Under the pieces are notes generated by a model that was not told where the DNA came from, ran no database searches, and worked only from the letters and a program-made list of their open reading frames with translations. This document shows, in pieces, positions 1 to 41,076 of a stretch of DNA of 41,076 nt; within the stretch, counting starts at the first letter, position 1, and each line of letters starts with the position of its first letter. Source of the DNA: Limisphaerales bacterium (GTDB taxonomy: Bacteria > Verrucomicrobiota > Verrucomicrobiia > Limisphaerales > UBA11358); contig PKZR01000377.1 in assembly GCA_003133815.1 (NCBI GenBank), forward strand, positions 1-41,076, given 5' to 3'. Made by a program: the position numbers and the translations under genes.

Positions 1-556
1 ACCGCGCATTGCTCCACTTCACCACATCATACCACAAGACTGTCTGCACCGGTTGATTCGCCGCGTTGCCCGCTCCCGTGTCAAAAAACGTATACCCATT
101 ACTCGTGGCGTAGCTGTATACCAACTGCCATTGGCCGTAGCTCACCAGATTCGTATCCATGTAAAAAGCTGAGACATAGACGTTCGTGGGAATCGCATCG
201 CTCTCCCCATCTAGCGTGTCACCAATCGTGAACGAACCGGTGGGAATGAAAGCCATGCCGTCGGCTGTGGTGGTCGGAACTTGCATCAAACGAAAGAACC
301 TCGCTGTCAAGGTATTGGTGACGGTCACGGCGGTCTGCGAACCGTAAGTCGCCGGGACGTCATCGGTGGCAAAAACCCAGTTCGTCGAGGCCAGATTGGT
401 GCTGCTTTGCAAAACGTAGTCCGTAGCGGTTGCTGGCCAATAAAGCAGGGATTGATTGTTCGTCGGCACAATTCCTAACGCCGGTTGCGCCAGCACAGGA
501 TGAACGACGGCCAGCAAGGCCAGCCCGATGAAAAAACACTGGAGTTTGGTTTTCAT
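1..556 (-). CDS. secreted formylglycine-generating-enzyme (SUMF1/FGE-sulfatase) domain protein; the 3' end runs off the window
   Basis: ATG at 556..554. The ORF is absent from the track because it is open to the window edge. My translation starts MKTKLQCFFIGLALLAVVHPVLAQP (signal peptide). It continues ...MAFIPTGSFTIGDTLDGESDAIPTNVYVSAFYMDTNLVSYGQWQLVYSYATSNGYTF...NQPVQTVLWYDVVKWSNAR, which matches the FGE-sulfatase domain pattern. Confidence 0.7.
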   Translation of the reverse strand, partial: MKTKLQCFFIGLALLAVVHPVLAQPALGIVPTNNQSLLYWPATATDYVLQSSTNLASTNWVFATDDVPATYGSQTAVTVTNTLTARFFRLMQVPTTTADGMAFIPTGSFTIGDTLDGESDAIPTNVYVSAFYMDTNLVSYGQWQLVYSYATSNGYTFFDTGAGNAANQPVQTVLWYDVVKWSNAR

Positions 557-658
557 AAGAATTTAGATTGCCTCATTTGTATGAGGCTCTGTTCTGACAG
601 TGCGTTTTTACATCTCGGCCAATAAAAATACAACTGAAATTGGCGGCAGTGTCGGCGG

Positions 659-697
659 GAGTTCAAAAGGAGAATGTTGCGCGAGTTCAAAAGGAGA
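659..697. repeat. perfect 15-bp direct repeat GAGTTCAAAAGGAGA x2 (659..673 and 683..697)
   Basis: Read directly from the sequence. The copies are 24 nt apart start to start and sit just downstream of the stop (703..705) of the transposase-like ORF. Confidence 0.9.
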
Positions 698-702
698 CAG
701 AT

Positions 703-1152
703 TTAGAGGGAGTAATTTCCGAGGATTTCCGGCCAAGTGTTAATCGGAGGTGCTGGGGCATGGGTGACGGCCCAGAACTGGCGCAGGGGATGATGGATGA
801 GGGTGATGCTCGATCGTTTGGTTGGGGCAATGTGCCAGCTTTGACCCAGAAAGTCGATCTGGTGGTCGGCGTTGACGCGTCGTTTCAAATGGAGTGCCAG
901 ATGCAGGTTTAGCAGCGTTGCCGGCGGACAGGGACGAGTGGCCGTGCGTCTTTCGGCCAAGGCTTGCTCCCAGGCGGCATTGGGGCTGAGGCTGGTGGTG
1001 CGGCAGAGGGTGGCATTTTGTCGTTCAAGCTCCCGGTTTAGCACGATCTGTGCGGCGGCATAATGGGTGACTTTTTCATAAGCCAGAAGTGCTACCAATC
1101 GCTGTTGGAGGGTTCCTAAAGGGGTCAGTCCCCGGAATTGTAAAAGGGTCAT
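703..1152 (-). CDS. hypothetical protein; possible C-terminal remnant of a DDE transposase/integrase
   Basis: 149-aa ORF. The segment ...NATLCRTTSLSPNAAWEQALAERR..P..LHLKRRVNADHQIDFLGQSWHI...ITLIHHP resembles the region after the catalytic core plus the beta-rich C-terminal domain of IstA/TnsB/Mu-type transposases. No N-terminal HTH or DDE part lies upstream. The resemblance is judged by eye only. Confidence 0.3.
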   Translation of the reverse strand: MTLLQFRGLTPLGTLQQRLVALLAYEKVTHYAAAQIVLNRELERQNATLCRTTSLSPNAAWEQALAERRTATRPCPPATLLNLHLALHLKRRVNADHQIDFLGQSWHIAPTKRSSITLIHHPLRQFWAVTHAPAPPINTWPEILGNYSL

Positions 1153-1552
1153 CCCCGGGGATTGAAACCAATCCGTTCTCGCGGTTCGCGTAGTTCGTGT
1201 ATTTCGCGGTTCACCTCATCCGGCCTGCGGCTGAATTGTTTTTCCCGTTTAACCCTCACCTGTCCTGCATTTTTAAGAATCGCACTTACCTCACCCAGCC
1301 TCACCCCCAGCCCCTCTCCAATCCGATTAGAGAGGGTGGCGTCGGACTCTCCCTTCCCATCCGGGAACGGAGAGGGAATAGGTTTCCGCTTTCGCGAGCG
1401 AGGAATCTGTGCGGAGCGGAGAGGGGACAGATTTTGTGCGGATTTTTAATGGGGACCGTAATTAGAGTGGGTGGGTATGCATACTCAAAAAAAAGAATTG
1501 GCACGTGCTCGGAGGGGCGTGCAAACGGCTCCAAACCCCTGAAAATAAAAGT

Positions 1553-1581
1553 TTGACTGATTTTTGAACCGAGCTAAAAAT
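1553..1581 (+). promoter_or_regulatory. candidate sigma-70-type promoter (TTGACT-N16-TAAAAA(T))
   Basis: TTGACT at 1553..1558 and TAAAAAT at 1575..1581, in an AT-rich islet about 80 nt upstream of the plus-strand ORF at 1661. Confidence 0.3.
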
Positions 1582-1660
1582 GGAGACATGAACCAGAAAA
1601 ATTCAACTTCCGTCAGGAGCTTGGACTTTTGTTAATGATACTGTCAGGCGATTATTTGCC

Positions 1661-1867
1661 ATGAACATTCACATAGACTTCATCAGCGATATGCTAGGCC
1701 TGTTGTTTTACCTAGCTACAGCAATCATTGGTTACACGCGACATGGCAGTCTGCCGTGGGCTATATTAGATTTCTTTTTTGCACCAATTGTTTGGTGCAA
1801 ATGGCTCATATGTAAGCAAGTAAATTTGACGCTTATCAAGAAGAGCTTTGCTTTCTTTCTTGAGTAG
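1661..1867 (+). CDS. small hypothetical membrane protein (68 aa, two hydrophobic segments)
   Basis: ATG ORF on the opposite strand to everything else, in an AT-rich segment. The hydrophobic stretches are LGLLFYLATAIIGY and WAILDFFFAPIVWCKWLI. I recognise no family. Confidence 0.35.
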   Translation: MNIHIDFISDMLGLLFYLATAIIGYTRHGSLPWAILDFFFAPIVWCKWLICKQVNLTLIKKSFAFFLE

Positions 1868-2132
1868 CTTTCATCACCCCACAAGTATTGTGAAGCCGCC
1901 AGCTGGAAGCCGGGGTTGGAATGCGGAATTAAAACAGGCTTTCTGAATGCGGCGGTGGCAGAAAATTAAAAATGGAGTATATTGAACCGGCTCTGATGGC
2001 CGACAGATCTGTGCAAAAGGTTCCTCCGATGTTCAGGTTTTGCTGTTATCAGGGCCATGGTGTTATCTGCGGTTTGGCAAATTCCTTTCGCCTTTTCCAA
2101 ATAGATCAAGTCTCCCCAGCGCGGAGAAGAAA

Positions 2133-5100
2133 TTATTCAGAGACGGAGACGAGCGTGTTCTTCCGGGTTTCCTCATTGACGCCATCCAGAATTCCTGCCG
2201 CCGCCGGCAGGATTGGACGCAAAATTTCCACGCGTGAATTCAAGCCGATGACGGTGTTGCGCGCTCCGACGGAAACCAACCGCCGATACCAGTCCATAAA
2301 CGCCCGGCTCACGACGATCTCCTCATCCCGGCCGCTAAGTCCCACAACCGGCTGCGAAGACGCCGTTGCGCAGAGAATCTGCGCGGCCACGGCGCGGGGC
2401 GGTCGTTCGCCGTTGATGGTGCGATTCCAAAATGGCAGCGCCGCCACTATTTCCTGGCTCAAAAGCAGCACCTCGGCACGTTGCGCGACGATGCAACCGT
2501 CGTCCGGCAACTGGCGGATAGCTTCGCCCGTCCAGTCACGCGCAAATTCCAAAAATTCAGGTTTGCTCAATGCAACTTCGCCGCCGAGCCGCCACGCAAC
2601 AGCATTGTGGGCGTCGGCCTGCACCAACTCGTTCAATTGTTGCAGCGCTTCTATCGGCCTGTTTTGTGCCGCAAGAAATTTTGCATAGTCCACTTTCAGT
2701 TCCGACAACCTTCCATTTTCCGTCAACCCGGCCTGGAAGGCTTTTTCTGCCCCGTCAGAGTCACCCAGTTTGAGCAGACTCATGGCCAGGCAATGATGCG
2801 GCGCGGCGGTATGGATTTCCTTGTTGATTGGGGCGAGGCTGCGCTGGTGGCGTTTCGCAAGGCAATGCCGCATCTGGTCGGCACCTTCACTGAACCGGCT
2901 GAGTTCAAGATACGACAGCCCAAGCGAGAAATGCAATGTGGCCGTCAATCCACCATGCATCCCGGCCAGCGGCGAGGTGAGAACGCGCACAACTTCGTCA
3001 AACCGCTTCGCCGCTGTCAGCCGCGCACAAAATTGCATCAGGAATGTCTCGCGAAGCTCAGGAACGATTTCGGTTGCAGGTTTCGTTAAGAGAGTATCGA
3101 AAGCCTCCTCGTAGCGCATCAACGCCCCGGCTTCTTGTCCCGACCGGGCCAGTTCCAGGCCCAGGTTCATCAACAAGTGTGGTTCGTCCGGCAATTCCTC
3201 AACGGCGCGTTTCAGGAGATTGAGGTTGCGTTCGATTTTGTTCCGGTCGCGGGTCACTTCGGCCGTGTATCCATGGTGAATGAGAGTTGCGTCGCCAATA
3301 CGGTTTTCCAGTCCCCATTCTGCGCGCTGCACTTCGATGCTGCTGAAAACCTGCTCGTGGACCCGCCCGACATAAAACAGGCCCGGCGCGTTGCGAAAAA
3401 ATCGCGGCACATAGGAACAACCATCCGCCTCGCGGCCCACGTCCACGATGGGAAGACGCCATGCCATTACAGCCGGATTGATCATGGCCAGTTTTAATTT
3501 ATCGAGGCCATCGGCGGATAATTCCTCGTCCGCATCCAGCACCAGCACCCAGTCGCCGGTGGCATGTTCCAAGGCCGCGTTGCGGGCGGCGCTGAAATCG
3601 TCGCACCAGGCAAAGGCATGGATTTTAGCGCCGAATTCCTTTGCAATTTCTACCGTGCGGTCCGTGGAGCCCGTGTCCACAACCACAATTTGTGATGCAA
3701 TCTCGCGGATGGATTTCAAACACTGTCCGAGAAATTTCTCTTCGTTTTTAACAATCAAGCAGACTGACAAGTTGAGGGTTGAGGGTTGAGAGTTGAGGGA
3801 CTCCGGCAGTTTGAGCCACTCCGGTCTGGCACCGCCTTTGAGGCGCTGGTTCAAGAATTTTCTTGCCGGTTTCCAGCCCGGGGCGATGCGGCGGGCGTGG
3901 TCGGCGCAAAGTTTGGCGGACTGGCCGTCGCCGACGGATTGCGCGATTTCTGCAAGCAACAAGAAGGCTTCCGGATGGAAAGGCCGACTGGCTAATGCAG
4001 ACAGTGCGGCTTCCCATGCAGCCCGGAATTTTTTTTGGCGGACCAGTTCCCGGGCCTCGGCCAGATGGCCGGACAGGGCGCACGGTGGCAGGGTGATTTT
4101 AGCCTTTGTGACCGTGCTGGTTTTTGTGGAAGACACTTGCTGCTGTGCAAGCTGGCCGGCACTCATACCAGCGCCGGCGAGTTCGTGGATGCGCCGTGCC
4201 ATGATCGGGGCGGAATTTTGCCAGGAACAAAATTGTTTTGCATGTTGGGCGGCTAGTTGTCCGCGCTGGCGTGTTTCGGCGGGTTTGGCAAATGCCTCGC
4301 GCAAGAACCGTCCGAGTGCGGCAACATCCGGTTCCAGCAGCCAGCCCGCACCGGCCAGCTTCATGCCGCTGATTTCGTGTCCGAATATCTTCCGGTCGGC
4401 AGGAATGCGCCACGCAAAAGTGTCGCGCACAAAATCGTCCGTCGCACCACCGGCGGTGACTATGACGGGCAGACCGGCGGCCATGGCTTCGAGCGCGGGC
4501 AAACCAAATCCTTCACCACGATATGGCAGCACCAGGCAGTCGCACGCCGTGTAAAGACCGGGCAGGGCATCCGGTGGAAGCTCCTGGTTCAGATATAGAA
4601 TTTCCGGCGCATTCGGCTGCAATTGCGCGGCGCGGATCTGCGATTCGAAGGTTTGCCCGGCATAAACCGTCTTGCCGCCAAAATCCTTGATGACGAGGCA
4701 GATGTCGTCTGCATCCGTGAAATTTTCCAGATAAGCTTTGAGCAGCAGGTCCGGCCCTTTGCGGAAGATTGTTCCGCCGACGAAGAGAAATTTGAATTTC
4801 TTTTGCGTGGCCAGTTTCATCGGCGCGACCTGCGGATGAAATTTTTTCAGGTCCACGCCATTGGGCACGACAACCACCTTTTCATCCGGCACACCGGATT
4901 CGACATAAACCCGGCGGACGTATTCGGAAGGCACCCAGAATTGATCAACGCTGGCAGAATCCTTCAACCATTGTTCCGGCAGCGATCCGAATTCCCAAGG
5001 CTGGATGACGACCAGTTTGCCGGTTTGCGGGCGCTTCCAATCCGGCGGCCAGGCGTGGCGGATGGTGACTGCGGCATCCTTTGAAGCGATTGCAGAGATT

Positions 5101-8081
5101 TCGCCGGCCAGATGTTTGAAATCAGGCGACGCCGATGCGCCGTTTGAAATTCGCTTTAAACAGATTTCGGGAGAAGATTGAAGCACACTGGTAAATTCAC
5201 GATTGACGTGCGACAGGCTGCCATGGTCGAGAAAGGATCCGATCCAGTCCACAATTGTGCTGCTAATTTTCAATGATGCGGTGTTGGAGGAACCCGTCTT
5301 TGCAATCGTGGCGGCCCGTTCGACATAATCAGGCCAGCAGTGTTTCAGGAATTTGGCATCCGCCGCCGGAAGCCGGCCGGCCGCTGCTGGATTTATTTCG
5401 GTCAAAGCTTCACTGCAAAATGCAATCTTCCATTCCAAGTCTTGCATTTGAAACAGAAGGTTCCATGTCGCAGCAGCCGGATTGAGCTTTTGATGCAAAC
5501 CCAGTCCTTCGATGAAAGCGGAACGCCGGACGAGGAAGCTCTGCGGAATTGCGTCCAAGATGTTTTCGCGCGCCGGCATCGTCAGTTTTTCCTGCCACTG
5601 GCGCGGCGACGGAAAAACGATGCCCACCTTGGATGACGAACGGATGATGTCCAGCATCGCCACGTCCCAGCCTGTTGACAACGGCGTGTTCCCATCAAAG
5701 AACATGACAAATGGTGAGGGGGAATTATCCACGGTCAAATTCAACTGCTCATTCCAGGTTTGCTGCGGGTGGCGTTCCATTACGTGAAGCCGTTTGATTT
5801 CATGACCGAATTCTTGCGCAATGGCCATCGTTTTCTTGTCATCATTCGCCGCCAGCAGAAAGATTTCACAATTCTTGTTGCGGATTGAAACCGGTTTCAA
5901 CTGGTTCAAGCATTTGCGCAGGGAAACAGTATCGCGCTGGGGTGGAACCACGATCACCAATTCAGGCTGTACTCCATCTTTGTCGCCGCTTGAGTTGCAC
6001 AACAACATTGCCTTGCCGCACGAAAAGAATTCGGAAGCGGCCCGTGGATTTTCCATCTGAAAAACGCCTTGCGGCCAGTGAATGCCGGCTTCGCCGAGAA
6101 TGCGCGCGTAGCCCTGTTTGCGGAGTTTCTCCCGGTCGCTCGCACCGCACATCGGCTTGAAGGAATCGGCGAAGTAATAATCGTCCAGAGGCAATGACCC
6201 AAAAATCGCCAGTTCGGCCTGCGTAGGAAATGCGGCGGCCCGGCCAAGGATGGGAGTGAAACCGCAATCCACATCCTCCAGGATTCGCTGCGACAATTCC
6301 GTCTTGCCATCGAGCAGGCCTGGTTTGGTGGCGCGGAACCAGTGCCAAAGATTTTGGAACAATGCCACACCTTCCTTGAACCGGCGTTGGCGGCGCATGG
6401 TCGCCTCGTCGAAACGAACCTCATCCAATACAGGGGTCACTTTGCCGTCTGGCTGACGGGTATAACCCAAGGTGGTGCCGACGGGCGCGACGAACGATTG
6501 TTCAACAAATGCCGGCGAACGCAGGAAGGCGTGGTAAAGATGTTCCGGTCGCCCGAATGATCCCAGATAATGCCGCACATCCAGCGATTCAAGAATTCGC
6601 GCCGCGGAACCTTCGCCCGTGAGCAAATAGCATCCAACCATGTGGGTACGGTTTGATTCCAAATCGAAGATGCGTTTCAACTGCGTCTGCGCGGAGGCGT
6701 TGTAACCGATGTCGCACAACCCGATGGCATCGCCCGATTCAAGCCATGGACGGAGGTAGTCGAGAACCTTTCGACGTTCTTCTGCGCTCCGGGCCTCGAT
6801 GCGGCTGGCGATCTCGGGGGAAAAAAGAAATTTGGCCAGCTGGAGCACCCGTTCCCGGGAATCGGTTTTTTCTTCGAGCGAAAAGGGCAGATGCCGCGCG
6901 CTTTCCGGCGCAATTCCGAAATGGGCGAGAATGGTTTTGACCGGCAGGGTGGAGCGGCGCACGAGCCAGTCAATCACGCCGTCAGCCGTTAATCCTCCCA
7001 GAGCCGCCAGGGCCGTGGCCTTACGGTTTATGTAGAGCGGTTTTATTTCCAGATCCAAACCCCGCACGTCCGACTCGCATTGTAGAATTTGTGCAAACAA
7101 TTCTCCTTCGCGCATAAATGCGCCGACCTTCCTCACGCCGCTTGCAAGATACTGGTCGCACGCCCAGGTGGCGAAGCGGGTCAGCACCGGACCGAGCAAA
7201 AGGGCGCCCATGCGTCCAAAACTTCCCTCGTCCGTATTTTCCGGAAAAGCACGCGCCGCCAACATGCGTAATGAATTTGCATTGAATACGGGATTTTGCC
7301 CGCCGAGCAGAAATTTTTCGCGCTCAAGGATTGTGTTGGTTTCCTGGGTGGCCTGCTGGTAATGGCATCCGCGCACGCCGGCTTTGCGGGCACCGACAAC
7401 GTCCGGCGCTGGATTGTCACCGATGTGGAGCATTTGATCAGCTTCAAGATTCAACGTTTTAAGTGCGTGCCGGAAAAGGTTGCCAGTGCCCTTGCACACG
7501 TCGGCGTCGCAAGAGGTCAACATTGCATCGAAAATTGACGGATCGAATTGATTGGCTAGCAGGATTCGGCGCAGATGGTCGCCCGAAAAATAAATGTCGG
7601 AGACAACCAAGACGCGCAAGCCGCGTTGCCGGAGATGGTGGATGAAGCCGGCCATGACCGGATTCAACATGCAAAGATCACTTTCCACACCGTGCTCGAT
7701 TTCAACTCCTGCAGCCGGGTCTGTGACGATCGAATCCATTTGCTGGTAGATTTCGCGGATGTGAATGTCTTCCAAGGTCGCATCCTTGAGCGCCTGACGT
7801 TCACGGGTCTTGTATTCCGCGAGACGTCGCAATGTTTCAAAATCATCGGCTGAAATCGTTGAGCGCAGCATCTCCTTTTGCCGCAGGCGGCGGCCCACTT
7901 CACGAAAGGCATCTACGGGTTTTGCGACCAGCCGCCAGACAAGTGTGTCAAAGAAATCGAAGGAAACGGCACGCACGCGACCGGAGCTCAACTCGATTAA
8001 TTTGTCGGCTCGGCACAGCGACTCGTCGTACTGCCACGATGACATCTGGTTCAAAGTGCAAATTTTGTTGTCGGTCGTCAT
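2133..8081 (-). CDS. giant multidomain protein: N-terminal HAD-like hydrolase region, degenerate GT2-like module, GT4 (group 1) glycosyltransferase, TPR, GT2 glycosyltransferase, C-terminal TPR repeats
   Basis: 1982-aa ORF. HAD motif: VSFDFFDTLVWR...HIGDNPAPDV. GT4 motif: FLFVGGTIFRKGPDLLL...PYRGEGFGLPALEAMAAGLPVIVT. GT2 motif: LSVCLIVKNEEKFLGQCLKSI...VVVDTGSTDRT...ARNAALEHATGDWVLVLDADEEL. TPR-like helical repeats flank the GT2 domain. Its ATG overlaps the stop of the upstream methyltransferase (ATGA at 8081..8078). Confidence 0.9.
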   Translation of the reverse strand: MTTDNKICTLNQMSSWQYDESLCRADKLIELSSGRVRAVSFDFFDTLVWRLVAKPVDAFREVGRRLRQKEMLRSTISADDFETLRRLAEYKTRERQALKDATLEDIHIREIYQQMDSIVTDPAAGVEIEHGVESDLCMLNPVMAGFIHHLRQRGLRVLVVSDIYFSGDHLRRILLANQFDPSIFDAMLTSCDADVCKGTGNLFRHALKTLNLEADQMLHIGDNPAPDVVGARKAGVRGCHYQQATQETNTILEREKFLLGGQNPVFNANSLRMLAARAFPENTDEGSFGRMGALLLGPVLTRFATWACDQYLASGVRKVGAFMREGELFAQILQCESDVRGLDLEIKPLYINRKATALAALGGLTADGVIDWLVRRSTLPVKTILAHFGIAPESARHLPFSLEEKTDSRERVLQLAKFLFSPEIASRIEARSAEERRKVLDYLRPWLESGDAIGLCDIGYNASAQTQLKRIFDLESNRTHMVGCYLLTGEGSAARILESLDVRHYLGSFGRPEHLYHAFLRSPAFVEQSFVAPVGTTLGYTRQPDGKVTPVLDEVRFDEATMRRQRRFKEGVALFQNLWHWFRATKPGLLDGKTELSQRILEDVDCGFTPILGRAAAFPTQAELAIFGSLPLDDYYFADSFKPMCGASDREKLRKQGYARILGEAGIHWPQGVFQMENPRAASEFFSCGKAMLLCNSSGDKDGVQPELVIVVPPQRDTVSLRKCLNQLKPVSIRNKNCEIFLLAANDDKKTMAIAQEFGHEIKRLHVMERHPQQTWNEQLNLTVDNSPSPFVMFFDGNTPLSTGWDVAMLDIIRSSSKVGIVFPSPRQWQEKLTMPARENILDAIPQSFLVRRSAFIEGLGLHQKLNPAAATWNLLFQMQDLEWKIAFCSEALTEINPAAAGRLPAADAKFLKHCWPDYVERAATIAKTGSSNTASLKISSTIVDWIGSFLDHGSLSHVNREFTSVLQSSPEICLKRISNGASASPDFKHLAGEISAIASKDAAVTIRHAWPPDWKRPQTGKLVVIQPWEFGSLPEQWLKDSASVDQFWVPSEYVRRVYVESGVPDEKVVVVPNGVDLKKFHPQVAPMKLATQKKFKFLFVGGTIFRKGPDLLLKAYLENFTDADDICLVIKDFGGKTVYAGQTFESQIRAAQLQPNAPEILYLNQELPPDALPGLYTACDCLVLPYRGEGFGLPALEAMAAGLPVIVTAGGATDDFVRDTFAWRIPADRKIFGHEISGMKLAGAGWLLEPDVAALGRFLREAFAKPAETRQRGQLAAQHAKQFCSWQNSAPIMARRIHELAGAGMSAGQLAQQQVSSTKTSTVTKAKITLPPCALSGHLAEARELVRQKKFRAAWEAALSALASRPFHPEAFLLLAEIAQSVGDGQSAKLCADHARRIAPGWKPARKFLNQRLKGGARPEWLKLPESLNSQPSTLNLSVCLIVKNEEKFLGQCLKSIREIASQIVVVDTGSTDRTVEIAKEFGAKIHAFAWCDDFSAARNAALEHATGDWVLVLDADEELSADGLDKLKLAMINPAVMAWRLPIVDVGREADGCSYVPRFFRNAPGLFYVGRVHEQVFSSIEVQRAEWGLENRIGDATLIHHGYTAEVTRDRNKIERNLNLLKRAVEELPDEPHLLMNLGLELARSGQEAGALMRYEEAFDTLLTKPATEIVPELRETFLMQFCARLTAAKRFDEVVRVLTSPLAGMHGGLTATLHFSLGLSYLELSRFSEGADQMRHCLAKRHQRSLAPINKEIHTAAPHHCLAMSLLKLGDSDGAEKAFQAGLTENGRLSELKVDYAKFLAAQNRPIEALQQLNELVQADAHNAVAWRLGGEVALSKPEFLEFARDWTGEAIRQLPDDGCIVAQRAEVLLLSQEIVAALPFWNRTINGERPPRAVAAQILCATASSQPVVGLSGRDEEIVVSRAFMDWYRRLVSVGARNTVIGLNSRVEILRPILPAAAGILDGVNEETRKNTLVSVSE

Positions 8082-8953
8082 GCTTGTCGGGTTTGGATGG
8101 TGAGTTGATTGAAAATGGCAGGACGTTGCAACACCGGGTTTGGTTTTGGCCTGGACTGGAGTCGATCCTGCAGTTCAATAATTTTCAGGTAGAGTTCCAG
8201 ACGGTTGCGCTCAAGCATTTCCAAAAGCGGACTGGAAGTGAAAGGACGCAGCAGCTCTGTCAGCCGGTCGACCCATGGCGCCGTGCGGCTGTAAATGATG
8301 CCAAGACCCAACACAACGGGGATGACTTCAAAACGGAGATCGGGACGGTGGGCAAGAAAATCCTCAATGGCCGTGCGAACGCCGTTGGCGGGACCGCCTT
8401 CGCGCAAGGCGAAAGAGATGCCGCCGCCCCGCAGACCTCCATTAATCATCCCGGGATTGTCAAGGGTGAGGCCAGTTTCACATGAGTAAGGTTGACGAAA
8501 TGGCAATGGGACCGCGCCGGGATTGTAATACATGTCGCGCCGGCCGCACGGCCAGCAGACATCGTGTTCAAACACCAGCAGCGGTTTGTCCCCGCGGGCC
8601 GCGGCGATCAAATCCAGTTCCGCACGCACCGTGAAATAATTATGGTCGCCATCAATGACATAGGCGTCGGCACCGGCCAGTGCCGGCAGGGCGCTGATGC
8701 TGGCATCCTGAATGAACTGGAAATGCGGATTGTCCCGGTTGGCGGCGATGAATTTGAATGCGTCGGGTTTCGGCGTGGGATCAATACTGATGAGCTTGCC
8801 GGCTGCTTGGATGGCAAAGGCGTGGAGTTCCCGTGTAAAGCCGCCGTATTCCGAGCCAATCTCAACGATCTGGCGCGCGCCAGCCAGCGCCAGTGCCGGA
8901 AGAATGATTTCGCCAAATAAAGTCAGGGAGTAGAGATAAGGGCTGGTTTTCAT
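8078..8953 (-). CDS. class I SAM-dependent methyltransferase (Methyltransf_24/CmcI-like)
   Basis: Motifs IVEIGSEYGGFT...LISIDP...YVIDGDHNYFTV, with a coiled C-terminus. The longest ORF starts at 9142 but would overlap the upstream gene by 185 nt. The ATG at 8953 (MKTSPYLY) lies 4 nt after the upstream stop. An ATG at 8968 is an alternative start. Confidence 0.8.
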   Translation of the reverse strand: MKTSPYLYSLTLFGEIILPALALAGARQIVEIGSEYGGFTRELHAFAIQAAGKLISIDPTPKPDAFKFIAANRDNPHFQFIQDASISALPALAGADAYVIDGDHNYFTVRAELDLIAAARGDKPLLVFEHDVCWPCGRRDMYYNPGAVPLPFRQPYSCETGLTLDNPGMINGGLRGGGISFALREGGPANGVRTAIEDFLAHRPDLRFEVIPVVLGLGIIYSRTAPWVDRLTELLRPFTSSPLLEMLERNRLELYLKIIELQDRLQSRPKPNPVLQRPAIFNQLTIQTRQA

Positions 8954-8957
8954 GCAA

Positions 8958-9869
8958 TCAATCTGCATTTTTGAATGACCGTGGAGAGATCTGCGGATAC
9001 GAGCGTGATTCATGATAAAAAGTTTCGCCGGAACCAAAACCAGCGGCTGGCAGCGCGGGAACGCGTGGGGATCCCGCCGACTTTTTGAGCACAAACGCCA
9101 TGAACCGATTTTCAAAATCAAAATCAACATCCACAACTTCAAAATGATCGTCGCAGGACGCGCAGCCGATGGCCAGCTCGTTCAAAAAACTCAAGTGTGC
9201 CTTGCTGGAATGATTTAGATACGGCAGCGGCAGCAGGGCAATAAGCAAACCCTTTTCGTTTAGAACTTCCCCCATCCGGCGCAGAAGCGCATGCAATTCA
9301 AGGCTGTGTTCCAGCTCATGACGGAAAAAGATAGCCTGGGCTTTCTGCCCAATGCGTTTGGTCCATCGCAAAAAGACTTCCGCGTTGCAACAATGCAAAG
9401 TGTGCGTGTCAAAATTGTAAGTCTGGCGCGCCAGTTCCACCCGATGAGTCGATGACTCACAACCCATGACTGCAAAGCCATGCTGACGCAGGCTTTCCAT
9501 CATTTCACCACGACCGGCACCAAAATGAAAAATGGAACCTTTCGCCGCATGCAATCGTGATTCGTATTGCCTTACAATGGCTTCATAATTTGCTTCCGCC
9601 CATAATGCGTCGGTTTCGAATTCATCTGGAAGAGCGGTTTTGTCAGATTTTACGGGCAACGGGTGTTCGCAAAGAGTGGCTGGTACCGAACTGTCTCCGG
9701 AATCTGGTGAATTCATAAATTGTTTCCGTGTGAGAAGGTTGGCGGCGCTCATAAATTTCCATATTCGTTTCTTCTTTACGGGCGGACCGATTTGCATCGG
9801 CCCGCCCGAGGAAGGAGCCAGCGGTCCCGTCCTATGGACGGACGAAATTCGCTGACCATTTACTGACAC
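8958..9869 (-). CDS. class I SAM-dependent methyltransferase; start uncertain
   Basis: Motif IFHFGAGRGEMMESLRQHGFAVMGCE...IFFRHELEHS...LNEKGLLIALLP. The coordinates are the maximal ORF, which starts with GTG. The first roughly 40 codons coincide with strong RNA hairpins, so a downstream ATG is more likely (9797, 9752 or 9716). Confidence 0.7.
   Translation of the reverse strand: MSVNGQRISSVHRTGPLAPSSGGPMQIGPPVKKKRIWKFMSAANLLTRKQFMNSPDSGDSSVPATLCEHPLPVKSDKTALPDEFETDALWAEANYEAIVRQYESRLHAAKGSIFHFGAGRGEMMESLRQHGFAVMGCESSTHRVELARQTYNFDTHTLHCCNAEVFLRWTKRIGQKAQAIFFRHELEHSLELHALLRRMGEVLNEKGLLIALLPLPYLNHSSKAHLSFLNELAIGCASCDDHFEVVDVDFDFENRFMAFVLKKSAGSPRVPALPAAGFGSGETFYHESRSYPQISPRSFKNAD
9779..9808 (-). 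other. 13-bp GC-rich hairpin with a GCAA tetraloop on the minus-strand RNA
   Basis: The minus-strand RNA is CGGGCGGGCCGAU-GCAA-AUCGGUCCGCCCG. The single non-Watson-Crick position is G-U on the minus-strand RNA but A-C on the plus strand. A second hairpin lies at 9824..9843. Confidence 0.45.
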
Positions 9870-9981
9870 ATATCCGACACGACTCGTGGCGCGTGGTCAG
9901 TCACGCCATTTGTTACATGCCAGATTGCGTCAGAATCTGTTGTCCGGCCGGTTTTGCGGCCGCAAAATTTTTCTTCGACTT

Positions 9982-10239
9982 TCATAAACCTTTTGAAATT
10001 GTTATTCCCGGTTTTGCAGGCGTTGATTGAGGCAGTTTTGGCAGCGCCACATTTTGACGGGTGAGCGCCTGCTCGTTGCTGCATTGAATTTCTTCGTAAA
10101 CTTCCCGGCGATGCACCGGCACTTCCGCTGGTGCTTCGATGCCGATTTTCACGACGTCGCCCTCAACGCGCACAATCTTCACGTGAATGCGTCCGTCAAT
10201 CACTATGCTTTCGCCGGATTTGCGCGAGAGGATTAGCAT
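9982..10239 (-). CDS. csrA: carbon storage regulator CsrA (FliW-partnered type with C-terminal extension)
   Basis: MLILSRKSGESIVIDGRIHVKIVRVEGDVVKIGIEAPAEVPVHRREVYEEI plus a roughly 30-aa tail. I chose the ATG at 10239 rather than the track start at 10308, which would overlap fliW. Confidence 0.9.
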   Translation of the reverse strand: MLILSRKSGESIVIDGRIHVKIVRVEGDVVKIGIEAPAEVPVHRREVYEEIQCSNEQALTRQNVALPKLPQSTPAKPGITISKGL

Positions 10240-10249
10240 GATCGGGTGA

Positions 10250-10696
10250 TTAGGCGGCCCCGTTGACCGGCAGCGGATGTTGAACGGAGTATTCGACAGC
10301 GTTGGCAATGACGACCTGCTTGGCCACGCCGGTGTTCCGGTTGATAACGATCGGGCCCTTCAAATTGACCGTGGCGTTGCGGGGACCGCGCAATGTGACG
10401 ATATTGTAAACCACTGCGTCATCTGGCGAAGTCAATCCAAGAAAATCCACGTCCGCCTGGGGAATGTCAGGACGGTAGTCCGGCGCAAAATAGAGCGGTT
10501 CGATGACGATGAACGCCAGCGAGGGATTGTTTTTCACCTGCAGCCAGCGGAAAGGCGCTTCGGCAGGTTTGGCGATGAGCAGGAAATTTTTGATATGCTC
10601 AAATCCAAGCAACCCCGCTGGCATCCGCACTTCGCAGCAAGCGGCGGTCTCGGTCGTTTCCGGTTCCTCTATTTCTATCACGTTTGCACTATTCAT
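10250..10696 (-). CDS. fliW: flagellar assembly factor FliW
   Basis: 148 aa. Motifs ...MPAGLLGFEHIKNFLLI...PFRWLQ...SLAFIVIEP...DYRPDI...TVNLKGPIVIN. It lies immediately upstream of csrA. Confidence 0.9.
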   Translation of the reverse strand: MNSANVIEIEEPETTETAACCEVRMPAGLLGFEHIKNFLLIAKPAEAPFRWLQVKNNPSLAFIVIEPLYFAPDYRPDIPQADVDFLGLTSPDDAVVYNIVTLRGPRNATVNLKGPIVINRNTGVAKQVVIANAVEYSVQHPLPVNGAA

Positions 10697-10711
10697 GGTA
10701 AATTTTGTTTA

Positions 10712-10726
10712 GCAACGCCTGTGCCA
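10712..10726 (-). promoter_or_regulatory. sigma-54 promoter candidate upstream of fliW (perfect TGGCAC-N5-TTGC)
   Basis: The minus strand reads TGGCACaggcgTTGCtaaac. The -12 C is at 10712 and the fliW ATG at 10696, 16 nt downstream. Confidence 0.6.
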
Positions 10727-10770
10727 TCAAGCCATTTGGCGTCTCTTGATGGTTTATTAGCTTTAAATCC

Positions 10771-10807
10771 AAAGAAAAACGGGCTGATTGAAAAAGCCAT
10801 TTGCCCG
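10771..10807 (-). terminator. weak intrinsic-terminator candidate after flgL
   Basis: The minus-strand RNA is CGGGC-(18 nt)-GCCCG followed by UUUUUCUUU. The stem is only 5 bp and the loop is large. Confidence 0.25.
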
Positions 10808-10909
10808 AAATTATAATTCTGCGCTGAGTAACCCGGCAATTTTGACCCACACCCGGCTAAAATTGCCATGTGTAGCCTGGAAAAATGGTTTTGGAGGAGC
10901 GGCATAGGT

Positions 10910-11851
10910 TTAAGGCAGTGAATTCAATACAGATTGCTGAAGCTGCAAGATTTGCGAACTGGTCTGGAGAGCGACTTGGTAGGCATTTTGCGCCTGGCTT
11001 AACTGCGTCAGTGTCTGTGCCAAATCCGCGCCGGCAACATTTGAAAGGCTCTGCTGCAATCCGGTTTGTTGTGTTGTGGCAAATGAAGCCGCTGCCTGCA
11101 ACCGCGACTGCGTTGCGCCATTATTTGCAACCTGCCAGATAATGTTGTCGTCGTCCTTGCTCAAATTCGGCGCGTCGATTGTTGTGATGGCGCTTGTGTT
11201 TCCCGATTGCAGATTATTTTGCAGCGAAATTAAATGGTTGAACAAATCCGTGCCGTAGCGGCTGTCGCTTACCACACCGCGCGCGCCGGAACCGCTGTTA
11301 TTTTGGCCGGGCACATTTACAGCCAGGGAAGTATTGTCCGCGATTTCACTCTGCGAAACGCTGGTGTTGCCCTGATACGTGACGGCAGTGACGTTGCCAT
11401 TGGCATCGGTGCTTACCGTAAAAGGGGCCTGACTGGAGTTTGTGCCGCCAAAAACATACTGGCTCCCATTCTGGGTGTTCATTAACTGTGCGGCTTCTTG
11501 GATCAACTGGGTGACTTGGGTGGCGTCCGCCTGTAGCTGCGCCGGCGTGCTGGTGCCGTCCGCAGAGGTGGCGATTTCACTGGCTTTTTCCGTAATGGTT
11601 TGAAGCGAGGTCAGGGCATTGCCAGTGACGGTTGCATTGGTTTGCAGTGTGGAAATGTTTTGTGAGTATTGAGTAACGGCGCTGTTTTGGGCCTGCAAAT
11701 TCAGTGCCTGCGCCATGCCCGCCGGATTGTCTTCCGGAGCTGAAATGGTCTGACCGGTCGAAGCCTGGTTCTGAAGCTGGTATTCCTTCGCGGACAGGAG
11801 ATTCAGCTTGGTGACCATTGAATCCGTGTATGAGGTGCCGGCGATGCGCAT
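10910..11851 (-). CDS. flgL: flagellar hook-filament junction protein FlgL (HAP3)
   Basis: 313 aa. MRIAGTSYTDSM...STGQTISAPEDNPAGMAQAL...QYVFGGTNS..APF, with a flagellin-like N and C terminus. It follows flgK. Confidence 0.85.
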   Translation of the reverse strand: MRIAGTSYTDSMVTKLNLLSAKEYQLQNQASTGQTISAPEDNPAGMAQALNLQAQNSAVTQYSQNISTLQTNATVTGNALTSLQTITEKASEIATSADGTSTPAQLQADATQVTQLIQEAAQLMNTQNGSQYVFGGTNSSQAPFTVSTDANGNVTAVTYQGNTSVSQSEIADNTSLAVNVPGQNNSGSGARGVVSDSRYGTDLFNHLISLQNNLQSGNTSAITTIDAPNLSKDDDNIIWQVANNGATQSRLQAAASFATTQQTGLQQSLSNVAGADLAQTLTQLSQAQNAYQVALQTSSQILQLQQSVLNSLP

Positions 11852-11880
11852 AATTTATTAGGTTTGAAGGTTAATCAAAA

Positions 11881-13305
11881 TCAACCGGTCTTCATATTCA
11901 CCACCGTCGTCAACATCTCGTTGACGGTGGTGATGATTTGCGCCGAGGTTTCGTAGGCCTTTTGGAAGGTGATTAAATTCGCCATTTCCTGTTCCAACGA
12001 AACGCCGCTGACCGAGTCGCGCTGGTTCAACAACATGGTGTTGACGGAATTATAATTGTTCACCTGATCGTTGGCATTGGACAGCGCATTGCCAAAATTC
12101 TCAACGTCCAGAGAGCAGGCGCTGCTAAAGGTCTGATTGTTGAGCGCGCTTACGGACTGGCTTCCCAGCTGCGCCAGCGCCAGCGCGACCGAGTTGTCGC
12201 CGGTGGCATTGGCAACGCCTGCGGCCTGAACCTGCGAAGGATCGGTGAGCAAAGCGGAATTCACGCCGATGTTGCCTGATCCGGTGCCGGTGAAAAAGTC
12301 TGCCCCGGTATTGCCGTTGAGATCGTATCCATTTTTGTAAATGGAGTTGACCTGCGTTATGAGCGTAGAGGCCATCGTATTCAAATTGCTGCGCAGGGTG
12401 CCCAGCGCCCCGTCGCGTGCGTCAATCGTTCCCTGGATGGAACCGCCGGAAAGAGTGAGCGGCGTCGCAGAAGTGGCGGTTTGGACCTGCAACTGGCCGT
12501 TGCCCGGATCATAAGTTGCCAGCGTGTCCGAGAGCTTGCTGCCGGAAACCAGTTGCTGCCCGCCGATGCTGACGCTGATGGTCCCGTCAGAATTTGTGGT
12601 TGTTTGAGTGTTTGTCAATTTTGCGAGATTTTCCAAATCCTGTTCTCGAGAATCAACCATGTCATTGGCCGTGCCGCCGGATGCCGTGGCCTTGGCAATC
12701 TGGCCGTTGAGGCTGGTAATGTCGGAGAGAAGCTGGTTGGCAGAGGTGACGTCATTGCCGACAGATGTGTTAAGCTGGCCATTCAGCACATTTAGATTTT
12801 GAGAAGCCTGGTTGAAACTGGACGCGAGCGACTGCGCCGAGTTGACGAGCGATTGACGCGCCGTCGGGTCGGTGGGGCTGGTCGCCACGCTTTGAAAGGC
12901 GTTGAACAAGTTGTTCAACTGGTCGGACAAATCGGGTGAGCTTGTCGTGCTGGTTGTTGTGCTGCCCGTGCCCGACGCACTCAAATTGAGAAACTCACCC
13001 AATTGTGTCTGGGCGTTTTCCAGCGCGGTCTGCTGCGAATTCCAATAGCCGCCGACGCTTGCCTCGGACTGAATCTGGCTGTTAAGCAACGGGTCGCTGA
13101 CCTGCTGAATCGAAGATGCATCAACACCGGTGCCCTGCAGGCCGAGATTGGTGGGCGTGGGAGTGCTCGTTTGAAGCTGAACCGTTTGCCGGGTATAGGC
13201 AGGATTATTCGCATTCGCGAGATTTTGGCCTGTCACTTCCAAGCTCAACTCCTCCGCCATCATCGAGCGGGCTCCAAGATTCAACGTGTTGAAAAGTCCG
13301 AGCAT
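11881..13305 (-). CDS. flgK: flagellar hook-associated protein FlgK (HAP1)
   Basis: 474 aa. MLGLFNTLNLGARSM...GQNLANANNPAYTRQ at the N-terminus and SGVSLEQEMANLITFQKAYETSAQIITTVNEML at the C-terminus. Confidence 0.9.
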   Translation of the reverse strand: MLGLFNTLNLGARSMMAEELSLEVTGQNLANANNPAYTRQTVQLQTSTPTPTNLGLQGTGVDASSIQQVSDPLLNSQIQSEASVGGYWNSQQTALENAQTQLGEFLNLSASGTGSTTTSTTSSPDLSDQLNNLFNAFQSVATSPTDPTARQSLVNSAQSLASSFNQASQNLNVLNGQLNTSVGNDVTSANQLLSDITSLNGQIAKATASGGTANDMVDSREQDLENLAKLTNTQTTTNSDGTISVSIGGQQLVSGSKLSDTLATYDPGNGQLQVQTATSATPLTLSGGSIQGTIDARDGALGTLRSNLNTMASTLITQVNSIYKNGYDLNGNTGADFFTGTGSGNIGVNSALLTDPSQVQAAGVANATGDNSVALALAQLGSQSVSALNNQTFSSACSLDVENFGNALSNANDQVNNYNSVNTMLLNQRDSVSGVSLEQEMANLITFQKAYETSAQIITTVNEMLTTVVNMKTG

Positions 13306-13310
13306 GGTAT

Positions 13311-13808
13311 TTATCCAACGGCTTCGTAAAGGGAATGTTGCGGCAGACCGGTGCCTGACAGAACGCCCGTGACGTCATAGGTTGTTGTCCGTGTACCGGG
13401 GAAAAATGGATCAAACAGTCGTTGCATCAATTCAACGATCCGGCTCAACAACAGATGATTTTGTCGCGCGCGGCGTTGGATGCGTTTGAGCAGTTCGTTG
13501 TTTTCCTGAAAGAGCGCCTGGACGAGTGGTTTGTATTCGTCAGGCAGATGCGGCACGAGGCTCGCGAACGGAGCATCCTCGGCCAGACCAAACATCCACG
13601 CCAGATTGCGCTGCCGTTGTTCGCGTTCCAGCCGCGCAACGGAAATGGTTTCCACCTGTGCGTTAATGGTCTGGACGCATTGGAGCAGGTCCTGCGTCTC
13701 TCGGCGCATGACCATTTCCTGCTGCTGGTCGAGCAGGGCGAGCATTTCGCCGTATTCCTTTAATTCTTCCCGGAGCGAGTCAACGAGGTTGTTCAATAGG
13801 TCTTTCAT
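13311..13808 (-). CDS. flgN: FlgN-family flagellar export chaperone
   Basis: 165-aa helical protein (LREELKEYGEMLALLDQQQEMVM...) directly upstream of flgK, as expected for flgN. Confidence 0.7.
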   Translation of the reverse strand: MKDLLNNLVDSLREELKEYGEMLALLDQQQEMVMRRETQDLLQCVQTINAQVETISVARLEREQRQRNLAWMFGLAEDAPFASLVPHLPDEYKPLVQALFQENNELLKRIQRRARQNHLLLSRIVELMQRLFDPFFPGTRTTTYDVTGVLSGTGLPQHSLYEAVG

Positions 13809-14245
13809 GGGTGGTGAGTTGCAATGTTTTGAAATGGTTCGGTGGCGGTCAAATGGTTTGGCTGGGTCGTTTCCGTTTCTGTGGAAGTGGCGGGCGAAGT
13901 GCCCGCAGCATATCCTTTTCCGGCTTGTGGAGTCGATGAAAGCTGATGACCGAGTTGTCTCTCGAGCGTTTTCGCCAGCCCCAATGAGCCTGACTTCGAA
14001 ATGCTGTCCGCTATCTGGTTGATGACCATGTCGTGATAAATATCTGCTGTTGTGGAACTGTCCGAGAAAGTGGACGGAATGACTGTTTTCTGCGTTTCCT
14101 GTAAAATCTGCCGCAGCATCAGCGCTTCAAACTGCCGCGAAACCTCGGCGACCTTCTGCGGTTGGGTCAAGGTGCGGTTGTTCGCGATCATATCCAACGG
14201 AATGTCGGTGGCCGAGATTTTGCTCTGGATTGGGGCGGCATTCAT
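13805..14245 (-). CDS. flgJ: rod-binding protein (FlgJ N-terminal domain only, no muramidase domain)
   Basis: 146 aa. QFEALMLRQILQETQKT...DMVINQIADSISKSGSLGLAKTLERQL matches the rod-binding domain pattern. It follows flgI. Confidence 0.7.
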   Translation of the reverse strand: MNAAPIQSKISATDIPLDMIANNRTLTQPQKVAEVSRQFEALMLRQILQETQKTVIPSTFSDSSTTADIYHDMVINQIADSISKSGSLGLAKTLERQLGHQLSSTPQAGKGYAAGTSPATSTETETTQPNHLTATEPFQNIATHHP

Positions 14246-14246
14246 G

Positions 14247-15449
14247 TCACTTGATTATCAACTCGGCTTGCAATGCACCGGCCTGTTTCATTGCCTGGAA
14301 AATTGCCATGATGTCGCGTGGCGTCGCACCCAGTGTGTTCAGGGCCGCTGCGACCTTTTCCACGGTGGGCAATTCCGGGAGTGTGACGACGGCGGATTTG
14401 TTTTCCGTGACCTCGGTGGTGGTGCGCGGTGTTATTGCGGTCTGGCCGGTTTTACTGAACGGATTGGGCTGGGATACATCGAGCGTCGAAGCGACATTAA
14501 TTGTGATGTTACCCTGAGCAATGGCGCAGCTTGAAATCTGTATGCCAGCGGTGGCGACGATAGTGCCGGTGCGCTCGTTGATGATGACGCGTGCAGGAGT
14601 GGCCGGTATAACTTCAACATCTTCCAGTTGCGCGATGAAATCCACCGGCGACAAAGCCGCATCCGCAGGCATTTGCACCCGCACTTCAGTGGAATCCACC
14701 GCATGGGCGCTGTTGGTGAACATTAAATTGACGGCTGCTGCGACGCGCGATGCGGAGGTGAAGTCAGGTTCCCGCAATAGCAATTCCACACTGTCATCAT
14801 GGACAATCGTTGTTGGAATTTCGCGTTCGACAAGTGCGCCGCCAATGATGGTTGCTGTCGTGGGATGGTTTTTTGTGACCGTCGCTCCGCCACCGCCTCC
14901 GGTGCCGGCGGTGAATCCGCCCACGGAGACCGGCCCTTGGGCGACGGCATAGACTTTGTTGTCCGCTCCAAGCAGAGGCGTTTGGAGCAGCACGCCGCCT
15001 TGGAGTGATTTGGCGTCGCCCATCGAAGCCACCTGAACATCGAGCCTTTGGCCGGTTTTGATGAACGCCGGTATGTCTGCAGTGACCATGACGACGGCTA
15101 TGTTCTTGGCTGAAAGCGCCGACAGCGAGGCGGAGGGAATATCGATGCCATAATGCTGGAGCATGTTTGCCATGGTCTGCTGCGTGTAAATTGGATTTTG
15201 ATCGCCGTCACCCGCCAGACCGGCAACCAGTCCATATCCGACGATCTGATTGTCGCGGTCTCCCGAAACCATCACCAGATCGCCGATGCGGACGCCGGAA
15301 GCGCTGGTGAAATAAATTCCAGGCAGCACTAAAATTAAAAAAATGATCGAACCAACCAATTTTGCCGGACGGCAATGCCGGATTGGTAATTTCGACTGGC
15401 GACAAGCGCGTCGAACTTTAGGCCGCAATATTCTTGGCACGAGTGGCAT
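14247..15449 (-). CDS. flgI: flagellar P-ring protein FlgI
   Basis: 400 aa. IGDL...NQIVGYGLVAGLAGDGD...GGVLLQTPLLGADNKVYAVAQGPVSVGGF...TPRDIMAIFQAMKQAGALQAELI. Confidence 0.9.
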   Translation of the reverse strand: MPLVPRILRPKVRRACRQSKLPIRHCRPAKLVGSIIFLILVLPGIYFTSASGVRIGDLVMVSGDRDNQIVGYGLVAGLAGDGDQNPIYTQQTMANMLQHYGIDIPSASLSALSAKNIAVVMVTADIPAFIKTGQRLDVQVASMGDAKSLQGGVLLQTPLLGADNKVYAVAQGPVSVGGFTAGTGGGGGATVTKNHPTTATIIGGALVEREIPTTIVHDDSVELLLREPDFTSASRVAAAVNLMFTNSAHAVDSTEVRVQMPADAALSPVDFIAQLEDVEVIPATPARVIINERTGTIVATAGIQISSCAIAQGNITINVASTLDVSQPNPFSKTGQTAITPRTTTEVTENKSAVVTLPELPTVEKVAAALNTLGATPRDIMAIFQAMKQAGALQAELIIK

Positions 15450-15451
15450 GA

Positions 15452-16093
15452 TCAGAATGGATTAAGTTTGTCCCATATGCGGGTGAACCACCCCTTGTTC
15501 TGGCTGTCGGTGACGGTGCCTTTGCCAATGATCTGAATTGTGGCGTCGGCAACATTGTAGCTCTGGACCGTGTCGTCCGAGGCCACATCGGCGGAGCGTA
15601 CGACGCCGTGCAGCACGATTGTCTGGTTTTCGCCGCTAAAAGCGGTCTCGCGTTTGCCCTCGACGACGAAATTTCCATCGGGCAATACATCCACGATGCG
15701 CACAGCGATCTTGGCCACCACCGCTTCCGAGTCACTTATACTGCCGCTGCCATTGTGTGCGAGGTCTGAACTATAGTTCACGGCCGGCATCGCAGCTTTA
15801 TGCGCCAGAAAACCCGGAAAAAGAAATGAGGTGATGGTCGCAGCCTCGCTGGACTTTTTCTCCGTCACGGTGGAGTTGTTTTTGCTGGCGGTGCTGCTTT
15901 CCGACACAATAATGGTGATGATATCTCCGACACCGGCGGCGCGCTTGTCGGCAAACATGGACTGCGAAGCATCTGCTCGCCAGAGTGACTGCGGCAACGC
16001 GGCGACCGGCAGCATGGCGGTGAAAAAAATGATGACGGCCAACAGATGTGTCCGATGGAAATTTAATTTCAAAATCGGGTAGGGAGCTTTCAT
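15452..16093 (-). CDS. flgH: flagellar L-ring protein FlgH (no lipobox cysteine)
   Basis: SLW...SMFADKRAAGVGDIITIIVSE...LPDGNFVVEGKRE...NQTIVLHGVVRSADV. I chose the ATG at 16093 (MKAPYPIL...), which lies 1 nt after the flgA stop. The track start at 16195 overlaps flgA by 100 nt. Confidence 0.9.
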   Translation of the reverse strand: MKAPYPILKLNFHRTHLLAVIIFFTAMLPVAALPQSLWRADASQSMFADKRAAGVGDIITIIVSESSTASKNNSTVTEKKSSEAATITSFLFPGFLAHKAAMPAVNYSSDLAHNGSGSISDSEAVVAKIAVRIVDVLPDGNFVVEGKRETAFSGENQTIVLHGVVRSADVASDDTVQSYNVADATIQIIGKGTVTDSQNKGWFTRIWDKLNPF

Positions 16094-16094
16094 T

Positions 16095-16847
16095 TTAGAG
16101 CGGGATGAGGACGGTTTTTCCATCGAGAACTTTGCCGGAGAAATCGTGTTCGGATTGTAAATTGCGTAGGCGAATGAATTGTCCGGGCGTGCCATCTTCC
16201 AACGCCTGGACTTTCATCATTACATTCAACGCGCCGTCTTGAATGAGAGCGTCCGCCATTTGACCGCGACGAATCACCGGATGTAATCTCACCGAATAGG
16301 AGAGCAGGGGAGATCCAGCGGGAACCGATTCGGCTACTTCGAGCGTCGTGTCGCCATCGGCAAACTCGGCCAGCGGACTGTGAAGCGCCAGCACGTCGCG
16401 GCGTTCGCGTGCGATGTACGCTTCCGCCACCATTTCTCCGGGTTTGAGCATGGTGCGAGCAACCCAAATTTCGCGCCAGAGATGCGCCTGAACGGAATAT
16501 TGCCAGTTACCAAGACTGCTGCCGTCGGCGGTGAAAATTTCAAAACGGACGATGAAAGAAGAAGCGATTCCATTGTTCGGCATGTCGAGGATTTTCAAAG
16601 TCAATTGTCCTGCCTGCGTATTTAGCGAAACCCATGGGCGCGTCAATCGCAAATCCAGATCGCCGCCGTCTGCGCCGACGAATTGCTGTTGCAGCGCACT
16701 GGTCAACAACCTGGTGACTCCGGCTTCATCCAAAACAGCGTTCGTACCAGCAAAGGAAGTTGATTTTATGGAAAGCTCGTCTCCAAAAACCGGAAAAACA
16801 AATCCTCCGAATACTGCGACCAGCAAAGATAGAATTATAGTTTTCAT
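16095..16847 (-). CDS. flgA: flagellar P-ring assembly chaperone FlgA
   Basis: About 250 aa with a signal peptide (MKTIILSLLVAVFGG). There is a SAF-like segment (LKPGEMVAEAYIARERRDV) and a C-terminal ...SGKVLDGKTVLIPL. Its ATG overlaps the flgG stop (TGATG). Confidence 0.8.
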   Translation of the reverse strand: MKTIILSLLVAVFGGFVFPVFGDELSIKSTSFAGTNAVLDEAGVTRLLTSALQQQFVGADGGDLDLRLTRPWVSLNTQAGQLTLKILDMPNNGIASSFIVRFEIFTADGSSLGNWQYSVQAHLWREIWVARTMLKPGEMVAEAYIARERRDVLALHSPLAEFADGDTTLEVAESVPAGSPLLSYSVRLHPVIRRGQMADALIQDGALNVMMKVQALEDGTPGQFIRLRNLQSEHDFSGKVLDGKTVLIPL

Positions 16848-17629
16848 CAACGTATCAAGTTGTTGCTTTGCTGCATCATTTCATCACAAGCCTGTACGGC
16901 CTTTGAATTGACTTCATAGGCGCGCTGGGCCTGAATGAGATTGACCATTTCCTCCACAACGCTGACATTGGAAAGTTCGAGATAGCCTTGATTTAAGGTG
17001 CCGAAGCCGTTCGAGCCGGGTGTGCCAAGTTCCGGCGTGCCAGAAGCGGCAGTTTCCTTGTAAAGATTGCTGCCTTCGCTTTCGAGTCCGGCAGGGTTGT
17101 TGAAGTTGACGAGCTGGACTTGAAATGAAGTCGTCCCGGTGGCACCGGTATAAGTCACATTGCCATTGGAGCCGATGGTGATGTTGGTTGTGCCTGCGGG
17201 TACGGGCTGAAAACCACCGATAACTGGCAACCCATCGCTTGTCACGATCCGCCCATTGGCGTCCGATTTAAAAGCGCCATCGCGAGTGTAGGCATTCGAA
17301 CCATCGGGCATTTGCACTTCAAAAAATCCATTGCCTTGCACGGCCACGTCGAGTTGTTCGCCGGTCTGGGTAAGATCGCCGTTGGTGAAGATGCGCGCGG
17401 TGGCGACGGGTCGTGAACCCTGACCAACTTGGATTCCTGTGGGCACCATATTGCCGGAGCCTAGGTCGGCACCAGGGGCGCGAGTCGTCTGATAAAGCAG
17501 TTCTTGGAATTCAACCTTGCTTTTCTTAAAGCCAGTGGTGTTGACGTTTGCCAGGTTGTTGGAGATGACGTCCAGATTCATCTGCTGGGATTCCATCCCT
17601 GCGGCGGCTGAGTAAAGTGCGCGGAGCAT
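16847..17629 (-). CDS. flgG: flagellar distal rod protein FlgG
   Basis: 260 aa. MLRALYSAAAGMESQQMNLDVISNNLANVNTTGFK...GYLELSNVSVVEEMVNLIQAQRAYEVNSK. Confidence 0.9.
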   Translation of the reverse strand: MLRALYSAAAGMESQQMNLDVISNNLANVNTTGFKKSKVEFQELLYQTTRAPGADLGSGNMVPTGIQVGQGSRPVATARIFTNGDLTQTGEQLDVAVQGNGFFEVQMPDGSNAYTRDGAFKSDANGRIVTSDGLPVIGGFQPVPAGTTNITIGSNGNVTYTGATGTTSFQVQLVNFNNPAGLESEGSNLYKETAASGTPELGTPGSNGFGTLNQGYLELSNVSVVEEMVNLIQAQRAYEVNSKAVQACDEMMQQSNNLIR

Positions 17630-17651
17630 ATATTTTATTTATTATTGGTTT

Positions 17652-18401
17652 CTATGAAGTGCCGCCCAATGAGGTGATGGTCTGCCCCATGCGGTCATTC
17701 TGCATCTGGAGCACTTTCTGGTTGGCTTCAAAAATCCGCATGCTGTCGATCAATCCGCTCATTTCACCAGTCGGCGAACTATTTGGGGCCTCGAGAAATC
17801 CCTGGCGAACCGCCGTGTCAGCGGTAACTGGCGTAGGATTCATGTTTGGCTGGTCGGCGATCAGATAGCCATAGTCTGTGGGGGTTAGCTGGCCAGGATT
17901 TGAGAATGTCACGACCTGCAAGTGACCTTTGATGTCCCCGCCTTGGCTGATTTGGCCGGTTGGCGAAATGCTGATGGCTGCTGGATTTCCCGGATTAAAT
18001 TGCACCGGACCGCCATTGCCCAACACGGGATAGCCTTCCTTGGTAACGAGCTGGCTTTTGGCATTGAGTTGAAATTCGCCGTCACGGGTATAGGCGCGGT
18101 CACCATTGGGCAGTTGCACCGTGAAGAAGCCGGAGCCTTCAACGGCGAAGTCCAATGATCCGCCGGTGGGACGAAGTTGTCCCTGCTGAAAGCTGGTGGA
18201 GGCCACGGCTACCGGAATCATAAAATTTGCTGAAGTGTTGCCATTACCGTCCAGCGGAGAAGCTGCGGCAACATCTGCAAACGAAACGTCTTGCCTGCGG
18301 AAACCGGGCGTGGTTCCGGCTGAGAGATTCTGGGTAATCATCTCCTGCCAGCGTGATTGGGCATTCATTGCGGCAGCGGCTTGGTACAGACTTACGTTCA
18401 T
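17652..18401 (-). CDS. flgF: flagellar proximal rod protein FlgF
   Basis: 249 aa. MNVSLYQAAAAMNAQSRWQEMITQNLSAGTTPGFR...GFLEAPNSSPTGEMSGLIDSMRIFEANQKV. It lies upstream of flgG. Confidence 0.85.
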   Translation of the reverse strand: MNVSLYQAAAAMNAQSRWQEMITQNLSAGTTPGFRRQDVSFADVAAASPLDGNGNTSANFMIPVAVASTSFQQGQLRPTGGSLDFAVEGSGFFTVQLPNGDRAYTRDGEFQLNAKSQLVTKEGYPVLGNGGPVQFNPGNPAAISISPTGQISQGGDIKGHLQVVTFSNPGQLTPTDYGYLIADQPNMNPTPVTADTAVRQGFLEAPNSSPTGEMSGLIDSMRIFEANQKVLQMQNDRMGQTITSLGGTS

Positions 18402-18416
18402 GTGCTGGATTGAGAA

Positions 18417-18431
18417 GCAGCGATTGTGCCA
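18417..18431 (-). promoter_or_regulatory. sigma-54 promoter candidate upstream of flgF (TGGCAC-N5-CTGC)
   Basis: The minus strand reads TGGCACaatcgCTGCttctc. The -12 C is at 18417 and the flgF ATG at 18401, 16 nt downstream. Confidence 0.55.
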
Positions 18432-18489
18432 TCACTCAAAACGGTTGGCTTTGATGGATAATTGTCCGTTCCCAATGATTCTGCATGGA

Positions 18490-18538
18490 AAAATTTGCCG
18501 GCAGCTTTGCAAAATTTGCCGGGTGCGTTTTTTGCCCC
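18490..18538. repeat. direct repeats AAAATTTGCCGG x2 plus a third TTTTTTGCCCC copy; candidate enhancer (UAS) sites
   Basis: The 12-mer occurs at 18490..18501 and 18511..18522, in 21-nt phase. A related copy lies at 18528..18538. All lie 60-110 nt upstream of the flgF sigma-54 promoter on the minus strand. Confidence 0.5.
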
Positions 18539-18596
18539 GTTCGTAGAAGAAATCTTCTTCAGGGATAAAAATGCATGTGATGGAAATTTCATAAAT

Positions 18597-18869
18597 TCAA
18601 ATTTTCCCCACTGGTGAAGCTTCATATGCACACGTGAGTTCAACGACCTGTCCGCAACTGCACTGGATTCGGATGGATGACACGCGATCACCATCGCGTT
18701 GCAAAGTCACACGTGGCAGGCATTGGCCGCTTGAGATCGATTTGCCGGTGCGACCCAGTGGATGAAATGCCTGTAGCATTTCATTTTGATTGACGATGGT
18801 GACATGAAGATTCGACCGGTTCCGGCCAGAAACGGTGGCATTACTTAATGGCACAAATGGATCGTTCAT
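18597..18869 (-). CDS. small hypothetical protein (90 aa) with a C-terminal CxCG...C motif, translationally coupled to motB
   Basis: Its ATG at 18869 overlaps the motB stop at 18866. The sequence ends ...PRVTLQRDGDRVSSIRIQCSCGQVVELTCAYE.... I recognise no family. Confidence 0.5.
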   Translation of the reverse strand: MNDPFVPLSNATVSGRNRSNLHVTIVNQNEMLQAFHPLGRTGKSISSGQCLPRVTLQRDGDRVSSIRIQCSCGQVVELTCAYEASPVGKI

Positions 18870-19624
18870 GGCGGGTTTTGGTCTGAAGTGTCGGACGCTG
18901 ACTGGTCTGCGCTTTCGACTTTCAATAGAACGGTCACACGTCGGTTGGATTCCAAGGTCGGGTCAAGTCCTGGCATCGGTTGTGTGTCAGCGAAACCGGA
19001 AACCTTGAACACTTGTTGTGATTCCACTCCGCTTTGGATTAGTTTTCGGCGGGCGGCGTTGGCCCTTTCAGTGGAAAGATCCCATTTATTCATATTTTCC
19101 GGGTCGGTATCGGGCCGGGTTTCGGTGTGCCCCTCCAATTCAATATGGAAGTTTTGGTAGCGGGCAATTTCCCAGGCCAGCGTGGAAAAGACCCAGTCGC
19201 CATAAGTCGTGAACTTGTCCGTGCCCGGTTCAAACACCGGTTTTTGCGAATGGTCAAAAATATTGATTCTTACTCCGTCGGGCGTTAGCGCAATTTGGAC
19301 GCTCTGCTCCAGCTCCTGGCTTTGCTCCAGCATCTTGGACAAATCCTCCGTGATTTTCCGCAGCATTTGCATTTCAACGGCAGTCACGGAATCGAAGTTG
19401 CCTTTTTGCTTGTTCTGCTGCGATGTGTCCTTGCTTGGAATGATGCCGGTGGATTCCTTGTTGACGGCGGAGAAAGGATTGCGGAATGCGCGTTCCACGG
19501 CCTCCTTGATTTTCTTGTCCTGCGCGGTGAGCCAGAGCAGAAGAAAAAGTGCCATCATGGCGGTCACGAAGTCCGCGTAAGCAGTTTTCCATGCGCCGCC
19601 GTGATGTTGTTCGCGTTTGCGCAT
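18866..19624 (-). CDS. motB: flagellar stator protein MotB (OmpA-like C-terminal domain)
   Basis: 252 aa. GGAWKTAYADFVTAMMALFLLLWL (plug/TM region with the conserved Asp) and ...LSTERANAARRKLIQSGV...RRVTVLL. Confidence 0.9.
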   Translation of the reverse strand: MRKREQHHGGAWKTAYADFVTAMMALFLLLWLTAQDKKIKEAVERAFRNPFSAVNKESTGIIPSKDTSQQNKQKGNFDSVTAVEMQMLRKITEDLSKMLEQSQELEQSVQIALTPDGVRINIFDHSQKPVFEPGTDKFTTYGDWVFSTLAWEIARYQNFHIELEGHTETRPDTDPENMNKWDLSTERANAARRKLIQSGVESQQVFKVSGFADTQPMPGLDPTLESNRRVTVLLKVESADQSASDTSDQNPP

Positions 19625-19626
19625 GG

Positions 19627-20499
19627 CTAGGTTTTGGCACCTGTGCTCTTGAGCGACTTGAGCATTTCTTCCAATTCATCCGAAGTCGGGCGCAGTTCGC
19701 TGCTCAATCCGCGCCGTCCCAATTCGACGGCAGTGATGGGAGCCATGCCGCTGGCAAAACCAATCACGCAGGCGGCGATGCATCGGGTGAAATCTAAATC
19801 AGCAGCTCCGATGAAATCCAGATTCATTGCAAGCGGATTCACGAAACCGTAAGCGAGCAAAATGCCCAGAAACGTGCCCACCAGCGCGGCGGCCACATGC
19901 TGCCCGATTTGTTCGATGGGGCCGTTGATGGACGCCATGGTGACCACAATGCCCAGCACTGCTGCCACGATGCCGAATCCTGGCATGGAGTCGCCGATTT
20001 TTGTCAGAACATTGATTGGGGCCAGATGGTCTATTTCTTTCCGCTCGATTTCTGCGTCCAGCAGGAGCCGCAACTGGTCCGGTTTGATTTTGCCGTCAAT
20101 AATCGGACGCAAGCTGCTGCAAAGAAATTCGACTGAATTGGTGTTGGCCGCAAAGAGCGGATATTTGTTGAAAACGGGGCTGCTTTTTGGATCGAATACA
20201 TGCTCTTCCAGCGCAATCATGCCGTTGCGTCGGCCCAACAAGAAAAGTTCGTAAAGCACCTTGAGCAGTTCTTCATAGGCGGCGCGGCTGTGTGGTGTGC
20301 CTTTGAGTGACAACATGGTTCCGTGAACGAGATCCACGAGCACCTTGCGCGGTGACATGATGATCATTGCACCCAACGCGCCGCCGCCTATGATGACCAC
20401 CTCGTTGGGATGCATCAGCCAGAAAAGATGGCCGCCGCCCATTACGAAGCCGCCAAAAACCGAAAACACCACGACGAGAAAACCAATTAAAATAATCAT
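19627..20499 (-). CDS. motA: flagellar stator protein MotA
   Basis: 290 aa, four TM segments. ...PGFGIVAAVLGIV...AALVGTFLGILLAYGFVNPLA. Confidence 0.9.
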   Translation of the reverse strand: MIILIGFLVVVFSVFGGFVMGGGHLFWLMHPNEVVIIGGGALGAMIIMSPRKVLVDLVHGTMLSLKGTPHSRAAYEELLKVLYELFLLGRRNGMIALEEHVFDPKSSPVFNKYPLFAANTNSVEFLCSSLRPIIDGKIKPDQLRLLLDAEIERKEIDHLAPINVLTKIGDSMPGFGIVAAVLGIVVTMASINGPIEQIGQHVAAALVGTFLGILLAYGFVNPLAMNLDFIGAADLDFTRCIAACVIGFASGMAPITAVELGRRGLSSELRPTSDELEEMLKSLKSTGAKT

Positions 20500-21347
20500 G
20501 AGCGTTGGAACGATTTGTCTCGGTTGGCCAGTCCGCTCTCAAATCTTTGCAGATAGGAACGGATGGAAAGAATCGCCTGCGAATGAATCTGACAGATGCG
20601 GGATTCGGTCAGGCCGAAGACCTCGGCAATTTCGCGCAGGTGCATGTCTTCGCCATAATATAAAGCCAGCACTTTGCGTTGGATTTCGGGCAAATCCTTG
20701 AGCCTCTCAAAAACCACCCGTTTCAATTCCGCGTTAGAAACTTCTTCGACGGGGCCGGCCTGATTGGGATTTGCCACCACTTCATAAAGGGTGCCTGTCT
20801 CATCACCGTCCGAAGTGCAAACGGCATCCAGACAGATGAACTGGGCGGGGCGGACTTCATCAAGCAACTCGTGATACTCGGCAATCGACATTTTCATTGC
20901 CTTTGCCATTTCCGGATCGTCCGGCATACGGCCCAATTGCTGTTCCAGTTGGTTCATGACTCCCTGGATTTTCCGGGATTTTTCATGAACAGTGCGCGGC
21001 ACCCAATCCATGCGCCGCAACTCATCCAGCATCGCGCCCCGGATGCGCAGCCTCGCATAACCTTCGAACGATGTCCCCGAAGCCGGGTTATAATTTCTCA
21101 AAGCCTGCAACAAGCCAACCAGTCCCGCGCTGTTCAAATCATCGCGGTCAACGTGATCTGGCAACGTCATAGCCAGCCGGTTGACGGCGTAACGGACCAA
21201 TGGCAAATAGCGTTCAACTAATGCGTTTTCAGCAAGACTGTTGGTCTGTTCATGGTAATGCCGCCAGAGTTCCTGTGCGGTAGGATGTTGCTCCGCTCCT
21301 ATCGTCGCAGGGCGTTCTATTTCGGATTCACAACTGCTAGTGCTCAT
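20496..21347 (-). CDS. fliA: flagellar sigma factor FliA (sigma-28 / WhiG family)
   Basis: 283 aa. LVERYLPLVRYAVNRL...DLNSAGLVGLLQALRNYNP...FEGYARLRIRGAMLDELRRMDWVPR...LREIAEVFGLTESRICQIHSQAI. Confidence 0.9.
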   Translation of the reverse strand: MSTSSCESEIERPATIGAEQHPTAQELWRHYHEQTNSLAENALVERYLPLVRYAVNRLAMTLPDHVDRDDLNSAGLVGLLQALRNYNPASGTSFEGYARLRIRGAMLDELRRMDWVPRTVHEKSRKIQGVMNQLEQQLGRMPDDPEMAKAMKMSIAEYHELLDEVRPAQFICLDAVCTSDGDETGTLYEVVANPNQAGPVEEVSNAELKRVVFERLKDLPEIQRKVLALYYGEDMHLREIAEVFGLTESRICQIHSQAILSIRSYLQRFESGLANRDKSFQRS

Positions 21348-21350
21348 AAT

Positions 21351-21590
21351 TTATCTTTTACCGGGTTGAATCAACGATGTTGCAACCGGACGTTTCATGC
21401 GGCGTTGATCAAGTGAATCGCGTAGGCCTTGCAGCCACACGCGGGTCCACCAACGTGTAAGAATCGTGGCTGCCAGGGCCGCAGCACAGGCACGCCAAAA
21501 TGCCGCTGGCCAAGGACTGCTGCTTGCCAGACCAAAGCCTGCACCGATGAGAAATCCCACGATGGAGCCAAGAATAATCAATGCTTTCAT
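21351..21590 (-). CDS. small hypothetical membrane protein (79 aa, two TM helices)
   Basis: Starts with ATG and stops 3 nt before the fliA ATG. MKALIILGSIVGFLIGAGFGLA...AAFWRACAAALAATILTRWW. It is preceded by a sigma-54-like promoter. I recognise no family. Confidence 0.5.
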   Translation of the reverse strand: MKALIILGSIVGFLIGAGFGLASSSPWPAAFWRACAAALAATILTRWWTRVWLQGLRDSLDQRRMKRPVATSLIQPGKR

Positions 21591-21611
21591 TCGATGTCTG
21601 AGAGCTGTTTA

Positions 21612-21626
21612 GCAAACTCTTTGCCA
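21612..21626 (-). promoter_or_regulatory. sigma-54 promoter candidate upstream of orf79-fliA (TGGCAA-N5-TTGC)
   Basis: The minus strand reads TGGCAAagagtTTGCtaaac. It shares the TTGCTAAAC -12 region with the fliW promoter. The orf79 ATG lies 22 nt downstream of the -12 C. Confidence 0.45.
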
Positions 21627-21666
21627 GCCTCAGAAAGACGTGCCGAAACTTGGAGGTTTTGCGGAA

Positions 21667-22662
21667 TTAAAGGCTTTTCAGCGGAAATAAATTTTCTGGT
21701 GATGCATTTATGAATTCACCCGGAATTTTTTGCCCAGCTCCGAGGAAGCGAAGGCTGCAATTTGTGCCGAACACAAAATTCCACAGTTTCACCCGTCGCG
21801 GCTCCTCCTCCAGGTGCGTGAAAATTAAATCCTCGGGTTCGCACCGTTCAAATGCGCGCCATTGTATCAGCAGCGTCGGCATTTCATATGCTGCATTTAA
21901 CACCAGATGCACGCGCGGTGATGGCAAGGATGCGATTTGATCGCGTAAAGCATTTAAAGCGTGAGCGTCAGAGATTTCCACGCCGGGCAGATCCACAAAC
22001 CACAATTCACCGGAGGTTTCAGGCTTCGACCAGAATCGTTCCAACGGCACGCCGAGCATTTCACAGTGAATTGCCAGAAACTCGGCCGTGTTGGCAGTGC
22101 TGGCGTCTAGCCGCCAAACGCGAGCCGAGCTTTCCTCAAGCAGTGAAGACAGAGTCAGCCACTTGCACAATGCCGTAGTTTTGCCAGAGCCGGGTGGCCC
22201 AATAAAGACATGTGGTCGCGGGGTAACGTCGTCCAATAGCGGAGGTTTCAGCCAGAAATGCGACAGCGCGCCTTTGACAATTTTCCATTCCTCGTCGAGA
22301 GAATCTGGCGGCGTATCGCCATGCACGGCGCGGAGATGCGTTTGCAGCCGTTCGGCGTGAACCGGCAGCAGGCCCATCGCTTCCAGCCATGCGATGCTAC
22401 GCCAGCGGTCATTGCTGGACGTAAATTCGCCGCTATTTTCGGAAGAGCTTTTTGGGAAGGAAAATGCATCTGGCTGGGGTGCGGATGTTTTGTCCGGAAC
22501 TCCGGCCACAACCTCAATCTGAACTCGCCTTTGCCAGAGCCTGGCAAATCCCTGTGGCGCGACGGGCCTCACACTCAATACGACGGCCTCTGGACCGAGC
22601 TGCGCATGGATTTGTGCCAGCGCGGCAGCGGCATTGTCGGCTATGAACCGGTGGGTCTTCAC
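21667..22662 (-). CDS. flhF: flagellar biosynthesis SRP-type GTPase FlhF (divergent G motifs)
   Basis: 331 aa with a GTG start overlapping the flhA stop (GTGA). N-terminus: MKTHRFIADNAAAALAQIHAQLGPEAVVLSV. P-loop: GPPGSGKTT. Then VDLPG and LIFTHLEEE...GAGQKIPGEF. Confidence 0.85.
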   Translation of the reverse strand: MKTHRFIADNAAAALAQIHAQLGPEAVVLSVRPVAPQGFARLWQRRVQIEVVAGVPDKTSAPQPDAFSFPKSSSENSGEFTSSNDRWRSIAWLEAMGLLPVHAERLQTHLRAVHGDTPPDSLDEEWKIVKGALSHFWLKPPLLDDVTPRPHVFIGPPGSGKTTALCKWLTLSSLLEESSARVWRLDASTANTAEFLAIHCEMLGVPLERFWSKPETSGELWFVDLPGVEISDAHALNALRDQIASLPSPRVHLVLNAAYEMPTLLIQWRAFERCEPEDLIFTHLEEEPRRVKLWNFVFGTNCSLRFLGAGQKIPGEFINASPENLFPLKSL

Positions 22663-24794
22663 GCCGCTTCCGCAGGGCTGGGTATCACCGCCATGTTTTG
22701 CACCTGAACTCGCTGCGGGACTTCAGCGTAGGACAGGACGGCGAGGTCGCCGAAAGTGCTTTCAAAGAAACGGCGGAACGCCAGCCGCAATTGCGGCGCA
22801 CACAAAATGACCGGTTGTTGTCCGCTGGAAAGCATCTGCTGGACAAATTTGGAAAGCGATTCCATCACATGACGTGCCAGTTTGGGTTCCACCACGAGCG
22901 TGGTTTCGCCCGCCGCCTGCCGCACGCCTTGCGTAAGCTGGTGTTCCAATTTCGGGTCCATCGTGATTGCACGCAGATGGCCGGCGTCGGTCTGGAACGG
23001 TTTGGAGATTTGCGGGCCAAGCGCCCGCCGGGCGTATTCTGAAAGTTCATCAGGGTTCTTGGTGAATGTGGCACAATCACCAACTTTTTCCAAAATTCCT
23101 GCGAGATTGCGGATGGAAATGCCCTCGGCCAGCAGGTTTTGCAAAATTCGCTGGACCTGGCCGACGGACAGTAGTGTGGGCACCAGTTCGTTCACTACGG
23201 CAGGATGTGTTTTCTTGAGATTGTCCAGCAAGCTTTGCACGTCCTGACGCGTGAGTATTTCATCGCAATGCCGCCTCACTGTTTCCGCCAGATGTGTTAC
23301 GAGCACGGACGCCGCGTCCACCACTGTGTAACCGGCTGCCTCGGCGGTCTTGCGCTCGACATCTGTAACCCACGTCGCCGGCAATTGAAAAACCGGCTCA
23401 ACCGTCGGAATGCCCTTGAGCTTTGTTTGAGTATTCGTGGCGTTCATCGCGAGCCATTGGCCAGGCATCAACTGGCCCTGACTTATTGGATTGCCCTTGA
23501 GCAGAAAACGATATTCGTTCGCACCGTGCTGCAAATTGTCGCGCAACCGGATTGGCGGGATCAACATGCCCATTTCCTGCGCGAAATTGCGGCGCACACC
23601 TGTAACCCGCTCCAGCAAATCGCCGCCCTTGCTGGTGTCAGCAAGCGAAACTAGACCCAATCCCAGCTCTATTTGCAACGTGTCGAGTGTGAGCAGATTT
23701 TCAATTGGGTCGGCTGGTCGCGTCTCGGTCGAAGTGCCCGTGACAGCGCCAGCGGAAGTTTTTCCGGTTGTTGTTCTGCCAGACACGGCGGATTTTGAAC
23801 TTGGAGTCGCTGCAGCCAGTTCGGCAACCCCACCATGCCGGTGAAGGGAATACGAGAGAAGGCCGACGATAATTGCTAACGTCCAAAATGGCAGCATAGG
23901 CAATCCGGGCATCATGCCCATGATGGCAAGCATCGCGGAAAGGATTGTCAGCGCTCGCGGGTAAAACAGCAGTTGCCGTCCCAGCTCGTGACCAAGGCTG
24001 TTCTTGGCCGTTGCGCGTGTAATCAGCACGCCCGCCGCTGTCGAGGTAATGAGCGCCGGGATTTGTGACACTAATCCGTCGCCGATGGACAAAATCGTAT
24101 ATGTGTGCAGCGCATCGCTCATCGTCATGCCTTTTTGCAGGATGCCGATGGCAAATCCGCCGACAATATTGATGAGCGTGATGAGGATGGCCGCAATCGC
24201 GTCGCCGCGCACAAACTTGCTCGCGCCGTCCATTGCGCCATAGAAATCCGCTTCCTCCTCGATGGCCCTGCGTCGGTCCCGCGCCTCGCTTTCGTTGATC
24301 AACCCCGCGTTCAATTCCGCATCAATGGCCATTTGTTTGCCCGGCAATGCATCCAATGTAAAACGAGCCGCCACTTCCGCGATGCGCCCGGCACCCTTGG
24401 TGATGACGATAAAATTGATCAGCACCAAAATCAAAAACACCACCATGCCCACCACATAATTTCCGTGAACCACAAAATTTCCGAACGCCTGGATGATATG
24501 CCCTGCATACCCGTTCAGCAAAATCAACCGCGTGGACGCCACATTCAGCGCCAGCCTATAAAGCGTGATAAACAGAAGCAGCGTCGGGAACCCGGTAAAA
24601 TCTGCCGGTTGACGCAGGTAAAGTATTACCAGCAGCACCAGCAACGACGCTGCGATACTGATTGTCAACAACAGGTCCAGCATAAACGGCACCACCGGCA
24701 TAATCAGCACCAAGATCGTGCCAAACAACGCCGCCACAAGCCATAAATCGCCGTATTTCAGCAAGTTCCGCATCCTGTCGCTTAACGCACCCAT
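22659..24794 (-). CDS. flhA: flagellar type III export gate protein FlhA
   Basis: 711 aa. ...FPTLLLFITLYRLALNVASTRLIL...FTLDALPGKQMAIDAELNAG...FYGAMDGASKFVRGDAIA.... Confidence 0.95.
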   Translation of the reverse strand: MGALSDRMRNLLKYGDLWLVAALFGTILVLIMPVVPFMLDLLLTISIAASLLVLLVILYLRQPADFTGFPTLLLFITLYRLALNVASTRLILLNGYAGHIIQAFGNFVVHGNYVVGMVVFLILVLINFIVITKGAGRIAEVAARFTLDALPGKQMAIDAELNAGLINESEARDRRRAIEEEADFYGAMDGASKFVRGDAIAAILITLINIVGGFAIGILQKGMTMSDALHTYTILSIGDGLVSQIPALITSTAAGVLITRATAKNSLGHELGRQLLFYPRALTILSAMLAIMGMMPGLPMLPFWTLAIIVGLLSYSLHRHGGVAELAAATPSSKSAVSGRTTTGKTSAGAVTGTSTETRPADPIENLLTLDTLQIELGLGLVSLADTSKGGDLLERVTGVRRNFAQEMGMLIPPIRLRDNLQHGANEYRFLLKGNPISQGQLMPGQWLAMNATNTQTKLKGIPTVEPVFQLPATWVTDVERKTAEAAGYTVVDAASVLVTHLAETVRRHCDEILTRQDVQSLLDNLKKTHPAVVNELVPTLLSVGQVQRILQNLLAEGISIRNLAGILEKVGDCATFTKNPDELSEYARRALGPQISKPFQTDAGHLRAITMDPKLEHQLTQGVRQAAGETTLVVEPKLARHVMESLSKFVQQMLSSGQQPVILCAPQLRLAFRRFFESTFGDLAVLSYAEVPQRVQVQNMAVIPSPAEAA

Positions 24795-24801
24795 GATATT
24801 T

Positions 24802-25884
24802 TTAAGTCTGATTTTGTTCCGCGTAATACCGGTAGCGGTTTACCCGATAGACCCACGCGAGCACTTCGGCTACCGCCGCATAGAGCTGAGCAGGAATCTC
24901 GCCACCCACCCGCGCTTGTTTAAACAACATCCGTGCCAGCGGTTTGTTCTCCACCACTGGTATCTGATGTTTGGCCGCAATTTCGCGGATGCTTAGCGCA
25001 TTCAATCTGATGCCCTTGGCCACCACCTTGGGAGCGCGCATCGTTTTACGGTCATATCGCAACGCGATGGCGATGTGCGTGGGGTTGGTGACCACCACAT
25101 CGGCAGTGGGCACCTCCGCCAATTGTTTGGCCTTGCTCTGGGACCGGCGCCGGCGTCTGGCGGATTTGATCTGTGGGTTGCCCTCCGAACTTTTCATTTC
25201 CTCTTTCACTTCATCCTTGGTCATCATCAAATCCTGATGCGTGCGCCACCATTGATAACCGTAGTCCGCAGCGGCGATGACAAGCAGTGCGAGGCTGACG
25301 CGGAGGAAAATTTGCAGGCCGGTCTGGGCCAGAAATTCCGCCATACGCCCCACGCTCACCGCCGTGGTGAAAATGGGGTCGTTTAAAATGGTGCGCACCT
25401 GTGAATAAGTGAGGGCTATGATCACCGCTAGTTTGACAATCGAAACCAGCGACGGCACAGCGCTGCGGAATGAAAATACCCGCTTGAAACCCTCCACCGG
25501 ATTCAATCTGTCCCAATTGGGAGTAAGCGCCTCGGAAGCGGTGTTGAAACGATTTTGGCTGGCACCTGCTAGCAACCCGGCCAGCAAGGTGGCGATAACC
25601 ACGGGGGCAGCGCATTTCAGGAACACCAATGAACCGGCCACGGCATACCCTTGAAGAGCAGTGCTGGTGATGGAGATATCAGCCAGATGGCTGAACGTTA
25701 GTTCCGTGGTGGCTACGAGTTGTTTCCATATTTCCGGTCCGGTAAAGGAAAGGGCGGCCACCGCTCCGAGCAGCACAAAAGCTGTCTGCACCTCCGCGCT
25801 GCGGGCAATCTGACCATGCTTGAGCGCGTCCTCCATCCGCCTCGCTGTTGGTTGCTCCGTTTTTTCGCCGGTTTGTTCGCTCAT
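24802..25884 (-). CDS. flhB: flagellar export switch protein FlhB
   Basis: MSEQTGEKTEQPTARRMEDALKHGQIARS...VVVTNPTHIAIALRY (NPTH autocleavage site). I chose the ATG at 25884. The track start at 25947 is a TTG with a non-homologous 21-aa extension. Confidence 0.9.
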   Translation of the reverse strand: MSEQTGEKTEQPTARRMEDALKHGQIARSAEVQTAFVLLGAVAALSFTGPEIWKQLVATTELTFSHLADISITSTALQGYAVAGSLVFLKCAAPVVIATLLAGLLAGASQNRFNTASEALTPNWDRLNPVEGFKRVFSFRSAVPSLVSIVKLAVIIALTYSQVRTILNDPIFTTAVSVGRMAEFLAQTGLQIFLRVSLALLVIAAADYGYQWWRTHQDLMMTKDEVKEEMKSSEGNPQIKSARRRRRSQSKAKQLAEVPTADVVVTNPTHIAIALRYDRKTMRAPKVVAKGIRLNALSIREIAAKHQIPVVENKPLARMLFKQARVGGEIPAQLYAAVAEVLAWVYRVNRYRYYAEQNQT

Positions 25885-25966
25885 AAACAAATCCGTTTCT
25901 TTCCCCTCGTCATGAATGGGTTTTTTCGAAGACGAGAACGGGAACAATAATATGAAAGAATATTAT

Positions 25967-26731
25967 TCATCGCGTTCCCATAAGTTGTCCGAGATTCAAC
26001 AGATCGTCTGGCAGGCGGTTGAGGAAATTAATTACATGTTGTGCCGTAAGCTGCAATGTGAAGCCGAAGACCACCAGTCCGGCAACGATGCGGAAGGAAA
26101 AGCTCAAAATGAACACGTTCATCTGAGGCACGGCTCGGCTCAATACGCCAAACACGACGGTGACCACAAACGACACTGCCAGCACCGGCGCGGAAATTTG
26201 CAGTGCCACCACGAAGATGTTGCTGATCTGGTTGAGAACGACATTGAACAATTCGCCGTTCAAATGTGCGCCGCCGATGGGCAGCACGGAATAAGTGCGT
26301 TGAAAGCCGATCAAAATCCAGTGATGTAAATCCATAGTCAGCATTACCACCGCCGCCAGAAAAAATAAAATCGTTCCCGGCACTTGCGAGGACATTCCAG
26401 TCATTGGATCCATAATCGCGCCCATGTTCAGACCCAGTTCACTGGCGATGACGTTGCCGGCAAGGTCAACCGCATAAAAAACCATCCGAGCCACGAAGCC
26501 TAGCAGCAGCCCTATTGACGCCTCTTGGACCATCGCACCGAAAAGTGAAAAAAACGGCAGCTTATCCACATGGAATGGCGGTAGCGTTGGCGCGAGCAGC
26601 AACGCGGTCAACGCCGACAGCGCGACGCGCATCGTGGCCGGAAAATTGGTCATCGAAAAAAACGGCAGCACAAGCAGGAAAGCGCCAACGCGCATGAACA
26701 CGAGCATCCAGTTATAAAAATCTATTTCCAT
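25967..26731 (-). CDS. fliR: flagellar export apparatus protein FliR
   Basis: 254-aa polytopic membrane protein (MEIDFYNWMLVFMRVGAFLLVLPFF...) between fliQ and flhB. Confidence 0.9.
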   Translation of the reverse strand: MEIDFYNWMLVFMRVGAFLLVLPFFSMTNFPATMRVALSALTALLLAPTLPPFHVDKLPFFSLFGAMVQEASIGLLLGFVARMVFYAVDLAGNVIASELGLNMGAIMDPMTGMSSQVPGTILFFLAAVVMLTMDLHHWILIGFQRTYSVLPIGGAHLNGELFNVVLNQISNIFVVALQISAPVLAVSFVVTVVFGVLSRAVPQMNVFILSFSFRIVAGLVVFGFTLQLTAQHVINFLNRLPDDLLNLGQLMGTR

Positions 26732-26803
26732 TTCATTTTTTGCCTCATTCTCGTTCTCACCTTCAATTTGTTTTCAATTATGAGGGCGCAGGACGGCAGG
26801 AAT

Positions 26804-27073
26804 TTATTGCACCATCTCCGGCATTTTCTGGATAACCGCGATGGTGAATTCCACCATCGTCCTCACAATCCATGGCAATAACACCAGCAGCACGGCAATT
26901 ACTGCCAGCGCCTTGGGCACAAATGTCATTGTTTGTTCGTTGATTGACGTGACGGCCTGAAACAGGCTGACGGCCAGCCCGACAACCATGGCCGTGGCCA
27001 GCAGCGGGGCGGCAATCATCAATCCCTGGTAAATCATGGTTTTAAGCAGTTCAATGGCAAATTCCGCGTTCAT
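26804..27073 (-). CDS. fliQ: flagellar export apparatus protein FliQ
   Basis: 89 aa. ...GLMIAAPLLATAMVVGLAVSLFQAVTSINEQTMTFVPK.... Confidence 0.9.
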   Translation of the reverse strand: MNAEFAIELLKTMIYQGLMIAAPLLATAMVVGLAVSLFQAVTSINEQTMTFVPKALAVIAVLLVLLPWIVRTMVEFTIAVIQKMPEMVQ

Positions 27074-27091
27074 ATATTTTTATTTGTTGAG

Positions 27092-27880
27092 TTACATTCC
27101 AAAACTGTGGACAAGCGAGGTCACGATCAGCGACCAGCCATCCACGAGCACGAACAGGAGCAGTTTCAGCGGCAACGAAAAAACCGTGGGCGGCATCATC
27201 ATCATGCCCATGCTCATCAGCACGGTGGCGACGACGAGGTCAATCAGGATAAAGGGAACAAAAATTAGAAAGCCCATTTGAAATGCCGTGCGAAGTTCGC
27301 TGATAATAAAACCTGGAATCACAACGCGTAGCGGCAAATCATCAGGTTTCGTCGGTTGCAATTTCGCCATTTGTGCAAATAATTCAACATCCTTCGGGCG
27401 GGCCTGTTGGAGCATGAAAGTTCGTATATGTGCCGATGCCCGGTCCATTGCCTGCTGGCTGTTGATTTGGTTCGCCTGATACGGAGTGAGCGCATCGTTC
27501 TGAATACCATCCCAGACCGGTGCCATGATGAACATCGTTAGAAACAGCGAAAGGCCGACTATGATTTGGTTGGCGGGTGTGCCTTGCAATTGCAGTGCGG
27601 TGCGCACAAACGAGAGCACAATCACGATGCGCGTGAAGCAGGTCATCAGCAGGAGAATCGAAGGTGCCAGCGTCAACAGAGTGAGCACGGCCAGGACCTT
27701 GACGCTGGCGTCCACGTCCTGCGGGCCGTTGTTCGTGCCAAGCGTAATTTGAACGGGACCGAAGCCGGTGGTGATGTTGGTCTGCGCCGACGCCCCCATG
27801 ATGCCGGCGCACAAAAAAACAAGCAGAACCGCAACCCAGCGATAGTGGCCAGATTTTTTAATTTTGCTCGGCTCGTTCAT
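27092..27880 (-). CDS. fliP: flagellar export apparatus protein FliP
   Basis: 262 aa. ...LLTLAPSILLLMTCFTRIVIVLSFVRTALQLQGTPANQIIVGLSLFLTMFIMAPV...FMLQQ...VIPGFIISELRTAFQMGFLIFVPFILIDLVVATVLMSMGMMM. Confidence 0.95.
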   Translation of the reverse strand: MNEPSKIKKSGHYRWVAVLLVFLCAGIMGASAQTNITTGFGPVQITLGTNNGPQDVDASVKVLAVLTLLTLAPSILLLMTCFTRIVIVLSFVRTALQLQGTPANQIIVGLSLFLTMFIMAPVWDGIQNDALTPYQANQINSQQAMDRASAHIRTFMLQQARPKDVELFAQMAKLQPTKPDDLPLRVVIPGFIISELRTAFQMGFLIFVPFILIDLVVATVLMSMGMMMMPPTVFSLPLKLLLFVLVDGWSLIVTSLVHSFGM

Positions 27881-28335
27881 TTGCCTTTGAGCACCTGCGC
27901 CAGTGCTTGGGAAAACGGAATGGCCGGTTTCGACTCTGCGCTTTCAGGATCATTGCCTGCAGTTGGCAGATGAGTCAGAAAGTTTACACCGGCTGGTGAT
28001 GACGCGAGTAGAAAACGTTCCTGTTCGTAACCCACAACATAAATTGACTGCCGTCCGCCCAATGAACGAATTTCCAAAACATTCAGCTTTGGCGCGTGAC
28101 CACGCTCAATGGATAGCCGCTGCCAATTACGGAGCAACCAGACTCCGGCAAGGAAAAGCCCGATTACCAGCGCCAAAGCACCCGTTACGCGCAGCAGCGA
28201 CACGCCAATGTCCGGGGTTGAAAGCGCAGGAGCAATCGGCGAAGCGGCTGCGGAATTTATTGTTTCAGCAAATGAAGAATGAAAAATAAAAAATGAAAAA
28301 GCCAGCATGGTGGTTCTGAGTGGGAGTTTTTTCAT
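27877..28335 (-). CDS. fliO: flagellar protein FliO (FliZ of Bacillus)
   Basis: 152 aa with a single TM segment (LLRVTGALALVIGLFLAGVWLL), then ...LNVLEIRSLGGRQSIYVVGYEQERFLLASSPAGVNFL. It sits between fliN and fliP and overlaps the fliP start. Confidence 0.7.
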   Translation of the reverse strand: MKKLPLRTTMLAFSFFIFHSSFAETINSAAASPIAPALSTPDIGVSLLRVTGALALVIGLFLAGVWLLRNWQRLSIERGHAPKLNVLEIRSLGGRQSIYVVGYEQERFLLASSPAGVNFLTHLPTAGNDPESAESKPAIPFSQALAQVLKGK

Positions 28336-28364
28336 TTTGCATTTGTCCTTTCTTCATTTGCTGT

Positions 28365-28634
28365 TTAAGCGGCGATTGCGTTGGCGCTGCCGACGACCTC
28401 GGTGATTTTCACGCCGAAACGGTCTTCTATCACGACAACTTCGCCGCGGGCGATGAGCTTGCCGTTGACACTCAATTCCACCGGGGCATCGGCTGGTTTG
28501 TCGAGCTGGACGACGGAGCCGATGTTGAGCTGGAGCACTTCCTTCATCGCGAGCTGGCAACTGCCCAGCTCGATGGTGAGGCTGACCGGCACGTCAAGCA
28601 CGAGGTTTAAATTGGCGGGATTGGTGGCGTTCAT
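28365..28634 (-). CDS. fliN: flagellar motor switch protein FliN (SpoA domain only)
   Basis: 89 aa. LNLVLDVPVSLTIELGSCQLAMKEVLQLNIGSVVQLDKPADAPVELSVNGKLIARGEVVVIEDRFGVKITEV. Confidence 0.9.
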   Translation of the reverse strand: MNATNPANLNLVLDVPVSLTIELGSCQLAMKEVLQLNIGSVVQLDKPADAPVELSVNGKLIARGEVVVIEDRFGVKITEVVGSANAIAA

Positions 28635-28638
28635 GGTA

Positions 28639-29619
28639 TTAAGCGGGAACGGAATTTGTCAATTCAACGGCCCAGTTGCCCGAGCGCGTGCCGGGTCGGC
28701 CGATGAATTTTGGAACTTTGTTAAATCTTATCTGCACTTGACCGGCGCATTGGGCATCCAACATCAGCACATTGCCTTCTTTGAGGTGAGCAATGTCTCC
28801 TGTAGAAAGCTTTAGGCCTTGCCATTCGGCCACCACCGGCACCCGCACGTCATCAAAATCAGAATTCCATTTCGGGCGCACTGCGGCGGCAGACATCACA
28901 TCTGTTTCCGGCAGTCCAGCGGGTGCGAGCAGGCGCATGAGCGGTTCCACTGTGGCGTAGGGAAACGCGAGTTGAACCGGTTCCAACTGGTCGCTCAAGC
29001 CGGTGTTGAGCGTGATGATGAGCATGGCGCTTTCGGGCGTGGCGGTTTGAAGGAACCGGCTGTTGTTTTCGTGGCCGAGATAAGACGGGCGCAACTCTCG
29101 TATCTCAGGCCAGTGTGCGCACCATTCGTTCACAAACAATTGCGCCACCTGGTCTATCAGCGCCACTTCGATCTCGCTCAACTCGCGCGCGGCGTCAGGC
29201 ATCTTGCCGGAGCCTCCCAACATCCGGTCCACAAGGCTCAAACCGAGTCGTGGCGGGATGGCCAGCAGCCCTACGCCTTTGAGCGGGTCAACCTTGAACA
29301 GCGTGATATGCGTTGGGTTGGGCAGGCTTTCGGTGAATTTCAAGTAGCCCACTATCTGTAACTTGGCCAGTTGTAGCGTGAATTCCAGCCGCAGGAATAT
29401 CGCCAGTCGCGCTGCAAGCGACCGCACAAATTGTTCGTGCCGCTGCCGGATGCGGCGCAGTTCGCTTGGTGCCAGAAACCCTGACTGTCGGAAATCGTAG
29501 TTGCGAATTTCACCGGCCTTGCGATTTTCGCGCACGCCCAGTGATGTTAACACTGTCACGTCGGCCAATGGTGGATTTCCGATTTCTGACTTCGGGTTTT
29601 CTGGGTCGGCGTTGTTCAT
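28639..29619 (-). CDS. fliM: flagellar motor switch protein FliM
   Basis: 326 aa. IRNYDFRQ...RIRQRHEQFVRSLAARL...LVDRMLGGSG...VVAEWQGLKLSTGDIAHLKEGNVLML. Confidence 0.9.
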   Translation of the reverse strand: MNNADPENPKSEIGNPPLADVTVLTSLGVRENRKAGEIRNYDFRQSGFLAPSELRRIRQRHEQFVRSLAARLAIFLRLEFTLQLAKLQIVGYLKFTESLPNPTHITLFKVDPLKGVGLLAIPPRLGLSLVDRMLGGSGKMPDAARELSEIEVALIDQVAQLFVNEWCAHWPEIRELRPSYLGHENNSRFLQTATPESAMLIITLNTGLSDQLEPVQLAFPYATVEPLMRLLAPAGLPETDVMSAAAVRPKWNSDFDDVRVPVVAEWQGLKLSTGDIAHLKEGNVLMLDAQCAGQVQIRFNKVPKFIGRPGTRSGNWAVELTNSVPA

Positions 29620-30155
29620 TGAATGGCGAATTCGGTCAGGTAAATTTCCTGCACTTCATCGGTGCCAAGGATGTTGTTGAAACCGGCAAGCAGTTCGGTA
29701 CGGATAAGATTGCGTTCGTCGGGTTTTTCAAGATCGGTCAGGGTTTTGGCGGAAAGGGCGCTGGTGACCATGTCGCGCAAGGCTGGGTCGTTGTCGGTCA
29801 TTTTTTGTTGAAAGCCGGGATCGGTGCTGACCACGGACAGGCTGGTGAGTAGGTAGCGCGAGCCCATCGTGCCGGCGATGTTGACGAGGAGCTTGTCCAT
29901 GGCGACCGTTATTTTTTTTGCGCCGGGATTTTCGGTTTTGGATTTGGTGCCGGAGTCAGTGGTGGTGGTTGTGACGCCTAGGCTTTTTTGGATTTGCGGC
30001 AGCAGAACGAAATTCGTCATGGCGTACGCGATCACCGGCATGAGGACGAAGGTGATGATGAGCGGCACCCACGCTGAGAAGCCGCCCCCGGCTTTGGGCG
30101 CGGGCGTGAGTGTTTCAGCAGTGGCGGGTGCATCGTCTGTGGGATTGGCTGGCAT
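29616..30155 (-). CDS. fliL: flagellar basal-body-associated protein FliL
   Basis: 179 aa with one TM segment, then ...DKLLVNIAG...RYLLTSLSVV...LRDMVTSALSAKTLTDLE...LRTELLAGFNNILG...VQEIYLTEFAIQ. Confidence 0.8.
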   Translation of the reverse strand: MPANPTDDAPATAETLTPAPKAGGGFSAWVPLIITFVLMPVIAYAMTNFVLLPQIQKSLGVTTTTTDSGTKSKTENPGAKKITVAMDKLLVNIAGTMGSRYLLTSLSVVSTDPGFQQKMTDNDPALRDMVTSALSAKTLTDLEKPDERNLIRTELLAGFNNILGTDEVQEIYLTEFAIQ

Positions 30156-30183
30156 GGGAGATTAGCGATTAAAATTTTTGAAA

Positions 30184-31020
30184 TTAGCGCTTGAGATTGA
30201 TCAGGTCCTGCAAAACCTCGTCGCTGGTGGTGACCATTTTGGCGTTGGCTTCAAAATCGCGCTGGGCTGTTATCAAGTCGGACATTTGTGTGGCCAAATC
30301 CACATTGGATGATTCGAGCGCGCCGGATTGTATCTGGCCTAGGCCGCTGGAATTGGCCGCGACAGGCGCAGCCAGCGCTCCGGCGGCAGTGGAGTAGGTA
30401 TAAAGATTGTCACCTTGGCTTACCAAGGCCTGTGGATTGCTGAAGTTTTGCAGCACCACTTGTCCAATGACTCCGCTGGTGCCGTCGCTCAAAGTGGCGT
30501 TAATCTGTCCAGACGTGTTGATGCTATAGTTGGTGAGGGTCGGTGCGGGGCTCGTGGTGTCGTTGAGTGCGGTTATGGCGGTGGCGGTGTTGATTTGGAT
30601 GTCGCCGATGGTGCTGGTGCTGGAGCCGGTATAACCCTGGACGCGTTGACCGTTGGCTGTAACCAGATAACCGCTTGCGTCGAGATTAAATTCGCCGTCG
30701 CGCGTGACGTAGGATGCGCTGGTGGAGGAATCTTTGACAACAAAATAGCCGCTTCCATTGATGGCCATGTCCGCCGTGTTGCCGGTGCTGTTGATAGTGC
30801 CTTGGCTATCGTCTGAGTTGATGGCACCGGTGGTGACGCCTTCACCGACCTGCATGGGATTTGTGCCATTTGACAAGCTTTGGCTAAGCTCGTTCTCAAA
30901 ATCCATGCTCTGGCTCTTGTAGCCGTTGGTATTGACGTTGGCGATGTTGTTGCCGATGACTTGGAGATCCTCCTGAAACTGTTGGAGGCCGCTGACACCT
31001 GTTTGAAGTGAACCGATCAT
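30184..31020 (-). CDS. flgE: flagellar hook protein FlgE (short, Bacillus-type)
   Basis: 278 aa. MIGSLQTGVSGLQQFQEDLQVIGNNIANVNTNGYK...GALESSNVDLATQMSDLITAQRDFEANAKMV. It lies directly after flgD. Confidence 0.85.
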   Translation of the reverse strand: MIGSLQTGVSGLQQFQEDLQVIGNNIANVNTNGYKSQSMDFENELSQSLSNGTNPMQVGEGVTTGAINSDDSQGTINSTGNTADMAINGSGYFVVKDSSTSASYVTRDGEFNLDASGYLVTANGQRVQGYTGSSTSTIGDIQINTATAITALNDTTSPAPTLTNYSINTSGQINATLSDGTSGVIGQVVLQNFSNPQALVSQGDNLYTYSTAAGALAAPVAANSSGLGQIQSGALESSNVDLATQMSDLITAQRDFEANAKMVTTSDEVLQDLINLKR

Positions 31021-31045
31021 ATAATTGTGTGGTTATGGGTTTAGT

Positions 31046-31501
31046 TTATTGTGTCGAAGGTGTAGATGTTGAAGGTGGCGTAACTGAAAGCAACTGACTG
31101 AGGCTGTAGGACTGGCCATTAACGACGATTTGCGCCGTGCCGGACGAGGTGTTCACACCGCTGACGATACCTTGCGTCGTGTCGCCGTTTGAATCGGTCT
31201 GTAAATTAACCTGCGATCCAATCAGGGAGTTGGCTTCCGAGAAGGTCTGACCGCCTGCCATCTGGCCTAGGTCGGTTTGCGTGGTGGTGTTGCTCGCCAA
31301 CGTACTGAATCCAACCATTTGCGACAGCAAATCCTGATTAGTCTCCGGGTTCAGCGGATCCTGCGAGGTCATTTGTGTGACCAGAAGATTGAGGAAATCC
31401 TGTTCCGACAGCGTTTGAGATGTCGCCGATGTAATGGCATTGGCGGTTGATTGTGAGTTCGCTGCGGCGGTGGAGTTGATGGATGATATGGTGGATGACA
31501 T
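31046..31501 (-). CDS. flgD: flagellar hook capping/assembly protein FlgD
   Basis: 151 aa. ...LSEQDFLNLLVTQMTSQDPLNPETNQDLLSQMVGFSTL.... Confidence 0.85.
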   Translation of the reverse strand: MSSTISSINSTAAANSQSTANAITSATSQTLSEQDFLNLLVTQMTSQDPLNPETNQDLLSQMVGFSTLASNTTTQTDLGQMAGGQTFSEANSLIGSQVNLQTDSNGDTTQGIVSGVNTSSGTAQIVVNGQSYSLSQLLSVTPPSTSTPSTQ

Positions 31502-31507
31502 ATAATT

Positions 31508-33103
31508 TTAAGCCCAAGTTTCCCAATTGAGTGCCAAGGTTACGGAGGCGGAAGCCGTGGCTGTGGCCGTGGGCAAACCAGGAACCAACACCGCAGGCGC
31601 TTCCACCTGTTCGGCATCGTCCCCGGCAGTTTGGCCGTTGGGGGTGGTGGGTTGTCGGAAGCCTTCGCTTCCGCCTCCAAAAAAATGTTCCGCGCACGAC
31701 AGCGGCGCGACTCGCACGCCACGGGCTTCAAGCTGCTGCTGTAATTCCGGCCAGTGCCGGTTAAGCAGGTCGAAATTCCCGCGATCCAAAATTGCACGCA
31801 CTTCCACGCCGTCGTTGCGCTGCTGAAGATTGAGAGATAACTGTGTGCCGGCGTCCGGTTTGATCACAAGACGCAGTTCATCCGCGCCATTTTCGTGCAA
31901 ACGCACAACTTCCAAGGCCAACATTTCTCTCGTCCGTTCCAGTGCTGGCGTGCCGATGGAGACGGACTGATCTGTATTTAATGCTTCCTGGGAAACGGTT
32001 TTGGCAGCGGCGGCATTCGGCGGCATTCCGGTACTAATCGCTAAAACCGGATCGCTGCTGTTTTTTAATGGCGCGGGCTCATCTGCATGATCCAAATGCC
32101 CCGACACATTTCCCCCGGCGGCAGACGCAACCGTGCTCGGAAACTTTTGCTTAGTTGCCTCGGTAAAACTTGTCTTTTTTGCCGACATTTTCATGCTCAT
32201 GTCTTGTTGAGCAACAGGTGTGCCATCGTTCAACTTTAAGGAATCCGGTATTCCATCCCAAACCGCACTGGAACCGACACTGATAATGATTGTCGCCGGT
32301 TGTTTTTGATTTTCACCCATATTTTCCATGGCTGGAGCTGTAAATACCTCGTCGGATTTAGCGGTAGGTGACGACAATGATTTTTCGTCGTCTTGCGGAT
32401 TAAAAATTTCCGTCAAGGCGGCTTTGTTGCCGGACTCGGCAGATTTTTCCGGGGGCGTGGACAAAATTAACTGATTCCTGATTGATGCGGATTGTGAATC
32501 TGCCGGCTTGAAGTTTTGGCCGTTTTGAACCGTTGCAGCTGATTTTGAATTGGCCGTGCTCAAAAGTTGTGCCGCACGCGAGAGAGAAGACAAGTTTCCA
32601 TTGACCCGTTTTTTTGTGTCAAAACAAACGGCAATGTTGCCGGCCGATTTTTCTTCCGTCTCCGGTTGCGATTTTGGCGGATTGCCATCGGCATTTTTCG
32701 TGATGATGGCAGGCGATTGCACATTGGATAATTCGGCGACAACCGGAACTGTGTAATCCAATGGAACCGTAGTGTCTGTGCCAGGAGCGAAATCGGATTT
32801 GATTTGTAATCTGACCGCAGCCGGGTTGCGTTTGGAAACTGGGCTGGCTTTGTCTGAATCAGTTATGCCGGTTTCACCATTTTTGGCGAATGGCTCAGAA
32901 GATTGCCGGGCAGCAGACAACGGGCAATTGCCAATTGTAATGGTGGTGACCTGCAAATTTTCGGAAGGGCAATGCCCCGAGAGGCGTTCCATGACGGATT
33001 GAAATTTTTCCGCCGGAAGCTGCGACAACGGAACGGCAGTTGGTTTTGGATTCGCCGATGAATCGCTGCCAACTGAAGATGGAATGGCTTTAAGAGTGGA
33101 CAT
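31508..33103 (-). CDS. fliK: flagellar hook-length control protein FliK
   Basis: 531 aa. The N-terminus is low-complexity. The C-terminus has a Flg_hook-type domain (...LRLVIKPDAGTQLSLNLQQRNDGVEVRAILDRGNFDLLNRHWPELQQQLEARGVRV). It lies before flgD. Confidence 0.8.
   Translation of the reverse strand: MSTLKAIPSSVGSDSSANPKPTAVPLSQLPAEKFQSVMERLSGHCPSENLQVTTITIGNCPLSAARQSSEPFAKNGETGITDSDKASPVSKRNPAAVRLQIKSDFAPGTDTTVPLDYTVPVVAELSNVQSPAIITKNADGNPPKSQPETEEKSAGNIAVCFDTKKRVNGNLSSLSRAAQLLSTANSKSAATVQNGQNFKPADSQSASIRNQLILSTPPEKSAESGNKAALTEIFNPQDDEKSLSSPTAKSDEVFTAPAMENMGENQKQPATIIISVGSSAVWDGIPDSLKLNDGTPVAQQDMSMKMSAKKTSFTEATKQKFPSTVASAAGGNVSGHLDHADEPAPLKNSSDPVLAISTGMPPNAAAAKTVSQEALNTDQSVSIGTPALERTREMLALEVVRLHENGADELRLVIKPDAGTQLSLNLQQRNDGVEVRAILDRGNFDLLNRHWPELQQQLEARGVRVAPLSCAEHFFGGGSEGFRQPTTPNGQTAGDDAEQVEAPAVLVPGLPTATATASASVTLALNWETWA
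32211..32225 (-). promoter_or_regulatory. intragenic perfect sigma-54 core match (TGGCAC-N5-TTGC) inside fliK
   Basis: The minus strand reads TGGCACacctgTTGCtcaacaagacATGagcATGaaaATG. In-frame ATGs at 32200, 32194 and 32188 follow it. Confidence 0.3.
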
Positions 33104-33711
33104 CAGGGTGATGATTTGGTTTCGGAGGCATCTGGAGGCAAAACCATCCGCAATCGCTCAGTAATTTGGGCGGCATATTTTGCTCCGTCGTCGCTCCGCT
33201 TGCTCAACGAGTCGAGCAGCAGACTGGCTTCGTCGGGTTTCATCACCGCAAGCAGTCGCACGACGTCGTCATCGGACATTTGGGCGATCATCCGTGCCGC
33301 ACCTTCCGGCGACATGGCTGCGATTACCTTGGACTGCTGCTTGAGATTGATCATTTCCTGCGACTTGAGGCGGAGGACGTTCCGGTCAAAATCCGCCTGC
33401 AATTGGTAGACCGTCTGTGTGGCCGTTGAAAATTCCTGGCGCTCGGCATCCAACCGCGTTTGCAATTCCTGCAACTGCTGTGTGCGCTCGTCCAAGTCGC
33501 TCTTTTCCATTTTCAATTCTGCGACCCACTGTGCAAATTCTGGATTCTTGAATTTCCACGACGGGTCGTTGTCCGGCGTCAATTTGGCCTCGGTGAGCAT
33601 GGCGCGGACGCCGACGAATTGTGCGGGTCGGATCAGCAGCGCCGTAGTGCCCAAATAAATCAGGCAGCCCAAGATGGCGACCATCCACGAAGATGTAAGC
33701 CAGCGTGTCAT
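33103..33711 (-). CDS. membrane-anchored coiled-coil protein with an MgtE-N-like domain (YlxF/MotE-type flagellar protein)
   Basis: 202 aa with an N-terminal TM segment and a coiled coil, then ...MSPEGAARMIAQMSDDDVVRLLAVMKPDEASLLLDSL. It occupies the ylxF position between fliJ and fliK. Confidence 0.65.
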   Translation of the reverse strand: MTRWLTSSWMVAILGCLIYLGTTALLIRPAQFVGVRAMLTEAKLTPDNDPSWKFKNPEFAQWVAELKMEKSDLDERTQQLQELQTRLDAERQEFSTATQTVYQLQADFDRNVLRLKSQEMINLKQQSKVIAAMSPEGAARMIAQMSDDDVVRLLAVMKPDEASLLLDSLSKRSDDGAKYAAQITERLRMVLPPDASETKSSP

Positions 33712-34190
33712 ATTTTTTCCATTAATGTCGGGACAGATTCACTTTGATCGGATGCCGATGAATTAAGCCGCAGTCCCATTTCGTCCAATTCCTTTTGTTC
33801 ATCGCGTTGCACATCATTGTCGTAGGCGCGCCGGAATTTATCGCGCAACTGGTCGAGAGCCTTGCGTTCCCGGGTGGCCACCGACATTTCATGCCAAGCT
33901 TCCTGGGCGGCGAGTTGGGCGGCTTTCAGTGCGGCTGTCAGTTGCTCACAACGCTGTTCAATTTCACCGCACCAAGCTCGTGTTTGATGCAATTTCGAGA
34001 AAGTCGCTCCATCGGCAACCTCCTCGCAAAAGGCCGTCCACGACGTGGACAATTCAAGGAACCCTGCATCTAGTTTTGCTGCGGCTTCGTCAGTGGCACG
34101 CAACGCCTCGACATAACGTTTTTGCGCGACTCGCTCTTTTTGCTCTCGCAGCAGGCGCAGTGGCTGAAGGGAAAAGCGAAATGCTTTCAT
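33708..34190 (-). CDS. fliJ: flagellar export protein FliJ
   Basis: 160-aa coiled-coil protein (MKAFRFSLQPLRLLREQKERVAQKRY...) directly after fliI. Confidence 0.75.
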   Translation of the reverse strand: MKAFRFSLQPLRLLREQKERVAQKRYVEALRATDEAAAKLDAGFLELSTSWTAFCEEVADGATFSKLHQTRAWCGEIEQRCEQLTAALKAAQLAAQEAWHEMSVATRERKALDQLRDKFRRAYDNDVQRDEQKELDEMGLRLNSSASDQSESVPTLMEKI

Positions 34191-34193
34191 AAT

Positions 34194-35561
34194 TTATTTC
34201 CTGGGCTGAGGTTGTTTTTGCGGGATAGGCGTGGACAAAGCCGCCAACAATTGCGACCAGCTTTGGGTGGCGTCAAATCCTTCGCCGACTCCCTGCCGTA
34301 AAAAACGTTTTAGTGGTTCGTGCAAGGCAATGGCGTGGTCGATTGCTGGATTGCTGCCAGCCGGATAGGCACCGATGTTGATTAAATCCTGATTGCGCCG
34401 GTAAACCGCCAGATGTTCGCGTCCGGCGGCAGTCAATGCGAGTTGCTCCGGCTTCAACAGATCGCGGTTGAGCCGGCTGACGCTCTCCAGAACGTCAATC
34501 GCCGGGTAATGGTTTTGAGTCGCCAATTCGCGCGTTAGTACGATGTGTCCGTCGAGAATCGAGCGCGTTGCATCGGCAATCGGATCGTTCATGTCGTCGG
34601 CTTCGACCAACACAGTGAACAAACCGGTGATGTCGCCTGTTTCGGAGGTGCCGGCGCGTTCGAGCAGCTGCGGAAGCATTGAAAAAACCGATGGTGTGTA
34701 ACCCCGCGTAGTCGGCGGCTCGCCGACGGCCAGGCCAATCTCACGTTGCGCCATTGCCAGACGTGTCACGGAATCCATCATCAACAGCACGCTCAACCCC
34801 AGATTGCGAAAAAATTCCGCGATGGCCATTGCCAATGACGCGCCCTTAATACGATGCAATGCGGGTTCGTTGGAAGTGGCGACGATTACGACTGATTTTT
34901 TGCGCCCGAGCGCATCAAGATCACGTTCCAAAAATTCGCGAACTTCACGCCCGCGTTCGCCAATAAGTGCAATGACATTTACGTCGGCATCTGCTCGCGA
35001 CGCCATCATGCCGAGCAATGTGGATTTGCCAACGCCGCTGCCGGCAAAAATGCCGAGACGTTGTCCGCGGCCGCACGGCATAAATGTATCAACGGCCTTG
35101 ATGCCCGTTTGAAATACACGATGAATGCGCTGACGCTTTAGCGGGTGCGGCGGCAACAAATTTAATTCGACAGACTGCTCGGTTTGAACCGGCCCAAGCC
35201 CGTCGATCGGACGGCCCAAGCCGTCAAGCACACGGCCTTTGAGCGCGTTGCCGACACCGATGCGCATTGGCGCACCGGTGGCGGTGACTTCACTGCCCGG
35301 GTGGATGCCTTTCAGTTCACCCAGCGGCATGAGCAGAAGATGATGGTTTCGAAAGCCGACGACTTCGGCGAGTGTGATGCCGTCGTGCCGGGCGGATTCA
35401 ATGCGGCAGATTTCGCCAACCGCTGCGACGGGACCCTCCGATTCAATGACCAGCCCGATGACTTGCACGACGCGACCACAAGTTTCCGTGACGCGCGCAT
35501 GGCGCACACGTTGTAGCGCGGCGTCAAATCGTTTGGCTGGGCAGGAAAGGGCGGATTTCAT
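34194..35561 (-). CDS. fliI: flagellum-specific ATPase FliI
   Basis: 455 aa. Walker A: GQRLGIFAGSGVGKSTLLGMM. Then ...VLLMMDSVTRLAMAQREIGLAVGEPPTTRGYTPSVF. Confidence 0.95.
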   Translation of the reverse strand: MKSALSCPAKRFDAALQRVRHARVTETCGRVVQVIGLVIESEGPVAAVGEICRIESARHDGITLAEVVGFRNHHLLLMPLGELKGIHPGSEVTATGAPMRIGVGNALKGRVLDGLGRPIDGLGPVQTEQSVELNLLPPHPLKRQRIHRVFQTGIKAVDTFMPCGRGQRLGIFAGSGVGKSTLLGMMASRADADVNVIALIGERGREVREFLERDLDALGRKKSVVIVATSNEPALHRIKGASLAMAIAEFFRNLGLSVLLMMDSVTRLAMAQREIGLAVGEPPTTRGYTPSVFSMLPQLLERAGTSETGDITGLFTVLVEADDMNDPIADATRSILDGHIVLTRELATQNHYPAIDVLESVSRLNRDLLKPEQLALTAAGREHLAVYRRNQDLINIGAYPAGSNPAIDHAIALHEPLKRFLRQGVGEGFDATQSWSQLLAALSTPIPQKQPQPRK

Positions 35562-36142
35562 TTGGAAATGGATTCCCGAATTTGTTCGATCTTTGTTTCG
35601 CGGCGCGCATCCAGCAGGCCAAATCGGGTTTGCACCAGACAGCCGCCGCGAGTGATTTCGGATGAACCAATGAATTTAAGCGGGCCAGCTTCGGGCAAAC
35701 CCTGAAGAATCGGCGCAGCGTGTTTGTGTAGCAACGCAAGATCGTCAGGATGGAGATGGACGGTTATTTCGGCGGTTTCCTTGGTTTCAAGCACCGCTTC
35801 TCGCACGATGGCTTCGACTAGAACGGAATCAATGGGAATTCCTGCGACAAATTTTTTTGCGGATTCCAGCGCGATTTGAAACAAAACACCCTCGGTTTGT
35901 TGGATGACATCCGGCACGGCATTACGCAATGATTCAAGAACACCTTGCTGCAGTTCGAGCAATTCATTCCGTTGCTGGAGCAACTGTTCACCAAGATTCT
36001 TTTCTGCGTCAAGCCTTCCGCGTTCGAAGGCGGCCTGTTCGAGGGCGCGAGCACGATTTTCCTGTTCGCTTTCCGGCGGTAGCACGCTCAGGCGCACTTC
36101 GCGGAGAGGTTCGTTTAGAACAATGGTTTCAGACCACTTCAT
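35558..36142 (-). CDS. fliH: flagellar assembly protein FliH
   Basis: ...AFERGRLDAEK...VHLHPDDLALL...LKFIGSSEITRGGCLVQTRFGLLDARRETKIEQI. The track start at 36205 overlaps fliG by 77 nt. ATGs at 36181, 36163 and 36142 are alternatives, and I list the one with the smallest overlap (14 nt). Confidence 0.8.
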   Translation of the reverse strand: MKWSETIVLNEPLREVRLSVLPPESEQENRARALEQAAFERGRLDAEKNLGEQLLQQRNELLELQQGVLESLRNAVPDVIQQTEGVLFQIALESAKKFVAGIPIDSVLVEAIVREAVLETKETAEITVHLHPDDLALLHKHAAPILQGLPEAGPLKFIGSSEITRGGCLVQTRFGLLDARRETKIEQIRESISK

Positions 36143-37181
36143 ATTCAATGTTGCGGGCTTCATCAAGGTCGATTTCGCCATCCGTTTCGAGTTTGCGGAC
36201 GGCATCGATGATTCTCAATTGTGCGGCTTCAACGTCGCGGAGCTTCACATGTCCCAGTGCCATCATTTCGTCCTGCACACCTTCGGCGCCGCGGCGCGAG
36301 ATGTTGGAAAGAAGCAATTTTTTGAGTGGCTCGCTGGCTTTCTTCAAGGCAAGTGCGAGGTCGCGCATTTCTGTCTCGCGCATGATGCGTTGGATGACCT
36401 GCGCATTGAGCAGGAGCAAATCCTCGAATGTGAACATTTTTTTGCGAATCGCCTGCGATAATTCTGGATTGCGCTCTTCTATGCTGGAAAGCAGCAGGCG
36501 GCTGATGTTTTTGTCCATCGCGTTGAGGATGTCCGCAGCGGGCGTGACACCGCCGGTCTGGCTCAAAGCGCGGGTTTGTTTCACACCCATTTTGGCGTTG
36601 AGCACGTTCACCACTTTTTCCGCCACTTCAACCGGTGTTGGTGCCAAGGTGGCGAGTCTCTCGATGATGCTTTCGCGTTGTTCGGGTTGGAACAAGGAAA
36701 ACATCTGCGCGGCTTTTTCAGGAGAGAGATGACTGATGACGAAGGCCATGGTTTGCGGCTGCTCGTCGCGGATGAGGTTGAAAATGCTTCGCGAATCCAT
36801 GTCAGCAATGGATTGCATGGCGCCGGCGGAGGCGCGGTTTGGCAGGATGCGACCGAGAATGTCGCTGGCCTTGATGCTGCCCACGGCTCTTTCGAGAGAG
36901 TTGCGTGTGACGTCCAGTCCCGCCGAAACGGAAGTGCTGGCGGCCAGCGCAACCTCTGAAAAATCAAACAGGATTTCCTGCTGCTGTTCACGTGTGATCA
37001 GATTGAACCGTGCCATTTCGCGGGAAACAGGTTCAATTTCGCCGGGCTGAAATTGCTTCATGATTTCCGACGCACTTTCAGGCCCGATCATCACAAGCAA
37101 CGCCGCGAGCTTCTGCGTTTTGGTCAATGCGCCGTTCTCGGCGGGCGCCGCATCGGGTGAATTTTCAATTTTTGCAGCCAT
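36129..37181 (-). CDS. fliG: flagellar motor switch protein FliG
   Basis: 350 aa. ...LTKTQKLAALLVMIGPESASEIMKQF...MFTFEDLLLL...LALALKKASEPLKKLLLSNISRRGAEGVQDEM. Confidence 0.95.
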   Translation of the reverse strand: MAAKIENSPDAAPAENGALTKTQKLAALLVMIGPESASEIMKQFQPGEIEPVSREMARFNLITREQQQEILFDFSEVALAASTSVSAGLDVTRNSLERAVGSIKASDILGRILPNRASAGAMQSIADMDSRSIFNLIRDEQPQTMAFVISHLSPEKAAQMFSLFQPEQRESIIERLATLAPTPVEVAEKVVNVLNAKMGVKQTRALSQTGGVTPAADILNAMDKNISRLLLSSIEERNPELSQAIRKKMFTFEDLLLLNAQVIQRIMRETEMRDLALALKKASEPLKKLLLSNISRRGAEGVQDEMMALGHVKLRDVEAAQLRIIDAVRKLETDGEIDLDEARNIEYEVV

Positions 37182-37187
37182 GAATAA

Positions 37188-38813
37188 TCAGCGTTCGGGT
37201 GTTGATCCACGGTTCATCCAATCACGGATGGCCTGGCTCATGTTTGATGGGTTTTCCTTGATGAGCCGGTTTAGCACATCCACTGTCACAACGCCCGGCT
37301 GCGGTTCGGGATGCCAATGGCTGTGACCATTGCCATTTCCGTTCCCGTTTTGCTGGCCCATGAGTTTGCCAATGGGAACGCCCAATGGAATTTCCTGAAC
37401 CGGCGTGCGCTTGAAAATGCGTAGCAACACGACGAGTGCCACCAGACCGAGAGCGGGATAAACAAAATTGCGCGCTGTGTCCCACCAGAACTGCCGTTGC
37501 TGCTGCTGATCGAGTTGCTGCGTCATGGTGGTGGCGAACTCGTCATTGAAGGGCAGTTCCTCCAGCGTGAGAGTGTCGTTACGCGTGTTGTCGGCACCGG
37601 TCTGGATGCCAATCGCGCCAATGACAATCTGCTTCAGCTTGTCGAGCTCCTCCGGCGAGCGGTTGACCACTTTGCGGTCGGTGCCGGTTCCATCGTATTG
37701 CGCGGCGACGGTCACGGCGGCGGAAAGCCGTTTGATGCCGCCTGCCGCCTGGGTCAGGCTGCTGACGGTTTTGTTTATTTCGTATTCGACGGTGGAAGTG
37801 GTCTTGTGGTTGTCGGAGTTGTTGACTGGCGAGGAGCCGGACCTGACGCTGTTGGTGTCCGTGGAGGTATTGGCGGAGATGCCAACGGCCGATGTGGAAC
37901 TGGAAGTGGTGGCGATGGTGCTCTCGTCATTCTTGGTTTGGGTGCGGATGACCTGTCCGTCAGGATCGTATTTCTCCGCAGTGCTGCTGGTGGTGTCAAA
38001 ATTTATTTCAGCGGAAACGCGGACGATGGCCTGGCCGGGACCGAGAACTTTTTCAAGCATGTCCTGCGCCTTCTTTGCGAGATATTGTTCCAGGTTGCGC
38101 TGGGCGGCGAGCTGGGAAGTGGACAGACCGGAAATGGAGTCGTTTTCGTTGTTTTCGGAAAGCACGTTGCCCAGATTGTCCACGACGGTTACGAAATTGG
38201 GGCTCAATCCTTCTACCGAATTGGCGACGAGGAACCGGATGGAGTTGATTGACGACGGTTGCAATTGTGTGTTGCCGCGCACGCGAACAAAAACAGACGC
38301 GGTGGGATGCTTGTCCTTGTCGAGCAATAGCCGGTTCTCAGGTATGACGATCATCACGCGGGCGGCTTCGATCTCGTCAATCTGGCTGATGGTGCGGGCC
38401 AGTTCGCCTTGGATGGCACGTGTGTAATTTGCGCGCTGCACGAAATCGGAAATGCCGAAATTTGGCTTGTCGAATATTTCAAAACCCACGCCGTCGCCGC
38501 TGGGAATTCCCTTTCCGGCCAATTGCATCCGCATTTCATAAACCTTGTCTGCTGGAACGAGGATGGAACCGCCTCCCTCGCCGACCTTGTAAGGAACCTT
38601 GGCGTCGTCAAGTGCGGAGATGACCTTGGATGCCTCGGTGTCGGACAACTTGCCGTAAAGCAGGCTGTAATCAGCGCGTGATGACCAAAATGCGAGCGAG
38701 CCCAAGCCCGCCACTAGAACGAGCGTGGCCGAGATGACGCTGACACGCTGGCTCACGCCAAGCTGTTTCCAGATTTCAACAAGTTGTGCACCAAGTTTGG
38801 AAAGATTGTTCAT
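37188..38813 (-). CDS. fliF: flagellar MS-ring protein FliF
   Basis: 541 aa. ...YSLLYGKLSDTEASKVISALDDAKVPYKV...GGSILVPADKVYEMRMQLAGKGIP...ARVMIVIPE. The C-terminal segment is the FliG-binding type. Confidence 0.95.
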   Translation of the reverse strand: MNNLSKLGAQLVEIWKQLGVSQRVSVISATLVLVAGLGSLAFWSSRADYSLLYGKLSDTEASKVISALDDAKVPYKVGEGGGSILVPADKVYEMRMQLAGKGIPSGDGVGFEIFDKPNFGISDFVQRANYTRAIQGELARTISQIDEIEAARVMIVIPENRLLLDKDKHPTASVFVRVRGNTQLQPSSINSIRFLVANSVEGLSPNFVTVVDNLGNVLSENNENDSISGLSTSQLAAQRNLEQYLAKKAQDMLEKVLGPGQAIVRVSAEINFDTTSSTAEKYDPDGQVIRTQTKNDESTIATTSSSTSAVGISANTSTDTNSVRSGSSPVNNSDNHKTTSTVEYEINKTVSSLTQAAGGIKRLSAAVTVAAQYDGTGTDRKVVNRSPEELDKLKQIVIGAIGIQTGADNTRNDTLTLEELPFNDEFATTMTQQLDQQQQRQFWWDTARNFVYPALGLVALVVLLRIFKRTPVQEIPLGVPIGKLMGQQNGNGNGNGHSHWHPEPQPGVVTVDVLNRLIKENPSNMSQAIRDWMNRGSTPER

Positions 38814-38825
38814 TGGAAAATTTTC

Positions 38826-39176
38826 TTATAACTGCATTTTCATGATTTCCTGATAGGCATCGAGCAGCTTGTTGCGGACCTCGACCATCAGTTGAAATGA
38901 GACGTTGGCTTCTTCCATCCCAATGACGGCCTGATGCAGTGAAACATCGCCTCCCGCCTGTAAATTATTTACATTTTGCGAGGCGCTGATTTGTTTGTCG
39001 TTAACTTCGCCGACCATCTTCCCGAGCATTGTGGAAAAGGAATCGCCCGACGGCTGCGCCGGAGCGAGTATGCCGGGCTGGTCGGTGGGTGTGACCGGCA
39101 GCGACGGCGATATTTTTTCGCTTGGCGAAACGCCGTAAGCTGACATTAGCGGCTGGATGGCATTGAGCGGTATCAT
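38826..39176 (-). CDS. fliE: flagellar hook-basal body protein FliE
   Basis: 116 aa. ...FSTMLGKMVGEVNDKQISASQNVNNLQAGGDVSLHQAVIGMEEANVSFQLMVEVRNKLLDAYQEIMKMQL. Confidence 0.85.
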   Translation of the reverse strand: MIPLNAIQPLMSAYGVSPSEKISPSLPVTPTDQPGILAPAQPSGDSFSTMLGKMVGEVNDKQISASQNVNNLQAGGDVSLHQAVIGMEEANVSFQLMVEVRNKLLDAYQEIMKMQL

Positions 39177-39184
39177 GGTTCAAA

Positions 39185-39607
39185 TCAATGTTTGCCGATG
39201 GATAGAACTTGCAGGGCCATTTCGCGGGCGTTTTTGACCACTGCAAGATTTGCCTCAAAGGTGCGCGAGGCGGAAATCATGTCCGCCATTTCCTCTTGGA
39301 TGTTGACGTTAGGCGTGGCTACCATGCCGTGCGAATCGGCATCGGGATTGCCCGGTTCGTAAACCATGTCAAACGGGCGCGGATCTTTTTCAATTCCGGC
39401 AACCCGCAGGGTTGGCGTGGCCGGTCCGCCGTCCATGGCCTGCCGAAGGGCGCTTTCAAACACCACGACCTGCCGTTGATAAGGCTTGCCATCGACGCCG
39501 TGCGTTGTGTTCGCATTAGCAATGTTTTCGGAAATGACATTCAACCGCGTGCGCTCGGCGTCGAGTGCGGCGGTGGTGTTCTGGATTCCAGAAAGAATAT
39601 CAATCAT
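39185..39607 (-). CDS. flgC: flagellar proximal rod protein FlgC
   Basis: MIDILSGIQNTTAALDAERTRLNVISENIANANTT...VNIQEEMADMISASRTFEANLAVV. I chose the ATG at 39607. The track start at 39616 is a TTG overlapping the flgB stop. Confidence 0.9.
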   Translation of the reverse strand: MIDILSGIQNTTAALDAERTRLNVISENIANANTTHGVDGKPYQRQVVVFESALRQAMDGGPATPTLRVAGIEKDPRPFDMVYEPGNPDADSHGMVATPNVNIQEEMADMISASRTFEANLAVVKNAREMALQVLSIGKH

Positions 39608-39612
39608 ATGTG

Positions 39613-39996
39613 TCAACCGGCTGTGCCTGTGATGGCCATTTTGAGCCGGTAAAGATCCGTGCTGATCAACTGCGTTTCCAGCGTGTTGGCCAGGGAATTC
39701 TGGTTCATCTTGAGCAATTCATCCTCCAAGCTCACCGTGTTGCCATCGGGGCTGACGGCAACCGCGTTTGGATCGACTTCCAGTTCGGGCTTCAGAGCGG
39801 CAATTTCCTGCGGGTCACGCGCGGCGCAGGCGCGTTGGAGTTCGGTGTTGAAGGAAGCCGCCACGTCCAGCCGTTTGTAACCGGGTGTCTCGAGGTTCGC
39901 GATATTGCTCGCGATGGCAGTCTGGCGCAAAGAAACAGCATCGAGCGTTTTTTTTGCGGCCAGATAATCGGGCTGATTGAAAAGGGCGTCTATCAT
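39613..39996 (-). CDS. flgB: flagellar proximal rod protein FlgB
   Basis: 127 aa. ...LRQTAIASNIANLETPGYKRLDV...VSLEDELLKMNQNSLANTLETQLI. Confidence 0.9.
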   Translation of the reverse strand: MIDALFNQPDYLAAKKTLDAVSLRQTAIASNIANLETPGYKRLDVAASFNTELQRACAARDPQEIAALKPELEVDPNAVAVSPDGNTVSLEDELLKMNQNSLANTLETQLISTDLYRLKMAITGTAG

Positions 39997-40020
39997 GCTA
40001 CTTTTTCCTGACGGTGTTAA

Positions 40021-40035
40021 GCAGCATTGGTGCCA
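40021..40035 (-). promoter_or_regulatory. sigma-54 promoter candidate upstream of flgB (TGGCAC-N5-CTGC)
   Basis: The minus strand reads TGGCACcaatgCTGCttaacaccgtcAGGAaaaagtagcATG. The -12 C is at 40021 and the flgB ATG at 39996. Confidence 0.6.
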
Positions 40036-40181
40036 GCGTGAAAAACCCGAGAAAATGGAACTTTATGTGAAGTGCTCTGCCAAAAGAGGAAAAATATTCC
40101 TCATGGAATGCCTCCACTAGGAAAGTGTTGTCTAGTTGCGAAAACCCCGAAGAAAATCTACGCCGCGTCGTTTTGCTAGCT

Positions 40182-41076
40182 TCAAGCTTCGGACAGCTCT
40201 TCCTTTTCGGACTCGTCAATCACAACATCATTGTATTCGAGCAGTTTGTTGCGCAGGGTGCGGACGTTGATGTTTAGCATTTTTGCGGCGTGCGTGCGGT
40301 TGCCTTCGCAACGGCGCAGCGCGGCAATAACGTGTTGCTTTTCCATCTCGGCCATTGTTGCAAAGTTATTGCCGTTGGTTCCCGTTGGAACATCAATGCC
40401 CGCAGACACGTCATCCAGCTCGTTGGAAGCCGTAAATCCGAGGTGTTGCGGATCGAGTTCTTGATGGCCGTCACTAAGAATGACTGCGCGCTCAATGACA
40501 TTTTGCAATTCGCGGATGTTGCCGGGCCAGTGATGCGCCTTGAGGGCGTTCAAGGCTTTGGCCGAAATTCCGTGAACCTGCGCCCCGTGTTTGCGGCAGA
40601 AGCGGCGGGTGAATTCTTTGGCCAGAAGCGGCACGTCCTCGGGATGCTCGCGCAGGGGGGCAAGATGAATGGGCACCACGTTCAGGCGGAAAAACAAATC
40701 CTGCCGGAATTCCTTCTTCGCGACGCTCTCGTCAAGCCGGCGGTTGGTTGTGGCGATGACCCGCACATCCACCTTGATGGTGCGGTTGCCGCCGACGCGT
40801 TCCAGCTCCCGCTCCTGCAATACCCGGAGCAGCTTGGCCTGGACGCTGGGTGAAATCTCGCTGATTTCATCCAGCAAAATGGTGCCGCCATGGGCGAGCT
40901 CAAACCGGCCTTCGCGTTTGTTCAATGCGCCGGTGAACGCGCCGCGTTCGTGGCCGAAGAATTCGCTTTCAATCAGGTTTTCCGGGATGGCGGCGCAATT
41001 CACCTTGATGAACGGCGCATTGGCGCGGGTGCTGGCGCGGTAAAGTGCGCGCGCCACCAGTTCCTTGCCTGTGCCG
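40182..41076 (-). CDS. sigma-54-dependent transcriptional activator (AAA+ EBP with C-terminal Fis-type HTH), N-terminus outside the window; FleQ/FlbD/FlrC-like
   Basis: The reading frame is open to the window edge (...[15 protein letters not shown]...). It carries [12 protein letters not shown] (the GAFTGA sigma-54 contact loop), GGTILLDEI (Walker B), [15 protein letters not shown], and the [24 protein letters not shown]. Confidence 0.9.

Follow-up and report, generated by a model that had tools for sequence, protein, structure and literature searches.

A giant gene in a verrucomicrobial flagellar cluster encodes a predicted multi-enzyme O-glycosyltransferase with a putative PRPP-dependent ribofuranosyl module

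Introduction

What a single polypeptide carrying several sugar-transfer domains does at the end of a flagellar gene cluster is the question raised by the window analysed here, a stretch of 41,076 nucleotides from a Limisphaerales bacterium. To answer it, the domains that are likely to be catalytic must be separated from those that are not, and the acceptor must be sought in the genes that accompany the giant gene across species.

One part of the answer depends on an enzyme family with a short history. The transfer of ribofuranosyl groups from PRPP came to light as late as 2022-2023, and the searchable literature describes it for polysaccharides only. The founding gPRT/PRP paper is reportedly that of Kelly et al. 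(2022). The family description used here is drawn from later papers of the same group; the biochemistry of the PRP-gPRT enzymes is described in PMC10299916, PMC11231755 and PMC11127046, and the enzymes must act in the cytoplasm in order to reach PRPP (PMC11127046).

Results

A conserved chain with fixed ends

2133..8081, minus strand: whole open reading frame, ATG start, 1982 amino acids, without a predicted membrane segment

The open reading frame is real and conserved. The identical protein (P0001) occurs on three contigs of the public collection, and about 50 protein clusters from Verrucomicrobiota, among them the cultured flagellated Limisphaera and Fontisphaera, keep the protein at full length with an identity of 46-82 %. 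It has no membrane segment, and the 19-residue Kyte-Doolittle maximum of 1.57 falls inside a core helix of the GT4 domain. The motifs quoted for three glycosyltransferase modules in a preliminary description of this DNA (FFDGNT, EGFGLPALEAMAAGLPVIVT and DADEE) are all present in the translation. The protein displays modular evolution, in that both of its ends are constant while species differ in the middle glycosyltransferase cassette and in the nearby sugar-modification genes, both of which are exchanged. A version split into 849, 227 and 918 amino acids (L023) was rejected as a natural fission, because it lies on a nanopore-type contig and is probably a frameshift error, and a Fibrobacteria protein of 3420 amino acids (P0066), which has only GT4 modules in common with the giant protein and lacks flagellar context, was set aside.

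A predicted ribofuranosyltransferase at the N-terminus

7332..7976, minus strand: predicted PRP domain, a HAD-type phosphoribose phosphatase (residues 36-250), from PF00702, invariant columns and alignments to Bcs3 CrpP and 7SHG
6012..7331, minus strand: predicted gPRT domain, PRPP-dependent glycan phosphoribosyltransferase-like (residues 251-690), from AF2, Foldseek, profile matches and motif alignments

The N-terminal region had been described as a HAD-type phosphatase followed by an uncharacterised extension. The HAD fold is borne out by PF00702 (52 bits over residues 36-246, cut-off 26.4), but the domain appears to be the PRP half of a PRP + gPRT unit and not a stand-alone phosphatase. The extension (residues 251-690) has no Pfam match, and its Foldseek and profile matches to Bcs3 and 7SHG identify it as a predicted gPRT, which means that one transferase had been missed. 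The AF2 model of the N-terminal module (pLDDT 90.5, pTM 0.91) matches Bcs3 (8a0m/8a0c) in Foldseek with E 2e-21 over 668-701 columns (TMq 0.61-0.64) and 7SHG with E 9e-21 over 625 columns, whereas HAD-only structures reach only about 5e-6. Searches at the sequence level give 2.9e-11 (phmmer) and 1.1e-21 (profile) for Bcs3, and 2.7e-16 (profile) for 7SHG, which is entitled 'Ribofuranosyl transferase'.

The motifs specific to this family are retained. PRP motif I, F-D42-F-F-D45-T46, is of the CrpP type and aligns with the 'FDIFDT' of Bcs3 (D386) and 7SHG; together with S161, K197, D222 and D227, which stand for HAD motifs II-IV, it is invariant in 46 homologs. The PRPP-site residues of Bcs3 that were taken as reference are S678/R679/D680, S707/R708, and E818 with loop 821-825. 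The gPRT motifs of the giant protein are R324-E325-G326, N352-R353-K354 and D457-I-G459-Y-N-A-S463-A-Q465, of which R324-E325-G326, N352-R353 and D457-x-G459-x-x-x-S463-x-Q465 are invariant or nearly so and align with those of Bcs3 and 7SHG; the motif alignments did not map equivalents of Bcs3 R712 and E874. Across 46-53 homologs the CrpP-type FDxFDT and the PRPP-loop motifs are invariant.

From these motifs and the modelled fold, the HAD domain and its extension are predicted to form a single bipartite PRPP-dependent ribofuranosyltransferase unit of PRP phosphatase and gPRT, in which the gPRT would be a transferase of neither GT-A nor GT-B fold with PRPP as its predicted donor, and in which the HAD domain most likely takes the 5-phosphate off the glycan after transfer. 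For annotation, gPRT is the label to give to the roughly 450 residues C-terminal of the HAD domain, a stretch that Pfam does not model. The cytidylyltransferase near some relatives also raised the candidate of a KdsC- or NANP-like sugar-phosphate phosphatase; this was rejected because the HAD domain aligns with CrpP-type PRPs and shares a single fold unit with the gPRT. In addition, the window has no cytidylyltransferase.

The size of the family was revealed by an exhaustive phmmer search, in which 532 clusters (50 % identity) match the N-terminal module with E<=1e-30; a word-indexed homolog search with this module alone gave few distant matches. A contig scan with the module depends on exact peptide patterns and falls short of a complete phylogenetic profile; its matches were confined to close relatives in Verrucomicrobiota and five planctomycete genes.

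A middle module that is very probably not catalytic

5247..5984, minus strand: GT2-like domain of GT-A fold (residues 700-945), probably non-catalytic, from AF2, Foldseek, a sub-threshold Pfam match, column counts and dN/dS

The GT2-like module, which had been noted for its lack of a clear DxD, does have a GT-A fold. Its AF2 pLDDT is 86.8, and Foldseek returns 324 PDB matches at E<=0.001 (best 3.8e-10), with GT2 enzymes such as PcManGT, BcsA, K4CP and GtrB matched at 3.8e-10 or weaker and at 9-15 % identity; the Pfam score of 19.5 bits is below the cut-off of 23.3. At the DxD position, D796-G-N798, 30 of 46 homologs have Asp as residue 796 and the remaining 16 have R, Q, P, E or G, and residue 798 varies among G, S, D and N. 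The part of the earlier description that very probably does not stand is the module as a working transferase: none of its 246 columns is invariant, tblastn does not detect it in three Limisphaera orthologs, and its dN/dS of 0.26-0.38 is relaxed, with some purifying selection. Judged from its sequence it is very probably no working transferase, and most likely a degenerate GT-A fold that acts as a structural spacer.

The last two sections together bear on an explanation in which a precursor is provided by the HAD domain as a sugar-phosphate phosphatase, some other function falls to the extension, and the GT2-like, GT4 and GT2 modules add one sugar each. HAD phosphatases are known in sugar-nucleotide pathways, and the GT2-like module is a genuine GT-A fold under some selection, so the explanation has a basis; its probability is nevertheless very slight, because the HAD domain and extension match the bipartite ribofuranosyltransferases from end to end with their specific motifs kept, and because the GT2-like module shows the losses just described.

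Two intact glycosyltransferases and the helical repeats

4197..5246, minus strand: GT4 domain, GT-B fold, retaining-type (residues 946-1295), from PF00534, PF13692, PF13439 and the EX7E motif
4077-4196: Ser/Thr/Gln-rich linker before TPR block 1 (residues 1296-1335), poorly conserved, dN/dS about 0.6
3867..4076, minus strand: short TPR-like block 1 (residues 1336-1405), from a sub-threshold TPR_16 match of 22 bits and conserved columns
3132..3776, minus strand: C-terminal GT2, a protein glycosyltransferase domain of GmaR/SunS type (residues 1436-1650), from PDB matches, TIGR04195 and invariant columns
2136..3131, minus strand: TPR/helical-repeat domain 2 with C-terminal tail (residues 1651-1982), from TPR_2, TPR_19 and TPR_14; candidate substrate-recognition domain

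Both of the modules that had been called canonical glycosyltransferases deserve the name, and their sequences indicate that the catalytic motifs are intact. The GT4 scores 66 bits against PF00534 over residues 1004-1291 (cut-off 26.4), has an invariant EX7E motif (E1190...E1198) in the homolog alignment, and consists of invariant columns to the extent of 21-24 %. The C-terminal GT2 scores 98 bits against PF00535 over residues 1438-1647; D1469 and the D1516-A-D1518-E1519 of its DADEE are invariant, as are 28 % of its columns. It is the most conserved glycosyltransferase of the chain, and by sequence it belongs to the protein-modifying GmaR/SunS subgroup. Its best PDB relative is GmaR (22ao; 6.8e-30 by sequence search, 5.7e-42 by profile), with which it has the motifs IVKNEE, VDTGSTD, DFSAARN, DADE, HEQ and HxGY in common, followed in the sequence searches by SunS (7e-20) and 7msk (2e-16). 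The SunS-family model TIGR04195 matches at 8.5e-22 and 77.6 bits, far under its equivalog cut-off of 350.

The two TPR blocks reported earlier were recovered as well. Block 1, although below the Pfam threshold, has conserved columns (W1356, R1366, P1367, P1370 and E1371), and block 2 is above threshold when residues 1656-1890 are scanned alone (TPR_2 29.1, TPR_19 27.6 and TPR_14 26.9 bits), with weak matches to the TPRs of OGT. Pfam HMMs and structure prediction therefore uphold the GT, HAD and TPR calls with corrections to the HAD extension and the GT2-like module. On the best reading of sequence and model, the chain has three predicted transfer steps and one dephosphorylation step; three transferases had been claimed before, and the number stands, with a set composed of gPRT, GT4 and GT2 and not of the GT2-like module.

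A locus tied to fliW, csrA and flagellin

8078..8968, minus strand: methyltransferase 2 (Methyltransf_24); its stop overlaps the ATG of the giant gene (ATGA), and its true start is probably Met 8968 or 8953
8958..9869, minus strand: methyltransferase 1 (Methyltransf_23/11/25), with orthologs at the same position in L004, L007 and L009
9982..10308, minus strand: csrA (Pfam CsrA, 1.3e-23)
10250..10696, minus strand: fliW, flagellin-binding partner of CsrA (Pfam FliW, 8.7e-36)
10839-10810: sigma-70-like promoter match upstream of fliW, a consensus match only, from the promoter scan
10910-11851 and 11881-13305, minus strand: flgL and flgK, hook-filament junction genes directly upstream of fliW

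The flagellar neighbourhood that had been reported is extensive: a single flagellar cluster on the minus strand takes up almost all of the 41 kb of the window and runs from a sigma-54 activator and flgB to flgK-flgL-fliW-csrA, the two methyltransferases and, last, the giant gene. Apart from the match upstream of fliW, promoter and terminator scans of the window yielded numbers equal or close to those expected from shuffled sequence, and the whole window is without Rfam or tRNA matches. The gene-poor region 1-2132 contains trivial repeats only.

Across species, fliW-csrA precedes the giant gene by 0.7-5 kb and shares its strand, both in the window and in 15 of 15 verrucomicrobial loci with upstream flank; in seven of these 15 a flagellin gene directly follows csrA, and variable sugar-modification genes also precede the giant gene in these loci. 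In Fontisphaera persica the giant gene sits between two flagellin genes and fliD/fliS, and in Limisphaera, whose ortholog-bearing species use a single flagellum for motility (PMC13608581), the block fliW-csrA-flagellin-like-methyltransferase-giant persists apart from the main flagellar cluster. The flagellins that adjoin orthologs have 266-270 amino acids and a central Ser/Thr cluster.

These data allow a polysaccharide synthase to be weighed against a protein-modifying enzyme. The giant protein could be a polymerase of the multi-module Bcs3 / WbbB type that makes a capsule, EPS or O-antigen-like polymer on a lipid- or glycan-linked acceptor, its flagellar position having no functional meaning. 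All characterised PRP-gPRT enzymes are polysaccharide-directed, often as parts of multi-module polymerases, which argues for this alternative and against flagellin, and many relatives have a neighbour with weak Capsule_synth/Glyphos_transf similarity and a cytidylyltransferase, recalling the CroT of Bcs3 and CDP-ribitol. Flagellin as acceptor is also disfavoured by the lack of a flagellin gene within the window, by the absence of ribose-containing flagellin glycans from the literature searched, by two sets of genes without flagellar neighbours within 10 kb, namely the planctomycete PRP-gPRT genes and distant relatives in which the module set is unfused (L024), by TPR regions in which no sequence similarity to the TPR/antirepressor part of GmaR was detected, and by the flagellin-like genes beside the Limisphaera orthologs, which are highly divergent and Ser/Thr-poor. 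The polysaccharide synthase is nonetheless unlikely. The fliW-csrA(-flagellin) linkage holds from 46 to 86 % identity, even where the remaining flagellar cluster lies elsewhere; an ABC transporter, Wzx/Wzy, a polyprenyl-phosphate transferase and export genes are absent from the window and the examined flanks; the chain has no segment for membrane association; and its most conserved glycosyltransferase is nearest to protein- and peptide-modifying enzymes.

A further alternative would keep a protein partner and change its identity, the TPR/C-terminal region binding FliW or CsrA, for example, in a mainly regulatory role, or the enzyme glycosylating pilins or other surface proteins. GmaR itself moonlights as an anti-repressor, the giant gene always follows fliW-csrA, which both encode regulators, and TPR-glycosyltransferases that modify pilins exist (PMC9306852). 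Such a role is highly improbable in view of the four conserved enzymatic domains, which suggest a primarily catalytic function, of the other recurrent neighbours, which are flagellin, fliD and fliS, and of the PDB sequence and profile searches, which detected nothing that resembles the antirepressor domain of GmaR.

Discussion

Proposed mechanism and its implications

Synteny and homology point to flagellin as the acceptor, and the product of the giant gene is probably a multi-enzyme O-glycosyltransferase, soluble and cytoplasmic, by which flagellin would receive a short heteroglycan, built directly on it, before it is exported; this sugar chain most likely contains ribose. In the first step, the flanking TPR domains would dock flagellin and the GmaR-like GT2 would place the first sugar, by analogy with GmaR a beta-linked HexNAc from a UDP-sugar, on Ser/Thr in the central loop of the flagellin of about 267 amino acids. 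The GT4 would then add a second sugar from a nucleotide-sugar, the gPRT would transfer beta-ribofuranose-5-phosphate from PRPP, the neighbouring HAD-type PRP domain would strip the 5-phosphate, and the two translationally coupled upstream methyltransferases would probably methylate the glycan. We infer in what order the GT4 and the gPRT/PRP pair act, which sugars are donated and what the methyltransferases do.

A variant in which the enzyme is a protein-bound polymerase is distinctly unlikely: the GmaR-like GT2 would prime flagellin, and the GT4 and PRP-gPRT would alternate, like ORF6 and ORF5 for the Gal-Ribf polymer of Klebsiella O4, to produce a repeating hexose-ribofuranose chain. If true, it would mean a polysaccharide coat of the filament made wholly in the cytoplasm, with the flagellar type III system as its route of export.

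Under the proposed stepwise assembly of a short glycan, one ribofuranose in the O-glycan of flagellin would already amount to the first PRPP-dependent protein glycosylation in the searchable literature; the literature searched contained neither ribofuranose nor PRPP in connection with flagellin glycans, and nothing relevant on verrucomicrobial flagellin glycosylation. The fusion of the ribofuranosyl module to a GmaR-like glycosyltransferase in a flagellar operon predicts protein O-glycans of a new class, which contain beta-ribofuranose, and a role for PRPP that is also new, as the donor in protein glycosylation. With four conserved catalytic domains and a pseudo-glycosyltransferase spacer in one chain, it also provides a compact model for the spatial organisation of successive protein glycosylation steps. 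Since cultured motile hosts exist (Limisphaera spp. and Fontisphaera persica), the prediction is directly testable.

Relation to characterised enzymes

The bipartite ribofuranosyltransferases compared were Bcs3 CrpP-CriT (H. influenzae type b, 8A0C/8A0M), T. composti 7SHG and K. pneumoniae O4/O7 ORF5/ORF7. The giant N-terminus resembles them in its HAD-then-gPRT order, its length of about 650-700 amino acids, its full-length fold match, its cytoplasmic nature and the motifs FDxFDT (nucleophile), SR(D/E)G, (S/N)RKA and DxGxxx(S/T)xQ, although identity to the solved enzymes is only about 15-18 %. It differs in that the module is fused to GT4 and a GmaR-like GT2-TPR in a flagellar operon, whereas known members serve capsules, O-antigens and teichoic-acid-like polymers and not protein glycans. 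A TagF-like CroT, SH3b and membrane-binding helices are lacking; Pfam finds no Glyphos_transf or SH3 match in the giant protein, and the window has no export genes such as those of a group-2 capsule locus.

Multi-module synthases such as WbbB, WbdA/WbdD, K4CP and Bcs3 likewise have several catalytic modules per chain with helical regions between them, but they elongate lipid-linked or glycolipid-primed polymers and have ABC transporters, and such machinery was not found at the giant locus.

GmaR, the flagellin O-GlcNAc transferase of Listeria monocytogenes, is a protein of 637 amino acids that adds a single GlcNAc and includes a MogR anti-repressor domain; its glycosyltransferase is followed by a TPR that is proposed to bind flagellin (PMC9638930). 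The giant protein has a GT2 with long identical motifs, TPRs C-terminal of it, a flagellar gene context and short flagellins. Listeria FlaA is also short. PDB sequence and profile searches gave no match to GmaR beyond its 204-aa glycosyltransferase domain, and thus none to the MogR anti-repressor domain; the giant protein in turn is larger by a TPR block on the upstream side and by three more domains. GmaR is the relevant homolog for the comparison with TPR-bearing flagellin glycosyltransferases drawn in the preliminary description, while the likeness to FlmG, also invoked there, is one of architecture only (TPR + GT). SunS and ThuS (7MSN, 7MSP, 7MSK) belong to the same GT2 subfamily (E about 1e-20), have helical repeats after the catalytic domain and act on peptide side chains, in their case Cys in ribosomal peptides (glycocins); the giant-gene locus has no glycocin precursor or immunity genes, and the protein falls short of membership in the SunS equivalog.

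Flagellin glycosylation is elsewhere carried out by islands of separate enzymes, such as CD0240-0244 of C. difficile and the fgt genes of P. aeruginosa and P. syringae, and Maf and FlmG systems place nonulosonic acids on flagellin. The Maf domain MAF_flag10 (PF01973) is absent from the Pfam matches of the giant protein at E<=1. The giant locus is like such islands in having, beside flagellin, fliD and fliS, a variable cassette of glycosyltransferase, methyltransferase and sugar-activation genes whose content differs among species, and it is unlike them in that its transferases, one of them predicted to use PRPP, are fused in one chain of about 2000 amino acids.

Domain composition of the giant ORF

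The giant ORF is one unbroken reading frame on the minus strand of the window (2133..8081), with an ATG start and a product of 1982 aa. An identical protein, P0001, is present on 3 contigs of public metagenomes, and full-length homologs of 1860-2030 aa, 46-82 % identical, form approximately 50 clusters at 90 % identity; the gene is therefore real, and is not an artefact of assembly or frameshifting. The homologs that carry names belong to Verrucomicrobiota, and the isolates Limisphaera ngatamarikiensis and Fontisphaera persica are among their sources; public annotations of the homologs read just “glycosyltransferase” or “HAD hydrolase”. One ortholog (L023:10001-15921), located on a nanopore-type contig with fliW-csrA still upstream, is in pieces, with ORFs of 849, 227 and 918 aa, for which frameshift errors are a more likely cause than natural fission.

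Searches with Pfam and NCBIfam bear out the domain calls of the preliminary description, and all of the motifs quoted there are found in the 1982-aa sequence. The regions detected are:

aa 36-246, HAD
approximately aa 703-827, a second, weak GT2 stretch
aa 1004-1291, GT4
aa 1438-1647, strong GT2
aa 1656-1890, TPRs

TPR blocks stand on both sides of the C-terminal GT2. No hydrophobic stretch able to span a membrane occurs in the protein, which is on this basis predicted to be cytoplasmic. The analysis shows four conserved catalytic domains, namely a HAD-type phosphoribose phosphatase (PRP, aa 36-250), a PRPP-dependent glycan phosphoribosyltransferase-like domain (gPRT, aa 251-690), the GT4 and the C-terminal GT2, together with a degenerate GT-A domain.

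The N-terminal PRP-gPRT module

A sequence search of the PDB pairs aa 39-361 with Bcs3, the capsule polymerase of H. influenzae type b, at residues 384-717. In Bcs3, residues 374-591 constitute the HAD phosphatase CrpP, and residues 592-1036 constitute CriT, which transfers ribose-5-phosphate in a PRPP-dependent manner and has a PRTase-like catalytic core (PMC10299916); given these boundaries, the match spans the junction between HAD domain and transferase. With a profile built from 46 homologs, the Bcs3 match strengthens to 1.1e-21, and PDB 7SHG, a “Ribofuranosyl transferase” from Thermobacillus composti, is also matched, over profile positions 39-485 (2.7e-16). AlphaFold2 models aa 1-700 with confidence (pLDDT 90.5, pTM 0.91), and Foldseek aligns nearly the whole of the model to Bcs3 (668-701 columns, query TM 0.61-0.64, E ~2e-21) and 625 columns of it to 7SHG (E ~9e-21), the next-best matches being HAD-only proteins at ~5e-6.

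The active-site residues are likewise aligned. CrpP-type motif I of the query, F-D42-F-F-D45-T46, corresponds to FDIFDT of Bcs3 (nucleophile D386), and HAD motifs II-IV are represented by S161, K197 and D222/D227. The three PRPP-site motifs are R324-E325-G326 (Bcs3 S678-R679-D680, 7SHG SREGE), N352-R353-K354 (Bcs3 S707-R708, 7SHG SRKAT) and D457-I-G-Y-N-A-S-A-Q465 (7SHG DVGWKGTIQ). These HAD and PRPP-site residues are invariant or nearly so among 46-53 homologs. We assign the N-terminus to the PRP-gPRT type with high confidence: what had been described as a HAD region plus a large uncharacterised extension is, by fold match and motif alignment to Bcs3 and 7SHG, one recognisable two-step glycosyltransferase, the gPRT part of which has no Pfam model. 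The PRP+gPRT unit has been named a bipartite Ribf-GT, for which the cytoplasm is obligatory and for which the examples described are polysaccharides (PMC11231755, PMC11127046).

When aa 1-700 were searched exhaustively with phmmer against 1.84 billion representatives, 9832 matches reached E<=1e-3, and 532 of them reached E<=1e-30. Most span the whole module within proteins of 650-950 aa, the usual stand-alone enzymes; a few larger fusions of 1557-3299 aa carry the module C-terminally, and the N-terminal arrangement, in proteins of ~2000 aa, accounts for just a handful of 50 %-identity clusters. The same module partnership is retained in a distant unfused set (L024:4527-11764): the PRP-gPRT protein (910 aa) comes first, a GT2 (469 aa) follows it, and a third gene, transcribed divergently, encodes a GT2-TPR-GT4 protein (956 aa). 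Flagellar genes are absent within 10 kb of this set, and a flagellar link is also absent for five planctomycete PRP-gPRT genes (25 % identity).

The three glycosyltransferase-fold domains

The GT2-like module (aa 700-945) is modelled by AlphaFold2 as a clear GT-A fold (pLDDT 86.8), with 324 PDB matches at E<=0.001, all of them GT2-type enzymes at 9-15 % identity. In the family alignment, none of its 246 columns is invariant, versus 15-28 % in the catalytic domains. At its first DxD position (D796 of FFDGNT), just 30 of 46 sequences have Asp and the rest have R, Q, P, E or G, and the second DxD position varies among G, S, D and N, whereas the C-terminal GT2 has D-A-D-E in 46/46. Pairwise dN/dS is 0.26-0.38 for the module, 0.06-0.24 for the gPRT, GT4 and C-terminal GT2, and ~0.6 for the inter-domain linker. 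The domain is thus constrained as a fold and not as an active site, and is quite probably catalytically inactive, a pseudo-enzyme. The module was not detected by tblastn in three Limisphaera orthologs. A literal form of the preliminary description, in which the GT2-like, GT4 and GT2 modules would each add a sugar and the HAD domain would be a phosphatase separate from an uncharacterised extension, is very unlikely, given the fold and motif data for the N-terminus and the degenerate GT2-like site, although its domain calls are sound.

The GT4 (aa 946-1295) keeps its EX7E pair, E1190/E1198, plus many invariant residues, and it and the C-terminal GT2 (aa 1436-1650) are, judged from sequence, intact transferases. 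The latter, with 28 % invariant columns, is conserved more strongly than any other domain of the protein. Among proteins of solved structure it is closest to GmaR, which is the flagellin O-GlcNAc transferase of Listeria (6.8e-30 with the single sequence, 5.7e-42 with the profile); the two have long identical motifs in common. The peptide S-glycosyltransferases SunS and 7msk come next, and by these relationships the C-terminal GT2 can be classed as protein-directed. Flagellin recognition by the TPRs of GmaR has been proposed by its authors (PMC9638930), and the C-terminal part of the giant protein has the same GT-then-TPR order. In a PDB profile search, no counterpart of the GmaR anti-repressor domain was detected in the giant protein. 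Action on some other protein, or a chiefly regulatory role, is hardly more probable than the literal reading.

Flagellar context in the window and in relatives

The flagellar adjacency reported earlier holds on a larger scale, since the giant ORF ends a co-directional flagellar cluster that fills almost the entire 41-kb window. Its genes are:

first part: sigma-54 activator, flgBC, fliEFGHIJ, fliK, flgDE, fliLM, fliOP, fliR, flhBA
second part: flhF, fliA, motAB, flgFGAHI, a rod-binding flgJ-like gene, flgN, flgK, flgL, fliW, csrA
last genes: two methyltransferase genes, then the giant ORF

The TGA of methyltransferase 2 overlaps the ATG of the giant ORF (ATGA), which suggests that the two are translationally coupled. 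Despite ~40 flagellar genes, the 41-kb window contains no flagellin (fliC) gene.

Several further features of the window were observed. Between flhF (21667-22662) and fliA (20496-21347) the gap is just 320 nt, and no flhG/MinD-like gene is apparent there. At 278 aa, the hook-type protein after flgD (30184-31020) is shorter than is usual for FlgE; its only domains are the rod N-terminal, D1 and C-terminal ones. The stretch of ~2.1 kb that follows the giant ORF (1-2132) has a lower GC content, ~0.51 versus 0.55-0.57, with no Pfam-supported ORF and no Rfam or tRNA match; the sole ORF (703-1152, minus strand, 149 aa) has no family matches. Relatives have two-component or HD-GYP genes, or flagellin-fliD-fliS, at the equivalent position.

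The window was compared with 15 verrucomicrobial loci having an upstream flank and with a further one, L005, whose contig extends just 3 kb beyond the giant gene on the upstream side. In the window and in all 15 flanked loci, fliW-csrA precedes the giant gene by 0.7-5 kb and is encoded on the same strand. Flagellin directly follows csrA in seven loci; in L004, L007 and the window, methyltransferase genes come next instead. The Fontisphaera persica locus reads fliW-csrA-flagellin-cytidylyltransferase-(Capsule_synth-like)-GIANT-flagellin-fliD-...-fliS, where GIANT is the giant gene, and in Limisphaera a fliW-csrA-flagellin-like-methyltransferase-GIANT block is separate from the remaining flagellar genes. 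Flagellins adjoining giant genes are just 266-270 aa long, and their central loop carries a Ser/Thr cluster. An ortholog is carried by each of the three described Limisphaera species, all of which are motile with a single flagellum (PMC13608581).

The genes between csrA and the giant gene vary. Methyltransferases are found in the window, L004, L007, L009 and L013. Most other loci have two other genes immediately before the giant gene: one for a CTP_transf_3 cytidylyltransferase, which in some loci has an RraA-like (aldolase) domain fused to it, and one for a ~440-aa protein with weak Capsule_synth/Glyphos_transf similarity. Besides other loci, these genes occupy:

L002:7323-10004, cytidylyltransferase and Capsule_synth-like genes
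L003:7864-10004, the same
L005:855-2971, the same

The pair is reminiscent of the CDP-alditol/TagF-like CroT arm of Bcs3, and suggests by analogy that the glycans of these relatives may contain a phosphodiester-linked or ulosonic-acid unit. In the giant protein itself the PRP-gPRT and TPR-GT2-TPR ends are constant and the middle is swapped: in P0059 (L005:2993-8782) and in L012 the GT4 position is taken by a bona fide GT2 (PF00535, 174 bits, aa 943-1161), which indicates cassette swapping within the fusion.

Two side observations concern the relatives. The Limisphaera “flagellin” that follows csrA (L001:5721-6524; L014:5928-6524; L017:5808-6431) is Ser/Thr-poor and very divergent, at 25-34 % identity to that of Fontisphaera; it may be an atypical flagellin paralog or a regulatory one. 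The MAG contigs of L007, L009 and L011 are titled “uncultured Bifidobacteriaceae bacterium”, yet their flagellar/giant loci are clearly verrucomicrobial (63-86 % identity to the N-terminal module of the window); the titles are probably a mislabel in public records.

Proposed mechanism and comparison with known systems

The giant gene is in operonic linkage with fliW-csrA(-flagellin) and modification genes. Drawing on its domains, the flagellar synteny and the lack of a membrane segment, we consider it somewhat probable that the giant protein is a cytoplasmic enzyme building a ribofuranose-containing glycan on flagellin. The GmaR-like GT2 and its TPRs would dock flagellin and put the first sugar on Ser/Thr; the GT4 and the gPRT/PRP would extend the glycan, in either order, with Ribf-5-P being transferred and its 5-phosphate then taken off by the PRP; methyltransferases would decorate it; and the whole sequence would be completed ahead of export via the flagellar type III system. 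A polysaccharide synthase like Bcs3 or WbbB, with incidental flagellar neighbours, is improbable, because the synteny is conserved, the C-terminal GT2 is of the protein type, and there are no polysaccharide export genes near the giant gene, no lipid-priming genes and no membrane anchor.

In the literature searched, no earlier description turned up of such a single-chain fusion of ~2000 aa or, above all, of the PRPP-dependent ribofuranosylation of protein that it implies; the claim is directly testable in cultured hosts. Flagellin glycosylation islands, GmaR-type enzymes and PRP-gPRT enzymes are each already known, and the giant loci are like such islands, of which a conserved core and a variable cassette beside flagellin genes are typical.

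What the first reader, a model, noticed from the sequence alone, without database searches (positions are those of the whole stretch)
2133..10239. A methyltransferase-methyltransferase-megaglycosyltransferase operon occupies the slot where flagellin follows fliW-csrA
In Bacillus-type loci the order is flgK-flgL, then fliW-csrA, then the flagellin gene, which is the mRNA target of CsrA. Here csrA is followed by two SAM methyltransferases and the giant GT. These are tightly packed, with a 4-nt gap and an ATGA overlap. No flagellin gene is present anywhere in the window. The first methyltransferase visibly prefers T-ending codons (TTT, CAT, GAT, AAT), unlike the flagellar genes. That hints at a separately acquired cassette. 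The arrangement suggests the FliW-CsrA partner switch may also gate expression of a filament-modification module with a methylated glycan.
Basis: partly seen in the sequence, partly recalled or inferred. Interest (0 to 1): 0.65.

Follow-up and report, generated by a model that had tools for sequence, protein, structure and literature searches.

The report
Flagellin glycosylation operon behind csrA
In this peat-soil Verrucomicrobium the place after fliW-csrA, where relatives keep a flagellin gene, holds a decayed flagellin remnant, a conserved folded RNA not found in Rfam 15, and three enzymes that most likely put a methylated sugar chain on flagellin.

Summary
On the minus strand the order is flgK-flgL-fliW-csrA, a 229-nt spacer, methyltransferase MT1, methyltransferase MT2, then a 1,982-aa multidomain glycosyltransferase. 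The window holds no flagellin gene.

The module is not a recent insert. Giant-GT homologues follow fliW-csrA in about 35 Verrucomicrobial genomes, and MT1 orthologues are always the first gene after csrA. The GT's C-terminal GT2-TPR part resembles GmaR, the Listeria flagellin O-glycosyltransferase.

The "flagellin slot" reading is close to literal. Many relatives have csrA-flagellin-GT, and the window keeps a 41-codon relic whose ATG overlaps the csrA stop.

CsrA gating through the leader is not supported. In relatives, stand-alone flagellin genes carry a sigma-28 promoter and leader hairpins with GGA in the loops. The MT1 leader has none of these.

Instead it holds a ~100-nt structured RNA at 9762-9862, with 88 distinct copies, strong covariation and no Rfam match. 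It always lies between csrA or flagellin and the glycosylation genes. Its invariant strand CUGGCUCCUUCC is complementary to the GGA/SD site of flagellin mRNAs.

Coupling to fliW-csrA is most likely by co-transcription from a sigma-54 promoter. The RNA's own role is inferred only.

The parts
10711..10726 (-). Sigma-54-type promoter TGGCACAGGCGTTGCT, 15 nt upstream of fliW. It is the nearest recognisable promoter upstream of the cassette.
   Evidence: Exact match to TGGCAC-N5-YTGCW. Three other exact matches exist: two lie just upstream of flgF (18416-18431) and flgB (40020-40035), and one lies inside fliK (32210-32225). A sigma-54 activator gene lies at 40182-41057.
10250..10696 (-). fliW
   Evidence: PF02623, E 8.7e-36; NCBIfam FliW models.
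9982..10236 (-). csrA (84 aa)
   Evidence: PF02599, E 3.9e-22; TIGR00202 at 79.8 bits, above its cut-off.
9860..9985 (-). Flagellin relic: a 41-codon ORF whose ATG overlaps the csrA stop (ATGA) and which ends 2 nt before the RNA motif's first helix. It is probably the decayed remains of a csrA-adjacent flagellin gene.
   Evidence: The frame stays open in 9 relatives, with in-frame indels. Substitutions are spread evenly over codon positions (385:393:374), so there is no constraint on a protein. A profile of flagellin 3' ends hits the relics collinearly at 4-10 bits, against a maximum of 4.7 in 800 shuffles. Positions 9939-9919 read QILTQSG, compared with flagellin QNILVQSGT.
9762..9862 (-). 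Conserved structured RNA motif. P1 is 9857-9851 paired with 9822-9816. P2 is 9843-9836 paired with 9832-9824. The invariant single strand CUCCUUCC is 9817-9810. P3 is 9807-9796 paired with 9791-9780, with a GCAA loop.
   Evidence: The spacer is 89% identical to relatives whose GT is 82% and 62% identical. RNAalifold and the CM R1 recover the fold. There are 98 instances, 88 distinct. 99.2% of cells are paired and 8 pairs show compensatory changes. The native leader folds with z = -6.4. Rfam gives no match.
8958..9752 (-). MT1, a class I SAM-dependent methyltransferase (264 aa)
   Evidence: Methyltransf_23, E 1.8e-8. The family has 54 proteins, and every one that carries a taxon label is from Verrucomicrobial MAGs apart from one evident mislabel. 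It is always the first gene ~230 nt after csrA.
8078..8953 (-). MT2, a Methyltransf_24-type SAM methyltransferase (291 aa)
   Evidence: PF13578, E 9.6e-9. There is a weak PDB hit to a putative O-methyltransferase, 8c9s, E 0.017. Homologous domains occur alone or fused in L009, L010, L015 and L018.
2133..8081 (-). Giant multidomain glycosyltransferase (1,982 aa). Domains: HAD-like 7332-7976, GT4 4209-5072, GmaR-like GT2 3135-3776, TPR 2442-3116.
   Evidence: Pfam domains. PDB: residues 1436-1626 match GmaR at E 2.9e-28, SunS at 1.7e-18, and residues 39-361 match Bcs3 at 1.3e-10. Across 10 homologues the DxD (D1516, D1518) and the GT4 E1190/E1198 are invariant. Full-length homologues are 46-82% identical.

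Best explanation
Positions 2133-10726 are the distal end of a late flagellar operon of a Limisphaerales-type Verrucomicrobium. The order is: sigma-54 promoter, fliW, csrA, a decayed flagellin relic, a ~100-nt structured RNA, MT1, MT2, and a giant HAD-GT4-GT2-TPR enzyme.

Shown:
- the gene content and order;
- conservation of the GT downstream of fliW-csrA across the clade;
- the GmaR-like protein-glycosyltransferase domain;
- the covarying RNA structure and its fixed position;
- the absence of canonical CsrA sites in the MT1 leader, while such sites exist on flagellin leaders of relatives.

Inferred:
- The three enzymes glycosylate flagellin. The GmaR-like GT2-TPR part would attach the first sugar to Ser/Thr of flagellin. 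The GT4 and HAD parts would extend or process the chain. MT1 and MT2 would methylate it.
- The cassette is expressed by read-through from fliW-csrA, so it is tied to the flagellar programme by transcription and not by CsrA binding.
- The RNA leader modulates that read-through, or translation of the first glycosylation gene. Its invariant strand CUGGCUCCUUCC resembles an anti-Shine-Dalgarno sequence and is complementary to the GGAAGGAG site of sigma-28 flagellin mRNAs. This may couple it to the flagellin/CsrA circuit.
For: Synteny:
- A scan with the GT alignment returned 80 loci. About 35 of them include the fliW-csrA region, and in all of those the GT lies downstream.
- Flagellin sits between csrA and the GT in 8 loci.

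Enzyme function:
- The best solved homologue of the GT2 domain is GmaR, followed by the protein S-glycosyltransferase SunS.
- Relatives carry CTP_transf_3 cytidylyltransferases, an epimerase and FkbM and other methyltransferases in the same slot.

Transcription:
- An exact sigma-54 promoter lies before fliW and none lies in the spacer.
- No flagellin-type sigma-28 promoter is present on the minus strand.
- No minus-strand terminator lies between csrA and MT1.
- Peat metatranscriptome contigs span 9722-9945 and 9637-9856, joining relic, motif and MT1. MT1, MT2, csrA and fliW are all covered.

RNA motif:
- Searches support the fold and its spread.
- Every instance with readable context lies downstream of csrA, flagellin or a mini-flagellin, and upstream of a glycosylation gene.
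- Loci found independently through the MT1 protein also carry it.

Complementarity:
- The predicted duplex between the seed and the flagellin start region is -25.9 kcal/mol in L004 and -22.7 in L009, the two loci with both the motif and stand-alone flagellins.
- It is -9 to -10 in the motif-less L006, L025 and L039, and the window-wide background mean is -9.9.
Against: - No flagellin of this organism is in hand, so neither its glycosylation nor its leader can be checked.
- No biochemical evidence exists for any of the three enzymes. MT1 and MT2 have only generic methyltransferase matches.
- The RNA contigs are assembler contigs of low depth, carry no strand information, and could include DNA carry-over. 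None bridges 9945-10015, so continuity from csrA itself is not shown.
- The correlation between seed and flagellin start region rests on 2 loci against 3.
- csrA-adjacent flagellins that are followed by the motif (L020, L030) have no GGA leader, so pairing within one mRNA is excluded.
- The HAD motif I reads DFFDT instead of DxDxT, so phosphatase activity is uncertain.
Confidence: 0.6

Rival explanations
1. CsrA binds the 9753-9981 leader and represses translation of the cassette until FliW sequesters CsrA, as it does for flagellin mRNA.
For: The cassette follows csrA directly. The window-type P2 stem contains AGGACGGGAC. A GGA lies 8 nt before the MT1 ATG.
Against: In this clade, canonical sites are hairpins with A(N)GGA(U/C)G in the loop plus GACUCA-N-GGAA(G/A)GAGU at the AUG. 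Nothing like them is in the leader. The GGA before the ATG is missing from L008 and L004. GGA in P2 is not conserved across motif types. Several relatives have no leader at all between csrA and the GT.
Confidence: 0.1
2. The conserved RNA is only a structural punctuation mark. It would act as a 3' stabiliser, partial terminator or insulator at the end of the csrA/flagellin message, with no link to the CsrA-flagellin circuit. Its complementarity to flagellin start regions would be a by-product of a CU-rich strand meeting a generic Shine-Dalgarno sequence.
For: P3 is a strong GC hairpin. It is followed by a run of at least 4 T in 13 of 86 copies, for example GGTTTTTTTAAAC in L030. The reverse complement GGAAGGAGCCAG-ATG occurs as an ordinary SD plus start codon in unrelated metagenome contigs.
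Against: A terminator does not explain a 12-nt strand that is invariant in all 88 distinct copies, nor the covarying P1/P2 junction. Most copies, the window's included, lack a U tract. RNA contigs run through the motif into MT1. The window's 40 flagellar genes have no SD, so GGAAGGAG is not a generic feature of this genome.
Confidence: 0.25
3. The cassette is a horizontally acquired general polysaccharide (capsule, EPS or LPS) cluster that happens to lie beside the flagellar genes and does not act on flagellin.
For: MT1 has the lowest GC and the highest T3 of 31 genes. The HAD part resembles the capsule polymerase Bcs3, and the GT4 part resembles cell-wall glycosyltransferases.
Against: The position after fliW-csrA(-flagellin) is conserved in about 35 genomes, with GT identity down to about 50%. 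MT1's position is likewise conserved. MT2 and the GT have host-like codon usage. The MT1 bias recurs in orthologues whose GC tracks the host, from 0.50 to 0.64. The best solved homologue of the GT2 domain is a flagellin glycosyltransferase.
Confidence: 0.07

Closest known systems
Bacillus subtilis flgK-flgL-fliW-csrA-hag locus and the Hag-FliW-CsrA partner switch (established knowledge; Mukherjee et al. 2011)
   Same: The order flgN-flgK-flgL-fliW-csrA is the same. Relatives have flagellin directly after csrA. In relatives, sigma-28-driven flagellin mRNAs carry GGA hairpins, one of them at the start codon.
   Different: This is a diderm (FlgH and FlgI are present). The fliW operon has a sigma-54 promoter. 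In the window the flagellin after csrA is reduced to a relic and the slot continues into glycosylation genes. csrA-adjacent flagellins of relatives often overlap the csrA stop and lack GGA leaders.
GmaR of Listeria monocytogenes, a flagellin O-GlcNAc transferase with GT2 and TPR domains that also acts as MogR anti-repressor (PMC9638930, PMC3150276)
   Same: Residues 1436-1626 match the GmaR GT domain at E 2.9e-28. The DxD is conserved and TPR repeats follow.
   Different: Here the module is the C-terminal third of a 1,982-aa fusion with HAD-like and GT4 domains. There is no MogR system. The sugar and acceptor sites are unknown.
Flagellin glycosylation islands (Campylobacter/Helicobacter pse and Maf genes, Pseudomonas fgt, Clostridioides difficile CD0240-0244, Caulobacter FlmG); established knowledge
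   Same: A glycosyltransferase and variable sugar-modifying genes (methyltransferases, cytidylyltransferases, epimerases) lie next to flagellin and flagellar genes, with strong variation between lineages.
   Different: The enzymes are fused into single proteins, nearly 2,000 aa here and 2,943 aa as called in one relative, with stop-to-stop frames beyond 4,000 codons in others. The island is placed after csrA, behind a dedicated RNA element. I found no paper on flagellin glycosylation in Verrucomicrobia.
Bcs3, the multi-enzyme capsule polymerase of Haemophilus influenzae type b (PDB 8a0c, 9h50)
   Same: Residues 39-361 match its central region at E 1.3e-10. Both are large single chains that combine transferase and HAD-type domains.
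   Different: Only this one region is similar. The target here is presumably a protein, not a capsule polymer. HAD motif I deviates (DFFDT).
Anti-Shine-Dalgarno RNA elements: the icaR 3'UTR UCCCC motif of Staphylococcus aureus and C-rich seeds of RsaE/RoxS-type sRNAs (recalled from my own knowledge, not tested here)
   Same: A short, invariant, single-stranded CU-rich strand is flanked by stable hairpins and is complementary to a G-rich ribosome-binding or CsrA site.
   Different: There is no sequence or structure homology and Rfam gives nothing. The position between csrA/flagellin and glycosylation genes is fixed. It is unknown whether it acts within its own mRNA or on other mRNAs.

Membership tests
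Bacillus-type fliW-csrA-flagellin locus | fliW and csrA adjacent, downstream of flgK-flgL | tested here: met
   Pfam and NCBIfam hits and the coordinates.
Bacillus-type fliW-csrA-flagellin locus | An intact flagellin gene immediately downstream of csrA | tested here: not met
   Only a 41-codon relic is present, with no constraint on its protein sequence. The feature is met in 8 relatives.
Bacillus-type fliW-csrA-flagellin locus | A flagellin mRNA leader with CsrA sites in this organism | not testable with these tools
   The flagellin gene of this organism is not on the contig. Relatives' stand-alone flagellins have such leaders.
CsrA-repressed mRNA leader | Two or more GGA motifs presented in hairpin loops, one overlapping the ribosome-binding site | tested here: not met
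   The MT1 leader has no loop-presented GGA, and the GGA at -8 is absent from the two relatives aligned there. The clade's own flagellin leaders serve as positive controls.
CsrA-repressed mRNA leader | Physical binding of CsrA | not testable with these tools
   Needs an EMSA or footprint.
GmaR-like flagellin glycosyltransferase | A GT2 (GT-A) catalytic domain with DxD, similar to GmaR | tested here: met
   E 2.9e-28 to 22ao over 190 residues. D1516 and D1518 are invariant.
GmaR-like flagellin glycosylltransferase | TPR repeats C-terminal to the GT domain | tested here: met
   TPR_16, TPR_14 and TPR_19 hits at residues 1760-1832.
GmaR-like flagellin glycosyltransferase | Transfers sugar to flagellin Ser/Thr | not testable with these tools
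   Needs an enzyme assay or flagellin mass spectrometry.
Flagellin glycosylation island | Glycosyltransferase and sugar-modifying genes linked to flagellin or flagellar genes across relatives | tested here: met
Intrinsic (Rho-independent) terminator, considered for P3 | A GC-rich hairpin directly followed by a U tract | tested here: not met
   In the window P3 is followed by GUAAAGAAG. Only 13 of 86 copies have a run of at least 4 T.
Sigma-54 promoter, considered for the invariant CTGGCTCC... | GG and GC elements with the fixed TGGCAC-N5-TTGC spacing | tested here: not met
   The organism's own promoters match exactly. The motif has GG in place of GC at -12, and the nearest GC is 2 nt out of register. 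G-U pairs and compensatory changes point to RNA instead.
Any Rfam 15 family | A covariance-model match at or near the gathering score | tested here: not met
   No hit at gathering score in the window. With E up to 10 there are only trivial hairpin matches.
Recently acquired foreign cassette | Atypical composition of the whole cassette | tested here: not met
   MT2 and the GT are host-like. Only MT1 deviates, and mildly. Its orthologues show the same trait in each host.
Recently acquired foreign cassette | Closest homologues outside the clade, or a patchy position | tested here: not met
   Full-length GT homologues and all MT1 homologues that carry a credible taxon label are Verrucomicrobial; the only out-of-clade GT hit is a partial match (18% of the query) in a Fibrobacteria MAG. 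The homologues lie in the same position. The protein search is word-based, so distant donors could be missed.

The most novel reading that the evidence does not exclude
The 9762-9862 element would be the founding member of a new riboregulator class specific to flagellar loci of Verrucomicrobia. It would be a leader, or an sRNA derived from a 3'UTR, whose invariant strand GCUGGCUCCUUCC pairs with the GGAAGGAG(U)CAGC hairpin at the start codon of sigma-28 flagellin mRNAs, which is the same site CsrA would bind. Pairing would open P1. Two outcomes are possible. It could repress or de-repress flagellin translation in competition with CsrA. Or it could let the amount of free flagellin mRNA set read-through into the glycosylation genes, matching enzyme supply to substrate.
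Probability: 0.2. Interest if true: 0.85.

Novelty: new variant of a known kind. Interest (0 to 1): 0.6.

Why it matters
Flagellin glycosylation islands and the FliW-CsrA-flagellin switch are well known, but mostly from Firmicutes, Campylobacterota and Proteobacteria.

This case shows a whole clade of soil and peat Verrucomicrobia that has three distinctive features:
- It fuses its flagellin-modifying enzymes into giant proteins.
- It places them directly behind csrA.
- It separates them from csrA or flagellin by a strongly conserved, covarying RNA that Rfam 15 does not contain.

The RNA carries an invariant strand complementary to the GGA-loop (CsrA-type) site of flagellin mRNAs. This gives a concrete, testable route by which filament synthesis, CsrA control and filament glycosylation could be coordinated at the RNA level.

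The locus also documents decay of a csrA-adjacent flagellin gene, from full length through a ~96-aa mini-flagellin to a 41-codon relic. Cultured Limisphaera isolates carry the motif, and a full-length GT homologue is present in Fontisphaera persica, so experiments are feasible.

Tried and rejected
- Rfam, at gathering score on the window and at E up to 10 on the spacer: nothing meaningful.
- Sigma-54 promoter reading of CTGGCTCC...: rejected after finding the organism's own exact TGGCAC-N5-YTGCT promoters, and because the helices covary with G-U pairs.
- Flagellin-type sigma-28 promoter (TCAAGT-N15-GCCGATAA, defined from relatives): none on the minus strand of the window.
- Intrinsic terminator between csrA and MT1: none on the minus strand. 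P3 lacks a U tract in most copies.
- The 41-codon ORF as a conserved micro-protein: rejected, because substitutions are even over codon positions.
- Independent significance of the relic's similarity to flagellin, using a relic-only nhmmer profile against all loci: only marginal, L096 at E 0.014. A targeted profile of flagellin 3' ends with shuffles gave modest support.
- An in-window target for the seed: no start region in the window pairs better than background.
- More specific functions for MT1 and MT2: NCBIfam and PDB give only generic or weak hits.
- Locating the organism's own flagellin: not on the contig or its extensions. I did not attempt a linkage-free search.
- My first motif alignment (A3) had a coordinate typo and was redone as A4.
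Full report
WHAT IS THERE

The window is almost entirely one flagellar supercluster on the minus strand. It runs from a sigma-54 activator gene (40182-41057) through flgBC, fliE-J, fliK, flgDE, fliL-R, flhBA, flhF, fliA, motAB, flgFG, flgA, flgH, flgI, a rod-binding flgJ and flgN to flgK (11881-13305) and flgL (10910-11851). It then continues with fliW (10250-10696) and csrA (9982-10236).

After csrA comes a 229-nt spacer, then three genes:
- MT1 (8958-9752), Methyltransf_23.
- MT2 (8078-8953), Methyltransf_24.
- A 1,982-aa protein (2133-8081) with HAD-like, GT4, GT2 and TPR domains.

MT2 could alternatively start at an ATG at 8968.

No flagellin gene is present. Only FlgL matches Flagellin_N/C, and only FlgL matches an HMM I built from 22 flagellins of relatives, at E 0.025. 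The same contig from other samples extends ~10 kb past the GT into unrelated genes: FGE-sulfatase, a DUF4435/AAA pair and a LamG protein.

WHO HAS IT

Full-length homologues of the giant protein (46-82% identical) come from Verrucomicrobiae MAGs and from Limisphaera and Fontisphaera isolates.

A genome scan with an alignment of ten of them returned 80 loci. I mapped the window's proteins and flagellin onto these loci.
- In about 35 loci that reach far enough upstream, the GT lies downstream of flgK-flgL-fliW-csrA.
- The conserved core is the C-terminal ~1,040 residues (GT4-TPR-GT2-TPR). The N-terminal parts vary.

Four arrangements occur:
- (a) csrA-flagellin-GT. The flagellin ATG often overlaps the csrA stop.
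- (b) csrA followed directly by the GT, with flagellin genes 5-10 kb further on.
- (c) csrA, then a ~96-aa flagellin-like ORF, then cytidylyltransferase and other genes, then the GT.
- (d) The window type: csrA, a ~230-nt spacer, MT1 (with or without MT2), then the GT.

The variable genes are cytidylyltransferases (CTP_transf_3), an epimerase/dehydratase, an RGP-like protein, a hexapeptide-transferase domain, and methyltransferases of families 21, 23, 24 and 25. This is the make-up of a flagellin glycosylation island.

WHAT THE ENZYMES LOOK LIKE

The best solved relative of residues 1436-1626 is GmaR, the Listeria flagellin O-GlcNAc transferase (E 2.9e-28). Next is SunS, a peptide S-glycosyltransferase. 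Residues 39-361 match the capsule polymerase Bcs3. The GT4 part matches MshA-type enzymes.

The DxD of the GT2 domain and the two glutamates of the GT4 domain are invariant in ten homologues. HAD motif I reads DFFDT.

MT1 and MT2 give only generic methyltransferase matches.

My inference: the GmaR-like GT2-TPR part glycosylates flagellin, the other domains extend or trim the glycan, and the methyltransferases methylate it. None of this is shown.

WAS THE CASSETTE ACQUIRED SEPARATELY?

MT1 is compositionally the most extreme of 31 genes:
- GC 0.498 and T3 0.30.
- 68% T-ending F/H/D/N/Y codons against 48% in the flagellar pool, p = 0.003.
- The margin over fliH and fliK is small.
- MT2 and the GT are indistinguishable from flagellar genes.

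The 54 MT1 homologues found are all from this clade where labelled. On four independent contigs MT1 is the first gene about 230 nt after csrA. MT1 orthologues show the same slight T-ending excess over their neighbours, while their GC follows each host from 0.50 to 0.64.

This is a long-resident gene with a gene-specific bias, not a recent import.

THE FLAGELLIN SLOT

The spacer begins with a 41-codon ORF (9860-9985). Its ATG overlaps the csrA stop, exactly as flagellin and mini-flagellin starts do in relatives.
- The frame is open in nine relatives, with in-frame indels. Substitutions fall evenly on the three codon positions (385:393:374), so the peptide is not under selection.
- nhmmer aligns the spacer with the last ~85 nt of flagellin genes in L030 and L020.
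- A profile of twelve flagellin 3' ends hits the relics collinearly at 4-10 bits. The best of 800 shuffles scores 4.7.
- Positions 9939-9919 read QILTQSG, in a different frame from the ORF. Flagellins read QNILVQSGT at the matching place.

I read this as the decayed remnant of a csrA-adjacent flagellin gene, with moderate confidence.

THE CONSERVED RNA

The spacer is more conserved than the genes around it. It is 89% identical to L008 and L004, whose GTs are 82% and 62% identical, and it contains a ~90-nt near-identical block.

A profile of the spacer finds the core in some twenty more genome loci, always on the coding strand. RNAalifold gives three helices:
- P1 (CCAGYG/CRCUGG) encloses hairpin P2.
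- An invariant single strand CUCCUUCC follows.
- Then comes a GC-rich hairpin P3 with an A/U-rich tail.

Counts from the covariance model:
- 22 copies in the genome loci.
- 49 more in metagenome loci fetched with a 20-nt pattern.
- 29 more in the remaining loci, including those found independently through the MT1 protein.
- Of these, 98 were extracted for the tally (two end-truncated copies were left out), and 88 are distinct.

On 47 distinct sequences, 99.2% of cells pair, against 95.0% in shuffles and 27-45% when partners are slid. Eight pairs carry compensatory changes. G-U pairs are frequent, which fixes the strand.

In the window the motif is 9762-9862, and the whole leader folds with z = -6.4. 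Rfam 15 has no match.

In every copy with readable context, the upstream neighbour is csrA, flagellin or a mini-flagellin. The downstream neighbour is a glycosylation-type gene that starts a few tens of nucleotides after P3. One genome has three tandem copies (L005; the same locus appears as L119).

HOW THE CASSETTE IS PROBABLY EXPRESSED

The evidence points to read-through from fliW-csrA:
- Exact sigma-54 promoters (TGGCAC-N5-YTGCT) sit just upstream of fliW, flgF and flgB, and a fourth exact match lies inside fliK. None is in the spacer.
- No flagellin-type sigma-28 promoter is on the minus strand.
- No minus-strand terminator follows csrA.
- P3 lacks a U tract here and in most copies.
- Peat metatranscriptome contigs cover fliW, csrA, MT1 and MT2. 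Two of them (9722-9945 and 9637-9856) run from the relic or motif into MT1.

The RNA data have limits. The contigs are low-depth and unstranded, and none bridges csrA to the relic.

IS CsrA THE GATE?

Relatives provide a positive control. Their stand-alone flagellin genes have textbook sigma-28 promoters and ~140-nt leaders. Those leaders carry a covarying hairpin that presents A(N)GGA(U/C)G in its loop, and a second hairpin, GACUCA-N-GGAA(G/A)GAGU, directly before the AUG.

The MT1 leader has nothing comparable:
- Its GGA triplets lie in the relic or inside the P2 stem.
- The one at -8 is absent from the two relatives aligned there.
- GGA is not a conserved feature of the motif.

Only binding assays can exclude it.

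A DIFFERENT LINK TO THE CIRCUIT

The invariant strand, with the 3' half of P1 (GCUGGCUCCUUCC), is the complement of the flagellin start-codon hairpin AGGAAGGAGUCAGC.

Predicted duplex energies:
- -25.9 kcal/mol in L004 and -22.7 in L009. These are the only two loci that hold both the motif and stand-alone flagellins.
- -9 to -10 for flagellins of the motif-less L006, L025 and L039, which read GGAAAGAG.
- -9.9 as the mean over the window.

None of the window's 40 flagellar genes has a Shine-Dalgarno sequence, so GGAAGGAG is unusual in this genome.

Caveats:
- The sample is tiny.
- The same 12-mer complement occurs as an ordinary SD in unrelated organisms.
- Flagellins followed by the motif in the same mRNA have no GGA leader, so any pairing would have to be between different mRNAs.

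I therefore give the riboregulator idea about 0.2.

VERDICT

The finding is real. Both the acquired-cassette idea and the CsrA-leader idea are unsupported.

The module is a clade-typical flagellin glycosylation island, which is a known kind in an unstudied phylum. I found no paper on it. The new element is the conserved RNA between csrA or flagellin and the glycosylation genes.

Noticed in passing
L007:6925-7215, L013:6934-7224, L017:7402-7698, L019:5491-5787 (also L097, L114, L151): ORFs of 95-98 aa overlap the csrA stop. They keep the flagellin N-terminus (MIINxN) and the last ~50 residues of flagellin (ENLTAA...AMLAQAN...LLQQ) but lack the middle. The ratio of synonymous to non-synonymous single changes is 316:355, which suggests purifying selection. 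These may be secreted mini-flagellins that still engage FliW or FliS.
   Followed up: partly
L005:7672-7778, 7948-8054, 8145-8251 (same locus as L119): Three tandem copies of the RNA motif lie between csrA and the first glycosylation gene. Each is preceded by a small GCGG...CCGC hairpin.
   Followed up: no
window 10711-10726, 18416-18431, 32210-32225, 40020-40035 (minus strand): Exact sigma-54 promoter matches lie in front of fliW, flgF and flgB, and one lies inside fliK. A one-mismatch site at 21611-21626 lies in the 320-nt gap between flhF and fliA.
   Followed up: partly
window 21348-21666: No flhG/MinD-type gene lies between flhF and fliA, where many flagellar clusters have one. The gap holds no ORF of 80 aa or more.
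   Followed up: no
window, start regions of about 40 flagellar genes: The start codons are preceded by A/U-rich sequence (for example AAAUUAUG) with essentially no Shine-Dalgarno motif. Stand-alone flagellin genes of relatives carry GGAAGGAG or GGAAAGAG.
   Followed up: partly
L004:22390-22550, L006, L009, L022, L025, L027, L039, L058, L072 (flagellin upstream regions): There is a conserved flagellin leader family: a sigma-28 promoter TCAAGT-N15-GCCGATAA, then ~140 nt with several hairpins that present GGA in their loops. This looks like a CsrA-regulated leader that could be modelled as an RNA family of its own.
   Followed up: partly
window 18398-18694 (minus strand): A 98-aa ORF between motB and flgF has no Pfam match. 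Small unannotated ORFs lie at the same place in L202 and L204. It may be a small flagellar accessory protein.
   Followed up: no
L045:89-13111, L062:1472-15688, L056, L064 and others: Stop-to-stop frames containing the GT core reach 4,300-4,700 codons in some relatives. The flagellar-locus GT is therefore fused to many more domains there.
   Followed up: no
record titles of L004, L005, L008, L009, L014, L020, L035, L048 and others: Several MAGs that carry this Verrucomicrobial flagellar/GT locus are labelled Bifidobacteriaceae, Saccharimonadales, Limnocylindria, Pseudomonadales and so on in their public records. These are probably taxonomic mislabels or bin contamination.
   Followed up: no
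window 7952-7966 (GT residues 40-46): HAD motif I reads S-F-D-F-F-D-T and is invariant in 10 homologues. The canonical second Asp (DxDxT) is replaced by Phe, so the domain may not be a standard phosphatase.
   Followed up: no
L001:14110-16295 (beyond the window start): A DUF4435 plus AAA_15/AAA_21 gene pair (OLD/Gabija-like architecture) lies about 5 kb downstream of the GT. It may be a defence system.
   Followed up: no
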